Positions 1-64,000 of a stretch of DNA of 64,000 nt are shown here, one piece after another. The notes under the pieces were generated by a model. It saw only the letters and a list, made by a program, of their open reading frames with translations, was not told where the DNA came from and did not search any database. This DNA comes from Candidatus Omnitrophota bacterium (GTDB lineage Bacteria > Omnitrophota > Gorgyraeia > Tantalellales > Tantalellaceae). Location of the stretch: positions 66,236 through 130,235 of the forward strand of contig JBDRKO010000026.1 of NCBI GenBank assembly GCA_043813915.1, written 5' to 3'. How positions within the stretch are numbered: the stretch's first letter is position 1; every line of letters starts with the position of its first letter. The translations under genes were made by a program, and so were the position numbers.

Positions 1-2
1 TG

Positions 3-1460
3 ATGATGTATAGAGATTTGAGAGGAATAAAAATATACGCGCCCGAAGAATTCTTTCCTTCCGAGAGAGCGGTAGCACAGTTGGAAAGGATCAGCCGCGA
101 TGAACGGGTAGAAAAACCTGTTATAGGCCTGGTGGATATACATGACAAAAAGGATAATGATTTTCCGACAGGCGTTGTCGTAGCGTCACGCAAATACATT
201 TTTCCTCAGCTTGTCGTTTCGGGTCCGAACTGCGGTATGCGGATGATGTCGCTTCCGCTTTCGGCGGGTGATATGAAAGATGGCGACGTGGACAGGCTTT
301 TCCGGGGGTTTTCACGGGATATTCATCTGAATTCTTTTTTCGGAAGCGCTCTTTCCGAGGAAGATATCATGGGTATCATGAGACGGGGCGCAGGCTGGAT
401 AAAATATAGATTTCCGGACGCCGAAGACGAGATAGGACATATCGAGTCCGGCGGGAACGCTTTCGGAAGCAACTTGCCGGATGACCGCTTGATACGCAGG
501 GCTATCCCGAAAAGTATAAGGGAACTTTCGAAATACAGGATGGGGATACTCGGCAAGGGGAACCATTTTCTTGAACTTCAGGAAGTGGAAGAAGTATTCG
601 ATCAGCAGAAAGCGGAGCATATGGGTCTCAGAAGAGGAGGATTATATCTTTTTATGCATTCGGGTTCAGGCGGACTCGGCGCTATGGCAGGCAATATTTA
701 TACTCCGAGAAGCATATCTTCCAGAGGAAAAAAAATGAGCGCGTATGTGGCCGCGGAATGGTTCAGGTCCATGTTCGATCCTGTGAGACGAAGATATATA
801 AAGAAAGTCGTTGATCATATAATTAACGGAAAAAAAGGATTATTCGGCCTTGAAGCGGGCTCCGAAGAGGCAGAACTTTATCTCACGGCTATAAGGGCTT
901 CAGCTAATTTTGCTTACGCGAACAGGGCGTTCATAAGCAGGAACATAAGAAGATCAGCCTCGGAAAGCCTGGGGATCGAGCCGAAGGAGATAAAGACACT
1001 TTACGATCTTTCCCATATGTCTATAGAGAAGGAGACGTACGGAGACGGCGCCGTATGGGTGCACCGTACAGGCGGGGTCAGAGCACTGCCGCCCGGTCTT
1101 TTGCCCGAGGGGAGCGTCTTCAAGGAAACGGGCACACCGGTCTTTCTGCCGGGTTCTATGGGAAGCGCTACATACATCGGTGTTGCGACAGAAAAAAATA
1201 AAGAGACATTCTATTCGGTCAGCCACGGTACGGGACGCCTGCCCGAAGATAAAATAAAGGCAAGAGCGGAGAACAGGGAAGAGCTTGTAAAATATCTGAA
1301 GGAAAGGTCGATCACTTTATATAAAGGAGAGCAAAAACGGATCGTTAAACAAGACCCGCGGTGTTTTAAGGACGTAGACAAAGCCGCGGGATATCTTGAG
1401 GACAGCCGATTTCTTAAAAAAGTCGCTAAAATGAGGCCTATAGCCGTATTGAAAGGATAG
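3..1460 (+). CDS. rtcB: RtcB-family RNA ligase (RNA-splicing ligase); N-terminus may be clipped by window edge
   Basis: SGPNCGMRMM resembles the RtcB metal-binding GVDIGCGM motif; C-terminal SHGTGR resembles RtcB HGAGR; length ~485 aa like archaeal-type RtcB. Confidence 0.6.
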   Translation: MMYRDLRGIKIYAPEEFFPSERAVAQLERISRDERVEKPVIGLVDIHDKKDNDFPTGVVVASRKYIFPQLVVSGPNCGMRMMSLPLSAGDMKDGDVDRLFRGFSRDIHLNSFFGSALSEEDIMGIMRRGAGWIKYRFPDAEDEIGHIESGGNAFGSNLPDDRLIRRAIPKSIRELSKYRMGILGKGNHFLELQEVEEVFDQQKAEHMGLRRGGLYLFMHSGSGGLGAMAGNIYTPRSISSRGKKMSAYVAAEWFRSMFDPVRRRYIKKVVDHIINGKKGLFGLEAGSEEAELYLTAIRASANFAYANRAFISRNIRRSASESLGIEPKEIKTLYDLSHMSIEKETYGDGAVWVHRTGGVRALPPGLLPEGSVFKETGTPVFLPGSMGSATYIGVATEKNKETFYSVSHGTGRLPEDKIKARAENREELVKYLKERSITLYKGEQKRIVKQDPRCFKDVDKAAGYLEDSRFLKKVAKMRPIAVLKG

Positions 1461-1466
1461 TGAAAT

Positions 1467-3065
1467 ATGAGCAAAAGATCTTTGTATATATGGGTGTTCG
1501 TGTTTTTCGCGTGCATATACTCGTTTTTCTCTATCGGCCATTATGGGGGAGACGGGTACGAGGATTACCTCACGGCCGAAAGCCTCGTTCTTGACGGAAA
1601 TACCGCGTTATATGACAGGCCCGATGATCCCGATGAATTGGAATACAAGACGGGGGCGGGCATAAAAGGCAAGGACGGCAGAATATATTCTTCAGGAAGG
1701 AAGTTGGGCGTTCCGATCCTTATCGCCCCTCTTTACGGAGCGGGTCATCTCGTGTCTTACGTTTTTAAACAGGCGCCCCATGATCATATAACGATGATGT
1801 TCGCTTCCTTCTATAATCCTCTGGTAACGGCCGCCGGTGTTCTTCTCGTTTTGATGATATCCATACATCTCGGGTTTAAACGCAGACTTCTTGTGGTTGT
1901 CGCGTTTTTATACGGCCTCACGACCATGACGATGGTCTATACAAGGACGGGGTTCGCGGATCCTACCCTGGTGGTATTCCTGCTTTTAACCGCGTATTTT
2001 CTGATAACCTATTCCAAAAATCCCAGGATGGTGTATCTGGCTTGGGCGTCCCTATCCATGGTCTATTGCGTGCTTACGAAGGTCAACGGGCTGATATTCC
2101 TCCCATGCTTTATCGTATATCTTATGTGGGTAAGCTGGGAAAAGGGTCAAACTGTTTCAGAGAGATTGAAACCCGTTCTATTTTTCGTTATCCTTACGTC
2201 TTTGCTGACAGCGTGCGCATTGAAATTGGAAAGTATGACCTTCGGCGGTATTTCCAGCTTGGACAGGGCGCGTGCGGCGGGAGGCGCGATACGTATTCTG
2301 GAGGCCGATCATTTTCTGAAAGGGGTTTATTATTATCTGTTCAGCCCCGGTAAGGGGTTTTTGATATACAACATTACGCTTATACCGGCTTTTTTCGCGG
2401 TAAAAAAGATTTTCAAATTACGGAATAAGGAGGCGATACTGTTCTTCCTTATTTTTATCGTCAATCTTGTTTTCTATGCCAAATCGTTCAGGCGCGGTTC
2501 GCTTTTTTCCTGGGGGCCGAGATATCTTCTTCCTTCGGTGCCTTTTATGTCGTTCCTTGTCGGATATTTTCTGGAAGACGCGAAAAGCGTTTTTAAAAAG
2601 ACCGTTATGTGGCTGCTTTCGCTGACAGGTTTTGCGATAATGCTGCCGTGCATGATGGTCAATCAGTCAAAGTTCTATTTTTTTGTAGTGGAAAAACTGA
2701 AACTGGACGAATACTTGATAAACTTTATCCCCGATCTTTCGCCGATAAAAGGAGCATGGTCGATGCTCATATCACGGCTTGCTTATGATCTTGGCGGTGC
2801 GGAACTGCCGTTCGTGTTCGATCCGGATTACAGGCTTGTCGGTGATCCCGTTACTTATCTTATGGAGGGCTATAACTATCTGGATCTGTGGTCCTTAAAG
2901 GTGATACAGCTCGCGCCTGCTTTCGGTCCCTATGTAAACGCTGTTCTGGGGATACTGATATTATCGGCATTCGTGGCTTTATATAAGATATACAGAAACA
3001 GGGATGCCGTATTTGCTTGCGAGGCGCCTAAAGAGGATCGATATGTTAAAAGAATTCGGCCCTGA
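1467..3065 (+). CDS. polytopic membrane glycosyltransferase, GT-C fold (ArnT / PMT / GT39-GT83-like)
   Basis: About 12 predicted TM helices, N-terminal loop with acidic motif (GGDGYEDY), large C-terminal soluble domain; start ATG follows the RtcB stop with an SD-like aaaggat. Confidence 0.5.
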   Translation: MSKRSLYIWVFVFFACIYSFFSIGHYGGDGYEDYLTAESLVLDGNTALYDRPDDPDELEYKTGAGIKGKDGRIYSSGRKLGVPILIAPLYGAGHLVSYVFKQAPHDHITMMFASFYNPLVTAAGVLLVLMISIHLGFKRRLLVVVAFLYGLTTMTMVYTRTGFADPTLVVFLLLTAYFLITYSKNPRMVYLAWASLSMVYCVLTKVNGLIFLPCFIVYLMWVSWEKGQTVSERLKPVLFFVILTSLLTACALKLESMTFGGISSLDRARAAGGAIRILEADHFLKGVYYYLFSPGKGFLIYNITLIPAFFAVKKIFKLRNKEAILFFLIFIVNLVFYAKSFRRGSLFSWGPRYLLPSVPFMSFLVGYFLEDAKSVFKKTVMWLLSLTGFAIMLPCMMVNQSKFYFFVVEKLKLDEYLINFIPDLSPIKGAWSMLISRLAYDLGGAELPFVFDPDYRLVGDPVTYLMEGYNYLDLWSLKVIQLAPAFGPYVNAVLGILILSAFVALYKIYRNRDAVFACEAPKEDRYVKRIRP

Positions 3066-4035
3066 TAATTTTAAAGTAAGAGAGAAAGTGGCGGACAGAC
3101 CGTCGATGGGAAGATACGCTTCTTCCTGCGCGTGGGGGTCCGACATTTTTCATCTCAGGATAGATGCCGATGAGTATACGGAAGCGTCTTTCAGAACATA
3201 TTATCCCGTATTTGAGAAGCACGCCAAAGCGTTAACGGTATTTTTTAACGCTTGTTCTTTCAGAAACTCTGAAAAAGAGGTACTGAAGTGCCGGGACTTG
3301 GGGATAGATATACAGTCGCATGCTTTCTATCATTATACGTATAATGACTATGCCAGCAACAGACATAATATACATCTGGCAAAAGAGTTCTTTGATTCAC
3401 TCGGGGTAGAGACAATAGGTTTTGCCGCGCCGACGGGAAAATGGAACGCGTCTCTTATGAAAGCGTTGGAGGACGAGGGATACAAATACTCATCGGATTT
3501 TTCTTATGATTACATGGCTTTCCCGAGTTATCCTTTGCTGTGCCGCAGGCCTTCACGTGTGATGGAGATACCTATCTTTCCTGTTGCCCCGGAACTTTTT
3601 TTTCAGGGTACGCCTTGCGAAGAGGAAATTGTTCTCGAATATTATAAGAACGCTATAGACGGACTTATAGCGGGAGGGTTACCGGTAATAATTTATGCGC
3701 ATACCAGCCCGGCAATACGTGAGGTGCCTTCATTGCTTGAGGAAATAGCGGACTACGCGGTCGGAAAGAAAGGTCTGAGACCGGTCTCTATGACCGGCCT
3801 TTTTCATATGACGGACGGGAAAGCTCCTGTCCGGGAAAATGTATCCCTGCCCGGAGAGACGGGAAAAATGCCCATGGAAAACTTTTCAGGCAGACGTGTC
3901 CGGCCTGGGATCTTCTCTGCCGTGAAAGACGCCCTGAAAGAAGCTATTGATTTTGAGAGGATAACGCCGGAAGAAGAACTTAAATGCGGGCATGTTAAAA
4001 AAGCGCTTAAACTGCTCGCCAGAAAAATGACTTGA
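3043..4035 (+). CDS. polysaccharide deacetylase-like (CE4 family) protein
   Basis: HLRIDADE...SHAFYHYTY...GFAAPTG pattern typical of NodB-type deacetylase Asp/His metal site; start chosen at ATG 3043 with agagga SD (ORF track start 3004 also possible). Confidence 0.45.
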   Translation: MLKEFGPDNFKVREKVADRPSMGRYASSCAWGSDIFHLRIDADEYTEASFRTYYPVFEKHAKALTVFFNACSFRNSEKEVLKCRDLGIDIQSHAFYHYTYNDYASNRHNIHLAKEFFDSLGVETIGFAAPTGKWNASLMKALEDEGYKYSSDFSYDYMAFPSYPLLCRRPSRVMEIPIFPVAPELFFQGTPCEEEIVLEYYKNAIDGLIAGGLPVIIYAHTSPAIREVPSLLEEIADYAVGKKGLRPVSMTGLFHMTDGKAPVRENVSLPGETGKMPMENFSGRRVRPGIFSAVKDALKEAIDFERITPEEELKCGHVKKALKLLARKMT

Positions 4036-4060
4036 CCCCGATCGAGGGTGAGGACGAACA

Positions 4061-5947
4061 ATGGAACATGATATAAACAAACAACTTATAGACATGGCCG
4101 GAAAAAAGAACGGATTGGCCGATGCGCGCTCATTTTTTCTGGACCAGGCCGAGAACGGGTATAACATGCTTCTGTGGAAATGTTATCTTGCGCGGGTCGC
4201 GAACCGCAAAGAAGGGATCAATAAGACCGAAAGGATAGCTATCCTGGGATCATCTAACGTAACGCCGCTTAAAGATAAACTTAAAGTAATGTTCCACGCT
4301 CATGGAGTAGATACGGAATTCTATATGGGGGAATATAATAACTGGTATCAGGAACTTCTGTTCGATGAAAGGTCCGGTCTGTATGGGTTAGGCCCGTCGA
4401 TCGTGGTGATGATATTGAGTTTTCAGGATATTTTTCAGGACTCATATGAGAGCTTACTGTCTTTTTCTCAAGTGAAAGTGAACAGGATCCTGAAAAGAAC
4501 GTTGGGCCATATTATAGACGCGGTTAATTATTTTTGCTCAAAATTCCCTGAAAGCGCCGTATATCTCTCTGTAATACCTCCGGTAGAAGACCCTTCCAGC
4601 TACGCATATTGGCCGGGTACTGTGCATAAAAGCCGCGGATATTTTCATAAATTTTGCGGGACAATTGCGGATTATTGGAAAGAAAACGATAATATTTTCA
4701 TGCTGAATACCGGAAACATTATTCAAGGATATAAAAAAGAACAGATAGCGGATAAAAGGTATTGGTATTTGGGGAGAATAAGATACACGGACCTGTTCTT
4801 CTCGGAACTATCAAGAGAGCTAGTTAAAGTGTACAATATGGCGCATTCCATTCCCAAAAAATGTCTTATTGTTGATCTGGATGGAACGCTTTGGGGCGGG
4901 ATCATAGGAGAAGACGGACGCAGTAATATTATCCTGGGGCAGGACGGTTTGGGGCAGGCATATCAGGATTTCCAGAGGGAGATACTTAAATTATACGAAA
5001 AGGGCATAATACTCGCGATATGCAGTAAAAATAATGAATCTGATGTGGATATATTATTACATATGGATAAAAGAATGTTGCTGAAGGATGAACATTTCAC
5101 ATCAAAACGGATAAACTGGAATGATAAGGCCTCCAACATAGAGGAAATAGCGAAAGAGATAAACATAGGGCTTGATTCCATAGTATTCCTCGACGATAAT
5201 CCTGTTGAGAGAGAATGGGTCAGGGAAAACCTTCCTGAAGTGACCGTTCCTGAGATGCCGGAAGATCCCTCTAGGTATGCGGAATTCCTGAAGAATTCAA
5301 AATGGTTTAATTCGTATAATACAACAAAGGAAGATCGTATAAGGAACATTACTTATAAAGCTGTTGCGAAAAGCAAAAAACTTAAAGAAAAGTCGAAAAA
5401 CATTAATAGTTTTATTAGAGATCTCAAACAACAGGTTATCATAGAAGATGTTAATACATCTACTATTTCAAGAGCCGTACAATTAAGCCAAAAGACCAAT
5501 CAGTTTAAGATGAATCATAAAAGATACGAATTGTCTGAAATGAAAAATATGATCAAGGATAAGGACTATAAGATATACACACTCAGTCTAAAGGATTGTT
5601 TTTGTGATTATGGCATAATCGGACTTATGATCATGAAGAACGATCATATTGATGATTTCATCTTAAGCTGCCGAGTTATAGGTAGAAAGATAGAAGATGT
5701 AATTATAGATTGGCTGAAGAAAAGGTTAAAGAAGGAGGGCTACAGTCACATATATGGTAGATATAGAACCAGTACTAAAAATTCTGTCTGCAAAGATGTA
5801 TATAAAGAGAATGGGTTTATATCAAAGGAAGAGGGTGTGCTGAATACCGGAGGTGCTAATACAATTAACAAATATAATTTGAAGGGTAAGGTTGGATTCT
5901 CATCTTTCAAGGATATTATTAAGGTGAAGTATGAAGGGAAAAGATGA
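4061..5947 (+). CDS. FkbH-like HAD-superfamily (subfamily IIIC) domain protein with C-terminal GNAT-like domain
   Basis: LIVDLDGTLWGG HAD motif I, followed by ICSKNNESD and FLDDNP motifs characteristic of FkbH/HAD-IIIC; stop TGA 5945-5947 abuts the ACP gene. Confidence 0.6.
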   Translation: MEHDINKQLIDMAGKKNGLADARSFFLDQAENGYNMLLWKCYLARVANRKEGINKTERIAILGSSNVTPLKDKLKVMFHAHGVDTEFYMGEYNNWYQELLFDERSGLYGLGPSIVVMILSFQDIFQDSYESLLSFSQVKVNRILKRTLGHIIDAVNYFCSKFPESAVYLSVIPPVEDPSSYAYWPGTVHKSRGYFHKFCGTIADYWKENDNIFMLNTGNIIQGYKKEQIADKRYWYLGRIRYTDLFFSELSRELVKVYNMAHSIPKKCLIVDLDGTLWGGIIGEDGRSNIILGQDGLGQAYQDFQREILKLYEKGIILAICSKNNESDVDILLHMDKRMLLKDEHFTSKRINWNDKASNIEEIAKEINIGLDSIVFLDDNPVEREWVRENLPEVTVPEMPEDPSRYAEFLKNSKWFNSYNTTKEDRIRNITYKAVAKSKKLKEKSKNINSFIRDLKQQVIIEDVNTSTISRAVQLSQKTNQFKMNHKRYELSEMKNMIKDKDYKIYTLSLKDCFCDYGIIGLMIMKNDHIDDFILSCRVIGRKIEDVIIDWLKKRLKKEGYSHIYGRYRTSTKNSVCKDVYKENGFISKEEGVLNTGGANTINKYNLKGKVGFSSFKDIIKVKYEGKR

Positions 5948-6173
5948 AATGAAAGAAAAACTTAAGTTCATAATAGCTAACTGCTGCAGTATAGACACTT
6001 CCGCGGTAGATGATAACGCTAAGGTGAATGAGACACCTAACTGGGATTCTTTCGGGCATCTTCAGATAATGTCATGCGTCGAACAGGAGTTCGGTGTCTC
6101 CTTTGATACCAGGACCATCTCGGCTCTGCTTTCATATAAGGATATACTGGGGTATCTGAAGGAGAACACTTAG
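5931..6173 (+). CDS. acyl carrier protein
   Basis: About 75-80 aa acidic protein with NWDSFGHLQIM, a DSL-like phosphopantetheine attachment motif; alternative start ATG 5949 right after the FkbH stop. Confidence 0.6.
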   Translation: MKGKDEMKEKLKFIIANCCSIDTSAVDDNAKVNETPNWDSFGHLQIMSCVEQEFGVSFDTRTISALLSYKDILGYLKENT

Positions 6174-6194
6174 ACCGGACCGGTATCATATATC

Positions 6195-7316
6195 ATGGAG
6201 AGAAATATAAACATACGAAACTATAGAGAGGAAGATACACCGGCCGTGGTGGGACTTCTTTCCGGATTTTATGACAACGTAAAGACGGAGGAGGACTGGA
6301 GGCGTCTTTACCTCGATAATCCGGCGGGAAGCGCGGTAATATCACTTGCTGAAGAGACGTCCGGGAAGAAACTGATAGGCCATTACTCGGTGATAAAGAT
6401 GGAGATGTCCGTTTTCGGCGAGAAACGGTTTTGCGGAAAAGGGGAAGGTGAGATATTCGATCTTCCGTTCTTAATAGGACTTTTGAAAAGAGGTGTAAAA
6501 ATAGAGCCTTCTTCGGAAAAGCTTATCAGGCACACTATGAACGCGGCGCTTGCCTGTGGGCTAGAGATGGTTTGTACCAATCCGAACGATCTGGCTCTCA
6601 AGTCTCATATCGCGGCGGGATATGACAGTTTGCGTCAGGAATTCAGCATATTTGTTTTGCCGCTAAAAAGCCGATATCTTTCTCATGTATTAACGAAAAA
6701 AAAGAACTTGGCCGGCACGGCATGTTTCATAAGTTCTTTAGTAGCACCACTTATACACTTTCTCTATTCCGTAAAAGTGTTATTCTTCGGGAGAACCGGG
6801 GTATGTCTTGACCCTATCGGGTCTTTCGACAGCCGTACGGATATCTTCGCGGAAGCATTAGGGAAGGATAAGCATGTTATCGCCATAGACCGAAGCGCGG
6901 GCCATCTTAATTGGCGTTTCGGAAAGGAAGAATATAAAAAATATGTTATACGGGACGGCGGTAAGGATATAGGATATGCCGTTTTGCATGTTTTCATCAA
7001 CCCTAACGGTTTTAAAGAGGCGTGCCTTGTGGATTATCTTTTTCTGCCGGAGGGGTGGGGAAAGTTTAAAGGTACTATTGTCAAAATAACGGAAGAAGCA
7101 AAGAAGTATGATAGCGATCTTCTGCGTGTTAACTATATGCATGACAGGAAAGAAACGTTCGGACTGGCAGGTGTATTAAAGGAACTTTTTTTTACGAAGA
7201 GGTCCGACAAAAGGAACATCACTGTCTTTCTGTCTTCACAGCTCGAAGATGAAAAAGAAAAAATATTGGATATAAAAAACTGGTTCTTTACGGATCTTTA
7301 TTTCGAGGGATATTAA
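6195..7316 (+). CDS. GNAT / FemAB-like acyltransferase family protein
   Basis: About 370 aa, size and position typical of FemAB/BioF2-like GNAT acyltransferases that accompany FkbH-ACP pairs in glycan loci; no sharp motif identified. Confidence 0.4.
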   Translation: MERNINIRNYREEDTPAVVGLLSGFYDNVKTEEDWRRLYLDNPAGSAVISLAEETSGKKLIGHYSVIKMEMSVFGEKRFCGKGEGEIFDLPFLIGLLKRGVKIEPSSEKLIRHTMNAALACGLEMVCTNPNDLALKSHIAAGYDSLRQEFSIFVLPLKSRYLSHVLTKKKNLAGTACFISSLVAPLIHFLYSVKVLFFGRTGVCLDPIGSFDSRTDIFAEALGKDKHVIAIDRSAGHLNWRFGKEEYKKYVIRDGGKDIGYAVLHVFINPNGFKEACLVDYLFLPEGWGKFKGTIVKITEEAKKYDSDLLRVNYMHDRKETFGLAGVLKELFFTKRSDKRNITVFLSSQLEDEKEKILDIKNWFFTDLYFEGY

Positions 7317-9110
7317 GTGCAGATAAAAAAAGTGAACATAATTATCCTGAATTATAACGGGAAGGACCTTCTGGCGAAATATCTTCCTTCTGTAATAGAA
7401 GCGGGTGATCTGTCCCGGCATGAATGCAAGGTGTCGGTTATCGATAATAAAAGTTCTGACGGTTCCGTAGAGTTCCTGCGTTCCGATTTTCCCGGGGTCG
7501 ATATTTTTGTCGCGAAAGAAAACAGGGTGCTCTGTTCATTTAACGAAGTCGTACGTTCCGTGACGGAAGAGATAGTTATATTCCTGAACAACGATATCGG
7601 ACTGGACCCCGGTTTTGTAGACCCGCTTATCAGCCATTTCGGTAATGATGGGATTCTTTTTGCGGCGCCGAAAGAATGTTCTCCCGACGGCGAATTCCGT
7701 GGCGGGGTCAATCGCGGTGTTTTTAAATTCGGGTTTTTCAGGAACCTTGTCAAAGAGGGGTCCGAAGATACCTGCCAATATTCCATGGCGGTCCATGGCG
7801 GTGCGTTCGACCGTAAAAAATTCAATGAACTCGGCGGGTATGACGATATGTATCTTCCGGGTTATGTTGAGGACCTTGACCTGTGTTACCGGGGCTGGAA
7901 ACGCGGTTGGTACGGGTTATATGAACCGCGGAGCGTTATGTTCCATGAAGGATGCGCAAGTTTTAACAAAACATACGGGCATGACAGGAAACTTACGATA
8001 GTGCACAGGAACACTTTTCTTTTCTTCTGGAAGAACGTCACCTCTTTCCGCCAGATATTTCTGCATGTTCTTTTTATTGTCCCGCGGTTGGTCCTGTCTC
8101 TGGTGACGGGACGTCTATCATTGGTGTTGGGGTTTTTTCAGGCTCTCAAACGTATCGGCCGGGCTTTAAAGGGGAGACGGGATGTGCGGGGGACATTTAC
8201 CTTAACTGATGAAGAAGTGCTGCGCCGGATAGAAAGCGGCTTTACGGGAATTGAAGAGGAGAAGATCACGCAGGAAGAAGTCCTGTCGGCCAACGTTGAA
8301 TATCATAACAAGATCGCGGCGCGTTACGAAAAGGACGCGTCGACGCGTCTTTTGTTCGAAGAGAGCCCGAATTCTGGACGGCGCATAGAGGGTGTGATGA
8401 AATATCTGGAAGAAGAAACTGCGGGCGAAAAATTCCTTGATATAGGATGCGGGACAGGTAATGTCCTGAGCCGGGCGGCTAAGCGTTTCAAAGAAGCCGT
8501 AGGAATAGACGCCTCGGCTGAAATGCTCAAGATATCCGAAGCAAAGGGCCTGAATGTCGTGCAGGGCGACGCTCTCGCTCTTCCTTGGCCTGCCGGTACG
8601 TTTGACGCCGTAAGCGCTTTTTCGGTTGTGCATCATTTTCTGCGTCCCGGGGATATTTTGAAAGAGGCATACAGGGTACTTAAGGACGGCGGATACCTTT
8701 ATACCGATTGGGATCCTAACGCAAAGGCCGCTTCGCTTTTCGACGCCGGCAGCCAATCAAAACTTTTTACCTTTATTCACGGATTTTATATGTCCGTGAA
8801 GAGAAAAGTCCGCAGTTTGCCTGAAAACGTCAGAAGCGAGTCGGATGAGCTCGAACAGCTCGCGAATATAGCAGAGTACCATCATAAAAAAGGGCTGGAT
8901 GCGGGAAAGATCTCCTCAGAACTCGAGCACATAGGATTTAAAGACGTAAAAGTGTATTTCCATAACAATACGGACGATCTTTTCCGCCCGGAACGCCTGA
9001 ACCCGTGGGAGATGACCAAAATAACCGCAAGAAGAGCCCTGAACTATGATCTAGGCGTTCCGCGCCCCGAAAATATCTGCTCTCAATTCGCTATCTTAGC
9101 CAGAAAATGA
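7317..9110 (+). CDS. bifunctional glycosyltransferase family 2 (N-term) / class I SAM-dependent methyltransferase (C-term)
   Basis: GTG start immediately after GNAT stop; N-term ILNYNGKDLL...VIDNKSSDGS (GT2) with DxD-like region; C-term LDIGCGTGNV (SAM motif I) and DAVSAFSVVHH (motif II/III). Confidence 0.6.
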   Translation: MQIKKVNIIILNYNGKDLLAKYLPSVIEAGDLSRHECKVSVIDNKSSDGSVEFLRSDFPGVDIFVAKENRVLCSFNEVVRSVTEEIVIFLNNDIGLDPGFVDPLISHFGNDGILFAAPKECSPDGEFRGGVNRGVFKFGFFRNLVKEGSEDTCQYSMAVHGGAFDRKKFNELGGYDDMYLPGYVEDLDLCYRGWKRGWYGLYEPRSVMFHEGCASFNKTYGHDRKLTIVHRNTFLFFWKNVTSFRQIFLHVLFIVPRLVLSLVTGRLSLVLGFFQALKRIGRALKGRRDVRGTFTLTDEEVLRRIESGFTGIEEEKITQEEVLSANVEYHNKIAARYEKDASTRLLFEESPNSGRRIEGVMKYLEEETAGEKFLDIGCGTGNVLSRAAKRFKEAVGIDASAEMLKISEAKGLNVVQGDALALPWPAGTFDAVSAFSVVHHFLRPGDILKEAYRVLKDGGYLYTDWDPNAKAASLFDAGSQSKLFTFIHGFYMSVKRKVRSLPENVRSESDELEQLANIAEYHHKKGLDAGKISSELEHIGFKDVKVYFHNNTDDLFRPERLNPWEMTKITARRALNYDLGVPRPENICSQFAILARK

Positions 9111-9148
9111 AAGATCGTTTTTACGGACGTGACGGCTACCGGGATCGG

Positions 9149-10378
9149 TCATGCCATGACCGATCCGCCGCAGACAAGCATCTGGCTTCCCACAACGTAA
9201 TCCGTGTAAGATGAAGCCATCAGAAGCACGACGTTCGCCGTGTCGATCGGTTCCGCGTTCCTTTTAAGGGGAACATCCATAGCCATCTTCTTTTTGAACC
9301 ATTCGGGTATATGCGCTCCGAGATCGGTGTCCGTGAAACCGGGGGAGACGACATTGAAGAAGATGTTCTTAGAGGCGTATTCCACGGCAAGCGAACGTGT
9401 AAGGCCCAGAAGAGCGGTTTTAGCGGTCACATATTTCGTGAAGCCGGCCGGCGGGGCGCTGTTGGTATACACTGTGGTGATATTGACGACTTTACCGTAG
9501 CCGTTCTTTTCCATTACGGGAAGGACAGCTTTCGTGCAGTTGAAAGCGCCTTTTACCGCTACATCAATATCTTTTTGAATATCTTCCCATTCGAGTTTTT
9601 CAAATTCAACGGGTATAGCATCACTCATAGCGTTATTTACGAGGATGTCGATCTTACCGAACTCCTTCAACGCTTTTGATATCATTTTGCTGACTTCGTC
9701 TTTATCTGACACATCGGCTTTAAGGGCGACGGCCCTTTTTTTTGAAGATACAATATCTTTCACGACACGATCGGCATCTTTTTTGCCGAGCCTGTAATTG
9801 ACTATCACGTCCGCTCCGTGATGCGCGAAAAGTTTTGCTGTGGCCTCTCCGATCCCGCGGCTTGCGCCGGTTACAAGAACGACCTTACCCTTAAAATCCA
9901 GATTCACGGCTTTTTTTTTAAGTTCCTTCATTGTTACACCTCTTTTTGCGGGTGGATTCACCAGGACACCTACGGTTCCGGTGATAACGGTCTCGTTTTT
10001 CTGGTTGGTTATGGCGATAACTATATCAATTTTACCCGAAATGTCATTTTTTGATCTTACGTTACCGGTTATCATGAGGATATCACCGGCCTTGACGGGT
10101 TTAAGATATTTAGCGGAATGATCAAGGATAAGGGCGTTCTCCCCGGGAAGGTACATACCGACAAGTGTAGATACGTAAGAATAGGCTAAAAGACCGTGCG
10201 CTACACGGCTCCGGAAACGCGTTTTCCTGGCGAATTCTTCGTTTACATGAATAGGGCTGTGGTCACCGGTCAATTCCGCGAAATGTGATATGGTCTTTTC
10301 GGTGATCCCGGCCTTGAAAGAGGCCTTTTGCCCTACGGTGATCTCGCCTATAGTATACTTTTTAGCGGCTTTATTCAT
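9149..10378 (-). CDS. MaoC-like (R)-hydratase/dehydratase hot-dog domain fused to short-chain dehydrogenase/reductase (FabG-like)
   Basis: N-terminal HSPIHVNEEFARKTRF...VAHG hot-dog motif; C-terminal VTGASRGIG Rossmann motif, NNA, and YxxxK (YVTAK) SDR catalytic motif; the only minus-strand gene in the window. Confidence 0.65.
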   Translation of the reverse strand: MNKAAKKYTIGEITVGQKASFKAGITEKTISHFAELTGDHSPIHVNEEFARKTRFRSRVAHGLLAYSYVSTLVGMYLPGENALILDHSAKYLKPVKAGDILMITGNVRSKNDISGKIDIVIAITNQKNETVITGTVGVLVNPPAKRGVTMKELKKKAVNLDFKGKVVLVTGASRGIGEATAKLFAHHGADVIVNYRLGKKDADRVVKDIVSSKKRAVALKADVSDKDEVSKMISKALKEFGKIDILVNNAMSDAIPVEFEKLEWEDIQKDIDVAVKGAFNCTKAVLPVMEKNGYGKVVNITTVYTNSAPPAGFTKYVTAKTALLGLTRSLAVEYASKNIFFNVVSPGFTDTDLGAHIPEWFKKKMAMDVPLKRNAEPIDTANVVLLMASSYTDYVVGSQMLVCGGSVMA

Positions 10379-10579
10379 ATGGACTTATGGTACGCTATCC
10401 CGCATACATTGTCAAGCGCTGCAAGGTTTTACCCGGTATGTTTACATCCGATCCGGAGGGGATATCACGGGATACAGGATCGGACAAGGTTCTACGCTAA
10501 AAGAGCAGTATTTACTTGCCCTATAAGGTATTTATATTATAATATCAGTCTGACACACACTTTACAAAAGGAGTTGGAT

Positions 10580-11548
10580 ATGGCTGGATTCTATAATAAT
10601 AAAAGGGTGCTTGTTACAGGCGCTGACGGTTTTATGGGGTCGCATCTTACCGAAAAACTGCTTGCCGAAGGGGCAAAAGTGTCGGTTTTTGTCCGGGGAA
10701 GCTCGACGATAGGCACCACCCAGTACGCGCTTAGGAATATTAAGCATATAGAGAAAAATCTGGAGGGGATAATTACCGGCAATATAGCCGCGCAGGACGC
10801 CAAGGACCTGGTGATAAAGAACAGACCCAGCATAATATTTCACCTTGCCGCGGACGCATATGTCCCCAATTCTTTCGATCATCCCATGGAGGTCATGGAG
10901 ACGAACCTGATAGGTACGCTGAATATGCTCCATGCGGTAAAAGAGAGCAAGGGAATAAAAAGGATAGTTTGTACGTCTTCCAGTGAGATATACGGCATGA
11001 CCATCGGCGGGTCCATAAATGAGGACCATTTGCTTTATCCCTCATCTCCCTATGCCGCGAGTAAGGTAGCGGCGGATAAGTATTGCTACTCATACTGGAA
11101 TACGTATCATCTGCCGGTAGCTATCATCAGGCCGTTCAATACTTACGGCCCTCGGCATACCTATGACGTAATACCGAAATTTATAGACATGGCGCTTAAG
11201 AACAAAACTCTTACCGTACATGGTACAGGCCGGCAGTCGAGGGATTTCACGTATGTAGACGACATGATAGACGCTTTCATGTTAATGGGCAGGCATGAGG
11301 ACGCTATAGGCAAAGCGGTCAACTTCGGTACCGGTGAGGCTATAACCGTAAATTACATAGCGAAGAAAGTGAAAGAGCTCTCCGGATCAAAGTCTAAGAT
11401 AGTGCATACGAAAGACCGGAAGGCGCAGGTGCCGAAGCTTTTATGCGATTATTCGCTGGCTAAGAAATTATTCGGATGGAAACCGAAGATATTTATTGAT
11501 GAGGGTCTCAGGAGGAACATAGAATGGGAGAAAGAGAACCGGGTGTAA
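10580..11548 (+). CDS. NAD-dependent sugar-nucleotide epimerase/dehydratase (extended SDR)
   Basis: VTGADGFMGSHL Rossmann motif, YAASK catalytic YxxxK; ATG 10580 preceded by aaaggag SD; ORF-track upstream extension to 10328 rejected. Confidence 0.7.
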   Translation: MAGFYNNKRVLVTGADGFMGSHLTEKLLAEGAKVSVFVRGSSTIGTTQYALRNIKHIEKNLEGIITGNIAAQDAKDLVIKNRPSIIFHLAADAYVPNSFDHPMEVMETNLIGTLNMLHAVKESKGIKRIVCTSSSEIYGMTIGGSINEDHLLYPSSPYAASKVAADKYCYSYWNTYHLPVAIIRPFNTYGPRHTYDVIPKFIDMALKNKTLTVHGTGRQSRDFTYVDDMIDAFMLMGRHEDAIGKAVNFGTGEAITVNYIAKKVKELSGSKSKIVHTKDRKAQVPKLLCDYSLAKKLFGWKPKIFIDEGLRRNIEWEKENRV

Positions 11549-12006
11549 AGATACACCCCACAGCCATAATCTCTGATAAGGCCAAGATAGGCAAAGGGAC
11601 GGTTATATGGGCTTACGCCCAGGTGATGGACGGCGCGGAAATAGGCGAGGGGTGCGTTCTGGGAAACGGCGTTTATGTGGATAGGAATGTAAAAATAGGT
11701 AGTAACGTTAAAATACATAACAAGGCTTCTGTTTATAACGGTACGGTTATTAAGGATAATGTTTTTGTAGGACCGCATGCATGTTTTACCAATGATAAAC
11801 ATCCGAGATGCGATAAAACGAGAGATATGAATGAAGTATCGTGGTATGTAGGCGAAGGCGCTTCAATAGGGGCAAACGTAACGGTTCTTCCGGATGTAAA
11901 TATCGGACCTGGTGCTGTAGTGGGCGCGGGGTCGGTAGTGACTAAAGATGTACCGGAAGGCGCGGTCTGTTATGGGAATCCGGCGCGGGTGGTTGAGGGG
12001 GGATAG
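11524..12006 (+). CDS. hexapeptide-repeat (left-handed beta-helix) sugar N-/O-acetyltransferase
   Basis: Multiple [LIV]-G-x-x-x-x hexapeptide repeats (IGKGTVIWAYAQV, IGEGCVLGNGVYV, IGSNVKIHN...); overlaps the upstream epimerase by 25 nt. Confidence 0.6.
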   Translation: MGEREPGVKIHPTAIISDKAKIGKGTVIWAYAQVMDGAEIGEGCVLGNGVYVDRNVKIGSNVKIHNKASVYNGTVIKDNVFVGPHACFTNDKHPRCDKTRDMNEVSWYVGEGASIGANVTVLPDVNIGPGAVVGAGSVVTKDVPEGAVCYGNPARVVEGG

Positions 12007-12236
12007 AGAGTGTCAAAGTGTCAGAGTATCAGAGTGTCAGGTTGGACCGATGCGGGAAGAAGGGACAGAGGGAAGAAAGACGAAGGAAGAAGGACGAAGG
12101 AAGAAAGACGCGGGCGGACGTGTAATGTTTTATGTGTGATGTGTAAGGACGAGATTGCTTCCCCCCGTCGCTTTGCTCCGCAAAGCGGAGCAGCGGGGGT
12201 CGCAATGACGGGTGGGAGGAAAGGTTGAAAGGGCGA

Positions 12237-13499
12237 ATGATTCATAAAACAGAGAATGTATTAAGCGAGGAAATAATCCTGGCAAAAAACTGGATATTGA
12301 ATTCGGGGATACAGAATACAGACGGCAAAAATCAAGGGGGGTTCAATTCGTGGTTTGATGTAGGATCCGGGGGGTATCCGTATGTTTATTCCGAGATAAC
12401 GGGATACGGGATAACAACGCTTTTGTATTTGAAACTATTTTTTGACGGTCAATTTTTAGATCGAGCGAGGTATGCGGCGGATTGGCTCATAAAAAATGCC
12501 GTCAGTGAAAACGGCGGGGTGAGAACAAGGGACTATCAGCAGGATATGTATGAGTCGGAGGCGTATTCTTTTGAAAGCGGTAACATATATACTTTTGACA
12601 GCGGAATGGTCCTATACGGAATGATCAGTCTATACAGGGACTGCAAGGATAATAAATATCTCGAAATATCAAAAAAAATAGCTTCATTTTTGATGAACCA
12701 TATGCGGAAGGAAGATGGGTTTTTCTACGCGTCATACGATCCCGCTACTAAAGAAAAAGCGGATTCTCCGTGGAAATGGTCTACGCAGAGCGGTAGTTAC
12801 CACGCGAAATTAGCTTTGGGATTTACCGATCTATATGAGGTAACCGGGGAAGAGGTCTATAAGGACGCCGCGCTATCTCTTTGCGGCAAAGCAATGGACT
12901 TGCAGGATCCTTCCGGAAGATTTATAACATCCCGCGCTGATAACAGTACTCATATGCATCCTCATGCGTATTCAGCCGAAGGGCTTTTGTACACCGGTAT
13001 ACATTTTGAAGAGGACGATCTTATTGATTCCGCCGAGAGAGCGGTTAAATGGTCTTTAGATAGCCAAAATCCGGACGGAGGGATACCCAAAAAACATAAC
13101 GGGCAGGACTTTATAAATTTGTACAGGGCCGATATACTTGCTCAGATACTCAGGTTAGGGGCTCTTTTAAAAAGTTTGGGAAGATTGGATGAAACATATT
13201 CATCTAAATTGGAGAAATTACGCAATAGCTTGCTTTCTTTTCAGTATAAAGAAAATGATCGGCAAAAAGGCGGATTCTATTATGGGTTCACCTTGGACGG
13301 AAAGAAGAAAGAACATATCAATTCATGGTGCAGTATGTTCGCTTTACAAGCTCTTATCATGTACGAGGAAAGCCTAGGGAGAGACTTAAGGAAAAGTGTC
13401 AGAGTGTCCCCGTACCAGTCTCTTCGTTCCGGTACAGGACAGGCGGCGTGTCAGAGTGTCAAGAAAGATAACACTAACATAATGGAGTATTTTGTATAA
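12237..13499 (+). CDS. hypothetical protein, repeated Gly-rich/aromatic segments suggestive of an (alpha/alpha)6-toroid sugar-modifying fold
   Basis: Periodic motifs ENGGVRTRDY / EDGFFYASYDP / PSGRFITSRAD / PDGGIPKKHNG; last ~25 codons are encoded by a GTGTCAGAG repeat module so the true C-terminus is uncertain. Confidence 0.3.
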   Translation: MIHKTENVLSEEIILAKNWILNSGIQNTDGKNQGGFNSWFDVGSGGYPYVYSEITGYGITTLLYLKLFFDGQFLDRARYAADWLIKNAVSENGGVRTRDYQQDMYESEAYSFESGNIYTFDSGMVLYGMISLYRDCKDNKYLEISKKIASFLMNHMRKEDGFFYASYDPATKEKADSPWKWSTQSGSYHAKLALGFTDLYEVTGEEVYKDAALSLCGKAMDLQDPSGRFITSRADNSTHMHPHAYSAEGLLYTGIHFEEDDLIDSAERAVKWSLDSQNPDGGIPKKHNGQDFINLYRADILAQILRLGALLKSLGRLDETYSSKLEKLRNSLLSFQYKENDRQKGGFYYGFTLDGKKKEHINSWCSMFALQALIMYEESLGRDLRKSVRVSPYQSLRSGTGQAACQSVKKDNTNIMEYFV

Positions 13500-14621
13500 A
13501 TGAAGAGAAAAATAGCTTTTATTTTTGGAACAAGACCCGAAATAATAAAAATGAGCCCCATAATCCGGCAATGTATCAAAAATAAAATTCCTTTTTTTAT
13601 GGTGCATACCGGACAACATTATTCGCACAGTATGTCTGATCTTTTTCTTGAAGAGCTTAAATTACCGGAACCGGATTATAACCTCAAGATCAGATCGAAA
13701 GCTCCGCATCGGCAGGGGGAACATACCGGGAAAATGATGGTGAAGCTCGATGAAATATTACTTAAGGAAATGCCTTCGGTAGTATTGGTTCAGGGCGATA
13801 CGAATTCGGCTTTAGCGGGAGCATTAACTGCTTCTAAAATATCGACTACCAAAGCATTCACCGGGTTTGAGATAAAGGTGGGACATGTAGAAGCCGGGCT
13901 TAGGAGTTATGATAGGACTATGCCCGAAGAAATAAATAGGGTCATTATTGATCATTTATCCGATTATCTTTTTGTTCCCTCAGTTGATGCTAAAAAGATA
14001 GTTCTTTCGGAAGGGATAAAGAAAGAAAAAATATGGGTAACCGGTAACACTATAGTAGATGCTGCATATCATGCGAGAGACTTAAATGCAAACACGAGGG
14101 ACAAGAGGCGATGGACGAAGGGCGAAGGATATATTTTGTTGACACTTCATCGTCAGGAGAACGTTGATGATAAAATTAGACTTAAGAAGATCCTGCAGGG
14201 GGTAGAACAAGTTTCAAAAAAACACAAATTGACCGTAATATTTCCTATTCATCCCAGAACAATGAATAAAATAGAAATATTTAAGATCGCTATGCCAAGA
14301 TCTGTGGATATAGTTAAACCTAAAGGGTTTTTAGATTTTATCCGGTTGGAATCAAGAGCGGATCTTATTTTGACAGATTCCGGCGGGTTACAGGAAGAAG
14401 CATGCGCTCTTAGGATCCCTTGTGTGACGCTTAGGAATTCCACGGAAAGACCCGAAACTGTGGATGCAGGGGCAAATATGGTAGCGGGAATAGAACCGGA
14501 GAATATAGTACGGTGCGCTGATAGGATGCTTTCCGCGAAAAAGAACTGGGGAAATCCTTTTGGCAGCGGGAAAGCGGCTATTAAGATACTGGATATATTG
14601 AAAAAGGATAATAACATATGA
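13500..14621 (+). CDS. wecB: UDP-N-acetylglucosamine 2-epimerase (non-hydrolysing)
   Basis: IAFIFGTRPEIIKMSPII N-terminus, HTGQHYS, HVEAGLRS motifs typical of WecB/MnaA. Confidence 0.8.
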   Translation: MKRKIAFIFGTRPEIIKMSPIIRQCIKNKIPFFMVHTGQHYSHSMSDLFLEELKLPEPDYNLKIRSKAPHRQGEHTGKMMVKLDEILLKEMPSVVLVQGDTNSALAGALTASKISTTKAFTGFEIKVGHVEAGLRSYDRTMPEEINRVIIDHLSDYLFVPSVDAKKIVLSEGIKKEKIWVTGNTIVDAAYHARDLNANTRDKRRWTKGEGYILLTLHRQENVDDKIRLKKILQGVEQVSKKHKLTVIFPIHPRTMNKIEIFKIAMPRSVDIVKPKGFLDFIRLESRADLILTDSGGLQEEACALRIPCVTLRNSTERPETVDAGANMVAGIEPENIVRCADRMLSAKKNWGNPFGSGKAAIKILDILKKDNNI

Positions 14622-15658
14622 GAGTGGCTTTTTTTGTTTACCCTTCGGCTTTTCAGAATAAAGGCGGAGGAGAGATACTTCTGGAAAAAACCGAAGAATA
14701 TCTGATAAAAAAAGGTATCGAGGTAAAACGTTTCGATATGTGGTCCGATAAGATCGAGAACTATGATATTCTTCATGTTTTCGGATCGGTTAAAGAATGT
14801 TTGGGTCTGATGCTGGTGGCAAGATCAAGAGGAGTAAAGGTAGTGCTTGAATCCATATTCTGGTCGGATATCAGGCGCGCATTCTTTGAATACGGCTCAC
14901 TTTCGGAAAAAGCGGCCAAAGTGATGCGTCATACTATGAAACTTTTATGTCCAGCTTTTCCGTCGTCGCGAAGAAAAATGTTCCTGGCCGCGGATATGAT
15001 ATTCCCGAATTCCGACAACGAAGCCCGGCAGATATCCAGGTTATTCGGTATAAAAAAAGATAAAATGTTCGTTGTCCCTAACGGGGTGGATGCTATCTTC
15101 GCCGCCGGAAATGCGGCCGATTTTACGCATAAATACGGATTAAAGGATTTTGTTCTTTATACGGGAAGAATAGAGCCCCGCAAGAATCAGCTCAATCTTA
15201 TCCGGGCCATGAAAGGTGTCGACCGTGATCTGGTCCTGATCGGTGATCGGGTTTCCGCATACGGGGATTATTATGACAGGTGCAGAAAAGAAGCCGGCGA
15301 AAGAACACATTTTATTCCCAGGATGGATCATGATTCGGACCTCTTTAGGGCCGCATACGCGGCGTGTGAAGTTTTTGTATTGCCGGGCTGGTTCGAGACT
15401 CCGGGCCTTGCGGCTGTGGAAGCCGCTCTTGCCGGAGCCAAACTTGTAGTGACGGACGGAGGGAGTACAAAAGAATATTTCAAGGATAAAGCTTTGTATA
15501 TAGATCCCGGCAGCCCCGCGGATATAAATAAGAAGATACAGAGCGCTCTTCGGGAAAAAAGGAGCGATGCTTTGAAAAACATGATAACAGGATCTTTAAC
15601 CTGGGAAAAAGTAGCTGAACGCATGATAGAAGGATATAGAAAGGTATTGGAACGATGA
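14618..15658 (+). CDS. glycosyltransferase family 1 (GT4)
   Basis: YTGRIEPRKN and ETPGLAAVEAALAGAKLVVTD (EX7E-like) motifs; 4-nt overlap with wecB stop. Confidence 0.7.
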   Translation: MRVAFFVYPSAFQNKGGGEILLEKTEEYLIKKGIEVKRFDMWSDKIENYDILHVFGSVKECLGLMLVARSRGVKVVLESIFWSDIRRAFFEYGSLSEKAAKVMRHTMKLLCPAFPSSRRKMFLAADMIFPNSDNEARQISRLFGIKKDKMFVVPNGVDAIFAAGNAADFTHKYGLKDFVLYTGRIEPRKNQLNLIRAMKGVDRDLVLIGDRVSAYGDYYDRCRKEAGERTHFIPRMDHDSDLFRAAYAACEVFVLPGWFETPGLAAVEAALAGAKLVVTDGGSTKEYFKDKALYIDPGSPADINKKIQSALREKRSDALKNMITGSLTWEKVAERMIEGYRKVLER

Positions 15659-16347
15659 AGTTATCTATACTTTTGCCGGTCTATAATGAGGTAAATACCC
15701 TGCTTGCACTGCTGAACAAAGTCGGCGGCGTGAATATGGAAAAAGAGATAATACTCGTAGATGATCGTTCGACGGACGGGACCAGAGAACTCCTGAAAGA
15801 GAAAATAGACGGTAAGATCGCCGGGATAAAAGTCTTTTATCACGAGAAAAATAAAGGTAAAGGAAGCGCGGTCCGAACGGCGCTGGAACACGCTGATGGG
15901 GATTATTGTATAATCCAGGATGCGGATCTTGAATACGATCCCGAAGATTATATATCGCTCATCGCCCGCGCAATGGACGGCAAAGAAGATGTTGTATACG
16001 GATCGAGGTTCCTCAGGACTTGGAAAACCACTTCATTTACCCATTATATGGTCAACGGATCGTTGACCTTTCTCACTAACCTGCTTTTTGGAAGCGGTCT
16101 GACCGACATGGAGACCTGTTATAAACTTGTGCGGACGGATGTCATGAAAAGTCTGGATCTCAAAGCCGACAGGTTCGAGTTGGAGCCGGAGATCACGGCT
16201 AAACTCCTGAAAAAAGGCCACAAGATACCCGAGATACCCGTATCATACAAGGGCAGGTCCTACCATGAAGGCAAAAAAATAGGGTGGAAGGACGGAATAG
16301 AAGCCGTGATAACTTTATTCCGTCTAAAGTTTTCACGTAACAAATGA
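15655..16347 (+). CDS. polyprenyl-phosphate sugar synthase, GT2 (GtrB/ArnC/Dpm1-like)
   Basis: LSILLPVYNE, VDDRSTDGT, IIQDADLEYDPED (DxD) motifs; about 230 aa soluble GT2 immediately upstream of a GT-C membrane transferase. Confidence 0.7.
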   Translation: MKLSILLPVYNEVNTLLALLNKVGGVNMEKEIILVDDRSTDGTRELLKEKIDGKIAGIKVFYHEKNKGKGSAVRTALEHADGDYCIIQDADLEYDPEDYISLIARAMDGKEDVVYGSRFLRTWKTTSFTHYMVNGSLTFLTNLLFGSGLTDMETCYKLVRTDVMKSLDLKADRFELEPEITAKLLKKGHKIPEIPVSYKGRSYHEGKKIGWKDGIEAVITLFRLKFSRNK

Positions 16348-17699
16348 AAAATGACATCATTTTGATAACGGCAATAGCCGCTGTGGTGCTGCTGTCCGGT
16401 TTGGGGTCCGGCAGCCTGAGCTCCTGGGACGAGGCTTTTTATGCGCAAGTATCCAGAGAAATGGAGATGTCGAATAACTGGATAGACCTTACCTGGGGAG
16501 ATGCTCCGTGGAGCGATAAGCCTCCGCTTTACATGTGGGGAACCGTACTTTTTTATAAAATATTCGGTGTGAATGAATTCTCGGCGCGTTTATTTTCCGC
16601 ACTTGCGGGCATATTTACGGCTCTCGTGACATATCTCTTGGCGAGAAAGCTGTTTTCCAGAAGAGAAGGCATACTTTCGGCTATTATGCTCTTAAGTACT
16701 TATCATTTTTTCTGGTTCGCGAGATCGGGAACTTTGGATGTTACCTTCACCCTGTTCGTACTGCTCTCGGTATACTTTTTTATGTCGTCCGATACGGACC
16801 GTCGCAATATCATATACTCCGCTTTGTTCTTCGGCCTGGCTTTTCTTACCAAAGGGATAGGCGCTTTTATCATACCGTTAATAATGATCCCCTATATCGC
16901 GATAACGCGCCGGTGGGATATGATATCCGATCGTTATACTTTAATGGGAGCCGTTCTGTTCGTTGCGACGGTGGGGATATGGTATTCAGCGGCGTTCATG
17001 CATTACGGCGCGTCGTTCTTTGAGGGCAACATCATAAAACATCTTATAACACGCACTACCGGGACAGTGGACGGGCATTACGGGAATTGGCTCGCATATG
17101 TGAACACGGTGTTGTATAAGGGGAAGCCATGGGGAGCCGTGGGCCTTATGGCTCTTCCGTTCTTTATATATGGGAGCATACGGGAACACAAGGCATCCGG
17201 GTGGATCCTCATATCCTGGATATTCATGACTTTGCTGGTCTTCAGCTCTATACGCACAAAACTGCATTGGTACATCATGCCCGTATACCCGGCCGTTATA
17301 ATAGTGGCCGGATGGGGTGTGTCACGGCTGTTGAAGAAACGCGCGTTGTTCACGGTCGCTGCATGTGCCGCGGCCATGATCCTGTATTTTGGATCGAAAA
17401 AAGGTCTTTTTGCCCTTGATTTCAACCCGGAAATAAAGGCTTTTTCCGTTGCGACCGCCGATAATATAGCGGACGGCGAAAAGATGTATCTTTACGGTGT
17501 CGGAGACCCAGGCGTCAGATTCTATTTAGGAGGGCACGGTAAAAATTTAAATTCGGAAAAAGAACTGGAACAAGCGCTGAGCGAAAACAGCGGTATTGTT
17601 ATTGTGGGGGAAACTTCCATGTTCGAAGAAAAAGGCCTGCGCGGAGAGATACTAGCTATGGGTCCGGGCAGGATAAGAGCTGTCCGGATGGAAAGGTGA
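16344..17699 (+). CDS. ArnT/PMT-like GT-C membrane glycosyltransferase (uses polyprenyl-P-sugar donor)
   Basis: Many TM helices, first periplasmic loop DEAFYAQVSREM...DKPPLYMW resembling the ArnT/PMT DE...KPPL motif; translationally coupled to upstream GT2. Confidence 0.6.
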   Translation: MKNDIILITAIAAVVLLSGLGSGSLSSWDEAFYAQVSREMEMSNNWIDLTWGDAPWSDKPPLYMWGTVLFYKIFGVNEFSARLFSALAGIFTALVTYLLARKLFSRREGILSAIMLLSTYHFFWFARSGTLDVTFTLFVLLSVYFFMSSDTDRRNIIYSALFFGLAFLTKGIGAFIIPLIMIPYIAITRRWDMISDRYTLMGAVLFVATVGIWYSAAFMHYGASFFEGNIIKHLITRTTGTVDGHYGNWLAYVNTVLYKGKPWGAVGLMALPFFIYGSIREHKASGWILISWIFMTLLVFSSIRTKLHWYIMPVYPAVIIVAGWGVSRLLKKRALFTVAACAAAMILYFGSKKGLFALDFNPEIKAFSVATADNIADGEKMYLYGVGDPGVRFYLGGHGKNLNSEKELEQALSENSGIVIVGETSMFEEKGLRGEILAMGPGRIRAVRMER

Positions 17700-18811
17700 A
17701 AATGTATATCTACGAAAAAAAAATCCTGATGGTCATGTTCTTCTTGATAGACGCGGTCGGATATTTATTTGCCCTACCGCTGCGTATCTTCCGGAAAGAA
17801 GCGGTACTTGTTCCTAAAAAGATACTTATCATACGGCTGGATCACATTGGAGATGTTGTCGAGGCGACAGTTGTTTTGAAGCCGTTACGCAAAAAACTCC
17901 CGGATGCCGAGATAGTTTTTATGGCACATTCCCGGTCAAAAGACATCCTGGAAAAGAACCCGCATATAGATAAGGTTATTTCTTTTGACGCGCCATGGTT
18001 TGACCGAAAGTCCCATAAGGCAGTTAGGGATTTAAAAGCGCTGGCACAGATGATAAATACGATACGGACCGGAAGTTTTAATGCGGCTGTAGATCTCAGG
18101 GGTGATGTGCGCCATATTACGGCTATGTTCTTCGCTGGGGTAAAGAGCAGAATAAGTTACGGTATAACCGGAGGAGGATTTCTCCTTACGCATATTATTC
18201 CGTATAGAAAAAAGTCCCATGAGACAGAAAAGAACATAATGCTTTTAGGACCGTTCGGGATAACTGCGGGTTCCTTTGGAACGGAACTCTATTATTCCGA
18301 AAAAGACGCGGAAAAAGCGGAATCCTTAAAGAAAGACGCGGGCATTTCAGACAAGTACGCTGTGATGCATGCTTTTCCGGGCCATTCTTCAAAAAAATGG
18401 AATGCTGATAAATTCCGGGCGGTCACGCGGTATCTGCGAAGTGAGAAGGGCCTGCAGGTCGTTATCGTGGGGACGGCAAGCGAAGAGGCGTATATAAAAG
18501 GCCTGAAGGGGCCGGAAGAGGATGATGGGGTCATTGATATCTCGGGTAAGACCGGTCTTGGAATGCTTGGGCATATCTTAAAAAAGGCCTCTATTTTTGT
18601 CGGGCTAGATTCAGGCCCTTCACATATCGCCGCCGCGGAAGGTGTTCCCGGCGTGGTGCTGTTCAGCGGAGTGAATGACCCCGGTCAATGGGCTCCGCGT
18701 TCGGAAAAGATCAAGATCATTTATCCCGGGGAAGGTAAGGATCTATCAGGTGTATCTACGGAAGAGGTGTGCGGAGCAATAGACGAAGTGCTTGATAAGA
18801 GTCAGAAGTAG
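17696..18811 (+). CDS. glycosyltransferase family 9 (heptosyltransferase-like)
   Basis: KILIIRLDHIGDVV N-terminal motif of ADP-heptose:LPS heptosyltransferases, C-terminal GLDSGPSHIAAA; likely true start ATG 17702. Confidence 0.6.
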   Translation: MKMYIYEKKILMVMFFLIDAVGYLFALPLRIFRKEAVLVPKKILIIRLDHIGDVVEATVVLKPLRKKLPDAEIVFMAHSRSKDILEKNPHIDKVISFDAPWFDRKSHKAVRDLKALAQMINTIRTGSFNAAVDLRGDVRHITAMFFAGVKSRISYGITGGGFLLTHIIPYRKKSHETEKNIMLLGPFGITAGSFGTELYYSEKDAEKAESLKKDAGISDKYAVMHAFPGHSSKKWNADKFRAVTRYLRSEKGLQVVIVGTASEEAYIKGLKGPEEDDGVIDISGKTGLGMLGHILKKASIFVGLDSGPSHIAAAEGVPGVVLFSGVNDPGQWAPRSEKIKIIYPGEGKDLSGVSTEEVCGAIDEVLDKSQK

Positions 18812-19237
18812 GGGAGACGAAAGACGAGGGAAGAAGGACGAGAGACGAGGGAAGAGGGACGACTGTTAAGTATCAAGGAGAATAGTTTAAAAGTTAAAGT
18901 TCTGTGGACACCTTTCCCGGGGTAGTGTAAACCCGACCCTCAAGATGTCCCCAGAATATATTTTTACTGGTTACAGGTAACAGACAAAGGGCGTAAAGCC
19001 TGCCTGTCCTGCCTGCGGCAGGTAAACCGGCAGGCAGGGAGTCACCGCGCTTCGCGCTAGAGTCATCATTCGCTACGCTCATTAGGGTCAGAGAGTCAGA
19101 GGGGAAGAAAGACGAAGGAAGAGAGACGCGGGAAGAGTCGCGGAGAGGAGCACGGTTAACTTGCATTTATATTGAATCTATGATAAACTATACTTTATCA
19201 TAGATTTGTTAAATTGTTGAAAAATGGAGTGTGTTTT

Positions 19238-20464
19238 ATGTCTAAACTTTACAAGAGAAGAATAATCGATGAAATACAAGATTATCTTTTTACGGATGAT
19301 ATTATTGTTTTGCATGGGGCAAGACAGGTGGGGAAAACGAGTATTCTTTACTGGCTTAGGGATCTTTTATCCAGGGAAGAAAAGATAGTTTATTATGTCG
19401 ATCTCGAGGATTCTCGTTTTGTTAGGATATTAGACCAGGGGATCGACAGTTTTGTTGACCATTTAAAAGAGGAGGGGATCTATAGCGAAAAGGAAAGCGC
19501 GCATTCTGAAAAAGTTTATGTTTTTATAGATGAGATCCAGTATTTAAATGACCCTTCTTCTTTTCTAAAATTAACAGCGGATCACCATAAATTTTTGAAA
19601 TTGATAGTTACGGGTTCATCAAGCTTTGATATCCAGAGTAAATTTAAGGATTCCCTTGTTGGAAGAACAGTCGATTTTGAGATATTTAATTTATCATTTA
19701 GTGAGTTCCTTGAGTTCAAAGAGTATGTTTTTAATGAAAAGAATGTTTTTTCGGATAAAAAGGTAGAAGAATTACGGGGTTTGTTCTTAGAATATGTTCT
19801 TTATGGGGGGTATCCCAAGATCGTGTTATCTCCTGAAGTTCATAGAAAGGAAAAATATTTGCAGCAGATCATAGATACGTATGTCAGAAAAGATATTCGG
19901 GACCTTGCCGATGTCAAAGATATCGATAAATTTAACAAATTAGTAGAGATCCTAGCCGCGCAAAGCGGGAATTTATTGAATATAACAGAGCTATCAAATA
20001 CTTGCGGAATAGCAAAGCAGACGGTTGAGAGATATTTGTTTATTTTGGAGAACACTTATATTTTAAAGCAAGTAAGACCCTATCATAAAAATATACGCTC
20101 AGAATTATTCAAAGTCCCTAAAATTTTCTTTTATGATAGCGGGTTAATGCAAATGCTATGGCTTAAAAAGTTACAGAAGGAAGTTCTTGGAAGCGTGTTT
20201 GAGACGGCAGTTTTTTCTGAGTTAGTTAAGAAATATCACAAAAACAGTGTTTTGTATTGGAGAACCGCTGATAAAAAAGAGATAGATTTCATTTTGCGGG
20301 ATAAAAACGGGATCTTGCCTATAGAGGTTAAGTTGAATTTTCAGCAATTTAATTCGTCATCTATCAGGTACTTTAATAAAAAGTACGACAATACAAAATA
20401 TAAAGTGGTTGGTCTAAAAGGAGACTGCGAAGAGGGATCTTATGTTTATCCATGGCAGCTTTAA
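19238..20464 (+). CDS. AAA+ ATPase, DUF4143-type (archaeal ATPase family)
   Basis: Walker A GARQVGKTS, Walker B VFIDEIQ; about 400 aa with C-terminal DUF4143-like region; flanked on both sides by repeat mosaics. Confidence 0.6.
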   Translation: MSKLYKRRIIDEIQDYLFTDDIIVLHGARQVGKTSILYWLRDLLSREEKIVYYVDLEDSRFVRILDQGIDSFVDHLKEEGIYSEKESAHSEKVYVFIDEIQYLNDPSSFLKLTADHHKFLKLIVTGSSSFDIQSKFKDSLVGRTVDFEIFNLSFSEFLEFKEYVFNEKNVFSDKKVEELRGLFLEYVLYGGYPKIVLSPEVHRKEKYLQQIIDTYVRKDIRDLADVKDIDKFNKLVEILAAQSGNLLNITELSNTCGIAKQTVERYLFILENTYILKQVRPYHKNIRSELFKVPKIFFYDSGLMQMLWLKKLQKEVLGSVFETAVFSELVKKYHKNSVLYWRTADKKEIDFILRDKNGILPIEVKLNFQQFNSSSIRYFNKKYDNTKYKVVGLKGDCEEGSYVYPWQL

Positions 20465-20496
20465 TCGGAGAGAACAGTTTAAAAGGTTAACCCATG

Positions 20497-20670
20497 CGCC
20501 CCGGCGAAGCCCCGTGCTTCAGGGCGGGGAAAATATCCGGGGCTCAGGATCAATTGGGAACCCTTCGGCTTCGCTCCCCTCGACAAGCTCCCCTCGGCCT
20601 TGCTCGGGACAGGCGGGGCAGGCAGGGCAGGCCCCGGTCTTTAGACCAGGGTATCGGTGAATTCAGAGCA
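20497..20670. repeat. about 170-bp repeat family J copy 1 (CCCCGGCGAAGCC...GATCAATTGGGAACCCTTCGGCTTCGCTCCCCTCGACAAGCTC...GTCTTTAGACC.GGGTATCGGT.AATT)
   Basis: Second copy at 34783-34945. Confidence 0.7.
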
Positions 20671-20924
20671 CAGGGCATGGCGCATAGTATTAAGAGAGAC
20701 GAAGGAAGAGCTGTTCCCTTGTCATCCCGACCGAACGAAGAGAGCGGAGGGATCTGGTTAAAAGAACATCGGAATCGGGAGATTCCGATGCACCTCGAAC
20801 ATTACGTTCTCGGCGCCTCGATTCGCCTTTGGCTCACTCGGGATGACAGGGTAGGGACATTTTACGAATCACCCCAGCAGATTTCTTCGAAATCTAAGCG
20901 CTGGGGCAGGCGAATTACGAAATC

Positions 20925-22436
20925 ATGACACATAACACATTACACATGACACATAACACAATTTTGCTAACGTTGCTTTTGCTGGCGGGAATACTGCTCT
21001 TCACCAATCTTGGCAATCAGTATCTTTGGCAGGATGAGGCGGAAACAGCGTGTTTGGCGAAAAATACTTTGAAGTACGGCTTTCCAAGGGCATTTGACGG
21101 TGAAAACACCGTAAACCCAAGGATAGGGGAACACTCTCATGTAGGGTTCGGTAAAGATTTCGCATGGCTTTATCATCCTTGGATGCAATTCTACATTACC
21201 GCCGGTTCTTTTTTTCTTTTCGGAATAAGCACATTTACGGCGCGTCTTCCTTTTGCTCTCATCGGACTGTTTAATTTGATACTGCTTTATTTCTTGGCGC
21301 TTAGAATAACAAAAATAAGATTTGTCGCTGTTTGTTCGGTGCTTTTAACCGCGCTTTCCGTCCCGTATCTTCTTATGATGCGGCAATGCAGATATTATGC
21401 TCCGTCGGTGTTCTTTGTGCTTGCCGCTCTTTTTTTCTATTCCCGGTTCAGAGAGAGCAGATCCAACGGGGATCTGGCGTTAACTGCAACGGCTCTGATA
21501 GCTCTGGGATATACGGTGCACGGCATTTTCGTGCCGGTCTATGCGGCTATCGGCATTCATTATATGTTTTTCTCTTTCGACAAAAAGACCTTTCCTCGGG
21601 TGGCGGCGGCGGGAATGTTCACGCTGGCGGCCGTTTTCTGGTGGTTCCTGTTATCCCAAAGTTCGGGGCATATCGCGGTTATTGCTCCGGATAAGATATT
21701 CGGCAATCTTGAGTTTCAGATACGGATGATAAATAAGTATATATTCCCGGTGATGTTTTTCGGGGCAATTTACTGTATCAGAGCCGTCTGGAAGAGGAAG
21801 ATCGGAATTGATCTTATGTCCGAAGAAAAACAGGCTATCAGTTTGATAGGTCTGGTTGTTTTAGTAAGTATTATAACGTTCTGTTTTGTAGAACAAAGGC
21901 ATCTGAGATATTTTGTGTATTTTATACCGTTATTGGCCATGGTACAAGGGCTGATATTGTTGCGTTTAGCCAGGCGGAGCAAGGTGCTTTTGGCGGGATT
22001 CCTAGCGGTCTCTGTTATCACCGGTACTTTTAATATGGGGTACCCGAACTTTCTTTTACCAAAATATATTTACGAGATAACCCATGATTATGACGGACCG
22101 ATAGAAGGCATAGTCAAGTTCCTTGAAAAGAACGCGTCTAAAGGAGATACGGTAAAGATCATATACGGGGATCTGCCGTTGATATTTTATACAGGTCTTA
22201 AAATAGATAATTCCTGGGTCTATGACGATGAGCATATGCCTAGGTGGATAGTCTTTAGACGCGGATGGCATGAGCAGTTAACTAACGATTATTACACGAA
22301 AGTAACTAAAAAATACAAAGAATATGTCCTGGCGTATCCGGATATTTTGTACGAGAACCGGCCGGGCGACCTCGGTTACCACAAATTCGCGACGGACAAG
22401 GAAGCGCCGGGGGTAATAGTGTTCGGGAGGAAATAG
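20925..22436 (+). CDS. ArnT/PMT-like GT-C membrane glycosyltransferase (third paralogue)
   Basis: Polytopic; first loop YLWQDEAETACLAKNT has the DE motif; annotated 5' end runs through an ACACATAACACA repeat module so the true start is probably further downstream. Confidence 0.45.
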   Translation: MTHNTLHMTHNTILLTLLLLAGILLFTNLGNQYLWQDEAETACLAKNTLKYGFPRAFDGENTVNPRIGEHSHVGFGKDFAWLYHPWMQFYITAGSFFLFGISTFTARLPFALIGLFNLILLYFLALRITKIRFVAVCSVLLTALSVPYLLMMRQCRYYAPSVFFVLAALFFYSRFRESRSNGDLALTATALIALGYTVHGIFVPVYAAIGIHYMFFSFDKKTFPRVAAAGMFTLAAVFWWFLLSQSSGHIAVIAPDKIFGNLEFQIRMINKYIFPVMFFGAIYCIRAVWKRKIGIDLMSEEKQAISLIGLVVLVSIITFCFVEQRHLRYFVYFIPLLAMVQGLILLRLARRSKVLLAGFLAVSVITGTFNMGYPNFLLPKYIYEITHDYDGPIEGIVKFLEKNASKGDTVKIIYGDLPLIFYTGLKIDNSWVYDDEHMPRWIVFRRGWHEQLTNDYYTKVTKKYKEYVLAYPDILYENRPGDLGYHKFATDKEAPGVIVFGRK

Positions 22437-22570
22437 AAATAATTGTGTAAGGTGTTATGTGTAATGTGGGGAGGAATTAGTTAAAGGTTAACAAGGGCAT
22501 AGAGCACAGGGCAGAAATGGAGATAGAGGATAGAAACTAGAAACTATATTGGACCATAGACTATTGGATA

Positions 22571-22650
22571 AAGTTACCAGAAACCGGTTACCAGTTACCA
22601 GGGGAAAAGACGTAGATTACTGGTTACAGGTAACAGGCAACTGGTTATTG
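22571..22650. repeat. hairpin-forming intergenic repeat family A (GTTACCAGAAACCGGTTACCAGTTACCAG ... CTGGTTACAGGTAACAGGCAACTGGTTA), MITE-like
   Basis: Four copies: 22571-22650, 26755-26786 (left arm only), 26998-27068, 42588-42655; internal inverted symmetry. Confidence 0.7.
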
Positions 22651-22667
22651 TTAGTAAGGTACAAATC

Positions 22668-22960
22668 ACCCCCTGCAGATTTTTTTGAAATCTAAGCGCG
22701 GGAGCAGGCAAGGCGCCGAGGACGAAATGTTCGAGGTGGGCAAAACGTCCCCGTTTTGACGGAGGTTCCGTTTGCGAGGGAAGCAGTCTAAAAGTCGAAG
22801 GTGGAAGTTCTGAGGACACTCTTCCCGTGGGAGTATAAGCCCTGGCCGAAGAATGTCCCCAGAATATATTTTTATTTCTGTTCACGCTATACGACATTCG
22901 CTATACTCTACACGATATACAAATTAACTGCCATGCGCTGTGCTCTATGCTAATTGTCAC
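22668..22960. repeat. about 300-bp composite repeat, copy 1 (contains AGATTTCTTCGAAATCT palindrome, GACGAAATGTCCGAGGTGGGCAAAACGTCCCCGTTTTGACGGA, GAATGTCCCCAGAATATATTTTTATTTCTGTTCACGCTATACGACATTCGCTATACTCTA)
   Basis: Near-identical to 44761-45105; shorter fragments at 18894-18960, 52340-52360, 52478-52515. Confidence 0.75.
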
Positions 22961-22993
22961 TGTTCACTGCAGACGAATAACACAAGAGGAAAA

Positions 22994-24073
22994 ATGAAGA
23001 TCGGATTTGATGCCAGAATGATAACCCACCCGGGCATAGGATCTTATATCAAAGGCTTGGTGCCTGAACTTATCCGTCAAGCGCCGCAAGATAAGTTCGT
23101 TATTTTCGGGGATCCCGAAAAGTTAGCATATATCCCGGAAAAGAGGAACGTAGAATTCATCAAATGGGAGCCTCCCATCTACTCGCTAAGAGAACAATTC
23201 TCTCCTTATGACGGCATGGGATTGGATATTGTGCATATCCCGCATTTTAACGTTCCTGTCTTTTGCCGCACTAAGATGGTAGTTACGGTGCATGATATTA
23301 TCTATTTACTGATGCCGCGTCCTATTTCTTCTCCGATAGCAAAGTTTTACGCAAAATTCATGATAGGACATGTCCTGAGAAGAGCGGGCAAGGTGATATC
23401 TGTTTCAAAGAGCACGAAAAATGATCTTTTATCGGTTTTCGGGAAAAAGTATTCCGAAAAAATAGATGTTGTTCACGAAGCGGCGATCGGCGCTTTTAGA
23501 AAGATCACCGATACGGATACGGTGAATATAGTGAAAGGCAAATACGGTCTTTCTGACAAGGTCGTGCTCTATGTAGGCAGTATTAAACCGCATAAGAACA
23601 TTGATACGCTAATAAAAGTATTTAAGGAACTAAAAAAGAAGGGTGCAGCTCATCAGCTTGTCATAACGGGCAGGTGGGACAAGAAAGAAGATCATTTACG
23701 GAAGTTTATTGACGGCAAGGACATAAAATATATCGGAGAGATCTCTACCGGGGATCTGGTCCTTCTATATAATCATGCCGAGGTGCTTCTCCACCTTTCT
23801 GAATATGAGGGATTCGGCCTTACCATCCTGGAGGCTATGCAGTGCGGAACCCCGGTAGTCTCATCGAACACTTCATCTCTTCCTGAAATAGCGGGTGACG
23901 CGGCGCTTTGTGTTGACCCTCTTGATATTGGACAAATATCGGATACCGTGTATAATGTGATAAACGATATTAATATTAAAAAAGGGCTGATAGAACGCGG
24001 ATTGGAACGGGCCGCTGAGTTTTCATGGCAGGAAACTGCCCGAAGGACCCTCAAAGTATATCACGAAGCGTGA
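22994..24073 (+). CDS. glycosyltransferase family 1 (GT4)
   Basis: EGFGLTILEAMQCGTPVVSS EX7E motif; ATG 22994 with aagagga SD; upstream ORF-track extension lies in the repeat. Confidence 0.7.
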   Translation: MKIGFDARMITHPGIGSYIKGLVPELIRQAPQDKFVIFGDPEKLAYIPEKRNVEFIKWEPPIYSLREQFSPYDGMGLDIVHIPHFNVPVFCRTKMVVTVHDIIYLLMPRPISSPIAKFYAKFMIGHVLRRAGKVISVSKSTKNDLLSVFGKKYSEKIDVVHEAAIGAFRKITDTDTVNIVKGKYGLSDKVVLYVGSIKPHKNIDTLIKVFKELKKKGAAHQLVITGRWDKKEDHLRKFIDGKDIKYIGEISTGDLVLLYNHAEVLLHLSEYEGFGLTILEAMQCGTPVVSSNTSSLPEIAGDAALCVDPLDIGQISDTVYNVINDINIKKGLIERGLERAAEFSWQETARRTLKVYHEA

Positions 24074-24107
24074 TTTTATGCTATAACTCTTTTATCCAGG
24101 ATGTGTT

Positions 24108-25247
24108 ATGAAAGACATCAAGGTCGCTATTACGCACGATTGGATCACAGGCATGAGAGGCGGCGAGAAATGCCTGGAGGTTTTTTGTGAACTCTTCCCG
24201 GAAGCTACTGTTTTTACTCTTCTTCACAAAAAGGGCAGTGTGTCTCCGATCATAGAGAAAATGGATATCCGGACATCCTTTATAGATAGATTCCCGAATA
24301 TATATAGTAATTACAGGTGGTTTCTGCCTTTATTCCCTAAAGCCATAGAGAAATTCGATCTTACGGGATATGATCTTGTTATTAGTTCCAGCCATTGCGT
24401 AGCCAAGGGAGTAGGGGCCAGTCCCGGCGCATTGCATATATGCTATTGCTATACACCTATGAGATATGCCTGGAAGTTTTTTGATGAATATTTTTCTAAA
24501 GGAAGATTCCTCGAAAAGGCGGCAATATCCGAGATCATAAAAGCTCTCAAAGGATGGGATATTACTTCAAATAAAAGAATTGATTATTTTATAGCGATAT
24601 CGGATAATATCAGGAATCGAATTAAGGAAATCTATAATAGGGACGCAGATGTCATATACCCGCCGGTAAATACAAGTTCCGATGAAATGAGTGTTGAGGA
24701 CAACGGAGAATATCTTATTGTTTCGGCCCTTGTCCCCTATAAACGGATCGATCTTGCTGTAAACGCCTTTAATGAAACAGGAAGAATCCTTAATATTGTA
24801 GGTACCGGCAATGATCTTAATTATTTAAAGAAGATCTCAGGCGAAAATATCAGGTTTTTTGGATGGATAACCGAGGACGAGCTTAAAGGGTTTTATAAGA
24901 GATGTAAAGCCCTGATCTTTCCGGGGGAAGAAGATTTCGGTATCGTCCCGGTCGAGGCTCAAGGATATGGAAAACCAGTGATAGCTTATGGTAAGGGCGG
25001 CGTTCTCGAAACGGTCATACCGTTTGGTGAAGGCCCCATCCCTAGAGTACATCCTACGGGTATATTTTTTCATAAACAAACCCCGGACGCTCTAAATGGA
25101 GCAATAGATATATTCGAAAGGAACCAAGATGAATTCAACCCTCAAATAATCAAAGAAAATACTGCCAGATTTAATAGGGAACGATTTAAGAACGAGATCA
25201 GGGAATATATCAGAGATAAGTGGGAGAAGCATGAAAATACGCGGTAA
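24108..25247 (+). CDS. glycosyltransferase family 1 (GT4)
   Basis: EDFGIVPVEAQGYGKPVIA EX7E motif. Confidence 0.7.
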   Translation: MKDIKVAITHDWITGMRGGEKCLEVFCELFPEATVFTLLHKKGSVSPIIEKMDIRTSFIDRFPNIYSNYRWFLPLFPKAIEKFDLTGYDLVISSSHCVAKGVGASPGALHICYCYTPMRYAWKFFDEYFSKGRFLEKAAISEIIKALKGWDITSNKRIDYFIAISDNIRNRIKEIYNRDADVIYPPVNTSSDEMSVEDNGEYLIVSALVPYKRIDLAVNAFNETGRILNIVGTGNDLNYLKKISGENIRFFGWITEDELKGFYKRCKALIFPGEEDFGIVPVEAQGYGKPVIAYGKGGVLETVIPFGEGPIPRVHPTGIFFHKQTPDALNGAIDIFERNQDEFNPQIIKENTARFNRERFKNEIREYIRDKWEKHENTR

Positions 25248-26694
25248 TATTATATCCGAAGTCGTATCGCTTATGAGGGACATTATAAAGGGCAGTATAA
25301 AGGGCCTTTTAAAGGGTATATGGTCCATCAAGTTCAGAGTTATATTGTTTTTAGGTGATATATGGTTTATAGGTCTCGGATTTTATTGCGCTTATTGGAT
25401 CAGGTTTAATTCAGGATTTTTCAGTATTCCTTTCGGAGTGCCGCACATCAACAATTATTCTAAAGCTTTGCCGATATTAACAGCCATAATGATATTTTTT
25501 ATGAACTCAAAGAGGCTTTATTCAACCGGTGCTAGATTATCGATAGTAGATGAATTTTTTACCATTGTAAAAACGACAACTATGGGAATTTTATTTTTCA
25601 TGATAGGAACATTTTTGTATAAAGAATATTCTTTTTCCAGGACCATGCTCTTTGTGGCATGGTTCGTGCTTATATTGTTCCTGATAGGGTGGAGATACCT
25701 TGTTAATAGGATACGTTTCTCTTTAAGAAAGAAAGATCGGAACCTTCTTATCGTAGGCGACAGTAAAATAGTGGGAAGATTGGTAGGGCATATAGCGGAA
25801 GATCCGCATTGGGATTACAATATCAAGGGTATATTGCGTATTGAAAAAATGTCCGAAGAGGCCGTAGAAGACATCCCGGTTCTGGGGAAGGTAGACAGAT
25901 TATGCAGCGTCATTGATGAGTGCGATATAGACGAGGTGATCTTAACCGATGTCGAAATACCGCGTTCGACGGTGTGGGATGTAATAATGGGCTGTGAAAA
26001 ACGAATGGTAAAGTTCCGGCTGGTAGCCGATCTTCTTGGGATGGTAACGAGCCAGGTAGATATGAGGACGATAGATGGGATCCCGCTTCTGGGTCTCAAA
26101 GAATCCCCCTTGGCCGAAGGATATAACCGGTTAATTAAACGGCTCGTGGACATTGTTCTTTCGGGTTTTGGCCTTCTTATCCTTTTCCCGGTATTTCTGA
26201 TAATAGGAATAACGGTAAAGATGAGTTCGCCCGGCGCTGTCTTCTATTTGCAGAAACGCATAGGTGAGGACGGACGCAAGTTCGCTATGCTGAAGTTCAG
26301 GACCATGATAGAAAAGGCCGAAAAAGGCAAGGGCCCGGTGTGGACGATAGAAAACGACCCCAGAAGAACAAAAATAGGGGGGTTTTTGAGGAAGAGCAAT
26401 CTTGATGAACTGCCTCAGCTTATTAATGTGCTGAAAGGTGAAATGAGCCTTGTCGGGCCCAGGCCTGAACGGCCTCATTTTGTCGATAAATTCAAAGACG
26501 ATATCCCCAGATATATGGCCCGCCACAAAATACGTTCGGGAATGACCGGATGGGCTCAGGTAAACGGGTTGAGAGGGAACACTTCCATCGAGGAGCGGAC
26601 TAAATACGATCTGCATTATATCGAGAACTGGTCCTTGGGTTTTGATATAAAGATACTGTTCATGTCGATATTCGCGCTTAAGAATGCGTATTAA
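25231..26694 (+). CDS. undecaprenyl-phosphate sugar phosphotransferase (WbaP/PglB-type bacterial sugar transferase), initiating enzyme
   Basis: N-terminal TM helices; C-terminal RIGEDGRKFAMLKFRTM and DELPQLINVLKGEMSLVGPRPERP motifs diagnostic of polyprenyl glycosylphosphotransferases. Confidence 0.8.
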   Translation: MKIRGNIISEVVSLMRDIIKGSIKGLLKGIWSIKFRVILFLGDIWFIGLGFYCAYWIRFNSGFFSIPFGVPHINNYSKALPILTAIMIFFMNSKRLYSTGARLSIVDEFFTIVKTTTMGILFFMIGTFLYKEYSFSRTMLFVAWFVLILFLIGWRYLVNRIRFSLRKKDRNLLIVGDSKIVGRLVGHIAEDPHWDYNIKGILRIEKMSEEAVEDIPVLGKVDRLCSVIDECDIDEVILTDVEIPRSTVWDVIMGCEKRMVKFRLVADLLGMVTSQVDMRTIDGIPLLGLKESPLAEGYNRLIKRLVDIVLSGFGLLILFPVFLIIGITVKMSSPGAVFYLQKRIGEDGRKFAMLKFRTMIEKAEKGKGPVWTIENDPRRTKIGGFLRKSNLDELPQLINVLKGEMSLVGPRPERPHFVDKFKDDIPRYMARHKIRSGMTGWAQVNGLRGNTSIEERTKYDLHYIENWSLGFDIKILFMSIFALKNAY

Positions 26695-27151
26695 GTAGAG
26701 CAGAAGTCAGAAGACAGAGGTTAGAAGTCAGAGTGTAGGGGCACGGCATTATATAGAGTTACCAGAAACCGGTTACCAGTTACCAGAAGAAAGACGAGGG
26801 ACGAGATTGCCGCGTCGCTTCGCTCCTCGCAATGACGGATGGGGGGGTTCCGCTTTCGCTAAGGCTAAGGTGGATAGGCGCAATGACGGGTGGAGATAGA
26901 AGGACGAGATAAAACAAGTATTAAGTGTTAAGTTGTAAGTGTTATGTGGAATGTATGGCGATAATGGCATAGAGCATAGAGCGTAGAGCGTTAAATAAAG
27001 TTACCAGAAACCGGTTACCAGTTACCAGGGAAAAGCCTTAGATCACTGGTAACAGGCAACTGGTTACTTTGAAGAAGTCACTGTTCAAGGCCATGCGCCA
27101 TGCTCTATGCCCTATGCGGTTATTTTTATGTTAGCTACACAAGGAGTTCCG

Positions 27152-27721
27152 ATGGGACGAAAATACGTTTTTATCGACAGGGACGGGGTTATTAATAAGG
27201 ATCCCGCGGGATGGACAGAGTACGGATATGTTACCACGCCGGAAGATTTCCGTGTCATAGAAGGTGTTCCTGAGGCTATAAAGATATTTACGGATGCGGG
27301 ATACGGATGCGTTATAATATCCAATCAGCAGGGTGTCGGAAAAGGATATTTTTCCCAAGAAGAGCTCCGCAAGGTAACCGAGAAGATGAATAGTATAATT
27401 GAAGATGCCGGCGGGAAAATAGAAAAAGCATACTATTGTACGCATACAAGGGAAGAGAAATGCCCCTGCCGGAAACCTAGGACAGGCCTTTTTCTGAAGG
27501 CTCGCCAAGACCTAGGCATAGAAGATCTCGATGGGAAATTCTATATAGGCGACACGGAACGCGATATCCTTGCGGGCAAGAACGCGGGGCTAAAGACCGT
27601 ATTGGTGCTTAGCGGTAAAGATACGAAAAGAGACGCGGAAGATTGGAAAGAAAAACCGGATTATATATCAAAAGATCTCAGGGAAGCGGCTGAGTTGATC
27701 GTGAAAGGAGCATATGTCTAA
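27152..27721 (+). CDS. gmhB: D,D-heptose 1,7-bisphosphate phosphatase-like HAD phosphatase (histidinol-phosphatase subfamily)
   Basis: FIDRDGVIN motif I, ISNQ motif II, Zn-binding CxH...CxC pattern (CTHTREEKCPCRKP) typical of GmhB; aaggag SD 5 nt upstream. Confidence 0.6.
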   Translation: MGRKYVFIDRDGVINKDPAGWTEYGYVTTPEDFRVIEGVPEAIKIFTDAGYGCVIISNQQGVGKGYFSQEELRKVTEKMNSIIEDAGGKIEKAYYCTHTREEKCPCRKPRTGLFLKARQDLGIEDLDGKFYIGDTERDILAGKNAGLKTVLVLSGKDTKRDAEDWKEKPDYISKDLREAAELIVKGAYV

Positions 27722-28835
27722 GAAAAAAATAGTAGTTGTCTACTCGACCGCCGGCATGGGGCATAAAAAGGCCGCTATTGCCATAGCCGATGTTCTGAAA
27801 GAAAGACAGGATACGGAAGTGGAACTTATGGATATTCTGGACTATTCCAGCGGGCTTTACCATTTCCTGTATCTGGACGCGTATTGTTTCGCCATGTCGA
27901 GAGGAAAGGCGTTATGGGGATTCCTGTATTGGCTTACGAACATACCGCTCATAGATAGACTTACCCGCGGGATAAGAGGTTTCACCGATCATATGAACCT
28001 TTCGGCTTTCGGCCGGGAATTGATTAAAAGAAAGCCCGACGCGGTGATAGTTACGCATTTTCTGGTCCCCAGTATTGCCGGTATACTCAGGAAAAAGGGG
28101 CTAAATGGCAGGATATTTACTTTGATGACGGATTATGGGCCTCATAGTTTCTGGCTTTCGGACGCGGTAGACAGATTTTTTGTGGGTTCATCTTTCGCCG
28201 CCGCGGAACTTGTCAAAAGAGGTGTGGCCCGGGAAAAGATCGAGACTACCGGGATCTCTACTTCAGAGGTCTTTCATCAGACTTTCGATATAAGAGTACT
28301 GAGAGAAAAATACGGTATTGATCGCGGTAAGAAGACGATATTCCTTATGAGCGGAGGGTTCGGTGTCGGGCCGATATCAAAGATGCTTCTTGCTCTGAAC
28401 GCGTGCCGGACAAAGTTCCAGGTCATTGTTGTCTGCGGACATAACAAGGCGGCTTTCGAGAACGTGGTATCCATTAAAGAAAAACTGAAGTATGACATCA
28501 TACCGTTCGGGTTCACCGATAAGGTCGCGGAACTTATGGCGGTATCGGATCTTATGGTGACCAAAGCCGGAGGGATCAGTGTTACGGAAGCGCTGAATAC
28601 AAGGCTTCCTATGATACTTTTCGGTTCTATACCCGGTCAGGAAAAATGGAATGAACGGTTCCTTTTGGATAATAACGCCGCTAAAGCGGCGGGAAGCGTA
28701 AAAGATATAGCGCGTATAGCGGACGAGATCTTCGAGTCTCCGGGAACCTATGATACACTGAAAAAAGGGATAGACGGTATACGCAAACCTTATGCCGCTG
28801 AAAATATAGTGAAGAGCGTGATGGGGGGGATATAG
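27714..28835 (+). CDS. GT28 family glycosyltransferase (MGDG synthase / UgtP / MurG-like)
   Basis: N-terminal YSTAGMGHKKAAIAI (G-rich loop) and C-terminal MVTKAGGISVTEAL motifs typical of monoglycosyl-diacylglycerol synthases. Confidence 0.6.
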   Translation: MSKKKIVVVYSTAGMGHKKAAIAIADVLKERQDTEVELMDILDYSSGLYHFLYLDAYCFAMSRGKALWGFLYWLTNIPLIDRLTRGIRGFTDHMNLSAFGRELIKRKPDAVIVTHFLVPSIAGILRKKGLNGRIFTLMTDYGPHSFWLSDAVDRFFVGSSFAAAELVKRGVAREKIETTGISTSEVFHQTFDIRVLREKYGIDRGKKTIFLMSGGFGVGPISKMLLALNACRTKFQVIVVCGHNKAAFENVVSIKEKLKYDIIPFGFTDKVAELMAVSDLMVTKAGGISVTEALNTRLPMILFGSIPGQEKWNERFLLDNNAAKAAGSVKDIARIADEIFESPGTYDTLKKGIDGIRKPYAAENIVKSVMGGI

Positions 28836-28905
28836 AGAGGATAGAAGTCAGAGAGACGAGAGACGTGGGACGTGGGAAGAAGGACGAGGAATAGGTTCTA
28901 GCGTG

Positions 28906-29135
28906 AAAAAACAGCCGACCCTTTACATGAAGCAAAAAGAAGCTCCGCAGATGCAATGCAAAGGTCCTTTGGATTCAAGCGTTTTAAGTAGGGAAGCAAG
29001 CGACTTTACGGCACAGATATACGGTAGGGCAGTACTGCTGAATTTAATAGGTAAAAGAGACCAAAACGCTTGACTATGTGATGATAAAAGAACCGGACGA
29101 ACGCGAACCAAACTAAGGCTCGAAGAAGCGCTTAA
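28906..29135. repeat. about 220-bp repeat family K copy 1 (GAAGCAAAAAGAAGCTCCGCAGATGCAATGCAAAGGTCCTTTG...ACGGTAGGGCAGTACTGCTGAATTTAA.AGGTAAAAGAGACCAAAACGCTTGACT) followed by GAACGCGAACCAAAC sub-repeats
   Basis: Second copy at 34362-34575, with additional degenerate GAACG(C/A)GAACCAAAC units to 34700. Confidence 0.7.
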
Positions 29136-29298
29136 CTATGTGATGACAAAGCATCCGTAATGACCGCGAACCAAACGAAGGTATATTATGCGTGATATGA
29201 TAAACAGTATGAAACAGATCATAGAAATGGAAAAACTAGCCGGGGTGGGGGAGATAGTGACAGAGGGTCTAGGGTCGAAAGACGAGGGACGAGTGACG

Positions 29299-29868
29299 AT
29301 GGACGAGATGAGTTTAGTGGAAATAGAGAAAAAGATAAAAAAATGCCGGAAATGCGAGCTTGCGAAGACGCGTACCAATACTGTTCCCGGAGAAGGCGAT
29401 CCCAATGCCCGTCTTATGTTCATAGGCGAAGCCCCCGGGGCGGATGAAGACGCCCAAGGCCGGCCTTTTATAGGCCGCGCCGGACAGCTTCTAACAAAGA
29501 TAATAGAGTCGATAGGGCTTAAAAGAGAGGACGTCTTTATAGCCAATATCCTTAAGTGCCGTCCTCCGGGTAACCGGAACCCTCTGCCGACGGAAATGGC
29601 GGCGTGTGCTTCTTATTTGAAAGCCCAGATAGAGGCTGTAAGACCGGAAGTCATATGCGCTTTAGGGAAATTCGCCGCTCAGACCCTTCTTAACACGGAA
29701 ACGCCTATTAGTAAGCTCAGAGGAGAATTTTACGAGTATCAGGGAGTGAAATTTATGCCGACGTATCATCCCGCGTATCTATTGAGGAATCAGAGCGGGA
29801 AGAAGGACGTTTGGGACGATATGAAAAAGATCGCGAAAGAGCTAGGGATAAAGGTCCCGAAGAAATAA
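29299..29868 (+). CDS. uracil-DNA glycosylase, family 4
   Basis: CRKCELAKTR (Fe-S Cys), GEGDPNARLMFIGEAPG, RPFIGRAGQLL motifs; the 37-codon upstream extension (from 29188) lies in repeat sequence. Confidence 0.75.
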   Translation: MDEMSLVEIEKKIKKCRKCELAKTRTNTVPGEGDPNARLMFIGEAPGADEDAQGRPFIGRAGQLLTKIIESIGLKREDVFIANILKCRPPGNRNPLPTEMAACASYLKAQIEAVRPEVICALGKFAAQTLLNTETPISKLRGEFYEYQGVKFMPTYHPAYLLRNQSGKKDVWDDMKKIAKELGIKVPKK

Positions 29869-30300
29869 ACAACCCGAGGCAGCCTGTTCCGGGCCCCTCC
29901 GTTACATGGATAAGTGATGAGTCCGAGGTATCCCATTCCATGCTCAGACAGTCCTCGGCCTTCGGCCTGCGGAACTGCGCGTGGAATGGAATGCCTCGGA
30001 CTCTTTTAAACAGGTTCTAGCGATCTTTGATTAATATTGAGTGTGGCGGGTTTTGGGCCCGTCGAGAACCCAAAACCCGCATTGGAAGATTGTTTCCGTC
30101 ATTGCGACCCCCGCTGTTCCGCTTTGCGGGGCAAAGCGACGGGGGGAAGCAATCACTTGGTGTCATCCCGACCGAACGAAGTGAGTGGAGGGATCTGGAT
30201 AATAACAAATGACAAAGCACAAATGACAATTGAATGACAAAATCCAAATGAAAAAAGAAACGCAAGACCCAAAACCCGCATGCGCATATGAGGCTACAAG

Positions 30301-31032
30301 ATGCTAAAAGAAGTTTTGATAATATTCTTTTTATGTTTTTCATTTTCTATAGAGACCTTTTCTTTAGAGAATAGAGAAATTGAAAAGGCTATGGTAAGAA
30401 TAATTACAAATAATTCTTTAGATGGAAAACATTCTTGTAACGGATTTGCTGTTCAATTTAAGGAGAAAATTTATATTGTAACGGTTAACCATGTTTTGTA
30501 TGACGAGAAACCAGAAATTATGGCAGACATCCTTATCATTGAGGATAAAAATGGTAAGAGAGTTTTTTTTGGGAAGAACGATTTTAAAAAATATTTAACA
30601 CAAAACGCTGGAATACCAGGAGAAAGAGTTGATATTGCTGTAGTTAATTTGCCAAGTATGCATGATCTAGACATTACTCCTATCCTGTTTGATTTTGTTG
30701 CTAATAATGCAATGTTGAGAGACCTTGAAGAGAAATTCAATGCTAATCTTAATAAAAAGGTTATTAGTCGTGTATATTTTTATGACCGCAATTCAGAAGA
30801 AGTGGAAATAGGTAAATCTCTGTTTGTAAATGAACCCGTTTCATCGGGGCAAAGAATGGTAGGGATAAAAGTTTTGGAGGATAAAATAAGGGAAGGAGAT
30901 TGTGGATCCCCGATTGTTTTTTCTTCTAGTGTAATTGGTATTGTTACGACAGAGTCTAAGGGTATTCAGAAAAACAGTATGGGAATTCTCGAAACAATCC
31001 AAAAGGCAGAGAGCAAGCCTTTAAAAACTTAA
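30301..31032 (+). CDS. secreted chymotrypsin-fold (trypsin-like) peptidase with Cys in the nucleophile position
   Basis: Signal peptide; NGFAV...TVNHVL (His), DIAVVNL (Asp), GDCGSPIV in place of GDSGGP; gene visibly AT-rich versus neighbours. Confidence 0.5.
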   Translation: MLKEVLIIFFLCFSFSIETFSLENREIEKAMVRIITNNSLDGKHSCNGFAVQFKEKIYIVTVNHVLYDEKPEIMADILIIEDKNGKRVFFGKNDFKKYLTQNAGIPGERVDIAVVNLPSMHDLDITPILFDFVANNAMLRDLEEKFNANLNKKVISRVYFYDRNSEEVEIGKSLFVNEPVSSGQRMVGIKVLEDKIREGDCGSPIVFSSSVIGIVTTESKGIQKNSMGILETIQKAESKPLKT

Positions 31033-31139
31033 TTTTCAGCAAAGGGGACACCTTCCTCGCTACGCTCGGGAGATGTCCCCATATGTCGAGTTGTAGGACG
31101 GTTTTCAATGCGACAAACTCTACAAACACAACAAACTCT

Positions 31140-33143
31140 ATGAACCCAACAAACCCCAAATACGTCGAAGTCATCACATCGCTGCCTATCGACCGGACCT
31201 TTCAGTATAGGGTCACGGGCGAAGAAAAGTATCCTCCCGCTATAGGTAAACGCGTGCAGATATCTTTCGGGCCCGCCAAACGTATCGGGTATATAGTGAA
31301 AATGGAAACAGAGCCACAGGTAGCCGACCCTAAACCTCTCCTGGATATTATAGACGAGGAACCTATATTCTCCGAAGAGATGATAACCCTGGCCGGATGG
31401 ATAAAAGACAATTATTTCTGTTCATGGGGTGAAGCTCTTGAAGCGATGATTCCGGGACCGCTTAAGCACGGTAAAGTGGAAATGACCACACGCGTGCATG
31501 AAGAAAGGGACGCGGTACTCGCAACATTCCCTCATGATCCTAACCTGGAACAACAGGATGTGATCGATGCCATAGACCGGTGCATAGACGGACGCAAACA
31601 TGAGGTTTTTCTTCTGCACGGTATAACCGGGAGCGGAAAGACCGAGATATATCTCCGGGCAATGGAAAGCGTTCTCGCGAAAGGAAAGACAGGGGTTATT
31701 CTGGTGCCGGAGATATCTCTTACGCCTCAAACGGTCGAGAGGTTCATTTCAAGGTTCGGGGATAAAGTGGCCGTGTTTCATTCAAAGATGCTTCAGAGTG
31801 TAAAATTTTCAGAATGGAAACGTATAAAGTCGGGAGAAGCGCGTATAGTAGTTGGCCCGCGTTCGGCCGTATTCAGCCCGCTGGAGAACCCGGGATTATT
31901 CGTTATAGACGAGGAACATGAACCGAGTTACAAACAGGACGATGTGCCCAGATACCACGCGCGTGAGGTTGCCATAGAAAGAGCCAGGATAAACGGTGCT
32001 CCGGTCATCCTGGGGACTGCCACACCTTCGCTTGAATCATATTTCAAAGCCGTCAATGGGGAATATACTTTGGTGGAGCTGACACAGCGCATAAGCGAAA
32101 AAGAGCTTCCCAGGGTAAAACTGGTCGATATGAGGATGGAATTCGATACCAGAGTGGGCAGGACCGTGATCTCAAGGATAATGGCAGAGGCATTACGTAC
32201 CGACATTTTCAAAAAACAGCAAGCGCTCATATTCCTTAACCGGCGGGGATTTTCGACTTTTGTCAGCTGTAGGAAATGCGGACATATTATAAAATGCACA
32301 AAGTGCGATTCACCGCTGGTATTTCACCGCGCGAAAAAACAGCTTATCTGTCATTACTGTAACAGAAGAGAAGATCCGCTTAAGATATGTCCGCTCTGTA
32401 ACAAGGATTATCTCATATACCACGGAACGGGAACACAAAAGGTCGAAGATGAACTCGCGAAGATATTGCCGGGCGCGCGCATAGAACGCATGGATTCCGA
32501 TACGATGGCTAAAAGAGGGTCGCATGAAAAGGTGTTAAAGGCGTTCAAGGAACATAAGACGGATATTATAGTAGGGACACAGATGATAGCCAAAGGACTG
32601 GATTTCCCGAAGGTCACGCTTGTCGGAGTGGTGGCGGCGGACGCCAATCTTAATCTTCCGGATTTCAGGGCCAGCGAGAGGACTTTCAATCTTATAACAC
32701 AGGTCGCCGGACGCGCGGGAAGAGGAGACTTGGGCGGCGAAGTTATAGTTCAGACATATACACCCGAGCATTACGCGTTAAAATTCTCCATAAAACACGA
32801 TTATCCCGGGTTTTATTCAAAAGAGATAGAATACCGGCGTGAACTTCTTTTTCCGCCTTTTACGAACATTGTCAAAGTGACATTGAGAGGGAGAAAAGAG
32901 GAAAATGTGATCAAGAGTATAGAGAGATTAGCGGAGATGCTGAAAAAGAAGCTGACTAAACCCGACATGATAGGTCCGGCCCCGTCTCCTATGACGAAAC
33001 TCAGGGGTTATTACAGATGGAATATCCTCTTGAAAGCCAAGGGGAGAGAAGGTATAGTAAAAGAGCTTAAGGCCGCGCTTAAAGGTTTTAGAAAAGGGCC
33101 GGGAGTGATCATGGCGGTGGATGTGGATCCGATGAGTTTGTAA
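31140..33143 (+). CDS. priA: primosomal protein N' (replication restart helicase PriA)
   Basis: N-term VEVITSLPIDRTFQYRV, Walker A GITGSGKTE, DEEH box, Cys4 zinc ribbon CRKCGH...CTKCDS...CHYC...CPLC. Confidence 0.85.
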   Translation: MNPTNPKYVEVITSLPIDRTFQYRVTGEEKYPPAIGKRVQISFGPAKRIGYIVKMETEPQVADPKPLLDIIDEEPIFSEEMITLAGWIKDNYFCSWGEALEAMIPGPLKHGKVEMTTRVHEERDAVLATFPHDPNLEQQDVIDAIDRCIDGRKHEVFLLHGITGSGKTEIYLRAMESVLAKGKTGVILVPEISLTPQTVERFISRFGDKVAVFHSKMLQSVKFSEWKRIKSGEARIVVGPRSAVFSPLENPGLFVIDEEHEPSYKQDDVPRYHAREVAIERARINGAPVILGTATPSLESYFKAVNGEYTLVELTQRISEKELPRVKLVDMRMEFDTRVGRTVISRIMAEALRTDIFKKQQALIFLNRRGFSTFVSCRKCGHIIKCTKCDSPLVFHRAKKQLICHYCNRREDPLKICPLCNKDYLIYHGTGTQKVEDELAKILPGARIERMDSDTMAKRGSHEKVLKAFKEHKTDIIVGTQMIAKGLDFPKVTLVGVVAADANLNLPDFRASERTFNLITQVAGRAGRGDLGGEVIVQTYTPEHYALKFSIKHDYPGFYSKEIEYRRELLFPPFTNIVKVTLRGRKEENVIKSIERLAEMLKKKLTKPDMIGPAPSPMTKLRGYYRWNILLKAKGREGIVKELKAALKGFRKGPGVIMAVDVDPMSL

Positions 33144-33184
33144 GTAGTAAATAGTGAGTCGGGAAGGGTAGAATAGGAAATAAA

Positions 33185-33335
33185 GAGGAAACCGCTCTGT
33201 AGCGCTATGTCCAGTGCTCAGACAGTCCTCGGAATATGTCGGAGGCTGGTCGATTCCGGGAGAAATCGACACTTCCTCGGACATTGCGTCCTCGGTCGTG
33301 CAACTGCGCTCTGGACATAGTGCTACAGAGCGTGC
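33185..33335. repeat. about 150-nt nested inverted-repeat structure upstream of fmt (outer arms CCGCTCTGTAGCGCTATGTCCAG / CTGGACATAGTGCTACAGAGCG)
   Basis: Outer 22-bp arms at 33192-33214 and 33310-33331 with several inner hairpins; shares TGCTCAGACAGTCCTCGG module with 29935-29960. Confidence 0.6.
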
Positions 33336-33419
33336 GAGTATATGCGCGTAACAAACATAAAAAGAGCGATGGCTTATGCCGGGACCATCGAGATCCCGGC
33401 ATAAGCAACTGGAATAATA

Positions 33420-34351
33420 TGAAAATAATATTTTTTGGAACAGGAGATTTCGGGCTATCTACCCTTAAACGGCTCATAAAGAGCGGACATGACATTGCCG
33501 CGGTGGTAACGCAGCCTGATAAGAAGAAAGGACGGGGGATGGGGGTCCATCCTACGCCTGTTAAGGCATTGATAGAGGATACCATGCCGGGAACGGATGT
33601 GTTACAGCCGGGAAAACTTACCGGAGAGTTTATTGAGGATATAAAGCGTCCGGAAGCCGATGTTTTTGTGGTAGTGGATTACGGTAAGATCCTGCCGGTA
33701 TCCGTGCTGGAACTGCCTAAACGTTACTGTATAAACCTGCATCCGTCGCTTTTGCCTAAGTACAGAGGTTCGTCGCCCGTGAATCAAGCTATTCTTAACG
33801 GTGACGCGGTAACGGGCAATACGGTCATAAAGATTAACGAACGGATGGATGCCGGAGAGATACTGCTTCAGGAAGAATTCATTATTGGTAAGGATGAGGA
33901 CGCGCTGAGTTTGTCCGAAAGATTATCCGCTCACGGCGCGGAACTTATCATCAAGACGCTGGATATGATAGCCGCGGGAAAGGAAACTCTTACCGCGCAG
34001 GATGAGAGTGAGGCCACCTACGCGGCCAAACTCAAAAAAGAGGACGGTGAGATCGATTGGACCCGAACAGCCGAGGAAATAGACAGAAAGATCAGAGGTC
34101 TTAAACCCTGGCCCGGAGCGTTTACTTATATAAACGGAAAGATGTTAAAGATCCTTGAAGCAGAGATAGCACCTGCACAAAAAGACATAATGCTTGCAGG
34201 TACTGTTTTCCTTGATAAGGAGAGATTACTTGTATCTGCCTCGGACAAGGCGATATATGTAAAAATACTTCAGCTTGAGGGGAGAAAAGCAATGTCTGCT
34301 GAAGAATTTATGAGAGGGTGGCCCATAAAGAAAGGTATGATTTTGGGGTAG
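33420..34351 (+). CDS. fmt: methionyl-tRNA formyltransferase
   Basis: MKIIFFGTGDFG N-terminus, HPSLLPKYRG, C-terminal Fmt domain; upstream ORF-track extension is repeat/structured DNA. Confidence 0.85.
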
Positions 34352-34361
34352 ATCCAAAAGA

Positions 34362-34700
34362 GAAAAAACAACTGAACCTTAACCTGAAGCAAAAAGAAGC
34401 TCCCCAGATGCAATGCAAAGGTCCTTTGCCTTCAAGCGTTTTAAATAGAAGGACCAGCAACTTTACGGCACAAATATACGGTAGGGCAGTACTACTGAAT
34501 TTAACAGGTAAAAGAGACCAAAACGCTTGACTGTGTGCTGACAAAAGAACCGGACGAACGCGACCAAACTAAAACGAGACAAAACGTTTGATATCACTTT
34601 AACGAAACAACTATATGAGCGCGAGCCATATGAACGAGAACCAAACTTAGACAAGTTACTAAACACGGAGCCGGAACAATCGCGAACCAGACGTGAGGTT
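34362..34700. repeat. repeat family K copy 2 plus degenerate GAACGNGAACCAAAC sub-repeats
   Basis: Aligns with 28906-29180. Confidence 0.7.
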
Positions 34701-34782
34701 CGGATAAAAATTGCAAAACGACCCTTCAGATGTTCTTGCCCATCACATCTTCAGGGTTAATTTTTACCCATTCGCCCCGGCG

Positions 34783-34945
34783 AAGCCTAGTGCTTCAGCG
34801 CGGGGGAAATAGCCGAGGCTCTCCTCGCGGTGCTCGGGACACTGCAGGATCAATTGGGAACCCTTCGGCTTCGCTCCCCTCGACAAGCTCGGGGCAGGCA
34901 GGGCAAGCAAGCCCCAGTCTTTAGACCGGGGTATCGGTAAATTGA
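34783..34945. repeat. about 170-bp repeat family J copy 2
   Basis: Aligns with 20497-20670. Confidence 0.7.
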
Positions 34946-34969
34946 CTGCGTAAAAATTAAGGAGAAAAT

Positions 34970-36352
34970 ATGAGAAAGATACTGGGGTATTATCTAGCGA
35001 TCATGTTGTTTTTTTCGGTTTTCGCGCATATTTCCGCCGCGGATGATATGACCGAACTTAAAGAACAGATAAAAATGATGCAGGGGCGTATTGAGGAACA
35101 ATCGAAACAGATAGTAGAAATGAGATCCAAGCTCGAGAAACTCGAAAAGGGGACAGTTGCCGATAAACAGACACCCGCGGGTGTAGAGCAAAGAGTATCC
35201 GACTTAGAACAGAAAGTTTCGGGACCGGGGACCCTTAAAAGCTATTGGAAAGAAGGCCTGAAGTTCTCTGATGATAAGGGTAATTTCAGTCTGGCTGTGG
35301 GAGGAAGGCTGATGGCGGATACCGGCTGGATGCAGGAAGAGTCCGCGATGATCGGCGCGGCAGGCAAGGCATCGGACCAGGCGGAGTTCAGAAGAGCGCG
35401 TCTTTTTGCCTCAGGAACCGTATACGATAACGTTATTTTTGTGACGGAATATGATTTTGCGGGCGGGGACGCGGATTTCAAGGATGTGTATATAGGGGTA
35501 AAGGATATCCCTTACGCAGGAACGGTGAAAGCCGGACATATCAAACAGCCGTTCTGCCTGGATGAACTTACCAGCAGCAAGTATATTACTTTTATGGAAA
35601 CTTCTCTGGTGACCGCGCTGATACCCGGATATGATGTAGGGTTAGGAGCGAATTCAACATTGTTCGACGACAGAATGACATGGGCGCTGAGCTTATACCG
35701 TGACGCTGACGGATACGGCACAGTATCTTCGAACGAATACAATATGGCCGCGCGTATCACCGGACTTCCCTGGTACGAAGATGACGGAGAGAAGCTGCTT
35801 CATCTTGGTCTGGCTTATAGTTTTCAAGATCCCGAAGAAAGTAAACAGTATCATGCTAAACCCGAGAACAATATGGCGCCTTATTTCGCGGATACGGGTT
35901 CTTTTGACGTCCATCATGTGAACCTTCTGGGATGCGAAGCGTCCGCGGTTCTCGGACCGTTATCTATGCAGGGAGAATTAGTCCAATCTTTCGTGGAGGA
36001 AGAAGGCGGGGAAGATACATATTTTTACGGGGCAAGCGCTCAAGTGAGTTATTTTCTTACGGGCGAATACAGGCCTTACAGCAGATCGGCCGGAGTGTTT
36101 TCCCGGGTCAAGCCGAAAGAAAATTTTTCTATAAAGGATAAGACCTGGGGTGCTTGGGAGCTTGCCGCAAGATATTCCCATCTCGATCTTAAGGATAACG
36201 GCATTGACGGAGGAATATTATCCGATTCGACATTGGGCCTCAATTGGTATCTGAACCCTACTACCCGTATAATGGCGAATTATATCCATTCGCATCTTAA
36301 CGGTGTAGGTAACGCGGATGCCTTTCTTACCAGGATCCAAATAGACTTCTAA
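34970..36352 (+). CDS. outer-membrane porin, phosphate-selective porin O/P-like with N-terminal coiled coil
   Basis: Signal peptide, coiled-coil (ELKEQIKMMQGRIEEQSKQIVEMRSKLEKLEK), beta-strand-rich body ending in aromatic C-terminus (...IQIDF). Confidence 0.5.
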   Translation: MRKILGYYLAIMLFFSVFAHISAADDMTELKEQIKMMQGRIEEQSKQIVEMRSKLEKLEKGTVADKQTPAGVEQRVSDLEQKVSGPGTLKSYWKEGLKFSDDKGNFSLAVGGRLMADTGWMQEESAMIGAAGKASDQAEFRRARLFASGTVYDNVIFVTEYDFAGGDADFKDVYIGVKDIPYAGTVKAGHIKQPFCLDELTSSKYITFMETSLVTALIPGYDVGLGANSTLFDDRMTWALSLYRDADGYGTVSSNEYNMAARITGLPWYEDDGEKLLHLGLAYSFQDPEESKQYHAKPENNMAPYFADTGSFDVHHVNLLGCEASAVLGPLSMQGELVQSFVEEEGGEDTYFYGASAQVSYFLTGEYRPYSRSAGVFSRVKPKENFSIKDKTWGAWELAARYSHLDLKDNGIDGGILSDSTLGLNWYLNPTTRIMANYIHSHLNGVGNADAFLTRIQIDF

Positions 36353-36359
36353 AAAATTA

Positions 36360-36415
36360 GGGACGTTTCCCTATTAATAAGGCAACAGAAAGCAAGTTAA
36401 CAGGGAAACGTCCCC
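36360..36415 (+). terminator. long stem-loop after porin gene (13-bp GC-containing stem gggacgtttccct / agggaaacgtccc)
   Basis: Perfect 13-bp inverted repeat immediately after porin stop codon; no strong T-run, so intrinsic-terminator function uncertain. Confidence 0.4.
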
Positions 36416-36461
36416 AATTTCCGTTCTTACTTTAGGATATACAGTTTATTTAAAAAACATG

Positions 36462-36490
36462 TTGAACGATAAGGTTCTTAAGTATATAAT
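36462..36490 (+). promoter_or_regulatory. sigma70-type promoter upstream of gap (TTGAAC-17-TATAAT)
   Basis: TTGAAC at 36462-36467, 17-nt spacer, TATAAT at 36485-36490, about 190 nt upstream of the gap start. Confidence 0.5.
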
Positions 36491-36660
36491 ACACACTTCA
36501 TAAATTCAGTTCGTAGCCGGTAGTCCGGGGTCCGTAGTCCGGAAAGAGCTCAACACTAGGCAATGGAACAGTAAGATTTAGTCCATAACTGAGAGTTTGT
36601 ATTTTAGATACAAAAACACTTATTTTAAAGTGCAGACTACGGATCAGTTAAGGACCGTGA

Positions 36661-37680
<1,020 letters not shown>

Positions 37681-37762
37681 TTGGAATGCAATAGCGATCT
37701 TTAAGGAGAAGGCTTTTTAAAAAAGCCTTCTCCTTAAAGGATAATTACGTAACGGAGCTGAT

Positions 37763-38944
37763 ATGAAAAAAACCCTAAGGGATATACAGATAAGCGGGAA
37801 AAGAGTTCTTATGCGGGCGGATTTTAACGTGCCGTTGAACGAAGAGCGTGTTATTACCGATGACTCGAGAATAACCGCGGCTATGCCTTCCATAAAATAT
37901 ATACTGGATAACAGCGGAAAGCTTATTCTGATGAGTCATTTGGGGCGTCCTAAGGGGGAAGTTGACGACGCTTTGCGGTTGGACCCCGTAGCAAAACGTT
38001 TATCGGAACTTTTGGGAAAAAATGTCAAGAAGATGCCGGATTGTATCGGCAGCGATGTGGAAACGGCCGTAAAGGATATGCGGGACGGCGACGTGATACT
38101 TCTTGAAAACCTGAGGTTTCATAAAGAAGAGAAAAAGAACGATCCTGACTTTTCTAAAAAGCTCGCGTCTCTGGGAGAAGTGTTCGTCGAGGACGCGTTC
38201 GGGACTTGTCATAGAGCGCACGCTTCTACTGTAGGAGTTACAGCGTCTCTGCCCGGAGTTGCCGGATTTCTGGTAGAAAAAGAGATAGAATATTTCGAGA
38301 AGGTGACCAAGTCACCCGAAAAACCGTTCTGTTTAATACTCGGCGGCGCCAAAGTATCGGACAAAATACCCCTTATAGAGAACATGCTCGGGAAAATAGA
38401 TTTCCTGCTCATCGGAGGGGCTATGGCCTATACTTTTCTGAAATCGCGTCTTAAGGGGGTGGGTGCGTCAAGGGTAGAGGATGGTATGGCCGATACGGTT
38501 GAGAAGATATTCGCACTGGCAAAAGAAAAAGGTGTCAGTATTTTTCTCCCGCAGGATCATATAGTCGCGAAAGAGATCAGCCCGAAAAGCAGGCGCAAGG
38601 TGGTAAACGAACATATACCTGACGGATGGATAGGACTTGATATCGGACCAAAGACGGTCAGAACTTACTGTAATGTGATAAAGGAATCAAAGACCATCGT
38701 GTGGAACGGACCTGTCGGTCTTTTCGAGATGAAACCTTTTATGGGAGGCACTAAAAAAATCGCACAGATGATGTCTAAAGCCGATGCCACCACGGTAATA
38801 GGCGGAGGAGATACGGCGGCGGCCGTTAATCAGCTCGGGCTCGGCGGGAAGATGTCGCATATGTCGACCGGCGGAGGGGCGTCGCTGGAATATCTTGAAG
38901 GAAAAGAGTTGCCCGGGATAACGGCATTAGAAGATAAAGACTAA
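37763..38944 (+). CDS. pgk: phosphoglycerate kinase
   Basis: RADFNVPL, MSHLGRPKG, GGGASLE motifs. Confidence 0.9.
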   Translation: MKKTLRDIQISGKRVLMRADFNVPLNEERVITDDSRITAAMPSIKYILDNSGKLILMSHLGRPKGEVDDALRLDPVAKRLSELLGKNVKKMPDCIGSDVETAVKDMRDGDVILLENLRFHKEEKKNDPDFSKKLASLGEVFVEDAFGTCHRAHASTVGVTASLPGVAGFLVEKEIEYFEKVTKSPEKPFCLILGGAKVSDKIPLIENMLGKIDFLLIGGAMAYTFLKSRLKGVGASRVEDGMADTVEKIFALAKEKGVSIFLPQDHIVAKEISPKSRRKVVNEHIPDGWIGLDIGPKTVRTYCNVIKESKTIVWNGPVGLFEMKPFMGGTKKIAQMMSKADATTVIGGGDTAAAVNQLGLGGKMSHMSTGGGASLEYLEGKELPGITALEDKD

Positions 38945-39143
38945 AGTGTCAGAGTGTCAAAGTGTCAGAGTGTCAGAAAAAAAAGAAGGAAGAGAGACGA
39001 GAAACGAGGAATGTCTTCCCAGTGTCATCCCGAGCGAGCAGAGTGAGTCGAGGGATCTGGATCGCTGGATCGGAAATCTTGACTCTTTGGATTTTTTAAA
39101 TACGTGACCATATTACCATTTAAAAACTAGGAACGGAGAAAAA

Positions 39144-39926
39144 ATGAGAAGACCTATGATCGCGGGAAACTGGAAGATGTATAAGGATATAAGCGAGGCA
39201 ATAGACTTGGCCAACGGTATAAAAAGAGCCGTTTTTGACGTGAGCGGTGTAGATATCGTGATATGTCCGCCGTTCACGAATTTAAGCGAAGTTGGGGAGA
39301 TCTTGACCGAAACGAATATCGGGCTCGGAGCCCAGAACTGTTATTGGGAAAAAGAAGGGGCGTATACCGGGGAAGTGTCGGTATCGATGCTCAAAAGCAT
39401 AGGATGCGGATACGTGATCATCGGGCATTCCGAGAGACGCGGTTATTTCGGCGAGACGGACAAGACCGTTAACGCTAAAGTAAGGAGCGCCATGGAAGGC
39501 GGATTGGTGCCTATCATGTGCGTGGGAGAGACTTTGGAAGAGAGAGAGAACGGCAAAACGCTGGAAGTTGTCAGAAGACAGGTCATAGGAGGACTTGAAG
39601 GGTTGAGAGAGGAAGATCTGGACGGTCTGGTGGTAGCTTATGAACCGGTATGGGCGATAGGAACGGGGAAGACCGCTACGCCCGGGCAGGCCCAGGAAGT
39701 CCATTTGGCGATCAGAACTCTTCTGAAGGAAATTTTTTCAGAGACTTTTTCGTCTTCCCGTCGTATACTCTATGGTGGAAGTGTAAATCCGGGCAACGTT
39801 GAACAGCTTATGTCCGAAGAAGATATCGACGGAGGTCTTATCGGCGGCGCCAGTTTAAAAGCCGATAGTTTTTCGGATATGATCAAAAAAACATCAGAAC
39901 TTTATCAGTGTTCAAAAAAAGGATAA
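39144..39926 (+). CDS. tpiA: triosephosphate isomerase
   Basis: IAGNWKM, IGHSERR, AYEPVWAIGTG motifs. Confidence 0.9.
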   Translation: MRRPMIAGNWKMYKDISEAIDLANGIKRAVFDVSGVDIVICPPFTNLSEVGEILTETNIGLGAQNCYWEKEGAYTGEVSVSMLKSIGCGYVIIGHSERRGYFGETDKTVNAKVRSAMEGGLVPIMCVGETLEERENGKTLEVVRRQVIGGLEGLREEDLDGLVVAYEPVWAIGTGKTATPGQAQEVHLAIRTLLKEIFSETFSSSRRILYGGSVNPGNVEQLMSEEDIDGGLIGGASLKADSFSDMIKKTSELYQCSKKG

Positions 39927-39932
39927 AAAGAT

Positions 39933-40376
39933 ATGTTCATTTCACTTATTATCGTGCATCTCATAGTATGTCTGATCTTGATAGCGACTATACTCCTTCA
40001 GGCCGGTAAGGGCGGAGGGCTTACGGAAGCTTTCGGCGGAGGGGAGACAGCCCAATCGGTGTTCGGGACTCAGACGCCTAAGATACTGAAAAAAGCGACC
40101 ACGGTAAGCGCGATAGTTTTCCTGCTGACATCTTTAACCTTGGGCATGGTTACCGCTAGAAGAAACAAGTCTCTTTTTGACAAGATACGCCTTCCCGAAA
40201 TACCGGTAACGCAGACAGTAACGACCACGACCGCACCCGATGGCACGACAACAACCACTGTTGTGCCTAATGAAACGGGCCCGGCCGCAGTCGAGGGTAA
40301 TGAAAAAGAACTCGAGAAACCGGCTGCTCCGGTGGAACAAAGCTCTGAAGAGAAGGAAGGACCAATAAGCCAATAA
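39933..40376 (+). CDS. secG: preprotein translocase subunit SecG with extended Thr-rich/acidic C-terminal tail
   Basis: LLQAGKGGGL...FGG signature between two TM helices; conserved position after tpiA; about 50 extra C-terminal residues (TTTTAPDGTTTTT...). Confidence 0.7.
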   Translation: MFISLIIVHLIVCLILIATILLQAGKGGGLTEAFGGGETAQSVFGTQTPKILKKATTVSAIVFLLTSLTLGMVTARRNKSLFDKIRLPEIPVTQTVTTTTAPDGTTTTTVVPNETGPAAVEGNEKELEKPAAPVEQSSEEKEGPISQ

Positions 40377-40392
40377 TCAAACGGACTTATTT

Positions 40393-42045
40393 GTGCTGAA
40401 AATAAAAACAAAAACAGTGTTCAAGAGAAGGTCACTACCGATAAGAATGGCAGTGACCTTTTTTTTGTTAATGTCCGCACTTTTAGGGCAATCTGTCCTG
40501 TCGGCTGATAACGCGCGCGGCATAAGCAGCCGGGATGCTTGTGTGTTCTCGGGCATATCCGACGCGCGTATACTTATTCCTATCTTTGCGGACGATTCCA
40601 CTTCCAGTTCTGTATGCAGGATGATATATAACGGCCTTACAAAGGTCGATAAGGACCTGAAGGTCGTGGGTGACCTGGCAGAGAGCTGGGACATCTCCGG
40701 TGACGGTCTTTCTATCACTTTTCACCTCAGGAAAAATATAAAGTGGCACGACGGCACGCCTTTTACTTCCGGAGATGTAGAATTCACTTACGAACGGATA
40801 CTGGACCCGTCTTCCGCATGTCCCTACGTATCCAGCTATTCGGACATCATAGACATAGAAACGGTAGATGACCATACTATAAGGTTCTTATACAGGCAGC
40901 CTTATGCTCCGGCGCTGCTGAAATTCGGGATGGGGATAATCCCGGAACATCTTTTTAAGAACGAGACAGATATAAAAAGGTCGGAATATGCCAGGAAACC
41001 CGTAGGGACCGGACCTTACAGATTTTCAAGCTGGAAAAGCGCGGAATATATAGCGCTTGAAGCGAATGAGGATTATTTCGAGCATGTGCCCTTCATAAAA
41101 CGTTATGTTTATCGGATAGTGCCGGATCAAAGTGTCCAGTTCCTAGAACTATTGAGCGGCAATATCGATTCAATGGACCTCAACCCTTACCAGTACATAT
41201 ACCGCAGTGAGACTCCTGAATTTCTTGAAAGGATAGAGAAATATAAATACCTCGCGCATTCCTATACCTATATAGGGTACAATCAGAAGGACCCGTTATT
41301 CAGCGACAGGAGAGTAAGACAGGCATTGAGCTACGCTTTGGACAAAAAAGAGATCATACGAACGGTACTTCTGGGCTTGGGAGAAATATGTACCGGTCCA
41401 TTTTTGCCGGGAACACCTTATTATGAGAACGACGCCGAGTCTTACGATCACGATCTTGTCAAGGCATCCATACTTCTGCGTGAAGCCGGGTGGTATGATG
41501 TGGATGATGACGGTATACTGGAAAAGGACGGACAGGAGTTCCGGTTAAAGATAGTGACCAACCAAGGAAATCAGGTAAGAGAAGATACGGCGACCATAGT
41601 TCAGAGCCAATGGGCCAAACTGGGTATAAAGGCGGAGGTCCAGGTGATAGCCTGGTCAGCGTTCCTTGATCAGTTCATAGATAAAAAGAATTTTCAGGCC
41701 GTGATACTGGGATGGACCATCCCAGTTGACCCCGACATATATGCCGTATGGCATACGTCCTCGTCCGTTAGCGGCGGATTGAACTTTATTTCCTATTCAA
41801 ATAAAGATGTCGACCTTTTGATCGAGGAAGGACGCAGGGAAATGGATCCCGAAAAGCGGGCCGGGATATACCGTGAGATACACCGCCGGATGGCGGAGGA
41901 CGCGCCGTATACATTTCTGTTCTCGCCTTATGCTACCCCCTGTGTGCAGAAAAGGTTCAAAGGTATAGAACCGGCTCTGGCGGGTATAGGGTATGATCTC
42001 ATAGACTGGTATGTGCCGGAAGATGAAGTGAAATATAAGTTCTAG
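40393..42045 (+). CDS. ABC transporter substrate-binding protein, family 5 (peptide/nickel, OppA/DppA-like)
   Basis: Family-5 SBP length and conserved segments; probable true start ATG 40447 giving a signal peptide MAVTFFLLMSALLGQSVLSA. Confidence 0.75.
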   Translation: MLKIKTKTVFKRRSLPIRMAVTFFLLMSALLGQSVLSADNARGISSRDACVFSGISDARILIPIFADDSTSSSVCRMIYNGLTKVDKDLKVVGDLAESWDISGDGLSITFHLRKNIKWHDGTPFTSGDVEFTYERILDPSSACPYVSSYSDIIDIETVDDHTIRFLYRQPYAPALLKFGMGIIPEHLFKNETDIKRSEYARKPVGTGPYRFSSWKSAEYIALEANEDYFEHVPFIKRYVYRIVPDQSVQFLELLSGNIDSMDLNPYQYIYRSETPEFLERIEKYKYLAHSYTYIGYNQKDPLFSDRRVRQALSYALDKKEIIRTVLLGLGEICTGPFLPGTPYYENDAESYDHDLVKASILLREAGWYDVDDDGILEKDGQEFRLKIVTNQGNQVREDTATIVQSQWAKLGIKAEVQVIAWSAFLDQFIDKKNFQAVILGWTIPVDPDIYAVWHTSSSVSGGLNFISYSNKDVDLLIEEGRREMDPEKRAGIYREIHRRMAEDAPYTFLFSPYATPCVQKRFKGIEPALAGIGYDLIDWYVPEDEVKYKF

Positions 42046-42698
42046 GGGAGAAAGAAATAGAAGTCAGAAATCAGAAGACAGAGGTCAGAAGACAGAGGCC
42101 AGAGGGAAGATAGACGAAGGACGAAAGAAGAAGGACGAGGGAAGAGCTGCTCTCTTGTCATTCCGACCGATTTCTGTGAAGCTTTAGCGAAGCAGAAGAG
42201 CGGAGGAATCTGGTTAAACACAAGAAAGATCCCTCAACTCGTTGCACTCGTTCGGGATGACAGAGCGGGGGCAGGCAAAGGAGATATTGGGTAGAAGATC
42301 CTGAAGGAGAGTCAAAGAGTCATCGCGCTTCGCGCTAGAGTCAGAGAGTCAGGTTGGACCGAGGTGGAAATAGAGTTATGTGTGATGTTATGATGAGGAA
42401 GTGGTTCTTGTTGCTCGTCATTGCGAACTCCGAGCTATGCGAGGGGTGAAGCAATCCCGGATCTTATAGAGATTGCTTCGTCGCCTGCGGCTTCTCGCAA
42501 TGACGGAGTGAGTGCGAATCACGACTTATGCTGTGCCCTTTGCTCTGTGCTCTATGCTGTTAAAGGTTCGTTAAGCAAAGTTACCAGAAACCGGTTACCA
42601 GTTACCAGAAGAACGACGTGATTTGCTGGTTACATGTAACAGGCAACTGGTTACTATTTGTTAGGCACAAATTACCGCTCGCAAAAAAACGATACATT

Positions 42699-43682
42699 AT
42701 GAAAAGCTATATTATCAAACGATTATTTACGATCATCCCCATGATGATAGGGATCTCTTTCATCATGTTCGTTGTTATGCATCTGGCTCCGGGAGACCCG
42801 TCCAGCATGCGGTACGGCATGAACCCTGAAGTCTCAGGCAGTGCCAGAGCTGAATTCAGCAAAATGTACGGGCTGGATAAACCCGTTACGGTGCAGTATA
42901 TGCTTTGGGTAAAAAGGATACTGGCTTTGGATTTCGGGAGGTCGCTCACGGATGATCAGCCTGTTATGAAGAAAATAGCGGAACGTCTTCCGGCCACGCT
43001 GCTGCTTCAGTTCTCATCTATGGTGCTTATTTTCGGTATTGCCGTTCCGTTGGGGATATTCAGCGCGGTCAACAGGAATTCATTTTTTGATAAGGGAACT
43101 ACGATCCTTGTTTTTATAGGATACGCGACGCCGTCTTTCTGGCTGGCGCTTCTTATGATATTACTTTTCGGCGTAAAGCTTCAGTGGCTGCCGATATCGG
43201 GTATGAACCCATGGTATACCGAATATATGAGCGATTTTGATAAAGCTAAGGATCTTATCCGGCACATGATACTTCCTGTCACGGCCACGGCCTTCGGCTC
43301 CTTAGCGGCCTTATCCAGGTATTCAAGGTCCAGCATGATAGAGGTCATGGAAGAGAAGTATATTCTTACGGCAAGGGCAAAAGGTCTTACCCGCGGAAGG
43401 ACAATATTCGTGCATGCTTTGAAGAACGCGTTACTGCCCATGGTGACGATAATGGGATTATCCTTACCGGCCCTTATCTCGGGAAGTTTTATTTTTGAGA
43501 CTATTTTTTCATGGCCCGGGATGGGGCGTTTGGGATATGAGGCCGTGATGAACTATGATTATCCGGTCGTCATGGGAGTGGGTATAATCGCTACACTACT
43601 GACGCTTATAGGTATTTTTGTTTCGGATATACTCTATGCGGTAGTTGATCCGAGGATCAGACTGGATATAAAAAGGGGCTAG
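42699..43682 (+). CDS. ABC peptide transporter permease (DppB/OppB-like)
   Basis: 6 TM, EAA-like loop ...ARAKGLTRGRTIFVHALKNA; ORF-track 5' extension runs through repeat family A. Confidence 0.8.
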   Translation: MKSYIIKRLFTIIPMMIGISFIMFVVMHLAPGDPSSMRYGMNPEVSGSARAEFSKMYGLDKPVTVQYMLWVKRILALDFGRSLTDDQPVMKKIAERLPATLLLQFSSMVLIFGIAVPLGIFSAVNRNSFFDKGTTILVFIGYATPSFWLALLMILLFGVKLQWLPISGMNPWYTEYMSDFDKAKDLIRHMILPVTATAFGSLAALSRYSRSSMIEVMEEKYILTARAKGLTRGRTIFVHALKNALLPMVTIMGLSLPALISGSFIFETIFSWPGMGRLGYEAVMNYDYPVVMGVGIIATLLTLIGIFVSDILYAVVDPRIRLDIKRG

Positions 43683-43762
43683 GATCTGGAAGTCAGAAGG
43701 TAGGAGAGCTCTTAATAACTGTTCACTTTTCACGACTCACGAATTACGAATTACGACCAGTC

Positions 43763-44575
43763 ATGAATAAACGCATAATATTCGGTATTACGATCATTTT
43801 AGGGATGCTTATAATAGCGGTGTTCGCCCCGCTAGTCGCATCTCAGGACCCGCTCGGGATAGACCACGATGCCAGACTTGAGGCTCCTTCTATGCTGCAT
43901 CTTTTCGGAACGGATAGTCTGGGCAGGGATGTGTTCAGCCGCATGGTCTATGGATCAAGAATATCACTGAGCGTAGGTTTTATTGCTGTCCTTATATCTA
44001 TTGTTATAGGCGTTTCCTTAGGAGGGGTCAGCGGATATTATGGAGGATGGATCGACAGTCTCATCATGCGTTTAGTCGAAGTGATGTATTGTTTTCCTAC
44101 ATTCTTCCTGATAATGATGATCATAACCTTTCTTGGACCCAGCATAGTTAATGTAATGGTCGTTATAGGCCTTACAAGCTGGCCGGGGTTATGCCGGCTC
44201 GTAAGAGCTGAATTCCTTACTCTAAGGGAAAGGGATTTTGTTCATTCCGCCAAGGTTCAGGGAGTATCGGATGCCAGAGTGATCTTCCGGCATATACTGC
44301 CAAATGCGATGGCGCCCGTATATGTGAGCGCTACATTGAGCGTAGGGGGCGCTATACTTGTAGAAAGCGCCTTAAGTTTTTTGGGTCTCGGAGTCCAGAT
44401 ACCCGATCCCAGTTGGGGGAACATTTTGACAACAGGAAAGAACTATATTGATTATGCCTGGTGGTTAACGGTCTTTCCGGGCGTTGCGATACTACTGACG
44501 GTGTTAAGTTTTAACCTGATAGGAGAGGGCTTGAGGGAAAGACTGGACCCGAAGCTTAGGGAGAAGAGGGGATAG
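43763..44575 (+). CDS. ABC peptide transporter permease (DppC/OppC-like)
   Basis: TM topology and EAA-like loop SAKVQGVSDARVIFRHILPNA. Confidence 0.8.
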   Translation: MNKRIIFGITIILGMLIIAVFAPLVASQDPLGIDHDARLEAPSMLHLFGTDSLGRDVFSRMVYGSRISLSVGFIAVLISIVIGVSLGGVSGYYGGWIDSLIMRLVEVMYCFPTFFLIMMIITFLGPSIVNVMVVIGLTSWPGLCRLVRAEFLTLRERDFVHSAKVQGVSDARVIFRHILPNAMAPVYVSATLSVGGAILVESALSFLGLGVQIPDPSWGNILTTGKNYIDYAWWLTVFPGVAILLTVLSFNLIGEGLRERLDPKLREKRG

Positions 44576-44760
44576 AGGTCAGAGGATAAAAGAAGTATCA
44601 GAGTGTCAAAGTGTCAGAGTGTCAGAGATGAGCTAAGGAAAAAAGACGATGGACGAGAAAGAGTTTTAAGTGTTATGTGGGATGGAAATAGTTAAAGGTT
44701 AACAAGGGCATAGAGCACAGGGCACAGCGCATAGCATTAAGAAAGACGAAGGAAGAAGGA

Positions 44761-45105
44761 CCCCGGCAGATTTCTTCGAAATCGAAGCGCGGGGGCAGAC
44801 GAAGCGCCGAGGCACCGAGGCACCGAGGACGAAATGTCCGAGGAAGTACTGAGGCCTCCCGGCCGAAGTGACGAAATGTCCGAGGTGGGCAAAACGTCCC
44901 CGTTTTGACGGAAGTCCCGTTTGCGAGGGAAGCAGCCTAAAAGGCGAAGGTGGAAGTTCTGAGGACACTCTTTCCATGGGAGTATAAGCCCTAGTCGAAG
45001 AATGTCCCCAGAATATATTTTTATTTCTGTTCACGCTATACGACATTCGCTATACTCTATACAATATACGAATTAACTGCCATGCCCTGTGCTCTGTGCG
45101 CTATG
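44761..45105. repeat. about 340-bp composite repeat, copy 2 (with internal CGAGGCACCGAGGCACCGAGGAC tandem expansion)
   Basis: Aligns module-for-module with 22668-22960. Confidence 0.75.
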
Positions 45106-45127
45106 CTCTTGAAATGGGTCACTAAAT

Positions 45128-45922
45128 ATGGACAAATTACTTGAAATTAAAGATCTTACCGTGAAAATAGGGGAAAGATACGTTACCGAAAACGTCAATG
45201 TCCCGTTATATGCAGGAAGTATCACGGCTTTGGTAGGAGAATCGGGAAGCGGAAAGACCATTACTGCTCTTTCTGTCCTGAAAATTTTACCCGAAACCGC
45301 GTCTATAGAGAGAGGCGAGATATTGTTTTCGGGAAAGGATCTCTTAAAGACATCCGAAGCGGAGATGAGGGGAATACGGGGAAAACGTATAGCTATGGTA
45401 TTTCAGGAACCTTTTGCCTACTTGAACCCGGTAATGCGCATAGGTGAGCAGATAGGAGAAGTGATAAGGACACATGAGGGCCGATCGAAAAAAGATACCC
45501 TTTCCTATACGGAATACCTTTTAAAGACCGTAAAACTTTCTTCCGATACCGCGTTAAGCTATCCTCATGAGATGTCCGGTGGGATGTGTCAGAGGGCAAT
45601 GATCGCGATGGCTTTGGCATGCGACCCGGAGGTCCTGATCCTGGATGAACCCACCACGGCTCTGGATGTCTCCGTGCAGAAAGACATTCTGGACCTTATC
45701 GTGAAGATACAAAGGGAAAAACTTTTAGGTATTCTTTTTATTACGCACGATCTTTCGGTCGTGAGTATGATAGCTGATAGCGTTCATATTATGAAAGAAG
45801 GCCGTATATTGGAATTCGGGTCAAAGGAAAAGGTTCTAAATGATCCCGGCCATGCCTATACCAGACATCTGATAGCGTGTATTCCCAGGCTGGGAGACAA
45901 AAGGGAGCGGCTAGCGGCATAA
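45128..45922 (+). CDS. ABC transporter ATP-binding protein (OppD/DppD-like)
   Basis: Walker A GESGSGKT, signature MSGGMCQR, Walker B ILDEPTTALD. Confidence 0.85.
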   Translation: MDKLLEIKDLTVKIGERYVTENVNVPLYAGSITALVGESGSGKTITALSVLKILPETASIERGEILFSGKDLLKTSEAEMRGIRGKRIAMVFQEPFAYLNPVMRIGEQIGEVIRTHEGRSKKDTLSYTEYLLKTVKLSSDTALSYPHEMSGGMCQRAMIAMALACDPEVLILDEPTTALDVSVQKDILDLIVKIQREKLLGILFITHDLSVVSMIADSVHIMKEGRILEFGSKEKVLNDPGHAYTRHLIACIPRLGDKRERLAA

Positions 45923-45966
45923 GAAATAATTTAATGCGGGACGGATATGCAGGGAGAGAGTGAGTA

Positions 45967-46695
45967 ATGGTAGAAGTTATCGATGTTAAAAAGTATTTTT
46001 ATAAGAAAGGCTTCTTATTTAGCCGTAAAGGTGCTGTTGCTAAGGCTGTCGATGGTGTGAGCTTTTTTATAAAAAAAGGGGAAACATTCGGATTAGTGGG
46101 AGAGTCCGGATGCGGAAAGAGCACAATAGCGAAAATGTTGGCGGGTATTTTAAGACCGGATCACGGAACTGTGCGTATAGAAGGAGGGGTAGATATGGTT
46201 TTTCAGGATCCGTTCGGATCTCTGAACCCCCGCATGACCATACGCGAGATCGTGGGGGAATCTTTGTACGTAAGGGACGAGGATAGAAAGGAGGTGTCTC
46301 TCAAGGTGAGGGAGACTCTCAATACGGTCAGGCTTGATCCTTCCAGAAGCATGATGAAATATCCTCATCAATTTTCCGGAGGAGAAAGGCAAAGGATAGC
46401 GATAGCAAGGGCTTTGATAAGACGTCCAGAGTTCATAGTGCTGGATGAGCCTGTTTCCAGCTTGGATGTTTCGATCCAAGCCGAAATATTGGATTTGCTT
46501 AAGGATCTGCAATCAAAATTCTCTCTTACGTATCTCTTTATTTCACATGACCTTAGGGTTGTTGAATTCATGTCGGATATTGTAGGAGTAATGAAAGACG
46601 GAGTTTTGGTGGAAACCGCGCCTGCTGAGGATATATACAGCCGACCCGAGCATGAATATACAAAGCATCTGCTAAGCTCAATTCCGGTCATTTAA
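45967..46695 (+). CDS. ABC transporter ATP-binding protein (OppF/DppF-like)
   Basis: Walker A GESGCGKST, signature FSGGERQR, Walker B VLDEPVSSLD. Confidence 0.85.
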   Translation: MVEVIDVKKYFYKKGFLFSRKGAVAKAVDGVSFFIKKGETFGLVGESGCGKSTIAKMLAGILRPDHGTVRIEGGVDMVFQDPFGSLNPRMTIREIVGESLYVRDEDRKEVSLKVRETLNTVRLDPSRSMMKYPHQFSGGERQRIAIARALIRRPEFIVLDEPVSSLDVSIQAEILDLLKDLQSKFSLTYLFISHDLRVVEFMSDIVGVMKDGVLVETAPAEDIYSRPEHEYTKHLLSSIPVI

Positions 46696-46930
46696 ATTGT
46701 GGGAAATGACAGTCAAAATACCTATCACCGGTTTCTAACCTGACAGATCTAACCAGGTTAGCTGCTAACCTGGTTAGAAAACTTAAAAAACTTACCCAAA
46801 AATGATATTGAATATTTAGTAGAAATTTGGTAAACTGGCGGTTCAAATCAGTTCATAGTTGGTAGTTCATAGTTCGTAGCCGGAAGCTAGTAGCTTTGTT
46901 TTTTTGTGACTATAAACTTAATAAAGAAAA

Positions 46931-47044
46931 AACCCGCTTACGCCGAACTATTTAGGTTTCATCTGGCTTCAGCGGGTTAATTCGCACGTATAACTTATAC
47001 CCCTTACAGTTGTATAAGTTATGTGCTCATTAAGGAGAATGTAA
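46931..47044 (+). promoter_or_regulatory. related structured leader upstream of leuC (diverged third copy)
   Basis: cccgct...agcggg hairpin then ttaattcgcacgtataacttatac...tgtataagttatgtgctcattaaggagaatgtaaATG; same architecture and same RBS context. Confidence 0.45.
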
Positions 47045-48325
47045 ATGGGTTATACGATAACGGAAAAGATAATACTTTCTCATGTTCCCGGTCTAAAAAA
47101 GATAGCTCCCGGGGATTTTGTTAAAGCTAAAATAGATATCTGTCTGGGGAACGATATTACAAGCCCTATAGCTATAAAAGAGTTCCGGGATCTGGGCCTG
47201 AAAAAGGTTTTTAATCAGAAACGTATAATACTGGTCCCGGATCACTTTTTGCCTGCCAAAGATATGAAAAGCGCTAACCAGGCTAAATTGCTCAAGGATT
47301 TCGCCAAAGAATTCGGTATAGAGCATTATTTCGAGCTTGGGGAAATGGGAGTAGAACATGCGCTTCTTCCCGAAAGGGGTCTCATTATGCCGGGAGACCT
47401 GATGATAGGGGCGGATTCTCATACCTGTACTCATGGCGCGCTGGGAGCTTTCGCGACCGGCATGGGAAGTACGGATCTGGCCTATGCGATGGCGTTCGGC
47501 GAATGCTGGCTTAAGGTTCCCGAGACCATAAAGATCGAGTTTACAGGCAAGCCCAGAAAATGGGTCGGCGGAAAAGACCTGATATTGCATGTTATAGCGG
47601 ATCTCGGTGTCTCCGGCGCTTTGTACAAAGCCCTGGAATTTACCGGCGATACTATGGAAGCGCTTTCTATGGACGACAGAATGAGCATGTGTAATATGGC
47701 CATAGAAGCCGGCGCGAAGAACGGAATAATAGCGCCGGATAAGATCACCGAAAAATACGTGAAGGAAGCGATAAAAAAATATAAACCGTCGCGAAAGACA
47801 TATAAGCTTGTAAAGAGCGATAAAGACGCTGAATACTCGGATATAAGAAAATACAATGTGTCTAAAATGGAACCGATGGTAGCCGCTCCCCATTTGCCTT
47901 CTAACGGCAAACCTGTCAGCGAATTTAAGAACGTGAAAGTCGACCAAGTGGTCATAGGTTCGTGTACCAACGGCAGAATAAGCGATCTCAAACTGGCGGC
48001 AACGGTGCTTAAGAATAAAAAAGTAAGTCCTGATACGCGTCTTATTGTTATTCCTGCCACACAGGCCGTGTATGCGGAGGCCGTCAAAGAAGGGTATGCC
48101 GAGGTTTTCATACGCGCCGGGGGCACTTTTTGCACTCCCAGCTGCGGACCTTGTCTGGGCGGGCATATGGGGATACTGCACGAGGGGGAAGTCGCTATAG
48201 CTACTACGAACCGCAATTTTGTCGGTAGAATGGGTCATCCTAAAAGTTTTGTATATCTTTCGAACCCGGCGGTGGCTGCCGCAAGCGCCGTAAAGGGGAC
48301 AATATCTCATCCATCCGACTTTTAG
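47045..48325 (+). CDS. leuC: 3-isopropylmalate/homoaconitate dehydratase large subunit, short archaeal type (about 420 aa)
   Basis: Aconitase-family Fe-S ligands (GSCTNGR, PSCGPCLG), short LeuC/HacA-type length. Confidence 0.8.
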   Translation: MGYTITEKIILSHVPGLKKIAPGDFVKAKIDICLGNDITSPIAIKEFRDLGLKKVFNQKRIILVPDHFLPAKDMKSANQAKLLKDFAKEFGIEHYFELGEMGVEHALLPERGLIMPGDLMIGADSHTCTHGALGAFATGMGSTDLAYAMAFGECWLKVPETIKIEFTGKPRKWVGGKDLILHVIADLGVSGALYKALEFTGDTMEALSMDDRMSMCNMAIEAGAKNGIIAPDKITEKYVKEAIKKYKPSRKTYKLVKSDKDAEYSDIRKYNVSKMEPMVAAPHLPSNGKPVSEFKNVKVDQVVIGSCTNGRISDLKLAATVLKNKKVSPDTRLIVIPATQAVYAEAVKEGYAEVFIRAGGTFCTPSCGPCLGGHMGILHEGEVAIATTNRNFVGRMGHPKSFVYLSNPAVAAASAVKGTISHPSDF

Positions 48326-48373
48326 GCTTTTAAGGTCATAGGGAAAAAGATCATCAAATTAAAGGGAAAAAAT

Positions 48374-48859
48374 ATGAAATTAAAAGGAAAAGTATATAAG
48401 TTCGGGGACGACATTAATACCGACGAAATAATACCGGCGCGCTATCTGAATACATCGGACCCGGATGAACTGGCAAAGCATTGTATGGAGGATGCCGATC
48501 CCGCCTTCCCCGGTAAGGTGCAGAAAGGGGATATCATAGTCGGAGGCGAGAATTTCGGATGCGGATCCAGCCGGGAACATGCGCCTATATCCATAAAGGC
48601 GGCGGGAGTATCGTGTGTTATAGCCAAAAGTTTCGCCAGGATATTTTACCGTAATGCCATAAATATAGGGCTTCCGATATTTACCAGTAAAGAAGCTGTG
48701 CAGAAGATAAAGCAGGGAGACCGCGTCGAAGTAGATGTCGATAAAGGGGAAATATCAAAGGCCGATCAGAAAACGATCTTCAAAGCCGAAGTGTTCCCGG
48801 CATTCATAAAAGATATGATAAAGAAGGGCGGACTCATGAAGACCGCCAAAAAAAAGTGA
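48374..48859 (+). CDS. leuD: 3-isopropylmalate/homoaconitate dehydratase small subunit
   Basis: About 160 aa, GENFGCGSSREHAP swivel-domain motif. Confidence 0.8.
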   Translation: MKLKGKVYKFGDDINTDEIIPARYLNTSDPDELAKHCMEDADPAFPGKVQKGDIIVGGENFGCGSSREHAPISIKAAGVSCVIAKSFARIFYRNAINIGLPIFTSKEAVQKIKQGDRVEVDVDKGEISKADQKTIFKAEVFPAFIKDMIKKGGLMKTAKKK

Positions 48860-48979
48860 AAATACCGAAAGAATAAAAAGATCCGTATATTGAAAGTAGG
48901 AGAGGGGGATCACGATATCTTTTGGTCTTCGGTCTTCATGCGGCGTTGTTCTATTTGTGATCAATAAGAAGGGGGATAC

Positions 48980-50035
48980 ATGTACAGGATAGCTGTTCTG
49001 CCGGGAGACGGTACCGGACCCGAAGTGGTGAACGAGGGATTGAAAGTTCTTCATGCGGCCACTGAGAAATGCGGCATAAAATACGAGAAGATACCTTATG
49101 ATCTCGGCGGAGAAAGATATATGCGGACCGGGGAGATATTGCCGGATAGCGTGCTCGAAGAACTGAGAACAGTGGATTCGATATTTCTCGGAGCTGTAGG
49201 CCATCCTGATGTGAAACCGGGTATCTTGGAAAAAGGATTGCTCCTGAAGTTGAGGTTTTCGCTAGAGCAGTATATAAACCTGCGTCCGGTGAAACTATAT
49301 CCGGGGGTATGGACACCTATAAAAGATAAAGGTCCCGAGGACATAGATTTTGTCTTTGTCCGAGAGAACAACGAAGGATTGTATGTCGGGGAGGGCGAAT
49401 TCATAAAAAAGAACACTCCCGAAGAGGTAGCGGTGCAGATATCGAGAAATACGCGAAAAGGGATCGATAAATGCCTGAAGTACGCGTTCGAGTATACAAG
49501 AAAGAGAAATAAGAGAAAACAATTGACCTTAGTGGGTAAGACGAATGTGCTTACTTACGCGTTCGATCTTTGGGAAAGGGCATTCAATGAAATGGGAGAG
49601 AAGGAGTATCCGGATATAAAACGAGACTATGCTCATGTTGATGCTACGTGTATGTGGATGATCAAAAATCCCGAATGGTTCGATGTGCTTGTTACCGACA
49701 ATATGTTCGGGGACATAGTCACGGATCTTGGAGCGATGATACAGGGGGGTATGGGAATAGCCGCGGGCGGGAACATTAACCCTAACGGCGTGTCGATGTT
49801 CGAACCTATCGGTGGATCGGCCCCTAAATATACGGGACAGAATGTCATTAATCCTCTAGCGGCGATATGCGCGGGGGGCATGATGATGGAAGTTCTGGGA
49901 GAGGCCAAGGCGGCGCAGATGATCGAAAAAGCGGTAATGAGCGTTACCACAAAACTGAAAAGCCTTTCTGCCGGGAAAATGGGGTATTCCACCTCGGAAG
50001 TAGGGGATCTGGTGGTGAAAGAGATCTTGAAATAA
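48980..50035 (+). CDS. leuB: 3-isopropylmalate dehydrogenase (or related homoisocitrate/isocitrate-type beta-decarboxylating dehydrogenase)
   Basis: IAVLPGDGTGPEV N-terminus, NMFGDIVTD (NLFGDILSD-like) motif. Confidence 0.75.
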   Translation: MYRIAVLPGDGTGPEVVNEGLKVLHAATEKCGIKYEKIPYDLGGERYMRTGEILPDSVLEELRTVDSIFLGAVGHPDVKPGILEKGLLLKLRFSLEQYINLRPVKLYPGVWTPIKDKGPEDIDFVFVRENNEGLYVGEGEFIKKNTPEEVAVQISRNTRKGIDKCLKYAFEYTRKRNKRKQLTLVGKTNVLTYAFDLWERAFNEMGEKEYPDIKRDYAHVDATCMWMIKNPEWFDVLVTDNMFGDIVTDLGAMIQGGMGIAAGGNINPNGVSMFEPIGGSAPKYTGQNVINPLAAICAGGMMMEVLGEAKAAQMIEKAVMSVTTKLKSLSAGKMGYSTSEVGDLVVKEILK

Positions 50036-50039
50036 ACCA

Positions 50040-50075
50040 AAGAGTAGGGGCACGGCATGCCGTGCCCCTACATTA
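50040..50075. repeat. palindromic element GTAGGGGCACGGCATGCCGTGCCCCTAC (family H), terminator-like, after leuB
   Basis: Perfect 14-bp inverted repeat; further copies at 55358-55395 (after argC), 52055-52085 (after truA, 1 mismatch), half-site 26738-26755. Confidence 0.7.
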
Positions 50076-50135
50076 TGATGCTATGCGCCATGTGCTATTT
50101 TAAATGAAGGTTAGCTTAAAACAATAGGTGAAAAT

Positions 50136-51182
50136 ATGCTGAAGAATAAAGAAAAATATAATGTGGCCGTAATGGGAGCGACCGGAGCTGTCGGTGCGCA
50201 ATTCCTTGAGATACTTGCGGAAAGAGATTTTCCGATAGGTGAGTTGCGTCTTTTGGCCAGTAAAAGATCGGAGGGGAAAAAGCTTTCTTTTAAAGGTAAG
50301 GACATCGCGGTCCGGGTGTTAGGGCTGGGGTCTTTTGAGGGGATAGATATCGTCCTGGCTTCTGCCGGAGCGTCCAGAAGTAAAGAATTCCTTCCGTATG
50401 CCGTAAAAGCCGGAGCGGTCTGTGTGGATAATTCCAGCGCTTTTCGTATGGACGAGGATGTGCCGCTTGTAGTTCCGGAAGTGAACCCTCATGCCGCGAA
50501 AGGACATAAGGGTATAATAGCTAATCCTAACTGTTCCACGATACAGATGGTGCTTCCTCTCAAGGCGATAGAAAAGAAGGCCGGTCTGAAAAGAATAGTG
50601 GTAACTACCTTTCAGTCGGTATCGGGAGCAGGGCAAAGCAATATCCTGGAAATGGAATCCCAGGTCGTCGCGCTGAGCAAAAAAGAAGCTCATCATAAAA
50701 TAGGAAGGCATATTGTCGAAGATAAAATGATATCGGAGTTTGCTCATCAGATAGCGTATAATGTGATACCTCATATAGATGTTTTCGAAGAGGACCTTTA
50801 CACAAAAGAGGAAACAAAAATGATCAAGGAGACCCGCAAGATAATGGAACTGCCCGGACTTGCGGTGACCGCGACCTGCGTGAGAGTGCCGGTGTATTAC
50901 GCGCATTCTGAAAGCGTCAATGTGGAGACCGAAAGAAAGATCACCGCGAAAGAGGCCGTAAAGCTTATGAAAGGATTCCCGGGAATAACCGTAGTGGACG
51001 ATCCGTTCAATAACAAGTATCCCATGCCTATAGACGTGGAAGGGAAAGACGACGTTTTTGTGGGCAGAATAAGAGAAGACGGTTCCATAGAGAACGGGTT
51101 GAACCTCTGGGTAGTCGCCGATAATCTGAGGAAAGGCGCCGCGCTCAATGCCGTACAGATCGCGGAACTTCTTATTTCGTAA
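50136..51182 (+). CDS. asd: aspartate-semialdehyde dehydrogenase
   Basis: VAVMGATGAVG N-terminus, active-site NPNCSTI (Cys). Confidence 0.85.
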   Translation: MLKNKEKYNVAVMGATGAVGAQFLEILAERDFPIGELRLLASKRSEGKKLSFKGKDIAVRVLGLGSFEGIDIVLASAGASRSKEFLPYAVKAGAVCVDNSSAFRMDEDVPLVVPEVNPHAAKGHKGIIANPNCSTIQMVLPLKAIEKKAGLKRIVVTTFQSVSGAGQSNILEMESQVVALSKKEAHHKIGRHIVEDKMISEFAHQIAYNVIPHIDVFEEDLYTKEETKMIKETRKIMELPGLAVTATCVRVPVYYAHSESVNVETERKITAKEAVKLMKGFPGITVVDDPFNNKYPMPIDVEGKDDVFVGRIREDGSIENGLNLWVVADNLRKGAALNAVQIAELLIS

Positions 51183-51278
51183 ATAGGGGCAGACCTATGT
51201 GTCTGCCCTTTGTTCATAAACATCAATAAAAGCAGGGCGGACACACAGGTCCGCCCCTACATTTTTACTCTCATTCCA

Positions 51279-52013
51279 ATGCGGAATATCAAACTTACCA
51301 TAGCCTACGACGGCACCGATTACAAAGGCTGGCAAAAACAAAAGAACGGTCCTTCCGTACAGCAGGAAATAGAAAAAGCGCTAAAAGCGCTTTTTAAAAA
51401 AACATTCAAGGTGCAGGGCGCGAGCCGAACCGATTCCGGTGTCCATGCCAAAGGGCAGGCAGCGCATTTCGTTATAAACCAGGACATCCCGGTCCGTAAT
51501 ATCCCTCATGCGCTCAACCGAATGCTGCCGCAAGACATTGTTGTTGTCGCCGCGGAAGAAGAAAGCGGTGAGTTCCATTCCAGGTTCGACGCGAGATCGA
51601 AGATATACAGGTACCACATACTTAATTCCGATGTTCCGGACCCTTTCCAAGAGAAATATTCATGGCGTATACCTTATAGATTGAACATCAGCCTGATGCA
51701 GAAAGAAGCCAAGGGTTTTGAAGGACGGCATGATTTCAGGTCTTTCCAAGCGTCGGACAAGAAAGAAAGAACATCGGTGAGAAACATATTTTATGTAGAA
51801 ATAAGAAAAAAGGGTCCATCTGTTATCATAGAGATAGAAGGGGACGGTTTTCTTTACAATATGGTGCGCAATATCGTCGGTACGCTGGTGGATGTAGGAA
51901 GAGGATATTTGCCCGCCGGCAGTATTAAAAAGATACTGGCGAAAAAAGACAGGACTTCCGCGGGGCCTACCGCTCCTGCCAAAGGATTATTTTTGATGGA
52001 AGTGAAGTACTGA
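51279..52013 (+). CDS. truA: tRNA pseudouridine(38-40) synthase
   Basis: IAYDGTDYKGWQKQ N-terminal motif, catalytic RTDSGVHA; start placed after two hairpins following asd. Confidence 0.8.
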   Translation: MRNIKLTIAYDGTDYKGWQKQKNGPSVQQEIEKALKALFKKTFKVQGASRTDSGVHAKGQAAHFVINQDIPVRNIPHALNRMLPQDIVVVAAEEESGEFHSRFDARSKIYRYHILNSDVPDPFQEKYSWRIPYRLNISLMQKEAKGFEGRHDFRSFQASDKKERTSVRNIFYVEIRKKGPSVIIEIEGDGFLYNMVRNIVGTLVDVGRGYLPAGSIKKILAKKDRTSAGPTAPAKGLFLMEVKY

Positions 52014-52578
52014 GACCTAGGAGCAGAAGACAGAAGTCAGACGTCAGAGTGTAGGGGCACGGCATGACGTGCCCTATATGGTTTACGAATCACCCCCGCA
52101 GATTTCTTCGAAATCTAAGCGCGGGGGCAGGCGAAGGACGAGAAAAAAGTGTTAAGTGTTAAGTTTTAAGTGTTATGTGCGGTGTATAATGGCAAAGCGC
52201 ATAGGGTTAAGAAGTCAGAAGGAAGAAGCGTACCGGACTATAGACTATTGACCATAGACTATAGACCAAGAGCTTATAAGTCAATCGTCAATGGTCTGTT
52301 CGGGCTGTTCCCGAGTCACGAAGCACTAATTACTGGTCGAAGAATGTCCCCAGAATAAGGCGCATAGCATTAAGAAAGACGAAGGAAGAAGGACGCGGGA
52401 CGAAGGACGAGATTGCCGCGTCGCTTCGCTCCTCGCAATGACGGAGTAGTCACGAATCACGAATTACTGGACGAAGAATGTCCCCAGAATATATTTTTAT
52501 TTCTGTTCACGTTAAAGAAAGTCCAAGCCTAGAATGATCTCCCGTTAAAGATATCAGCAACTACAGTTATTAATGCAA

Positions 52579-52607
52579 AGACCGGAACTATTTTCGGTCT
52601 TTTTTTT
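52579..52607 (+). terminator. rho-independent terminator (agaccggaa...ttcggtct followed by T8)
   Basis: Short GC stem followed by tttttttt run, just upstream of the AbrB-like gene promoter. Confidence 0.5.
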
Positions 52608-52616
52608 GTTTTTTAA

Positions 52617-52660
52617 TTGACAAGTATTAATACTTGTTATATACTTGTTGCATACTTGTT
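52617..52660 (+). promoter_or_regulatory. promoter (TTGACA-17-TATACT) with three direct ATACTTGTT repeats phased at 11 bp overlapping the -10 region
   Basis: TTGACA 52617-52622, TATACT 52640-52645; ATACTTGTT at 52630, 52641, 52652 (one helical turn apart), immediately upstream of the AbrB-like gene. Confidence 0.5.
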
Positions 52661-52690
52661 ATATCCGATGAACGAATAAGGAGAGAAAGC

Positions 52691-52870
52691 GTGAGAGGGA
52701 AGTTCCGGTTAAAATTCTTAGCAACTGTTTCCAATCGGGGGCAGATCTTCATACCCAAGGTTCTTCAGGGATATTTCGGGATAAGAAAGAGGGACAAAGT
52801 TACTTTTGTCCTGCAGAATGACGGTAATGTTGTTTTCAGGAAAACGACCGAAGGAGAGAAAAATGGGTAA
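52691..52870 (+). CDS. AbrB/MazE/SpoVT-type swapped-hairpin DNA-binding protein (antitoxin-like)
   Basis: GTG start with aaggagag SD; RGQIFIPKVLQGYFGIRKRDKVTF matches the looped-hinge-helix AbrB/SpoVT consensus. Confidence 0.5.
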   Translation: MRGKFRLKFLATVSNRGQIFIPKVLQGYFGIRKRDKVTFVLQNDGNVVFRKTTEGEKNG

Positions 52871-53039
52871 AAAGCAGTACAAGCACAGCGTGACCATTAA
52901 CGACAAACGGAGAGACAGGAAACGGAACAATGATCGTATGAGCAAAGAGTCCTGCGACCAGTCACTGCAGGTAGTTTTTAATACCCTATATAAGGATCAG
53001 GTAAGAGCTCTTTATAGAGCAATATCAAAAGGGAATTGA
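52863..53039 (+). CDS. small basic protein (58 aa) of unknown function, 8-nt overlap with upstream AbrB-like gene
   Basis: ATGGGTAA overlap with the AbrB-like stop (translational coupling); Lys/Arg-rich N-terminal half; no recognisable family. Confidence 0.3.
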   Translation: MGKKQYKHSVTINDKRRDRKRNNDRMSKESCDQSLQVVFNTLYKDQVRALYRAISKGN

Positions 53040-53154
53040 TAGCCTTCGATCCGGACCGGTCTAGACCATATCGCCGGGGGATAAAACGCGTAGCCGGCTG
53101 TTCCCGCGCGGTTTGCGTTGATCCGCATAAGAGCCAAGCCGCTTCTGATAGTTC

Positions 53155-53183
53155 TTGACAAACCTACCTAAATATGCTAATTT
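53155..53183 (+). promoter_or_regulatory. candidate promoter of rplM-rpsI (TTGACA-17-TAATTT)
   Basis: TTGACA at 53155-53160, 17-nt spacer, TAATTT at 53178-53183, about 75 nt upstream of rplM. Confidence 0.4.
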
Positions 53184-53258
53184 TACACTTCAGTTTTTAT
53201 ATCACCCTGAACAAGGGTGTTGATACGTGTCGAAAAAAGGGATGAGAAGAGGAAGAGC

Positions 53259-53690
53259 ATGAATAAGACCATAATGGCAAAGTCTTCGGAAACGGATCGC
53301 AGTTGGTATATTATCGACGTGGAAGGAAAGATATTGGGCCGGGCGGCTACTAAAATAGCTAAACTGCTTAGCGGAAAAACACGTCCGGATTATACGCCGA
53401 ATGTCGATACGGGGGCCGGAGTGATCGTTCTGAACTGCGGAGAGGTAAAGGTTACGGGCGCGAAAACGGAACAAAAAATGTATAAAAGTTTTTCGGGTTA
53501 TCCCGGCGGGCAGAAGGAAATAGTTTACAGTAAGATGAAAGAAAAGAACCCGAGACATATAATGAGGCATGCTGTAAAGGGGATGCTTCCCAAGAATAAA
53601 CTGGGGGCTTTGATGATAAAGAGGCTTAAACTGTATGTGGGTAAGGAACATCCTCATACAGCACAAAAGCCCGTTGAAATAAAATTGTAA
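53259..53690 (+). CDS. rplM: 50S ribosomal protein L13
   Basis: [17 protein letters not shown]...YTPNVDTG matches L13 N-terminus; gaggaag SD. Confidence 0.9.
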
Positions 53691-53709
53691 AAAGGACAAA
53701 GGCATAAAA

Positions 53710-54105
53710 ATGGGAAAAATAGTTGAATATGTGACAGTAGGAAGAAGGAAAGAATCCGTTGCAAGGGTAAGGTTGCGGCCGGGAACGGGTAAATTCAAAC
53801 TTAACAAAAGGGAATTCGAGGATTATTTTCCAAGGGAAACCCATAGGATCATGGTTATGAAACCCATTGATATATCAGGGGTGGTCGGAAAATTCGATGT
53901 CATAGCTACGCTTTCCGGAGGCGGGTCGACCGGACAGGCGGGGGCGTTGAGGCATGGGATCACCAGGGCTCTTGTTAAAGTTGATGAAAGTCTGAAAATG
54001 GCTTTAAAGAAAGCCGGTCTGTTGACCAGAGATCCCAGAGCAAAGGAAAGAAAAAAGTACGGTCAGAAGCGTGCGCGTAAAAAATTCCAGTTCTCAAAAC
54101 GTTAA
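53710..54105 (+). CDS. rpsI: 30S ribosomal protein S9
   Basis: [10 protein letters not shown]..., C-terminal basic tail ...RKKFQFSKR typical of S9. Confidence 0.9.
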
Positions 54106-54127
54106 ATATATACACCATGTTACAAGG

Positions 54128-54158
54128 AAGGCCACGCTGATGCGTGGCCTTTTTTTTT
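54128..54158 (+). terminator. rho-independent terminator after rpsI
   Basis: ggccacgctgatgcgtggcc hairpin followed by T9 run. Confidence 0.7.
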
Positions 54159-54233
54159 GCCCTGCTTCGCTCATGATACTTTCGTTCATGAGCTTCGCAG
54201 AGGCTTTAGCAGGGTAAAGAAGGGTCTTTTCGA

Positions 54234-54262
54234 TTGACATGATAGTGGGTTTAATTTATACT
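54234..54262 (+). promoter_or_regulatory. candidate promoter of the arg operon (TTGACA-17-TATACT)
   Basis: TTGACA 54234-54239, 17-nt spacer, TATACT 54257-54262, about 80 nt upstream of argC; preceded by a nested hairpin (ccctgc...ctcatga...tcatgag...gcaggg) at about 54163-54215. Confidence 0.45.
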
Positions 54263-54344
54263 TAGCTTTCATAATAATATTATACACGGCTTACGAAAAT
54301 TAAATAAACGCTAAAAGTCCTATTAGATACGCATAGGGGGATAT

Positions 54345-55358
54345 ATGGTTAAAGCAGGGATAATCGGTGTGACCAGTTATACAGGGGAGGAGCTGATAAA
54401 AGTGCTTTTAAGGCATCCCGAAGCGGAAATAACCGCGCTTTCGGCACGGATAGAAGAAGAGACCGCCATAACGAAACTATATCCGCAGTTCAGCGGATTG
54501 ACGGAATTGTCATACAAGACGATGGACGTTGACGAGATCTCGGGGAAATGCGACGTAATATTCCTCGCGCTTCCTCATACGGTTTCCATGGGTGTTGCTC
54601 CGGAATTCCTGAAAAAGGGAAAAAGGGTAATAGATCTAAGCTCGGATTATAGGTTGCCCGGCGATGTGTATGAAAAGTGGTATGGGACGGAACAGACCGA
54701 TACGGATAATCTGGGTAAGGGCGTTTACGGCCTTCCGGAGATCAACAGGGACAGTATAAAAAAAGCGCTCCTGATCGCTAATCCCGGGTGTTATCCGACA
54801 AGTGTCATATTGGCCCTTTTACCCGTTATAAAAAATGCGGCCGGTAAAAAAGCCAAGATCATAGCGGATTCGAAGAGCGGAGTTACCGGGGCCGGCCGGA
54901 AAGCACTTTTATCTCTTACTTTTGGCGAGGTTGACGGAAATTTTAAATGTTATAAACCGAACGCGCATCAGCATATGCCTGAGATAGACCACATCTTGTC
55001 GGCGGTCGCGGAAAATAAGGTCGAAATAAATTTTGTTCCGCATCTCCTGCCCATAAGGAGGGGTATACTTTCGACGGTATACGTGCCTAGCGACGGACTG
55101 GGCTCTGAAAAGGATATATTCGATATATATTCGCGATATTTCAAAGACGAACCGTTCGTAAGGATAAAACCACTTGGGGAGATGCCGGAGATAAAAGACG
55201 TGGCGGGGACGAACTTTTGCGATATCGGTATACGGGAAGCCAGGGGGACATTGATAATAGTTTCCGCGATAGATAATCTGTTAAAGGGCGCAAGCGGACA
55301 GGCGGTACAAAATATGAATATCATGTACGGTATTGATGAACGCGCGGGATTGAAATAA
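54345..55358 (+). CDS. argC: N-acetyl-gamma-glutamyl-phosphate reductase
   Basis: VKAGIIGVTSYTGEEL N-terminus, active-site ANPGCYPTS. Confidence 0.85.
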   Translation: MVKAGIIGVTSYTGEELIKVLLRHPEAEITALSARIEEETAITKLYPQFSGLTELSYKTMDVDEISGKCDVIFLALPHTVSMGVAPEFLKKGKRVIDLSSDYRLPGDVYEKWYGTEQTDTDNLGKGVYGLPEINRDSIKKALLIANPGCYPTSVILALLPVIKNAAGKKAKIIADSKSGVTGAGRKALLSLTFGEVDGNFKCYKPNAHQHMPEIDHILSAVAENKVEINFVPHLLPIRRGILSTVYVPSDGLGSEKDIFDIYSRYFKDEPFVRIKPLGEMPEIKDVAGTNFCDIGIREARGTLIIVSAIDNLLKGASGQAVQNMNIMYGIDERAGLK

Positions 55359-55413
55359 AAGAGTAGGGGCACGGCATGCCGTGCCCCTACATCAACATAC
55401 GCAGAGGAAATAT

Positions 55414-56604
55414 ATGGAAAATTTTAAACTTCCGGAAGGTTTCTTGGCTAACGGGATACATTGCGGGTCCAAGAAAAAGAGGAAGGACCTTGCTCTGATA
55501 TTCTCGGAAAGACCGTGCGCTATAACGGCCATTTTTACCAGGAATATCGTTAAAGCGGCGCCTGTACTATTGGCCCAAAGGCAGCTGAAGAGGGCCGGTC
55601 ATATACGCGGGGTGCTGATCAATTCGGGCAACGCGAACTGCATGACCGGGAAACGCGGGATAGAGGATGCCGAGAAAATGGCGTACGGAATGGCGGAGGT
55701 GCTGGGTGTAGGAAAAAATGAGATACTTGTTTCTTCCACAGGCATAATCGGAGAGTTCATAGATCTTAGGCCAATTAAAAAAGGGATGAAGGAGATAGCT
55801 AGAGGCCTATCGGCGGATGGAATACTGGATGCCGCGGACGGGATCATGACAACGGACAGGTTCCGGAAAATATCGCAGCGTACTTTTATGGCGGGAGGCA
55901 AAAAAATACACATGGCAGGTATAGCCAAGGGCGCAGGAATGATCAAGCCCAATATGGCTACTATGTTATGCTACATAATGACGGACGCGGATATTTCGCA
56001 GAAAGCTATGAAGGCGGCTCTTGCCGAAAGCGCGGACAGGTCTTTTAACGCTGTTTCGGTGGACGGGGATATGAGCACTAATGATACGGTCATGCTTTTG
56101 GCGAACGGGGCTTCGGGCAACAGGACCATAAAATACAAGGGTAAGGATTTTGATGTTTTTAAAAAGAACCTGTGTATGTTATCGGACGATCTGGCGAAAA
56201 TGATAGTTTTGGACGGCGAAGGAGCTCAAAAATTCATAGAGGTCCATGTAAAGAGGACAAGGACCAAGAAAGAAGCTAAAAAAGCGGCGGAAGCTATAGC
56301 AAGTTCTTTGCTGGTGAAATGTGCTGTGCTGGGAGGGGATCCGAATTGGGGAAGGATAGCTTCATCGGCGGGCGCAAGCGGGGTGAAATTCGACCCGGAA
56401 AAGATAGAAATAAGTCTTGACGGAGTGACGTTCTTCAAGAACGGAAAGACCCTTAAAGAGGTGGACCGAAAAAACTCGGCGGTCTTTAAAGGCAAAGATG
56501 TCAAGATAGAGGTCGTTCTTAATACGGGAAAAGAGGAAGCTAAATTCTTTTCCTGCGACATATCGAAGAAATATATAACGCTTAACTCGTATTACACGAC
56601 GTAG
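55414..56604 (+). CDS. argJ: bifunctional ornithine acetyltransferase / N-acetylglutamate synthase
   Basis: Autoproteolytic ATML site (MATMLCYIMTD); start ATG 55414 with agaggaa SD downstream of palindromic terminator. Confidence 0.85.
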   Translation: MENFKLPEGFLANGIHCGSKKKRKDLALIFSERPCAITAIFTRNIVKAAPVLLAQRQLKRAGHIRGVLINSGNANCMTGKRGIEDAEKMAYGMAEVLGVGKNEILVSSTGIIGEFIDLRPIKKGMKEIARGLSADGILDAADGIMTTDRFRKISQRTFMAGGKKIHMAGIAKGAGMIKPNMATMLCYIMTDADISQKAMKAALAESADRSFNAVSVDGDMSTNDTVMLLANGASGNRTIKYKGKDFDVFKKNLCMLSDDLAKMIVLDGEGAQKFIEVHVKRTRTKKEAKKAAEAIASSLLVKCAVLGGDPNWGRIASSAGASGVKFDPEKIEISLDGVTFFKNGKTLKEVDRKNSAVFKGKDVKIEVVLNTGKEEAKFFSCDISKKYITLNSYYTT

Positions 56605-56702
56605 TGCTGTGTGCTGTGTGATGTGTGATGTGTAATGTGTAATGCGCGAAATGAAAGGAACATAAAACTTAACACATGACACATAAAACAAGCAGGTAAT
56701 TC

Positions 56703-57557
56703 ATGGAAGAAGCGATAAAAAAAAGCAAAGTGCTGATAGAAGCCCTACCGTATATAAAGAAATTTTACGGCAAAGTAGTTGTCGTGAAATACGGGGGAAG
56801 TTCTTTGCATGACAAAAAAGCGCGTGATATGGTGCTGCAGGATATGGTGTTCATGAGGTATGCCGGAATGAAGCCTGTTCTTGTACATGGCGGAGGGCCT
56901 AACATAAGCGAGAAACTAAGGGAATCCAATATAGAGACCAAATTCATCGACGGATTGAGGGTCACTTGCGAAAGGTCTATGGGCGTAGTAGATTCCGTTC
57001 TGATGGATGTGAACAGGTCCTTAGTGGAAGAGATAATAAGTTTCGGGGGAGAAGCTTTCGGATTAAGCGGTAAGGAGAACAACATGATACGGGCCGAGAA
57101 AAAAGAAGGTCCAGATCTGGGTTTTGTCGGCAGCGTAGCGGCGATAGATACTACGATATTAAAACGTCTTCTTGACACGAACATAATCCCGGTCATATGT
57201 CCCGTCGGGAAAGGGGAGGACAACAAACTTTACAATATAAACGCCGATGAAGCCGCGTCTAACTTGGCGATAGCCCTTGAAGCCGAAAAATTCGTTGTTC
57301 TTACCAATGTCCGCGGGGTAATGCGGGAGAAAAATAATCCCGAGTCCTTGTTCCATTCGTTGACAATGGAAACAGCCATGCATTTGATAGAGACAGGGGT
57401 CATTGACGGGGGTATGGTGCCTAAAGTGCGGTCCTGTCTGCATGCGTTGAAGGGAGGCGCGCGTAAGGCGCATATAGTCGAGGCGAATCTTTCCCATGCG
57501 CTGCTTTTGGAAATGTTCACCGATAAAGGGATAGGCACGGAAATAGTGCATGAATAA
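56703..57557 (+). CDS. argB: acetylglutamate kinase
   Basis: VVKYGGSS, VHGGGP motifs of the amino-acid kinase family. Confidence 0.85.
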   Translation: MEEAIKKSKVLIEALPYIKKFYGKVVVVKYGGSSLHDKKARDMVLQDMVFMRYAGMKPVLVHGGGPNISEKLRESNIETKFIDGLRVTCERSMGVVDSVLMDVNRSLVEEIISFGGEAFGLSGKENNMIRAEKKEGPDLGFVGSVAAIDTTILKRLLDTNIIPVICPVGKGEDNKLYNINADEAASNLAIALEAEKFVVLTNVRGVMREKNNPESLFHSLTMETAMHLIETGVIDGGMVPKVRSCLHALKGGARKAHIVEANLSHALLLEMFTDKGIGTEIVHE

Positions 57558-57672
57558 AACAGTTTAAAAAGTTAAAAGGTTTAAAGGTTTAAAAGTTAAA
57601 TATCTGGAGCGGATATTGCAGCGCAAAGAGCACAGCGCATAGAGCACAGGGAAGATAGTTCGAACGAACGGG

Positions 57673-58866
57673 ATGATGAATATGGATACGAACGGAATAA
57701 AGAAACTATATGATGAATACGTGCTTTCTACCTACGTAAGGCAGGACCTTTGCCTGGTAAAGGGGAAAGGTGTATGGGTGGAAGATATTGAGGGGAAGAA
57801 ATATCTGGATCTTTTTCCGGGGTGGGCCGTGAGCGGGACAGGGCATTGTCATCCGAAGGTCGTCGAACGGATAGAGAACCAGCTAAAAAAAATAATGCAT
57901 GTATCGAATAATTTTTACAGCGAAAATCAGCCGCAGCTTGCTAAGAAAATAATAGAACATTCTTTTTCGGGAAAAGTGTTCTTTTCCAATTCGGGGGCCG
58001 AAGCGAACGAGGGAGCTATAAAATTCGCTCGGAAATACGGAAGTTCTTCTTCCAGGTATGAGATCATAACAATGGAAAAGTCTTTTCATGGACGCACTCT
58101 CGCTACTTTGACCGCTACAGGGCAGGATAAGGTCAAAAAGGGATTTGCGCCTCTGCCGGAAGGATTTAAACACGTTCCTTTTAACGATATAAAAGCGTTT
58201 TCCTCGGCGATAACGGAAAAGACAATAGCGGTAATGATAGAGCCTATACAGGGAGAAGGCGGGATCAATGTTCCCGGCAAAGCCTATATGAAAGAACTTG
58301 AACGTATATGCAGGAAAAAAGACATACTGCTCATATGTGATGAAGTCCAGACCGGGATGGGTCGGACGGGGAAAATGTTCGCGTTCAGCCATTTTGGGAT
58401 CGAACCGGACGCCATTACTCTTGCAAAGGCTCTTGGCGGCGGAATGCCTATCGGGGCATTGGTTGTAAATAAAAAACATGACGGAGTGCTTACTCCCGGA
58501 TCACATGCCACGACATTCGGGGGAAGTCCCATAGCCTGCGCGGCCGCTTTGGGGGTTTTTGACGCGATAGAGCAGGAAAAGCTTCTGGAGAATGCCGATA
58601 AAATGGGAAAATATCTTATGGAAGCGATAAAGAATATGGCTGACCCGAAAGGGCGGATAAAAGAGATCAGGGGCATAGGTCTTATGATAGGAGTGGAGCT
58701 TAATACGGAAGAAGGGACGGCGATAGCTGAAGCATGCATGAAAGAAGGGCTTCTTCTGAACTGCACACAGGGGAATGTGCTTAGGATAATGCCGCCTATA
58801 AACATTAAAAAAGAGGAAGCGGATATGGCTATCGGAAAGCTTTCTAAAGTTATGGAGCACATATGA
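57673..58866 (+). CDS. argD: acetylornithine aminotransferase (class III PLP aminotransferase)
   Basis: FSNSGAEANEGAIK, DEVQTGMGRTGKMFA, PLP-lysine ITLAKALGGG. Confidence 0.8.
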   Translation: MMNMDTNGIKKLYDEYVLSTYVRQDLCLVKGKGVWVEDIEGKKYLDLFPGWAVSGTGHCHPKVVERIENQLKKIMHVSNNFYSENQPQLAKKIIEHSFSGKVFFSNSGAEANEGAIKFARKYGSSSSRYEIITMEKSFHGRTLATLTATGQDKVKKGFAPLPEGFKHVPFNDIKAFSSAITEKTIAVMIEPIQGEGGINVPGKAYMKELERICRKKDILLICDEVQTGMGRTGKMFAFSHFGIEPDAITLAKALGGGMPIGALVVNKKHDGVLTPGSHATTFGGSPIACAAALGVFDAIEQEKLLENADKMGKYLMEAIKNMADPKGRIKEIRGIGLMIGVELNTEEGTAIAEACMKEGLLLNCTQGNVLRIMPPINIKKEEADMAIGKLSKVMEHI

Positions 58867-59777
58867 AAAAGGATCTTATTACGATAGATGATATGAGCGA
58901 AAAAGAAATATGGGATATCCTGAAACTTGCGAAAAAACTGAAAAAGGCCCCGCTTTCAAGGAAAAGCGCGTTAAAGGATAAGACCCTGGCCCTTCTCTTT
59001 CAGAAACCATCCAACAGGACAAGGATATCTTTTGAAGTTGCGATGGTACATCTGGGAGGGTATGTACTTTACCTAAGCCCTCGGGAAATAAAGATGGGGA
59101 CAAGGGAGTCCGTAAAAGACGTGGCACGCGTGATCTCACGTTATGTCGATGGTATAGTCGCGAGGGTCTTCTCTCACGATGATGTGAACGCTCTGGCCGC
59201 GTATTCGGATGTTCCGGTGATAAACGGGTTGTCTGATCTGGGGCATCCGTGTCAGGCGCTCAGCGATATCTTTACGGTGCTGGAGAAGAAAAAAACGCTT
59301 AAGAACGTAAAGGTCGCGTATGTCGGGGACGGGAACAATGTCCTGAATTCTTTACTTATGGTCTGCGCCAAAACAGGGGTGAACATGGGTATTGGGACTC
59401 CCGAAGGATACGGGCCCAAAAAAGAGATACTGGACGCGGCGATGGAAGTAGCGGCAAAAAAAGGCGGAACGATAGAATTGTCCAACGATCCTCATAAAGC
59501 CGTTAGCGGAAGTGATATAGTATACACGGACGTTTGGACCAGTATGGGACAGGAGGAAGAACGTGAAGAAAGAATGCGTATTTTCCGTGAGTTCCAGGTG
59601 AACGAAAGCCTATTGAGGTCCGCTAGGGAAGATACTCTCATAATGCATTGTCTTCCCGCTCATAGGGGAGAAGAGATAACGGATATCATAGACGGTAAAA
59701 ATTCGATAGTTTATGATCAGGCAGAGAACAGGATGCATGTGCAGAAAGCGATACTTTTAAAACTGCTTAGTAAATAG
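58863..59777 (+). CDS. argF: ornithine carbamoyltransferase
   Basis: SNRTRISFE (STRTR carbamoyl-phosphate motif), HCLP motif; 4-nt overlap with argD. Confidence 0.85.
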   Translation: MKKDLITIDDMSEKEIWDILKLAKKLKKAPLSRKSALKDKTLALLFQKPSNRTRISFEVAMVHLGGYVLYLSPREIKMGTRESVKDVARVISRYVDGIVARVFSHDDVNALAAYSDVPVINGLSDLGHPCQALSDIFTVLEKKKTLKNVKVAYVGDGNNVLNSLLMVCAKTGVNMGIGTPEGYGPKKEILDAAMEVAAKKGGTIELSNDPHKAVSGSDIVYTDVWTSMGQEEEREERMRIFREFQVNESLLRSAREDTLIMHCLPAHRGEEITDIIDGKNSIVYDQAENRMHVQKAILLKLLSK

Positions 59778-59873
59778 ATAGAGGCTAGATGGTGAACGGG
59801 TAATCGCATAGGGCACAGAGCATAGGGCATAGGGAAGATAGGGTCAGAACGACAAAGCACAAATGACAAATGA

Positions 59874-59970
59874 CCCCGCCCTTTTAAAGGGAAAAGGGCG
59901 GGGTTAATTCGGCCGTATAACTTATGTTCGTTATCACTCCATAAGTTATGGCCTCATTAAGGAGAATGTA
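59874..59970 (+). promoter_or_regulatory. conserved structured leader (GC hairpin + ATAACTTATG/CATAAGTTAT hairpin + RBS) upstream of argG
   Basis: 56 nt identical to the argH leader (61262-61317); related copy upstream of leuC (46931-47044). Confidence 0.5.
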
Positions 59971-61140
59971 ATGAAAAAGAAGATCGTACTTGCGTATTCC
60001 GGAGGTCTGGATACCTCGGTGGCCATAAAATGGCTTATGGAGAGGGAGTATGAAGTAATATGCTTTATGGGAGACGTAGGGCAAGGCGCCGATACGGAAA
60101 AAGCGCGCAAGCGGGCTTTGAAAATAGGGGCATCTAAGTGTAAAGTTGCCGACCTTAAAGAGAAATTCCTGAAAGAATACGCGTTCCAGGCGTTGAAGAC
60201 AGGGGCTAAATATCAGGGAAAGTATAATCTCGCGACGGCATTATCCCGTCCGATCATTGCCGAAGCTATGTCGGACTTCGCAAAGAAAGAGAAAGCGTCC
60301 GCTGTGGCTCACGGATGTACGGGTAAAGGGAACGATCAGGTGCGGTTCGAAGCGACATTCCAGATGAAAATACCTAATGTCAAAGTGATCGCGCCTGTAA
60401 GGGAGTGGGAACTTAAAACACGCGAAGATGAGATAGATTACGCGAAAGAACACGGTATACCGATAGAGCAGACAAAAAAGAAACTTTATAGCGTTGATCT
60501 GAACCTTTGGGGTATAAGTGTGGAAGGCGGAAAACTGGAAGATCCGTGGATCGAACCCCCGCCGGATACGTTCATAACGGTGGTTCCGCCCGAGAAGGCT
60601 CCTAATAAGGCTGTATATCTCACAATATCGTTCAAGAAGGGTATACCCATAGGAATAAACGGCAGGGAGTACCCCGCGATCGAGCTGGTGAAAAAGCTCA
60701 ACAAGATCGGAGGTATACACGGAATAGGCAGAGTGGACATGGTAGAAGACAGGCTTGTCGGAATAAAGTCCCGAGAGGTGTACGAAGCTCCGGGATCGGA
60801 AATACTTTATAGCGCTCATTCCGCGCTGGAGGAACTGGTATTGGACCGGGCAACGCTTAAATATAAAAGCGCGATAGCCGCAAGGTACGCTGATCTTGTA
60901 TATAACGGTCTGTGGTTCACTCCGCTGAAAAAGGCTATAGATGCTTTTGTAGATAAGACGCAAGAGAACGTTGTCGGTGAAGTCAGGGTAAAACTTTACA
61001 AAGGCAAAGTGACCGTTTGCGGACGGAAAAGTCCGAGATCGAGGTATAAAGAAAAACTTGCAACGTACGGCGAAGGAGACATCTTCGACCAATCATTGGC
61101 GAAGGGTTTTATCGATCTCTGGGTGATGCCGTATAGATAG
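59971..61140 (+). CDS. argG: argininosuccinate synthase
   Basis: AYSGGLDTS PP-loop, GCTGKGNDQVRFE motif. Confidence 0.9.
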   Translation: MKKKIVLAYSGGLDTSVAIKWLMEREYEVICFMGDVGQGADTEKARKRALKIGASKCKVADLKEKFLKEYAFQALKTGAKYQGKYNLATALSRPIIAEAMSDFAKKEKASAVAHGCTGKGNDQVRFEATFQMKIPNVKVIAPVREWELKTREDEIDYAKEHGIPIEQTKKKLYSVDLNLWGISVEGGKLEDPWIEPPPDTFITVVPPEKAPNKAVYLTISFKKGIPIGINGREYPAIELVKKLNKIGGIHGIGRVDMVEDRLVGIKSREVYEAPGSEILYSAHSALEELVLDRATLKYKSAIAARYADLVYNGLWFTPLKKAIDAFVDKTQENVVGEVRVKLYKGKVTVCGRKSPRSRYKEKLATYGEGDIFDQSLAKGFIDLWVMPYR

Positions 61141-61227
61141 TATCTAGTATTTAGTGAATAGTGAATGGTCTTAAAAAGAAGATGTAGAAAAGACTATATT
61201 TTGTGGTTAATAGACTGTTTAAAAGGA

Positions 61228-61319
61228 TCCCGCCCTTTTACAAAAGGGCGGGATTAATTCGGCCGTATAACTTATGTTCGTTATCACTCCATAAGTTATG
61301 GCCTCATTAAGGAGTTGTC
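61228..61319 (+). promoter_or_regulatory. conserved structured leader upstream of argH (second copy)
   Basis: cccgcccttttacaaaagggcggg hairpin then ttaattcggccgtataacttatgttcgttatcactccataagttatggcctcattaaggag identical to argG copy. Confidence 0.5.
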
Positions 61320-62693
61320 ATGAATAAACTATGGGGGGGACGGTTCTCTGGAAAAGAGATCGATCCGGAAGTTATGAAGTTCACTTCCAGCTTGGATGTA
61401 GATAAAGTCCTGGCCAAGTATGATTGTCATAGCAGCAAAGTCCATGTGGATATGCTTTCAAAAAAAGGGTTTATTTCCGGAGAAGAAAAAAAGATATTAA
61501 CGGAAGCCTTGGATGAACTTGCCGCCAAGATAGAGGACGAGTCTGTGCCCTTGGAGGGGTATGAGGATATACATTCGTTCGTACAGGACTATGTTGCCCG
61601 GAAGTCTCCCGACGCCGCGAAAAAAATGCATACCGGAAGGTCGAGGAACGAACAGGTCGTCAATGACGTTCGTTTATATGTTAAGGACTCCATAAGGAAC
61701 ATAAAGGGGTTCATAAAAGAGTTCCAAAAGGAAATGGTGGGGCTTGCGGAAAGGTCCGACGGAGCGATATTGCCCGGATATACACACCTGAACCGCGCTC
61801 AGCCTGTTCTTTTTGCGCACCTCATAATGGCTTACGTAGAGATGATGGAAAGGGATATCGAAAGGCTTGATAGCGCGCTCTGCCGTACTGATATTTCCGT
61901 GATGGGATCCGGCGCGCTTGCGGGATCCGCGCTTGATATCGACCGCAAATTTGTCGCCGAAAGGTCCGGGTTCGCGGGGACATCGCCGAACAGCATAGAC
62001 GCCGTCAGCGACAGGGATTTTATCGCGGAATTCATCGGAGCTTTATGCCTGACGGGACTGCACCTTTCAAGGATATGTGAAGATCTGATATTGTACGGGA
62101 CCCCTGAATTCGGGTTTCTGCAGATAGGGGAAAAGTATTGTACAGGAAGCTCGCTCATGCCGCAGAAAAAGAATCCTGATGTGCTTGAACTTGTCAGGGG
62201 AAGGTCTTCTCAGCTTATCGGAGCGTTCACTTCCATATTCGTTCTGCTTAAAGGGCTTCCTCATTCATATAACCGAGATATGCAGGAAGATAAAAAACCT
62301 TTATTCGAATCGGTCGATAATATTTCCGGCAGCCTCCGCATAATGAAAGGCGTGATGTCCGACGTGGTATTGAACAGGGAAAACATGTTAAAAGCGCTTG
62401 AAAACGAGTTCATCTACGCGACGGATATAGCTGAATATCTTGTGCGTAAAGGGGAATCTTTCGGCAATGCCCATAACATAGTCGGAGGAATAGTCAAACA
62501 GTGTTCGGCGTCCGGGAAAAATATCTCGGATCTTTCTTTGGCGGAACTTAAAGAACATTCGGACGATCTGGAAGAAGATGTGTATGGTCTGCTTGACCCG
62601 GAGACTTCGGTTAAGAACAAAGTTACCGCGGGGAGCACGAATCCGGGATATGTCGGCAAAGAGATAGCCCGCTGGCAGAAGAAACTTAAGTGA
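61320..62693 (+). CDS. argH: argininosuccinate lyase
   Basis: LWGGRFSG N-terminus, fumarate-lyase signature GSSLMPQKKNPD. Confidence 0.9.
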   Translation: MNKLWGGRFSGKEIDPEVMKFTSSLDVDKVLAKYDCHSSKVHVDMLSKKGFISGEEKKILTEALDELAAKIEDESVPLEGYEDIHSFVQDYVARKSPDAAKKMHTGRSRNEQVVNDVRLYVKDSIRNIKGFIKEFQKEMVGLAERSDGAILPGYTHLNRAQPVLFAHLIMAYVEMMERDIERLDSALCRTDISVMGSGALAGSALDIDRKFVAERSGFAGTSPNSIDAVSDRDFIAEFIGALCLTGLHLSRICEDLILYGTPEFGFLQIGEKYCTGSSLMPQKKNPDVLELVRGRSSQLIGAFTSIFVLLKGLPHSYNRDMQEDKKPLFESVDNISGSLRIMKGVMSDVVLNRENMLKALENEFIYATDIAEYLVRKGESFGNAHNIVGGIVKQCSASGKNISDLSLAELKEHSDDLEEDVYGLLDPETSVKNKVTAGSTNPGYVGKEIARWQKKLK

Positions 62694-62729
62694 GCTGTTG
62701 AAAAGTTCATTGAGCAAAGGGAGAATGAC

Positions 62730-63980
62730 ATGCATGAGTTCAGCTACAATAACGGAACACTTTTTTGCGAAGATATTCCCGTGACAGAAATCGTCAAGGA
62801 ACATCAGACGCCGTTCTATCTGTACAGTTACAAGACCATAATAGCGCATTTTAATAAGATAAAGGAGGCGTTCAGGGAAGTCGATCCGCTTATATGTTTT
62901 TCTATGAAATCAAACTCTAATCTTAGCATATGCAAAGCGCTGGTGGACGAAGGGGCCGGACTGGATATAGTCTCGGGCGGAGAGCTTTTTAAAGCATTGA
63001 AGGTCGGATGTCCTCCGGAGCGTATAGTCTACGCCAGCGTCGGGAAGACGGAGAAAGAGGTCAGAGCAGCGGTCCGGAAAGGGATATTGTTCTTTAACGT
63101 AGAATCCCTGCCGGAACTTATTATGATAGATACGATAGCCGGTAAGCTTAAAAAAAAGATAAAGGTAGCGCTGCGTATAAATCCGGATGTAAAAGCGGAT
63201 ACTCATGATTATATAACCACCGGAACCAAAGAAAAAAAGTTCGGGATAGATTTTAAGACAGCGGAGGATATCTTCGATAACGCTAATAAATATCCGCACG
63301 TTATGCTTAAAGGTATACATGTGCATATCGGTTCACAGATAACCGATATAACGCCTTTTGTCACCTCCTTAAAAAAAGTGATGAAATTCATCGAGGAAGG
63401 GAATATAGCAATAGAGTGGCTTAATATAGGCGGTGGGTTCGGGATAGTCTATAATGAGGAAAAAACCACTACCGCGCAGGAATTTGCCAAGGCTATATTG
63501 CCTTTGGTGAGAGATAAGGGTCTGAAACTTATTTTAGAGCCAGGACGTTTTATAGTGGGGAACGCGGGTATTCTTGTGAGCAAGGTCATTTATGTGAAAA
63601 CAGGATCTACCGGGAAGAAATTCGCTATAATGGATGCCGGGATGAACGACCTCATAAGACCCAGTCTTTATGAGGCATATCATGAAATAAAACCGATCGT
63701 GCGGAGAGAGGCGGAAGAAATAGTATATGATGTTGTAGGACCCATATGCGAGAGCGGTGATTATCTGGCTCTTGACAGGAAGATGCCTGAACTCGTTCCG
63801 GGAGAATATGTAGCGGTAATGAGCACCGGGGCATACGGGTTTACGATGGCTTCCAACTATAATTCCCGTCCCAGACCGGCGGAACTTTTGGCGGTGAACG
63901 GGAGCGTAAAGGTCGTACGTAAAGCGGAGACGTACAGAGACCTTATCCGAGGGGAAAGGATATTAAAGGAATTTAAGTGA
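62730..63980 (+). CDS. lysA: diaminopimelate decarboxylase
   Basis: PLP-lysine region FSMKSNSNLSI, GGGFG motif, EPGRFIVGNAG. Confidence 0.85.
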   Translation: MHEFSYNNGTLFCEDIPVTEIVKEHQTPFYLYSYKTIIAHFNKIKEAFREVDPLICFSMKSNSNLSICKALVDEGAGLDIVSGGELFKALKVGCPPERIVYASVGKTEKEVRAAVRKGILFFNVESLPELIMIDTIAGKLKKKIKVALRINPDVKADTHDYITTGTKEKKFGIDFKTAEDIFDNANKYPHVMLKGIHVHIGSQITDITPFVTSLKKVMKFIEEGNIAIEWLNIGGGFGIVYNEEKTTTAQEFAKAILPLVRDKGLKLILEPGRFIVGNAGILVSKVIYVKTGSTGKKFAIMDAGMNDLIRPSLYEAYHEIKPIVRREAEEIVYDVVGPICESGDYLALDRKMPELVPGEYVAVMSTGAYGFTMASNYNSRPRPAELLAVNGSVKVVRKAETYRDLIRGERILKEFK

Positions 63981-64000
63981 TGAAAACGAAATACAATATC

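Follow-up and report, generated by a model that had tools for sequence, protein, structure and literature searches.

A putative deacetylation–reacylation unit with a dedicated acyl carrier protein in an Omnitrophota glycan locus

Organisation of the locus

The window, that is the whole stretch of 64,000 nucleotides of Candidatus Omnitrophota DNA analysed here, carries close to its start a run of forward-strand genes: a soluble CE4-type (Polysacc_deac_1) deacetylase (3004..4035), an FkbH-like loader of 628 aa (4061..5947), a stand-alone acyl carrier protein (ACP; 5949..6173, with the longest ORF starting at 5931), a tandem-GNAT acyltransferase of 373 aa (6195..7316) and a GT2-methyltransferase fusion of 597 aa (7317..9110). 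A MaoC-SDR fusion follows on the reverse strand (9149..10378). A first-pass annotation had described the last five genes as a single carrier-protein unit. All five ORFs are present in the window and their order is conserved; the unit begins one gene earlier, however, with the deacetylase gene, which belongs to it. The adjacency is not a matter of chance: the order is conserved, with 46–54% protein identity, on at least eight other Omnitrophota contigs.

Upstream of the deacetylase lies a membrane glycosyltransferase of the GT-C type (PMT_2/ArnT-like; 1467..3065, forward strand) with about 12 hydrophobic segments and weak matches to Pfam PMT/PMT_2. Its orthologues occupy the same place, just upstream of the deacetylase, in seven related loci (L001, L004, L007, L010, L014, L015 and L016), and it may use the modified sugar in the periplasm. 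At the other end, a divergent intergenic region (10379..10579) separates the MaoC-SDR gene from an NDP-sugar 4,6-dehydratase-like gene. It contains one promoter-like site on each strand (minus, 10415-10387; plus, 10516-10543), each a consensus match only, with 10 of 12 positions matching. The dehydratase-like gene has a GGAG followed by ATG at 10580; its homologues are 322-323 aa long, and this ATG, not TTG 10328, is likely to be the true start. The locus also encodes WecB, a GT9 heptosyltransferase, two or three GT-C (ArnT/PMT-like) enzymes and a NeuD/VioB-type N-acetyltransferase.

The FkbH-like loader and its carrier protein

The assignment of the 628-aa protein to the FkbH family holds. 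It scores 288.2 bits against the NCBIfam FkbH domain model TIGR01686 (cut-off 146.65) and 67.8 bits against the HAD-IIIC model TIGR01681 (cut-off 35.75). Three domains can be distinguished: an SGNH-like N-terminal domain, a HAD-IIIC phosphatase and a C-terminal domain of GNAT fold that contains Cys537. The catalytic residues are intact, namely D272/D274/T276 of the HAD Asp motif, S322-K323, D378-D379 and the invariant S536-C537-R538, and these motifs are shared with a short FkbH homologue from a Bacillus cereus NRPS/PKS cluster. From the alignment and from work on OzmB, we take Cys537 to be the counterpart of the cysteine that forms the acyl-enzyme in characterised FkbH proteins. No substrate test of a long-form (SGNH-HAD-GNAT) FkbH-like protein was found in the literature.

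On its own, the window ACP gives no Pfam PP-binding match, and its NCBIfam ACP matches are below threshold (27.7 bits). A profile of its orthologues (A3) nevertheless matches solved ACPs in the PDB (2ehs, E=8e-11). The phosphopantetheine serine of these (D-S-L) aligns with an invariant W-D-S in the orthologues, so that the 80-aa ORF has the modifiable serine expected of a carrier; NCBI labels an identical protein ‘acyl carrier protein’. The start used by the orthologues is the second Met (5949), which lies two bases past the FkbH stop codon; the description of the two genes as abutting is therefore correct. Each of the eight lineages examined outside Omnitrophota likewise has a small ORF directly 3′ of FkbH. 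Its product passes the Pfam PP-binding cut-off in four of these loci (L005, L006, L020 and L024), and in a fifth (L021) there is a precomputed PP-binding match.

The MaoC-SDR fusion and the nature of the acyl group

Pfam places MaoC_dehydratas at aa 19-118 (65.5 bits) and adh_short at aa 165-359 (172.3 bits). The former domain has the hydratase-2 motif F-x2-L-T-G-D38-H-S-P-I-H43, the latter TGASRGIG and Y-x3-K. By sequence, the protein is thus an R-hydratase/dehydratase joined to a ketoreductase-type SDR, with catalytic motifs intact. The fusion is real, but it is common and not the rarity it was first thought to be: among the relatives listed, 120 of 120 (out of 7351 matches) carry both domains. 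FkbH-ACP has MaoC-SDR homologues, fused or split, beside it in L005, L006, L020, L023 and L024. In the reciprocal direction, a KSB1 MaoC-SDR homologue picked blind to its context turned out to directly follow an FkbH-ACP pair.

FkbH and ACP yield glyceryl-ACP (PMC7489565), and it is proposed that the MaoC-SDR protein turns this into lactyl-ACP. The pair might instead catalyse another reaction, such as an oxidation of the kind carried out by FkbK. An unlikely but substantive alternative keeps the carrier-protein logic and changes the acyl group to glyceroyl, O-methylated glyceroyl of the Campylobacter dimethylglyceric-acid type, or an oxidised hydroxymalonyl-type unit; the MaoC-SDR protein would then epimerise the unit (by dehydration-rehydration or an oxidation-reduction cycle) or oxidise C3. 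Pseudaminic acids with an N-glyceroyl or a di-O-methylglyceroyl group have been described, the genes responsible for the former being unassigned (PMC5378307). Several cassettes (among them L018 and L022) are devoid of MaoC and SDR and have a glyoxalase/VOC-family protein instead, so that a pathway can end at glyceryl-ACP. A methyltransferase gene repeatedly adjoins FkbH-ACP cassettes, and the methoxymalonyl pathway has a dehydrogenase that oxidises glyceryl-ACP (PMC7489565). Against this, FkbK/FkbI-type dehydrogenases (3-hydroxyacyl-CoA and acyl-CoA dehydrogenase families) were not found in the locus, and a hot-dog dehydratase with a ketoreductase-type SDR and FkbH-ACP is exactly the domain set of loading modules reported to form D-lactyl-ACP (PMC7901079, citing Zhang 2011). 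N-(R)-lactyl pseudaminic acid does occur in a capsule (PMC7281560).

Deacetylase, tandem GNAT and GT2-methyltransferase: the acceptor

The deacetylase scores 32.7 bits against Pfam PF01522 (cut-off 23.1) and contains the D-A-D and H-x3-H metal/base motifs; a hydrophobicity check revealed no hydrophobic segment. In all related loci that extend far enough, it directly precedes the tandem GNAT or FkbH-ACP-GNAT. It is proposed to expose an amine for re-acylation.

The acyltransferase is a GNAT protein, as first described, although ‘FemAB-like’ is a poor label; it is rather Eis/NMT-like. Its two domains are linked by a conserved hydrophobic helix (about aa 172-198), a K-G-E-G motif is invariant, and its identity to Eis/NMT-type GNATs (the Pfam Acetyltransf_9 group) is about 10-12%. 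Proteins of that type normally use CoA thioesters; the window protein is proposed to transfer the acyl group from ACP to a sugar amine.

The GT2-methyltransferase fusion is genuine. Both Pfam domains exceed their cut-offs (Glycos_transf_2, aa 8-129, 40.1 bits against 23.3; Methyltransf_11, aa 374-462, 85.4 bits against 21.2). The GT2 part extends from aa 1 to about 290, with a hydrophobic segment at about 245-275, and the class-I SAM methyltransferase spans aa ~355-597. The identical 597-aa protein occurs on two contigs under two NCBI accessions, and a 597-aa JGI protein represents its 90%-identity cluster, which argues against an assembly artefact. In all related loci a GT2 of 309-325 aa, without a fusion partner, is encoded after the GNAT. 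At 26% identity, the window methyltransferase is no orthologue of the methyltransferases found beside other cassettes. Neither the GT2 nor the deacetylase matches any characterised subfamily, and acylation may take place on the nucleotide, the lipid or the polymer.

An improbable alternative sends the acyl group to a sugar hydroxyl, lipid A/core, an aminolipid or a protein, with the deacetylase acting on a different substrate. The GT9 and GT-C enzymes, together with an LPG_synthase_TM protein in relatives, make lipid A/core or lipid decoration possible, and among the structural neighbours of the GNAT are N-acyltransferases acting on proteins or small molecules, as well as the aminoacyl-lipid synthase domain. 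A de-N-acetylated amino sugar is favoured by the constant adjacency of deacetylase and GNAT, which are fused in one distant GNAT relative (P0260, Polysacc_deac_1 plus tandem GNAT), and by the fusion of GT2 to GNAT in another (P0213). In other phyla, the cassette accompanies families of amino-sugar N-acyltransferases (Antibiotic_NAT and hexapeptide) in nonulosonic-acid or DegT-containing sugar loci.

Conservation in Omnitrophota and recurrence in other phyla

Related Omnitrophota loci share a constant core of deacetylase, tandem GNAT and GT2. FkbH, ACP and MaoC-SDR are co-conserved across these loci, as the first-pass annotation implied, and they also co-vary. All are present in L001, L004, L007, L010 and L016, among others; all are jointly absent from L015, which keeps deacetylase-GNAT-GT2. 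In L014 their place is taken by an AMP-ligase (AMP-binding enzyme), a carrier of 99 aa with an L-D-S-I carrier motif, and an SDR. The donor cassette is exchangeable. Members without it form a separate GNAT clade; its presence or absence follows this single split, which amounts to a single evolutionary event or at most two.

FkbH-ACP recurs far outside the phylum, in the bacterial lineages Saccharibacteria, KSB1, Firmicutes, Planctomycetota and Acidobacteriota and in the archaeal lineages Thorarchaeota and Woesearchaeota; its companions there are MaoC, SDR or both, a methyltransferase, and either an N-acyltransferase or a deacetylase. Saccharibacteria L005 has Antibiotic_NAT-FkbH-ACP-MaoC-SDR beside PseB-like and NeuB genes; L006 has MT-GNAT-MaoC/SDR fusion-FkbH-ACP beside a CMP-sugar-type cytidylyltransferase; Ruminiclostridium L020 has MaoC-SDR-MT-FkbH-ACP-GT2; and in KSB1 L024, FkbH-ACP-MaoC/SDR precedes a 345-aa weak GNAT match. 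Woesearchaeota L023 shows ACPS-FkbH-ACP-MaoC-Antibiotic_NAT, Thorarchaeota L018/L019 show ACPS-FkbH-ACP with a hexapeptide transferase and CE4, and Pirellulales L021 shows FkbH-ACP-372 aa-CE4.

These surroundings bear on a further reading, in which the cassette makes a diffusible metabolite or serves a polyketide/fatty-acid-type pathway, its position in a glycan locus being incidental. Experimentally characterised FkbH proteins do all act in polyketide or non-ribosomal pathways. Yet no ketosynthase, PKS or NRPS gene is present in the first 27 kb of the window or in the flanks of the eight independent non-Omnitrophota lineages, seven of which have sugar-pathway genes there. Moreover, FkbH-ACP is inserted between the deacetylase and GNAT genes, in conserved order within a glycan operon. 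Such a reading is very improbable.

Proposed pathway

Intact motifs and co-conservation support the core of the original reading, that a glycerate- or hydroxyacyl-derived substituent is built on ACP and moved to a sugar. The fuller interpretation, a unit that deacetylates a sugar and then re-acylates it from a donor built on a dedicated carrier protein, is one on which our confidence is evenly balanced. Within it, the product is most likely a lactyl group (possibly methylated) derived from glyceryl-ACP and attached to a de-N-acetylated amino sugar; a glycolytic three-carbon acid would most likely replace the acetyl group on a cell-surface sugar.

Going by family membership, the FkbH-like enzyme would react with 1,3-bisphosphoglycerate to give phosphoglyceryl-S-Cys537, its HAD domain would remove the phosphate, and the glyceryl unit would pass to holo-ACP. 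By analogy with DH-KR-FkbH-ACP loading modules, MaoC would then dehydrate glyceryl-ACP to enol-pyruvoyl/pyruvoyl-ACP, which the SDR would reduce to lactyl-ACP (2-hydroxypropanoyl-ACP). In the weakest step, the GT2-fused methyltransferase may O-methylate the hydroxyacyl group or the sugar. Gene order and the fusion proteins suggest that the GT2 places an N-acetyl-hexosamine on a membrane-bound intermediate and that the soluble CE4 enzyme strips its N-acetyl group. The membrane-associated tandem GNAT would then move the hydroxyacyl group from ACP to the freed amine. Since WecB is encoded in the locus, the hexosamine probably stems from UDP-GlcNAc or ManNAc; given the NeuD/VioB-type N-acetyltransferase and the 4,6-dehydratase-like gene, an amino-deoxy sugar synthesised elsewhere could instead supply the amine. 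No experimental study or biochemical characterisation of such an FkbH-ACP sugar-acylation cassette was found in the literature.

Comparison with known systems

Polyketide FkbH/ACP systems (methoxymalonyl-ACP in FK520, bafilomycin and tetromadurin; tetronates; the zwittermicin-type B. cereus cluster) share with the window the FkbH domain (TIGR01686), the HAD and S-C-R motifs and an adjoining dedicated stand-alone ACP. The locus differs in its glycan context, without FkbK/FkbI-type dehydrogenases, ketosynthase or PKS, and in its long-form protein with the extra SGNH-like domain; short homologues have about 355-367 aa (359 in the B. cereus NRPS/PKS cluster, 367 in bafilomycin BafAIV, 355 in Saccharibacteria L005).

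The bryostatin protein BryA has a DH-KR-FkbH-ACP loading module and a lactyl starter. Such trans-AT PKS modules, including that of FR901464, also group dehydratase, ketoreductase, FkbH and ACP, with a reported net conversion of 1,3-bisphosphoglycerate and ACP to D-lactyl-ACP (PMC7901079). In the window, however, the activities are free-standing, a MaoC hot-dog protein and a FabG-like SDR stand in place of PKS-type DH and KR domains, and the product is proposed to go to an acyltransferase, not a ketosynthase.

The proposed logic of GlcNAc-type de-N-acetylation followed by N-acylation from a dedicated acyl-ACP resembles that of Nod factor and lipid A synthesis. Nod factor involves NodC (GT2), NodB (CE4 deacetylase), NodA (N-acyltransferase), NodF/NodE (special acyl-ACP) and NodS (methyltransferase); LpxC/LpxD likewise de-N-acetylate and then N-acylate from acyl-ACP. 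Like the Nod system, the window combines GT2, CE4 and a SAM methyltransferase in one unit. As a tandem GNAT, however, its transferase is not homologous to NodA or LpxD; in place of a fatty acid, its acyl group would be a glycolysis-derived C3 hydroxy acid; and its GT2 has no NodC/chitin-synthase family match in Pfam or NCBIfam, the best NCBIfam score being to the single-addition glycosyltransferase model MftF, far below cut-off.

Among surface-glycan systems, the flagellin genes of Campylobacter jejuni include an FkbH-domain gene, cj1302, in a region that also has FabH-like and extra ACP genes and is not known to have MaoC-SDR. A glycerate-derived, O-methylated acyl group occurs there on an amino sugar (dimethylglyceric-acid pseudaminic acid), the acceptor being a nonulosonic acid. 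A strain with a cj1302 (fkbH) pseudogene has an altered flagellar glycan profile, and the authors of that study considered the absence of DMGA-Pse5Ac7Am from it (PMC7099621). In the O-antigen locus of Vibrio cholerae O1, the dedicated genes VC0248-VC0252 (WbeK-O) likewise serve to form a short hydroxy-acyl group and attach it to a sugar amine (perosamine), but FkbH is missing, the acyl group is 3-deoxy-L-glycero-tetronyl and the amine is supplied by an aminotransferase instead of by deacetylation. The ACP and the AMP-ligase-type enzyme encoded by these tetronate genes resemble the alternative cassette of L014. Finally, beyond its low identity, inter-domain helix and K-G-E-G motif, the window GNAT is set apart from Eis/N-myristoyltransferase-type tandem GNATs by its genomic partners, which suggest that it takes the acyl group from ACP and passes it to a sugar.

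Genomic Context and Gene Order

The window derives from a Candidatus Omnitrophota genome. Its first ~27 kb form a surface-glycan locus with GT-C/PMT_2, GT4, GT2 and GT9 transferases, WecB, a 4,6-dehydratase-like gene, a NeuD/VioB-type acetyltransferase and a Bac_transf initiating transferase; housekeeping genes (priA, gap-pgk-tpiA and arg genes) follow. Within this locus lie, each where the first-pass annotation had placed it, five ORFs read at that stage as a carrier-protein tailoring module: an FkbH-like protein (4061–5947), an ACP (5949–6173), a GNAT acyltransferase (6195–7316), a GT2-methyltransferase fusion (7317–9110) and, on the minus strand, a MaoC–SDR fusion (9149–10378). The unit reaches beyond the coordinates first noted and includes a CE4 deacetylase (PF01522; 3004–4035). 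At the level of domains, it belongs to the FkbH-domain, ACP, GNAT, MaoC, SDR and GT2 families.

All related Omnitrophota loci that are long enough to show it share one gene order (brackets mark genes missing from some loci): GT-C, deacetylase, (FkbH, ACP), tandem GNAT, GT2, (MaoC–SDR on the opposite strand), 4,6-dehydratase-like gene, hexapeptide transferase, an unknown α/α-type protein, WecB and GT4. For the dehydratase-like gene, ATG 10580 is the most likely start, which leaves a 200-bp divergent region; this contains promoter-like sites on both strands, matched by consensus alone.

Several other genes of the locus deserve mention. An RtcB RNA-ligase homologue (3–1460, plus strand; PF01139, 244.6 bits), odd in a sugar operon, heads the glycan locus and is kept at 27–53% identity in related loci (L001 3737–5239, L004 2223–3719, L007 3873–5306 and L015 2241–3737); in these relatives it is followed by thymidylate-kinase-like, B12-radical-SAM and LPG_synthase_TM genes. 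The gene that separates the hexapeptide transferase from WecB (12225–13499, plus strand) is conserved; it encodes a 424-aa protein with no more than faint GH88/GH47-type Pfam matches and none in NCBIfam. Its homologue beside the Woesearchaeota FkbH cassette (L023 3804–4985, minus strand; tblastn 24% identity, E = 2.5e-14) suggests that it may be a further recurrent partner. At 19214–20464 (plus strand), an AAA_14 + DUF4143 ATPase gene breaks the run of glycosyltransferases, followed by a 144-aa ORF without a family match.

The FkbH-like Loader and Its Carrier Protein

The FkbH-like protein scores 288.2 bits against TIGR01686 (cut-off 146.65) and 67.8 bits against the HAD-IIIC model (cut-off 35.75). 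Its HAD motifs (D272-L-D274-G-T276, S322-K323 and D378-D379) consist of residues that are invariant across 26 homologues, bar D378 with its conservation of at least 90%; the motifs are also present in the FkbH homologue of a B. cereus NRPS/PKS cluster. Likewise invariant is S536-C537-R538, which sits in a GNAT-fold domain and contains what we take to be the acylated Cys of characterised FkbH enzymes, C537. The original identification as an FkbH-like protein is thus borne out, and the catalytic residues are in place. Loading of glyceryl from 1,3-bisphosphoglycerate onto ACP by FkbH-type enzymes has reportedly emerged from work on OzmB and tetronates. Formation of glyceryl-ACP by FkbH and ACP is described for polyketide pathways (PMC7489565). 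By analogy with this established chemistry, the loader would form glyceryl-S-ACP from 1,3-bisphosphoglycerate.

The window ACP, an 80-aa ORF, by itself finds no Pfam match (E < 0.01), and its top NCBIfam score is 27.7 bits against a cut-off of 71. A profile of its orthologues matches solved ACPs at E = 8e-11; their invariant W-D-S aligns to the D-S-L of Aquifex ACP 2ehs, which carries the phosphopantetheine Ser at the start of helix 2. A stand-alone ACP with its carrier Ser, as proposed at first, is therefore present. The orthologues start at the second Met (5949), 2 bases past the FkbH stop codon.

Two known roles of such loaders come into question. One is the methoxymalonyl-ACP pathway (FkbG–K), of which FkbH and ACP are parts; because FkbK-type 3-hydroxyacyl-CoA dehydrogenases and FkbI-type acyl-CoA dehydrogenases are absent from the ORFs of 1–26.7 kb and from the related loci, the window unit does not represent this pathway. 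Nor is it a PKS loading module, as there is no KS to accept the starter: neither KS nor PKS was found in the scanned first ~27 kb of the window or in any of the flanks covered.

The MaoC–SDR Fusion

The MaoC half scores 65.5 bits against PF01575 (cut-off 27) and carries a hydratase-2 motif with the catalytic Asp and His (F-A-E-L-T-G-D38-H-S-P-I-H43). The SDR half (adh_short, 172.3 bits) has the TGASRGIG cofactor motif and the catalytic pair of Y-V-T-A-K (Y-x3-K); at 199 bits against the FabG equivalog TIGR01830, it stays below the cut-off of 297.75 and, judged by sequence, is FabG-like, not FabG. The fusion is real and its motifs are intact, yet it is common and not, as had been supposed, unusual, since 120 of 120 relatives among the matches listed carry both domains.

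Loading modules that combine DH, KR, FkbH and ACP are reported to yield D-lactyl-ACP (PMC7901079). A dehydratase, a ketoreductase, FkbH and ACP are grouped in the window, and likewise in the Saccharibacteria (L005), unclassified bacterial (L006), Ruminiclostridium (L020) and KSB1 (L024) loci.

MaoC–SDR is the sole convincing minus-strand gene of the 64-kb window, nearly all others being on the plus strand, and the G+C content of the FkbH gene (0.382, against 0.454 for the window) is the minimum of the locus. Both features fit insertion of a cassette, yet are not decisive, as the G+C content of WecB (0.401) is low too.

The Tandem GNAT, the Deacetylase and the GT2-Methyltransferase

The 373-aa GNAT ORF is 100% identical to the NCBI entry 'hypothetical protein ABIG55_03640', and its neighbours correspond to MFH1411716–20. 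It comprises two GNAT-fold domains in a single chain (Eis/NMT/Acetyltransf_9-like). The window protein gives no match in a Pfam GNAT family search; distant relatives that a profile search brought up do match Pfam Acetyltransf_9. By an exhaustive profile search, the family branches deeply within a large group, with 2416 representatives at E ≤ 1e-3. An initial description as 'FemAB-like' has to be dropped, as the closest relatives are not FemX/FemA-type aminoacyl-tRNA transferases. Among distant relatives, both GT2 + tandem-GNAT and CE4 + tandem-GNAT fusions occur, the fused partners being the two neighbours of the window GNAT. Scanning metagenome contigs with the GNAT alignment yielded seven loci, every one from the close family.

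A hydrophobic inter-domain helix is found in 22 of 22 members of the tandem-GNAT family, and GT2 too has a hydrophobic segment, unlike the deacetylase, FkbH and MaoC–SDR. The helix and the segment suggest that the last steps take place at the membrane.

The GT2 domain (Glycos_transf_2, 40.1 bits against a cut-off of 23.3) has E-D-L-D as a D-x-D-type motif in its translation. An Arn-like arrangement, with GT2 as ArnC, CE4 as ArnD and GT-C as ArnT, was also considered. The GT-C neighbour offers a loose analogy only, and GT2 and the deacetylase gave no match to ArnC/ArnD or any other subfamily, nor a sequence match in the PDB; this arrangement was rejected.

The fusion of GT2 to a methyltransferase exists as originally described: the identical 597-aa protein is recorded twice at NCBI, under separate accessions and on separate contigs, and its 90%-identity cluster has a 597-aa JGI protein as representative. 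In the related loci, GT2 is always a separate protein of 309–325 aa. In the closest locus, L007, a separate 323-aa Methyltransf_11 gene (13566–14537, plus strand) follows MaoC–SDR and precedes the dehydratase-like gene; the window lacks a methyltransferase gene at that position. Its product is 26% identical to the window methyltransferase domain, which suggests that two lineages gained different methyltransferases at the same cassette. The window domain is only weakly similar to the methyltransferases of the Blastocatellia (L022) and Woesearchaeota (L023) loci. Methyltransferases thus recur, but at these levels of similarity not as a single orthologous member of the cassette.

Core and Cassette within Omnitrophota

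In L016/L017, L001–L004, L007–L010, L012 and L013, FkbH and ACP are present, together with MaoC–SDR wherever the contig extends that far. L015 is otherwise near-identical, but FkbH, ACP and MaoC–SDR are all missing together, even though they normally hold two separate positions on opposite strands. L014 also lacks them and has, just before the deacetylase (L014 3099–5461), an alternative set: a protein of 99 aa that shows the carrier motif L-D-S-I but no Pfam match, a FabG-like SDR and an AMP-binding ligase of 451 aa. This set resembles the tetronate gene set of V. cholerae O1. The GNATs of the cassette-less and alternative-cassette loci form their own clade, with eight diagnostic positions.

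Joint presence or absence points to a constant core (deacetylase, tandem GNAT and GT2) and an exchangeable donor module of carrier genes. Taken by itself, the pattern within the phylum is suggestive only, because it amounts to no more than one or two evolutionary events.

Recurrence in Other Phyla

Eight lineages were examined, all but one of them through FkbH homologues sampled at ~29–38% identity. The loci L005 and L006 are both those obtained by a genome scan with a single FkbH protein, taken as found; the remaining non-Omnitrophota FkbH loci were picked by taxon label and contig extent, blind to context, and one of the eight lineages was added through a reciprocal MaoC–SDR look-up. In all eight, a small ORF lies immediately 3' of FkbH; it reaches the PP-binding cut-off in four, and a fifth has a precomputed PP-binding match. 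PKS/NRPS genes were looked for in the flanks of the eight lineages, and none was found.

The accompanying genes vary. In Saccharibacteria (L005), Antibiotic_NAT, FkbH, ACP, MaoC and SDR precede PseB-like and NeuB genes; the unclassified bacterium (L006) has a methyltransferase, GNAT, a MaoC–SDR fusion, FkbH, ACP, an amidase and a CMP-sugar-type cytidylyltransferase. Ruminiclostridium (L020) combines MaoC, SDR, a methyltransferase, FkbH, ACP and GT2. Pirellulales (L021) has FkbH, ACP, a 372-aa unknown and CE4, the 372-aa protein having no Pfam match and an hhalign probability of 1.5% against the tandem GNAT. The Blastocatellia locus (L022) runs through a hexapeptide transferase, a methyltransferase, a glyoxalase-family protein, FkbH, ACP, a dehydratase, DegT, GT2 and PMT_2. 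Among archaea, Woesearchaeota (L023) has ACPS, FkbH, ACP, MaoC and Antibiotic_NAT, and Thorarchaeota (L018/L019) ACPS, FkbH and ACP, the opposite strand encoding a hexapeptide transferase and CE4. KSB1 (L024) carries the FkbH–ACP pair, a MaoC–SDR homologue and, after it, a 345-aa protein with a weak match to the GNAT profile. In a reciprocal test, the blind-picked KSB1 MaoC–SDR homologue (42% identity) directly follows the FkbH–ACP pair. The co-conservation of the genes, on which the first proposal depended, is thus seen both in the order kept by the related Omnitrophota loci and in the recurrence of the FkbH–ACP cassette in other phyla.

The ACPS (4'-phosphopantetheinyl transferase) gene lies directly upstream of FkbH–ACP in the archaeal loci (L018 6476–6994, L019 6554–6994 and L023 138–503), which suggests that the cassette carries its own carrier-activating enzyme into lineages that, to our knowledge, are mostly without ACP systems. 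In cassettes without MaoC/SDR, a glyoxalase/VOC-family protein adjoins FkbH (L018 10492–10902 and L022 6606–7004; 40% identity between the Thorarchaeota and Blastocatellia proteins). As this family includes acyl-thioester epimerases, these proteins may, speculatively, epimerise glyceryl-ACP. FkbH-like genes also occur on 40 Sinorhizobium plasmid records, all those listed being megaplasmids of ~1.66–1.69 Mb. On S. meliloti 1021 pSymB (622307–641283; L026), a region left unannotated by the plasmid collection, the FkbH match (9001–9977) falls into two pieces on a pair of overlapping ORFs, pointing to a frameshifted copy.

Proposed Mode of Action

The analysis establishes what the parts are, how they fold and which catalytic motifs they keep, and that they go together, and with sugar-pathway genes, in a way that is conserved, co-varies and recurs. 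Which acyl group is made, which sugar accepts it and what the methyltransferase does are inferences. Once glyceryl-ACP is loaded, MaoC would dehydrate it and SDR would reduce the resulting pyruvoyl-ACP to lactyl-ACP, by analogy with the loading modules reported to form D-lactyl-ACP. Gene adjacency and the fusion proteins suggest that the CE4 enzyme would free the amine on a GT2-placed N-acetyl-hexosamine, and that the tandem GNAT would move the acyl group off ACP. Cassette composition suggests the product: glyceroyl from FkbH–ACP alone, lactyl with MaoC and SDR, and O-methylated (methoxy-acyl) forms with a methyltransferase.

Such chemistry is plausible because pseudaminic acids bearing N-(R)-lactyl (PMC7281560), N-glyceroyl (PMC5378307) and dimethylglyceric acid (PMC7099621) groups are known glycan components. 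The genes for these substituents are unassigned or merely hinted at; for N-glyceroyl substitution, a 2017 study of Tannerella described the genetic basis as 'a major challenge' (PMC5378307). In the open-access literature on FkbH with polysaccharide, to which the search was confined, no characterisation of such a system was found.

The central idea, carrier-protein acyl tailoring within a glycan locus, thus draws support from comparative genomics. The finding is real and, for one class of glycan decorations, offers an explanation that can be put directly to the test. A broader reading, possible if more doubtful than probable, is that many phyla share modular N-acyl editing, in which a constant deacetylase and N-acyltransferase are served by interchangeable carrier-protein donor cartridges. 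It would take in candidate phyla as well as Asgard and DPANN archaea with their own phosphopantetheinyl transferase, and an AMP-ligase plus carrier would supply other acids.

Significance and Comparison with Known Systems

Short hydroxy-acyl groups (glyceroyl, lactyl and methylated glyceroyl) borne by amino sugars and nonulosonic acids influence antigenicity, immune evasion and recognition by phages. If the broader reading is true, it would provide the missing genetic basis of the chemically known N-glyceroyl, N-lactyl and dimethylglyceroyl sugars, and a role outside polyketide synthesis for the long-form 'HAD-IIIC family phosphatase' genes, which number in the thousands and have no explanation so far. 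The cassette-composition rule could serve to predict, from a genome, how its glycans are decorated. On the proposed function, a very large FkbH-like family (at least 6778 clusters) would shift from secondary metabolism to cell-surface biology, and dedicated ACP systems would be documented in archaeal lineages.

Among known systems, NodB/NodA/NodF and LpxC/LpxD follow the same deacetylate-then-acylate logic, and the V. cholerae O1 tetronate genes provide a parallel for a dedicated short-acyl cassette in an O-antigen locus. The window unit resembles a hybrid that joins both of these features to FkbH/ACP donor synthesis.

Follow-up and report, generated by a model that had tools for sequence, protein, structure and literature searches.

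An open reading frame at 7317..9110 (plus strand) of the analysed window, the whole 64,000-nucleotide stretch of a Candidatus Omnitrophota genome, encodes on one 597-aa polypeptide a family 2 glycosyltransferase (GT2) and a class I SAM-dependent methyltransferase. To judge from its sequence, this protein is rather likely to act as a bifunctional membrane-face enzyme of a surface-glycan cluster, whose GT2 would add a sugar and whose fused methyltransferase would methylate the glycan. Omnitrophota are ultra-small, mostly uncultured bacteria. In the scheme that we propose, the cluster would make an undecaprenyl-linked, LPS-like surface glycan, and the enzyme would work at the cytoplasmic face of the membrane, held there by a hydrophobic helical hairpin and a basic patch. 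The GT2 module, an inverting GT-A enzyme with NND and EDxD motifs, would transfer a sugar from a nucleotide-sugar donor to a membrane-bound glycan intermediate, and the Methyltransf_11-type module would use SAM to methylate the glycan, either on the residue just added or on a neighbour, a single polypeptide coupling the two steps. Within this scheme we infer the donor sugar, the acceptor, the methylated atom and the choice of the glycan rather than an acyl substituent as target.

The open reading frame and its two modules

The reading frame runs from a GTG to a TGA codon with no stops inside it. The GTG at 7317 is immediately preceded by the TAA (7314-7316) of the upstream gene (6195..7316). 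A GAGGG Shine-Dalgarno-like motif (7305..7309, plus strand), lying within the 3' end of that gene, stands 7 nt ahead of the GTG; no such motif precedes the next in-frame GTG, at 7332. The initial annotation had the start abutting the upstream stop, in tight coupling to a GNAT gene, and both points were borne out. Four related loci have a GNAT-GT2 junction just as tight, with a gap or overlap of −11 to +2 nt. A promoter and terminator scan near the fusion gene returned sites no commoner than in shuffled sequence, and composition showed no break between the two halves of the gene.

The N-terminal half has a GT-A fold. Its catalytic core (aa 1-215; 7317..7961, plus strand) matches the Pfam family PF00535 over aa 8-129 (40.1 bits; cut-off 23.3) and carries DNKSSD (aa 43-48), a DXD-like NND (aa 91-93) and EDLD (aa 185-188). 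The NND motif and E185-D186-x-D188 are invariant or near-invariant across 18 fusion proteins and 15 standalone homologues, and a functional GT2 module with an NXD variant of DXD is on record (PMC11231755). The core is followed by a region of AF2-predicted helices (aa 216-306; 7962..8234, plus strand), which contains the hydrophobic helical hairpin (aa 244-277; 8046-8147, plus strand; Kyte-Doolittle peak of 2.06 centred on aa 256, 19-residue window) and, next to it, the basic stretch of aa 278-291. This helical region is a probable monotopic membrane anchor. Standalone GT2 homologues, of 300-330 aa, end just past the region equivalent to aa 216-306. An ArnC-like identity of the GT2, raised by its deacetylase and GT-C neighbours, found no support, as the profile match to ArnC is limited to the first ~110 residues (E ~4e-4). 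Likewise, no full-length similarity including the C-terminal membrane region was found between the GT2 and polyprenyl-phosphate glycosyltransferases of the ArnC/GtrB/DPMS type.

A short acidic linker (aa 307-318; 8235..8270, plus strand), modelled with low confidence (AF2 pLDDT <50 at aa 310-317), leads to the methyltransferase module (aa 319-597; 8271..9107, plus strand). Motif I, LDIGCGTGN (aa 374-382; nt 8436-8462), is followed by GIDAS (aa 396), QGDA (aa 416), FDAVSAFSVVHH (aa 429) and LKDGG (aa 455), and further on come a family-specific insertion, which contains AEYH (aa 519), and the last strand, FAILARK. The module scores 85.4 bits with PF08241 (Methyltransf_11; cut-off 21.2), and PF13649, PF13489 and PF13847 also exceeded their cut-offs; all NCBIfam matches were sub-threshold, the best, to the DVU_1556 family, reaching 61 of the 155 bits required. 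The AF2 model of the full-length protein reached a pTM of 0.56, with a disordered linker and low confidence over the C-terminal 130 aa. Both motif I and D397 in GIDAS are kept in standalone relatives of the methyltransferase. The initial reading of a C-terminal methyltransferase with motif I, joined to a GT2 in a single polypeptide, is upheld, and catalytic and SAM-binding motifs are present in the respective halves.

Gene neighbourhood, relatives and origin of the fusion

The fusion gene belongs to a glycan cluster spanning ~1.5-28.8 kb of the window, with GT4, GT2, GT9 and GT-C genes, WecB and a Bac_transf initiating transferase. Upstream of it, on the plus strand, lies a gene for a polysaccharide deacetylase family protein (PF01522; 343 aa; 3004..4035), a homologue of which is fused to GT2 and methyltransferase in the 916-aa protein P0009. 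It is followed by an FkbH-domain protein (628 aa; 4061..5947), a HAD-IIIC phosphatase-like putative glyceryl-ACP loader matching TIGR01686 FkbH (E 7e-86; 288 bits, cut-off 147), and by a small acyl carrier protein, or ACP (80 aa; 5931..6173), which NCBIfam ACP models recognize at E 1.8e-6, under the cut-off, and which is 72% identical in the loci L007 and L008. Next comes the translationally coupled orphan gene (6195..7316), whose 373-aa product gave nothing significant in single-sequence and profile searches against Pfam, NCBIfam and the PDB; its tandem-GNAT fold came from structure comparison only, and it is a probable N-acyltransferase. Downstream, on the minus strand, a convergent gene encodes a MaoC dehydratase fused to a FabG-like SDR (9149..10378; Pfam); this gene adjoins the GT2 in FkbH-type loci, and its equally placed counterparts in L001, L007 and L008 are 64-69% identical. 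Among the scanned window ORFs no Wzx, Wzm or Wzt was found, and ABC transporters are represented only by an Opp-type importer (40.4-46.7 kb).

The gene order of the window recurs in full in three Omnitrophota loci (L007, L008 and L093), but their GT2 is only 320-339 aa long, with no methyltransferase found within ±8 kb of it. Since these closest syntenic genomes carry the GT2 as a standalone protein, the methyltransferase is a lineage-specific addition. A search for the same architecture elsewhere, which had been suggested as a check, succeeded with the full-length homologue P0002. This protein, from a different metagenome, is 61% identical end to end and 59% identical across the methyltransferase half; the domain junction is conserved at the protein level, with a 4-residue length difference in the linker, and the gene order FkbH-ACP-GNAT-GT2MT-(MaoC/SDR) is that of the window.

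The closest relatives of the methyltransferase (P0121, P0067, P0124 and others) are standalone proteins of the 'Trm112p zinc-ribbon + Methyltransf_11' type, 33-37% identical over 85-97% of the module; the similarity takes in the family-specific insertion with its AEYH motif as well as the last strand. At their N-terminus, where the window protein has its GT2, stands a Cys-rich ribbon. Their genes sit in Wza/Wzz/Wzx/Wzy polysaccharide clusters, alongside GT2 and GT4 genes, and neither FkbH nor ACP was found in these clusters. The GT2 genes next to them were considered as a second Rosetta-stone link and discarded, as they belong to a different clade (30% identity over 128 aa to the window GT2). 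Sequence comparison thus traces the fusion to a ribbon-bearing methyltransferase of polysaccharide clusters which, minus its ribbon, was added C-terminally to a GT2 that otherwise stands alone.

The same GT2 clade is fused to at least four mutually unrelated methyltransferase types, which score 20-60 bits between types and 190-390 within them, and the GT2 domains of the four types are each ~40-48% identical to that of the window. Members fused to unrelated methyltransferases lie in loci without any FkbH, and further Omnitrophota loci have a methyltransferase gene directly 3' of the GT2. The clade therefore appears to have been coupled to methylation recurrently.

The target of methylation

The initial annotation had proposed that sugar transfer is coupled to methylation of either the sugar or an ACP-borne substituent. 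Comparative evidence favours the first option, and methylation of the glycan is the best-supported role for the module as far as sequences can tell, a group carried by the ACP being less likely. The glycan is favoured because L007, L008 and L093 combine the FkbH-ACP-GNAT cassette with a GT2 that has no methyltransferase, because the nearest relatives of the methyltransferase sit in polysaccharide clusters lacking FkbH and ACP, and because elsewhere in the GT2 clade the fusion partners are unrelated methyltransferases and there is no FkbH.

The first two of these observations weigh directly against the view that the substrate of the methyltransferase is the glycerate-derived acyl group of the FkbH-ACP system, modified either on the ACP, in the way of FkbG in methoxymalonyl-ACP synthesis, or after the tandem-GNAT protein has transferred it to an amino sugar to give an O-methyl-glyceroyl substituent. 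We consider this acyl-group role unlikely, yet it keeps a place because both known carriers of the type A fusion (2/2) also possess the FkbH-ACP-GNAT cassette, which their fusion genes directly follow. The translational coupling of the GT2-methyltransferase gene to the GNAT gene, the strong FkbH match and the adjoining MaoC/SDR gene for acyl processing also speak for it. Moreover, FkbH is paired with an O-methyltransferase in methoxymalonyl-ACP pathways, and di-O-methylglyceroyl groups occur on Campylobacter flagellin glycans. FkbG of the methoxymalonyl-ACP pathway (fkbGHIJK) occurs together with an FkbH loader and with an ACP dedicated to it, as the window methyltransferase does; FkbG is not known to be fused to a glycosyltransferase. 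An FkbG-like identity found no support, since no match to the FkbG-type family Methyltransf_3 (PF01596) was found at E<=0.01 and the FkbH-ACP loci L007, L008 and L093 run the same cassette in the same order without any methyltransferase. The module is also joined to a membrane-anchored GT2, not to the ACP or the GNAT protein, which again points to the glycan.

A broader proposal, which we regard as improbable, makes the Omnitrophota GT2 the hub of a modular editing unit that would act on a lipid-linked amino sugar by adding, de-N-acetylating and re-decorating it, with repeatedly captured partners. These partners would be the four unrelated methyltransferases, the PF01522 deacetylase, the orphan tandem-GNAT protein and an interchangeable acyl supply, provided by FkbH plus ACP or by an AMP-ligase plus SDR. 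If this proposal were true, the window lineage would make a previously undescribed surface amino sugar bearing an N-(O-methyl)glyceroyl or an N-methyl-N-glyceroyl group.

Doubtful, and still less probable, is that the methyltransferase N-methylates an amino sugar de-N-acetylated by the deacetylase, within a module that would transfer, deacetylate and re-decorate a lipid-linked sugar by analogy with the Arn system, in which ArnC is a GT2, ArnD a PF01522 protein and ArnT a GT-C. A PF01522 deacetylase always adjoins this GT2 clade in Omnitrophota, GT2, methyltransferase and deacetylase being fused in P0009, and GT-C (PMT_2-like) genes flank the module, related loci adding LPG_synthase_TM genes. 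However, the GT2 is not ArnC-like, given its partial profile match, no feature separates N- from O-methylation, and the GNAT acyltransferase of the window would vie for the same amine.

It is highly improbable that a frameshift or a lost stop created the fusion during assembly or sequencing, or that the half with the methyltransferase is inactive and in decay: although the GT2 of the closest syntenic genomes ends at about 320 aa, these genomes have no downstream methyltransferase gene to fuse, the convergent MaoC/SDR gene coming directly, and all SAM-binding motifs are intact and shared with the standalone relatives. The frameshift in particular is ruled out by the occurrence of the identical 597-aa protein in several independent data sources (NCBI, as MBU1083743.1 and MFH1411719.1, and JGI, ENA and Logan assemblies) together with the 61%-identical full-length homologue, which shares the architecture and the junction.

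Comparison with described bifunctional enzymes

Glycosyltransferase and SAM-methyltransferase modules on one polypeptide within a glycan gene cluster are also known from other bacteria, and three such proteins were compared with that of the window by their architecture as described in the respective papers. One is the type B flagellin glycosyltransferase 'GT2' (CDR20291_0242) of Clostridioides difficile RT027, which combines PF00535 with PF08241 and has been proposed to add and methylate rhamnose (PMC5207246). Like the window protein, it carries this Pfam pair on a single polypeptide in a glycan-modification cluster, and its cluster also contains a gene of acyltransferase fold, FemAB (PMC5207246). 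In contrast, its glycan is linked to flagellin protein, its host is Gram-positive, no membrane hairpin has been reported for it and there is no FkbH or ACP.

WsaE, from S-layer glycan synthesis in Geobacillus stearothermophilus NRS 2004/3a, combines a SAM-dependent 2-O-methyltransferase with two rhamnosyltransferase domains of GT2 type, and its methyltransferase O-methylates the sugar built by its own glycosyltransferase modules (PMC2943079). Unlike the window protein, WsaE is soluble, with an N-terminal methyltransferase and two GT modules, and serves an ABC-transporter pathway in which methylation provides the chain cap. ORF6 of Klebsiella pneumoniae O7, considered here alongside the WbdD-type terminators, likewise unites methyltransferase and GT2 modules in O-antigen assembly, one GT2 having an NXD motif (PMC11231755). 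It differs in being longer than 1200 aa, with a methyltransferase-kinase, a coiled coil and two GT2 modules, and in methylating a phosphate cap and needing an ABC transporter; the window protein has neither coiled coil nor kinase. A chain-terminator role of the WsaE, WbdD or ORF6 type was discarded, as no ABC-2 type Wzm/Wzt was present among the scanned window ORFs.

The novelty of the fusion that the initial annotation had implied does not stand, given that the combination of GT2 and PF08241 type has already been described, for example in CDR20291_0242 (PMC5207246), WsaE (PMC2943079) and ORF6 of O7 (PMC11231755). Fusing a glycosyltransferase to a methyltransferase is an established means of coupling sugar addition to methylation, and the window gene is a rare but ordinary variant of described bifunctional enzymes, so that the fusion adds little by itself. 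Its value is rather that of a Rosetta stone, linking to one pathway step the Trm112-ribbon methyltransferases of polysaccharide clusters and the Omnitrophota GT2 clade, both uncharacterised. Genomes with and without the methyltransferase domain provide, in addition, a natural pair for comparing what is methylated. A literature search on FkbH in glycan clusters and on glycan biosynthesis in Omnitrophota returned nothing relevant. The fusion also flags a conserved, unstudied glycan-editing locus that comprises deacetylase, orphan tandem-GNAT protein, FkbH/ACP and GT2. The orphan tandem-GNAT gene, together with the FkbH/ACP/deacetylase cassette, is a more unusual feature of this locus than the fusion.

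Domains, membrane segment and translation start

The initial annotation had described a single ORF joining an N-terminal GT2 glycosyltransferase to a C-terminal class I SAM-dependent methyltransferase, and our results bear this description out. The mechanical ORF list places it at 7317-9110 (+), with a GTG start and 597 residues, and its translation contains no internal stops. Pfam detected Glycos_transf_2 at residues 8-129 (40.1 bits against a cut-off of 23.3) and Methyltransf_11 at residues 374-462 (85.4 bits against 21.2), several sister methyltransferase models likewise passing threshold in the C-terminal half. The fear that SAM-binding residues might be missing proved unfounded, as motif I (LDIGCGTGN, residues 374-382, nt 8436-8462), the strand-2 acidic residue D397 in GIDAS and the motifs QGDA (416), FDAVSAFSVVHH (429) and LKDGG (455) are all present. 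In the GT2 half, D43, N91-N92-D93 (the DXD equivalent), D186, D188, R192 and W194 are invariant both in the alignment of fusion proteins and across 15 standalone homologues. Comparison with ArnC did not support an ArnC-like identity for the GT2 domain, nor did Pfam support an FkbG-like identity for the methyltransferase.

Between the two modules, residues 216-306 are all-helical and contain a hydrophobic hairpin (residues 244-277; Kyte-Doolittle 19-residue mean peaking at 2.06 at residue 256) followed by a basic segment. Since the standalone GT2 homologues stop at 300-330 aa, just past this segment, we read it as a C-terminal monotopic membrane anchor belonging to the GT2 module, behind which the methyltransferase would have been appended. 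A single membrane-spanning helix is implausible because the membrane would then separate the two nucleotide-dependent domains; a hairpin would keep both of them cytoplasmic.

The tight coupling to the upstream GNAT gene also stands. The TAA of ORF 6195-7316 occupies 7314-7316 and the GTG follows directly at 7317, with a GAGGG motif (7305-7309) 7 nt 5' of it; no GAGGG-type motif was found upstream of the next in-frame GTG (7332). This arrangement supports both the start at 7317 and translational coupling.

Distribution of the fusion and origin of its methyltransferase

When 1.84 billion cluster representatives were searched exhaustively with HMMER, 583 proteins scored E<=1e-30. Within the best 150 of these 583, only the database protein P0002 matched the query over its full length, the others covering residues ~1-310 or ~290-597. 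The combination formed by the window protein and P0002 (type A) is rare, the searched databases containing two sequence clusters of it. Looking for the architecture elsewhere, as the initial annotation had proposed, also returned proteins of 503-916 aa in which the same GT2 clade is paired with other methyltransferases: type B (P0003, P0006, P0030), type C (a ~540-aa set with P0004, P0010 and others) and type D (P0009, a 916-aa GT2-methyltransferase-polysaccharide-deacetylase encoded at 10001-12751 of locus L003). Their GT2 parts each share ~40-48% identity with that of the window protein. The methyltransferase parts score 190-390 bits within groups and 20-60 bits between groups, a similarity that is generic only, also towards the methyltransferase of the window. 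Sequence comparison thus indicates several independent unions of this GT2 clade with methyltransferases, a recurrence that speaks for sugar transfer and a methylation being functionally linked.

Most of the 38 closest GT2 genes in a survey of 80 loci from GTDB species were standalone, the only larger ones being those of L015 and L027 (type C), L017 (type B) and L020, the last a 676-aa ORF with an extra C-terminal part. Three Omnitrophota loci (L029, L040, L042) carry a separate methyltransferase gene between GT2 and deacetylase, so that the three functions united in the 916-aa protein also occur as adjacent genes.

For the methyltransferase half, the best relatives are standalone proteins of ~350 aa in which a Trm112p-type Cys ribbon at the N-terminus precedes the methyltransferase; identity is 33-37% over 85-97% of the module. 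The similarity takes in the C-terminal 130 aa, which AF2 could not model, with the AEYH motif and terminal strand conserved. The three standalone relatives that were located all belong to polysaccharide clusters of the Wza/Wzz/Wzx/Wzy type and have GT2 and GT4 genes as neighbours, the former only distant kin of the window GT2; FkbH and ACP are absent from all three clusters. In L087-L090, two paralogous ribbon-methyltransferase genes (5300-6466 and 8001-9056 in L089) flank a Wzx flippase within Wza/Wzz/Wzy clusters, adjoined by an amine-oxidase-like flavoprotein gene.

The glycan cluster and the methylated group

The gene lies within a ~27-kb undecaprenyl-type glycan cluster. Upstream are a GT-C-like gene (1467-3065, +), a PF01522 polysaccharide deacetylase (3004-4035, +), the glyceryl-ACP loader FkbH (4061-5947, +; TIGR01686, E 7e-86), an ACP (5931-6173, +) and the 373-aa tandem-GNAT protein (6195-7316, +). 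Downstream follow a convergent 409-aa MaoC dehydratase-FabG-like SDR fusion (9149-10378, -), a 4,6-dehydratase (10328-11548, +), a hexapeptide acyltransferase (11524-12006), an (alpha/alpha)6-like protein (12225-13499), WecB (13500-14621), a run of GT4, GT2, PMT_2, GT9 and GT4 genes (14618-25247) and a Bac_transf initiating transferase (25231-26694). Three ORFs interrupt the run: an AAA_14 + DUF4143 ATPase (19214-20464, +), perhaps inserted or mobile, an ORF of 144 aa lacking Pfam matches (20494-20928) and a third PMT_2 gene (20925-22436, +). The cluster thereby holds three GT-C/PMT_2-like (ArnT-type) membrane glycosyltransferase genes (1467-3065, 16344-17699 and 20925-22436, +). No Wzx, Wzm/Wzt or Wzy was seen across the window. 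The listed TTG start of the 4,6-dehydratase gives 406 aa and overlaps the 5' end of the convergent gene; since its Pfam match begins at residues 92-94 and homologues have 322-323 aa, the true start probably lies ~85-90 codons downstream.

We consider it reasonably probable that the GT2 domain, working at the cytoplasmic face of the membrane, would transfer a sugar onto a lipid-linked intermediate, and that the tethered methyltransferase would methylate the same glycan with SAM as donor. The initial annotation had left open whether the methyl group goes to the sugar or to the ACP-borne substituent. Methylation of the glyceroyl (glycerate-derived) group, possibly after its transfer, seems unlikely to us, even with an FkbH cassette beside both known type-A fusions. 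Loci L007/L093 (CAYSSS010000001) and L008 (Omnitrophica RIFCSPHIGHO2_02_FULL_46_20) have the complete gene order of the window (GT-C, deacetylase, FkbH, ACP, tandem-GNAT, GT2, MaoC/SDR(-), dehydratase, hexapeptide, WecB, GT4, GT9), but their GT2 of 320-339 aa is followed directly by the convergent MaoC/SDR gene, and a methyltransferase could not be detected within +/-8 kb. In turn, fusions of types B, C and D are found in loci that lack FkbH. From gene content, then, the FkbH pathway can do without the methyltransferase, and these methyltransferase families without FkbH, which favours the glycan over the ACP-borne group as target. N-methylation of a deacetylated amino sugar is a still fainter prospect.

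An artefact or inactive remnant is very improbable, and the suspected frameshift joining two genes is excluded for practical purposes, since the same 597-aa protein, differing at most in its first residue, is found in NCBI (MBU1083743.1 and MFH1411719.1, labelled 'methyltransferase domain-containing protein [Candidatus Omnitrophota bacterium]'), JGI, ENA and Logan, on contigs of up to 183 kb, and P0002 (605 aa, ENA) is homologous end to end (61-62% identity across residues 3 to 597; GT2 66%, methyltransferase 59%), with a conserved junction and the gene order of the window.

The acyl-supply module upstream of tandem-GNAT is interchangeable between genomes: the window, L001 and L007/L008 have FkbH and ACP, L091 (1987-4349) has an AMP-binding ligase, an SDR and a 99-aa protein in their place, and L092 has no such module; the tandem-GNAT homologues of L091 and L092 are followed by a GT2 of 309-312 aa. 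The MaoC/SDR gene, which keeps its position in L001, L007 and L008 (64-69% identity), presumably belongs to the acyl-processing cassette. The G+C content of the FkbH-ACP stretch (4300-6100) is 0.32-0.42 against 0.45-0.52 in flanking glycan genes, compatible with acquisition as a cassette. The window deacetylase shares 50-56% identity with its counterparts in the GT2-(methyltransferase)-deacetylase loci L011, L016 and L025, but only 31-32% with the 536-aa deacetylase of the otherwise syntenic L007/L008; being nearer to methyltransferase-type than to FkbH-type loci, it suggests a mosaic locus.

Known systems and the surrounding window

The fusion is real and correctly described, and its kind is already known. 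CDR20291_0242 of C. difficile carries the Pfam pair of the window protein on one polypeptide and has been proposed to attach rhamnose to flagellin and to methylate that sugar (PMC5207246), WsaE combines a 2-O-methyltransferase with two rhamnosyltransferase modules (PMC2943079), and Klebsiella O7 ORF6 a methyltransferase-kinase with two GT2 modules (PMC11231755). By domain architecture the window protein would work like these three, but it differs in domain order, in its own membrane hairpin and in lacking an ABC-transporter/terminator context. More unusual are the neighbouring orphan tandem-GNAT family, whose acyl-supply modules can be exchanged, and the fact that a single GT2 clade has repeatedly captured different methyltransferases as well as a deacetylase.

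Outside the glycan cluster, the window contains housekeeping genes. An aconitase-family ORF (47045-48325, +, 426 aa) is accompanied by a near-full-length antisense ORF (47093-48310, -, 405 aa), probably a chance shadow ORF.

Follow-up and report, generated by a model that had tools for sequence, protein, structure and literature searches.

A MaoC/FabG-type fusion protein linked to FkbH and a dedicated acyl carrier protein in bacterial glycan gene clusters, with a probable role in converting glyceryl-ACP to lactyl-ACP

The 64,000-nucleotide stretch of Candidatus Omnitrophota DNA analysed here (henceforth, the window) encodes a 409-aa protein in which a MaoC-type hot-dog domain is fused to a FabG-like SDR. 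We propose that this protein probably acts on an acyl group bound to the 80-aa acyl carrier protein (ACP) that is dedicated to an FkbH cassette and converts glyceryl-ACP to lactyl-ACP for the decoration of a cell-surface glycan. Here, we document the architecture of the fusion, its catalytic residues, its linkage to FkbH and ACP across phyla, the existence of split versions and the glycan context of the genes. The partner that defines the role of the fusion is the FkbH-domain enzyme, which is absent from a preliminary description of this DNA. The fusion gene and its parts are as follows.

9149..10378, minus strand: MaoC hot-dog/SDR fusion gene, 409 aa, ATG start (ORF list and Pfam)
9944..10378, minus strand: hot-dog domain, residues ~1-145 (PF01575 and PhaJ1/HTD2 matches)
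10247..10264, minus strand: hydratase-2 motif D39-H-S-P-I-H44 with the catalytic Asp and His (aligns with GDrNPvH of PhaJ1)
9149..9895, minus strand: FabG-like classical SDR, residues 162-409 plus the stop codon (Pfam, 2uvd, Foldseek)
9419..9475, minus strand: SDR active-site stretch T302/Y316/K320 (all three invariant in the short form)

The ORF lies exactly where the preliminary description had placed it, and an identical (100%) protein is recorded in a Candidatus Omnitrophota MAG. Pfam places the hot-dog domain at the N terminus and the SDR at the C terminus; the hydratase therefore precedes the reductase, confirming the earlier remark that the domain order is the reverse of that in MFE-2. 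The AF2 model of the fusion has a mean pLDDT of 88.8, and the best 50 matches in a Foldseek comparison of this model with the PDB are all single-domain SDRs. All of the best 120 of 7811 scored homologues contain MaoC and/or SDR Pfam domains. In public records, members of the family carry generic names such as “SDR family oxidoreductase”, “3-oxoacyl-ACP reductase” and “glucose 1-dehydrogenase”.

The N-terminal domain can be assigned to the MaoC/hydratase-2 hot-dog family, with putative dehydratase activity. MaoC_dehydratas (PF01575) matches residues 19-118 (E 4e-18; 65.5 bits vs a cutoff of 27), structural relatives include PhaJ1 (5cpg, E 1e-20), HTD2 (3ir3, E 2e-19) and 1iq6, and in the AF2 model a beta-sheet is wrapped round a central helix. 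Among the Pfam matches listed at E<=0.01, the only hot-dog/dehydratase families are MaoC_dehydratas, FAS1_DH_region and 4HBT. Alignment to PhaJ/MaoC, which the preliminary description had suggested, places the catalytic Asp and His at D39 and H44, both of which are invariant among 22 short-form members. Alignment A1 includes eight double hot-dog members, whose motif sits in the extra N-terminal half, and at least one hydratase-2 motif is present in 118/118 full-length homologues. The Asn of the motif (GDxNPxH) is replaced by Ser41 in the window protein (GDHSPIH); among close homologues, this position is Ser in 98/118 and Asn in 18/118. We considered this Ser (GDxS vs GDxN) as a marker of FkbH linkage and rejected it because many FkbH-linked hot-dogs keep Asn.

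The C-terminal domain is classified by sequence as a classical FabG-type SDR and not as an extended sugar-nucleotide SDR. It is matched by adh_short (residues 165-359, E 1e-50, compared with 5e-10 for the PKS KR model) and adh_short_C2 (residues 171-405, E 1e-52), and the closest FabG structure is 2uvd (E 2e-46, 40% identity, Foldseek TMt 0.92). The cofactor motif TGASRGIG is at residues 170-177, and NNAM occupies the NNAG-motif position at 248-251. Of the Ser-Tyr-Lys residues sought following the preliminary description, Tyr316 and Lys320 are present, but the Ser is replaced by Thr302, which aligns with the active-site Ser of 2uvd; ~76% of the family have Thr here and ~24% have Ser. The same alignment places Ala274 at the Asn position and, thus, the catalytic Asn-Ser-Tyr-Lys tetrad is incomplete. 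With the tetrad Asn replaced and Thr instead of Ser, SDR activity is putative only.

The genes in the neighborhood that bear on the function of the fusion are all on the plus strand.

3004..4035, plus strand: NodB-type polysaccharide deacetylase, directly upstream of FkbH (PF01522, E 8e-8)
4061..5947, plus strand: FkbH-domain protein, 628 aa, HAD-IIIC phosphatase plus C-terminal transferase domain (TIGR01686)
5931..6173, plus strand: acyl carrier protein, 80 aa (full-length alignment to ACPs)
6195..7316, plus strand: tandem-GNAT acyltransferase-like protein, p373, 373 aa (tandem-GNAT fold)
7317..9110, plus strand: GT2 glycosyltransferase/SAM methyltransferase fusion (Pfam)
10580..11548, plus strand: LegB-like NAD-dependent sugar 4,6-dehydratase, first gene of the divergent plus-strand block (Pfam GDP_Man_Dehyd/Epimerase)

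The FkbH-domain protein scores well above cutoff for TIGR01686 (288 vs 146.65 bits) and TIGR01681 (67.8 vs 35.75 bits) and matches BF1531 (3slr) at E 2.5e-47. D272/D274/T276 (DxDxT), S322, K356, D378/D379 and S536-C537-R538 are at least 95% conserved in 27 linked homologues. Family membership together with this motif conservation makes the protein the proposed glyceryl-ACP-forming enzyme. The start of the ACP gene overlaps the FkbH stop by 17 nt. The ACP aligns with 6lvt (E 8e-6), and its Ser40 (WDSF motif), which falls on the DS serine of ACPs, is the putative phosphopantetheine site; the Pfam PP-binding score is 14 bits, below the cutoff of 20.8. The fusion gene is not directly after the ACP module, as had been stated, because the ACP gene is ~3 kb away, with 6195-7316 and 7317-9110 as intervening genes.

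The linkage of the fusion to FkbH and ACP extends far beyond the window. In fusion loci from genomes and assemblies (set 1), FkbH is within 10 kb in 9/9 (7 distinct), and a homologue of the window ACP is present in 7/7 distinct loci; the hosts are Omnitrophota, KSB1, Deltaproteobacteria, Gammaproteobacteria, Calothrix and others. A scan of genome contigs with the full-length alignment had picked up generic SDR motifs, with 77/80 loci being plain FabG-like and 3 informative; the 77 were reused as a negative control, and FkbH is present in 0/77 of these plain-SDR loci. The metagenome scan was based on short-form hot-dogs only because the mixed short/long-form alignment was too divergent for pattern extraction. 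Among the fused loci that it recovered (set 2), FkbH is present in 16/19, with the three exceptions on contigs of <=2.3 kb, and both FkbH and ACP are present in all six loci with at least 3 kb on both flanks. Of 20 well-flanked loci with stand-alone hot-dogs of the same subfamily, 13 have FkbH next to the hot-dog gene and 8 have a separate SDR gene 0-4 bp from it; in one split version (L094), the order is FkbH-ACP-hotdog-SDR. Some FkbH-linked hot-dogs have no nearby SDR. Thus, the fusion co-occurs with FkbH and ACP beyond chance, across phyla and in differing sugar contexts. Members of the family are widespread, and in several phyla they make up a coherent module together with FkbH and ACP; since no function assigned to this architecture was found, its wide distribution, which the preliminary description had asked about, does not speak against a dedicated role.

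Generic short-chain processing has to be weighed against the formation of lactyl-ACP. Here, the fusion would combine an (R)-specific enoyl hydratase and a 3-oxoacyl reductase acting on C4 or longer acyl-ACP/CoA, e.g. 3-hydroxybutyryl/crotonyl for sugar N-acylation. Three points count in favor of this explanation: by family, the protein is most similar to FabG, acetoacetyl-CoA reductase and PhaJ; bacterial amino sugars commonly carry 3-hydroxybutyryl as an N-acyl group; and FabH-like condensing enzymes are encoded near the cassette in two loci (L004 and L007). However, the FabH gene in L007 has its own separate ACP and SDR, and the near-obligate linkage of the fusion is to FkbH rather than to a condensing enzyme. 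Moreover, all 25 NCBIfam models listed are below cutoff, and the FabG and acetoacetyl-CoA reductase equivalogs are far below (TIGR01830 for FabG, 199 vs 297.75 bits). Finally, no ketosynthase or thiolase was found in the fusion gene or in the scanned plus-strand ORFs of at least 150 aa (all but 62730-63980). We consider generic processing unlikely. With no ketosynthase or thiolase to supply a 3-oxo or 3-hydroxy chain of C4 or longer, the likely substrate is the C3 compound glyceryl-ACP. Accordingly, of the dedicated 3-hydroxyacyl/enoyl processing suggested previously, the ACP-bound acyl substrate is strongly supported by the conserved linkage to a dedicated ACP, while a generic chain is not. 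Because some FkbH-linked hot-dogs lack an SDR and FabH-like genes are present in the two loci mentioned, the products may vary among clusters.

In the pathway that we favor, FkbH would dephosphorylate 1,3-bisphosphoglycerate (1,3-BPG) and load the glyceryl group on the ACP, a step assigned here on the basis of what FkbH-family enzymes are known to do. The hot-dog domain would then strip the C3 hydroxyl and the C2 proton from glyceryl-S-ACP, and the resulting 2-hydroxyacryloyl-ACP would tautomerise to pyruvoyl-S-ACP. Next, the FabG-like SDR would use NAD(P)H to reduce the 2-oxo group, giving lactyl-S-ACP, and the tandem-GNAT protein would pass the lactyl group on to a sugar, the acceptor perhaps being an amine freed by the NodB-type deacetylase. 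Because glyceryl-ACP has no keto group, the reductase requires the product of the dehydratase, and this fits the N-to-C order of the domains. The substrate and product are suggested by gene linkage and chemical logic; the reaction order and the acceptor are likewise what we infer.

A close parallel is provided by the FkbH loading modules of PKS, which have the domains DH-KR-FkbH-ACP (trans-AT; bryostatin BryA, FR901464 Fr9) and bring together the same four functions, i.e. FkbH, ACP, dehydratase and ketoreductase. In the loading modules of FR901464 and bryostatin, DH and KR reportedly produce the lactyl unit by way of pyruvoyl-ACP. In these modules, the domains are covalently joined in a megasynthase and followed by a ketosynthase, whereas the window encodes discrete proteins, with a single hot-dog dehydratase of the MaoC/PhaJ type and a FabG-type reductase, and no KS was found in the fusion gene or the plus-strand ORFs scanned. 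The context also differs: in the window it is glycan biosynthesis, and the lactyl group would be a decoration and not a polyketide starter. FkbH-type PKS loading modules are on record as converting 1,3-BPG and ACP to D-lactate-ACP (PMC7901079), and the proposed chemistry, from 1,3-BPG by way of glyceryl-ACP and pyruvoyl-ACP to lactyl-ACP, would be the same in both systems.

The methoxymalonyl-/hydroxymalonyl-ACP pathway (FkbG-K, OzmB, ZmaN/D/G/E) likewise uses an FkbH-family enzyme and a dedicated ACP and tailors glyceryl-ACP on the carrier. There, the tailoring is oxidative, by 3-hydroxyacyl-CoA and acyl-CoA dehydrogenases with O-methylation, in contrast to the dehydratase and reductase in the window. 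By analogy, the SDR could oxidise glyceryl-ACP at C3 or C2, with the hot-dog domain as a thioesterase or accessory domain. SDRs are reversible, dehydrogenases come after the FkbH/ACP pairs in the FkbGHIJK and Zma pathways, and the neighboring gene (7317-9110) encodes a SAM methyltransferase domain. Nevertheless, we regard this oxidative route as improbable: the 3-hydroxyacyl-CoA and acyl-CoA dehydrogenase families on which those pathways rely are both absent here, the hot-dog domain retains the invariant hydratase Asp/His dyad, and in the syntenic relative L001 the homologue of the methyltransferase-containing protein is GT2 only, lacking the methyltransferase domain.

The individual domains of the fusion match the folds of PhaJ/HTD2 and FabG, respectively, and the hot-dog Asp/His dyad is common to the window protein and PhaJ/HTD2. 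By contrast, the window protein fuses both in one chain and has Ser41 for Asn, Thr302 for Ser and Ala274 for Asn, and the substrate proposed for it, a C3 acyl group with hydroxyls at positions 2 and 3, would give a 2-oxo rather than a 3-oxo intermediate. Eukaryotic MFE-2/Fox2, to which the fusion gives matches (2et6, 1s9c, 1pn2), also joins an SDR to a hydratase-2 hot-dog within a single chain. In MFE-2, however, the SDR is N-terminal and is followed by a double hot-dog and SCP2, while the window protein has a single hot-dog followed by the SDR and no SCP2. Moreover, MFE-2 acts on CoA substrates in beta-oxidation, with hydratase and then dehydrogenase on C3.

The fusion family sits in sugar-polymer/glycan-biosynthesis gene clusters. 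It is conceivable that the two domains do not act sequentially on a carrier-bound acyl group; for instance, the SDR might act on a nucleotide sugar, with the hot-dog fusion being incidental or regulatory. In the window, the gene is in a sugar-modification cluster beside the gene for the 4,6-dehydratase, an enzyme yielding 4-keto sugars (TIGR04180, 244 bits, below the cutoff of 475), and there is a weak Epimerase-family match within the SDR domain (Pfam). We nonetheless find this explanation very improbable, considering that the domain is of the classical FabG type and that hot-dog and SDR, fused or adjacent, recur specifically by FkbH and ACP across phyla and sugar contexts. No sugar aminotransferase was found in the window (plus-strand ORFs of at least 150 aa scanned, all but 62730-63980).

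For the last step of lactyl transfer, the tandem-GNAT protein is the proposed enzyme moving the acyl group from the ACP to the acceptor. Homologues of p373 are present only in close Omnitrophota-like relatives, and profile comparisons with cassette neighbors elsewhere gave a weak match in L009 (74%), an unconvincing one in L005 (25%) and none in L007 (1%). We rejected p373 as a transferase common to all cassettes because it is not conserved between lineages. The NodB-type deacetylase could expose the acceptor amine. It is syntenic in L001, L087, L089 and L096, and no direct homologues were found outside the syntenic relatives; the unrelated L007 has deacetylase genes of the PF01522 family, one of them directly upstream of its cassette, but their divergence from the window gene is too great for them to be regarded as its counterparts. 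In Nod-factor synthesis, the logic of NodB/NodA/NodF is de-N-acetylation of a sugar followed by re-acylation from a dedicated ACP. A similar logic may apply here, as two unrelated lineages have a NodB-type deacetylase flanking the FkbH cassette; there are differences, however, in the acyl chain, in the family of the acyltransferase (tandem GNAT and not NodA) and in the acyl-making pathway.

Quite possibly, although we put this forward tentatively, a widespread set of discrete enzymes, comprising FkbH, ACP and, whether fused or split, a dehydratase of the MaoC type and a reductase of the FabG type, converts the glycolytic intermediate 1,3-bisphosphoglycerate directly to lactyl-ACP, or to pyruvoyl-ACP where the reductase is missing. 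Lineage-specific acyltransferases would then attach this C3 acyl group to glycans of the cell surface, nonulosonic acids among them, perhaps once the sugar has been de-N-acetylated. A point against the proposed pathway is that sugar-bound lactyl groups are usually ethers, which arise by a different route. In our literature search, no lactyl (2-hydroxypropanoyl) amides or esters were reported on glycans made by such genes, FkbH was not found paired with lactyl-ACP or MaoC, and glyceryl-ACP was not found with polysaccharide. The genetic origin of a related group, N-glyceroyl on pseudaminic acid, is not assigned in a paper on Tannerella (PMC5378307), in which 3-hydroxybutyryl is abbreviated “Hb”. 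If our proposal is correct, hundreds of mis-annotated genes would gain a specific function, and it would become clear where a C3 hydroxyacyl decoration of bacterial surface glycans comes from. The glycerate-to-lactate carrier-protein chemistry of PKS loading modules would then also exist as a free-standing pathway, for which fatty-acid-type enzymes would have been independently recruited, and a class of lactylated glycans would be predicted in many uncultured phyla. In practical terms, the proposal would help to annotate genes and to predict glycan structures, and would provide a small set of enzymes for making lactyl-ACP; no concept would be overturned.

The preliminary description had singled out the fusion gene as the only minus-strand gene, and this holds: among 63 ORFs of at least 150 aa in the window, the other minus-strand ORFs overlap plus-strand ORFs, and none is supported as a gene. 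Only two of them rival their plus-strand partner in length, and both were rejected as shadow ORFs, 47093-48310 (minus strand) beneath an aconitase-family gene and 53202-53807 (minus strand) beneath the gene for ribosomal protein L13. GC skew is >0 across the whole window; a value as low as 0.04 is reached in a single bin, at 8-10 kb, which contains the fusion gene. The fusion gene is convergent with 7317-9110, with a gap of 38 bp. A functional role of the minus orientation was rejected, as the fusion is co-directional with FkbH and ACP in L003, L004, L005 and L007-L009. An Rfam search of the window gave no match.

On its other side, the fusion gene is separated from the 4,6-dehydratase gene by the 201-bp region 10379-10579. 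The divergent promoter region predicted there is borne out by a sequence scan insofar as promoter-like elements are present on both strands.

10387..10415, minus strand: TTGACA-17-TACCAT promoter-like element, ending 8 nt before the fusion ATG (scan)
10516..10543, plus strand: TTGCCC-16-TATAAT promoter-like element for the plus-strand dehydratase gene (scan)
10568..10574, plus strand: RBS AAAGGAG for the plus-strand dehydratase gene

The 10516-10574 block is partly conserved in an alignment with relatives. From the position of the minus-strand element, the fusion mRNA is predicted to be leaderless or near-leaderless, with transcription beginning no more than about 2 nt from the ATG at 10378. 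This element is kept in relatives: TTGACA-17-TAnnAT lies 7-9 nt before the ATG in four of them, and the same promoter geometry is present in L001/L002/L089, L090/L096 and L087.

The fusion gene is real, and the preliminary description of its structure is right. The gene is an ATG-started open reading frame of 409 aa, and its product has a MaoC-like hot-dog domain at residues 19-118 (Pfam, E 4e-18; FAS1_DH_region 20-133) followed by a classical short-chain dehydrogenase (SDR) domain at residues 165-359 / 171-405 (Pfam, E 1e-50 to 1e-52), i.e. in the proposed order of hydratase before reductase. An identical protein in a Candidatus Omnitrophota MAG record is named just "SDR family oxidoreductase". 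Among the 63 window ORFs of at least 150 aa, all minus-strand ORFs besides the fusion gene overlap plus-strand ORFs; only two match their plus-strand partner in length, one over an aconitase-family gene and one over the gene for ribosomal protein L13, and neither of these long shadow ORFs has family matches of its own. GC skew is positive throughout the window and falls to 0.04 only in the 8-10 kb bin containing the fusion gene, as expected of a real gene on the opposite strand. Both observations confirm the earlier claim that this is the lone divergent gene.

A glycan-biosynthesis cluster spans ~1.4 to 28.8 kb of the window and encodes PMT-like membrane glycosyltransferases, GT1/GT2/GT4/GT9 enzymes, an initiating sugar transferase, a UDP-GlcNAc 2-epimerase, a LegB-like 4,6-dehydratase and a NeuD-like hexapeptide acyltransferase, while the window outside this cluster holds housekeeping genes. 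The scanned window ORFs yielded no ketosynthase, thiolase or sugar aminotransferase. A plus-strand run at 3004-9110 is convergent with the fusion gene, on its 3' side.

Features around the fusion gene (positions in the window)
3004-4035 (+): NodB-type polysaccharide deacetylase
4061-5947 (+): FkbH-domain protein (TIGR01686, 288 bits against a cutoff of 146.65)
5931-6173 (+): 80-aa ACP-like ORF, aligned end to end with ACPs, Ser40 on the phosphopantetheine serine
6195-7316 (+): 373-aa protein without a family match
7317-9110 (+): GT2 / SAM-methyltransferase fusion
9149..10378 (-): MaoC hot-dog/SDR fusion gene
10379-10579: 201-bp intergenic spacer, promoter-like signals on both strands
10415-10387 (-): sigma-70-like TTGACA-17-TACCAT, ending 8 nt before the fusion ATG
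10516-10543 (+): promoter-like TTGCCC-16-TATAAT
10568-10574 (+): strong RBS AAAGGAG before the ATG at 10580

The fusion gene had been placed directly after the ACP gene; the two are in fact ~3 kb apart. The FkbH gene had been missed, and it proved to be the fusion gene's key partner. The earlier guess of an ACP-bound substrate pointed in the right direction, while the generic 3-hydroxyacyl chain is probably wrong. The ACP gene begins within the last 17 nt of the FkbH gene (5931-5947), an overlap that recurs at the homologous locus L001 (11508-11524) and suggests that the two genes are translationally coupled.

The hot-dog domain resembles (R)-specific enoyl-CoA hydratases, including PhaJ1 (5cpg, E 1e-20), human HTD2 (3ir3, E 2e-19) and A. 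caviae PhaJ (1iq6). G38-D39-H-S-P-I-H44 of the fusion protein aligns with the GDxNPxH motif of these hydratases, with Ser41 in place of the motif Asn, and D39 and H44 are invariant among 22 close homologues. The SDR domain shares 40% identity with Bacillus anthracis FabG (2uvd) and carries the motifs TGASRGIG (170-177) and NNAM (248-251) as well as an invariant Tyr (Y316) and Lys (K320). Thr302, also invariant, stands where the catalytic Ser is expected (among 120 homologues, Thr in ~76% and Ser in the remainder), and the tetrad Asn position aligns with Ala274. Thus, the expected catalytic residues are present in the hot-dog domain and, for Tyr and Lys, in the SDR domain, but not at the Ser and Asn positions of the latter. 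NCBIfam models for FabG, acetoacetyl-CoA reductase and related enzymes all score under their cutoffs (best, 199 bits against 297.75). The AlphaFold model of the fusion protein is confident (mean pLDDT 88.8); among the matches listed, solved structures cover the SDR half only (TMq <= 0.57) and, therefore, none has the two-domain arrangement of hot-dog and SDR.

The linkage to FkbH and ACP is conserved. Homologues come in two forms, a window-type form of ~410 aa (28 of 118 full-length matches) and a form of ~570 aa (90/118), whose aligned members carry the Asp/His motif on an extra N-terminal hot-dog half and have lost it from the second half, giving a double hot-dog. L001 and L002 (69% identity) are syntenic with the whole window locus including the divergent orientation, and L003 (50% identity) has the order FkbH-ACP-fusion within a NeuB/DegT/CMP-transferase cluster. 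With the loci from a deltaproteobacterium (L004), KSB1 (L005/L006), a gammaproteobacterium (L007), Calothrix (L008) and an unclassified MAG (L009), all nine assembly or genome loci L001-L009 have an FkbH homologue less than 10 kb away, compared to none of 77 loci with plain-SDR genes in an unspecific scan, and a homologue of the window's ACP is encoded in 7/7 distinct fusion loci. An independent metagenome scan keyed on the hot-dog motif returned 19 fused-gene loci, partly redundant (L089 is the L002 contig, and L090 and L096 match) so that independent observations are somewhat fewer; FkbH is present in 16 of them, the three exceptions being contigs of <=2.3 kb, and FkbH and ACP are both present in 6/6 loci with at least 3 kb on both sides. 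Stand-alone hot-dogs of the same subfamily (~140-157 aa) have FkbH alongside in 13 of 20 well-flanked cases and a separate SDR gene 0-4 bp away in 8 of the 20; in L094, FkbH, ACP, hot-dog and SDR are four consecutive genes. The occurrence of fused and split forms provides good evidence for joint action of dehydratase and reductase, with each other and with FkbH and ACP. In the linked FkbH proteins, the HAD motifs D272/D274/T276, S322, K356 and D378/D379 and the S-C537-R motif are conserved at >=95%.

In five metagenome loci (L109, L126, L129, L144, L155), the FkbH and ACP genes have a stand-alone hot-dog next to them but lack an SDR gene within 3 kb; the pathway there might end at pyruvoyl-ACP or rely on another reductase. 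L004 (8001-16906) additionally encodes two ACPs, a FabH-like condensing enzyme, a FemAB-like Acetyltransf_6 protein and radical SAM/SPASM proteins, and L007 (3742-5751) a second ACP-SDR-FabH set; with such additional parts, the FkbH unit may be elaborated into longer or different acyl groups.

FkbH-family enzymes dephosphorylate 1,3-bisphosphoglycerate and load the glyceryl group onto a dedicated ACP via a Cys thioester. Linkage, architecture and residues are observations; the substrate, product and reaction order that we infer for the fusion enzyme are the following. The FkbH protein would form glyceryl-ACP on the dedicated ACP, the hydratase-2-type hot-dog would dehydrate it to 2-hydroxyacryloyl-ACP, the enol form of pyruvoyl-ACP, and the SDR would reduce the resulting carbonyl to give lactyl-ACP. 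Glyceryl-ACP has a beta-hydroxyl and an alpha-proton and lacks a keto group; as a consequence, a carbonyl reducible by the SDR would arise only after dehydration, and this sequence matches the N-to-C domain order of the fusion. DH and KR of the FR901464 and bryostatin modules reportedly act via pyruvoyl-ACP (work attributed to He et al. 2014 and Sudek et al. 2007). Our scheme mirrors FkbH-type polyketide loading modules, whose conversion is described as "1,3-bpg + ACP -> D-lactate-ACP" (PMC7901079). By contrast to those modules, the window enzymes are discrete proteins of fatty-acid type: the fusion protein has a MaoC match and no PKS-type dehydratase match listed, and adh_short is far stronger than the PKS KR model. 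We, therefore, read the enzyme as a free-standing counterpart rather than a PKS family member. That it works on the FkbH-loaded ACP is very probable, and the full glyceryl-to-lactyl scheme is moderately so. In our best reading, it is a discrete dehydratase-reductase that makes lactyl-ACP from the glyceryl-ACP supplied by FkbH, for use in glycan decoration. A GAPDH-PGK-TIM operon lies 27 kb downstream (36679-39926 (+)); the GAPDH product 1,3-bisphosphoglycerate is the presumed FkbH substrate, and the proximity of these housekeeping genes is probably coincidental.

The obvious candidate for transferring the ACP-borne acyl group to an acceptor is the 373-aa protein, which is confidently modelled as a tandem GNAT (pLDDT 90.4). 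None of its 22 homologue clusters has a Pfam domain, and all source-named clusters are from Omnitrophota/Omnitrophica; the candidate transferase lacks conservation across lineages. The NodB-type deacetylase gene lies directly upstream of FkbH and is syntenic in close relatives, and in the unrelated L007 a Pfam polysaccharide deacetylase is directly upstream of the fusion-FkbH-ACP block, inside a confirmed DegT/NeuC/NeuB/PglD nonulosonic-acid cluster. This recurrence makes it plausible that the acceptor is de-N-acetylated and then re-acylated from the ACP. N-glyceroyl groups occur on pseudaminic acid (PMC5378307); in a limited search of the open-access literature, we found no report of lactyl amides or esters linked to such genes.

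The spacer upstream of the fusion gene had been proposed as a divergent promoter region, and this is supported by the signals on both strands and by the recurrence of the minus-strand element in relatives. TTGACA-17-TAnnAT is also found 7-9 nt before the ATG in L001/L002/L089, L090/L096 and L087 (L001 7974-8012; L090 9800-9838; L087 1612-1652), a placement conserved despite spacer lengths varying from ~100 bp to 1.2 kb and shared, with the window counted, by four distinct relatives. No Shine-Dalgarno sequence precedes the fusion ATG, and this arrangement suggests that the mRNA is leaderless or near-leaderless in this Omnitrophota lineage. The minus-strand orientation is inessential because the fusion is codirectional with FkbH and ACP in most other lineages.

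An exhaustive search, queried with the hot-dog and its linker, shows a gradual transition from this domain to ordinary stand-alone PhaJ-like proteins (1892 representatives at E <= 1e-10). Sequences of at least 370 aa make up 28 of the 148 listed representatives with retrieved sequences; 26 are single hot-dog-plus-SDR fusions of 381-425 aa and two are double hot-dogs, with 24-49% identity to the window protein (full-length in the single-hot-dog fusions). Thus, the architecture is common, spread over many phyla and annotated only generically. A limited search of the open-access literature turned up no assigned function for it, and an earlier description may exist.

Several smaller features were observed. 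The L001 homologue of the GT2 fusion (9206-10168) is GT2 alone (320 aa); between the convergent GT2 and fusion genes there is a 37-bp overlap in L001 and, in the window, a 38-bp gap with no terminator-like site. Between the NeuD-like acyltransferase and UDP-GlcNAc 2-epimerase genes, a 424-aa protein (12225-13499 (+); syntenic in L001, 5254-6384) has no matches beyond weak, sub-threshold ones to (alpha/alpha)-barrel glycoside hydrolases (GH88/47/76). A 1.2-kb stretch between a pseudouridine synthase gene and rplM (52014-53216) has no ORF of at least 80 aa, no tRNA and no Rfam match at the gathering threshold. Finally, an AAA_14 / DUF4143 ATPase gene (19214-20464 (+)) breaks the glycosyltransferase run, with gaps of 400-460 bp on either side, and looks like an insertion into the glycan cluster.
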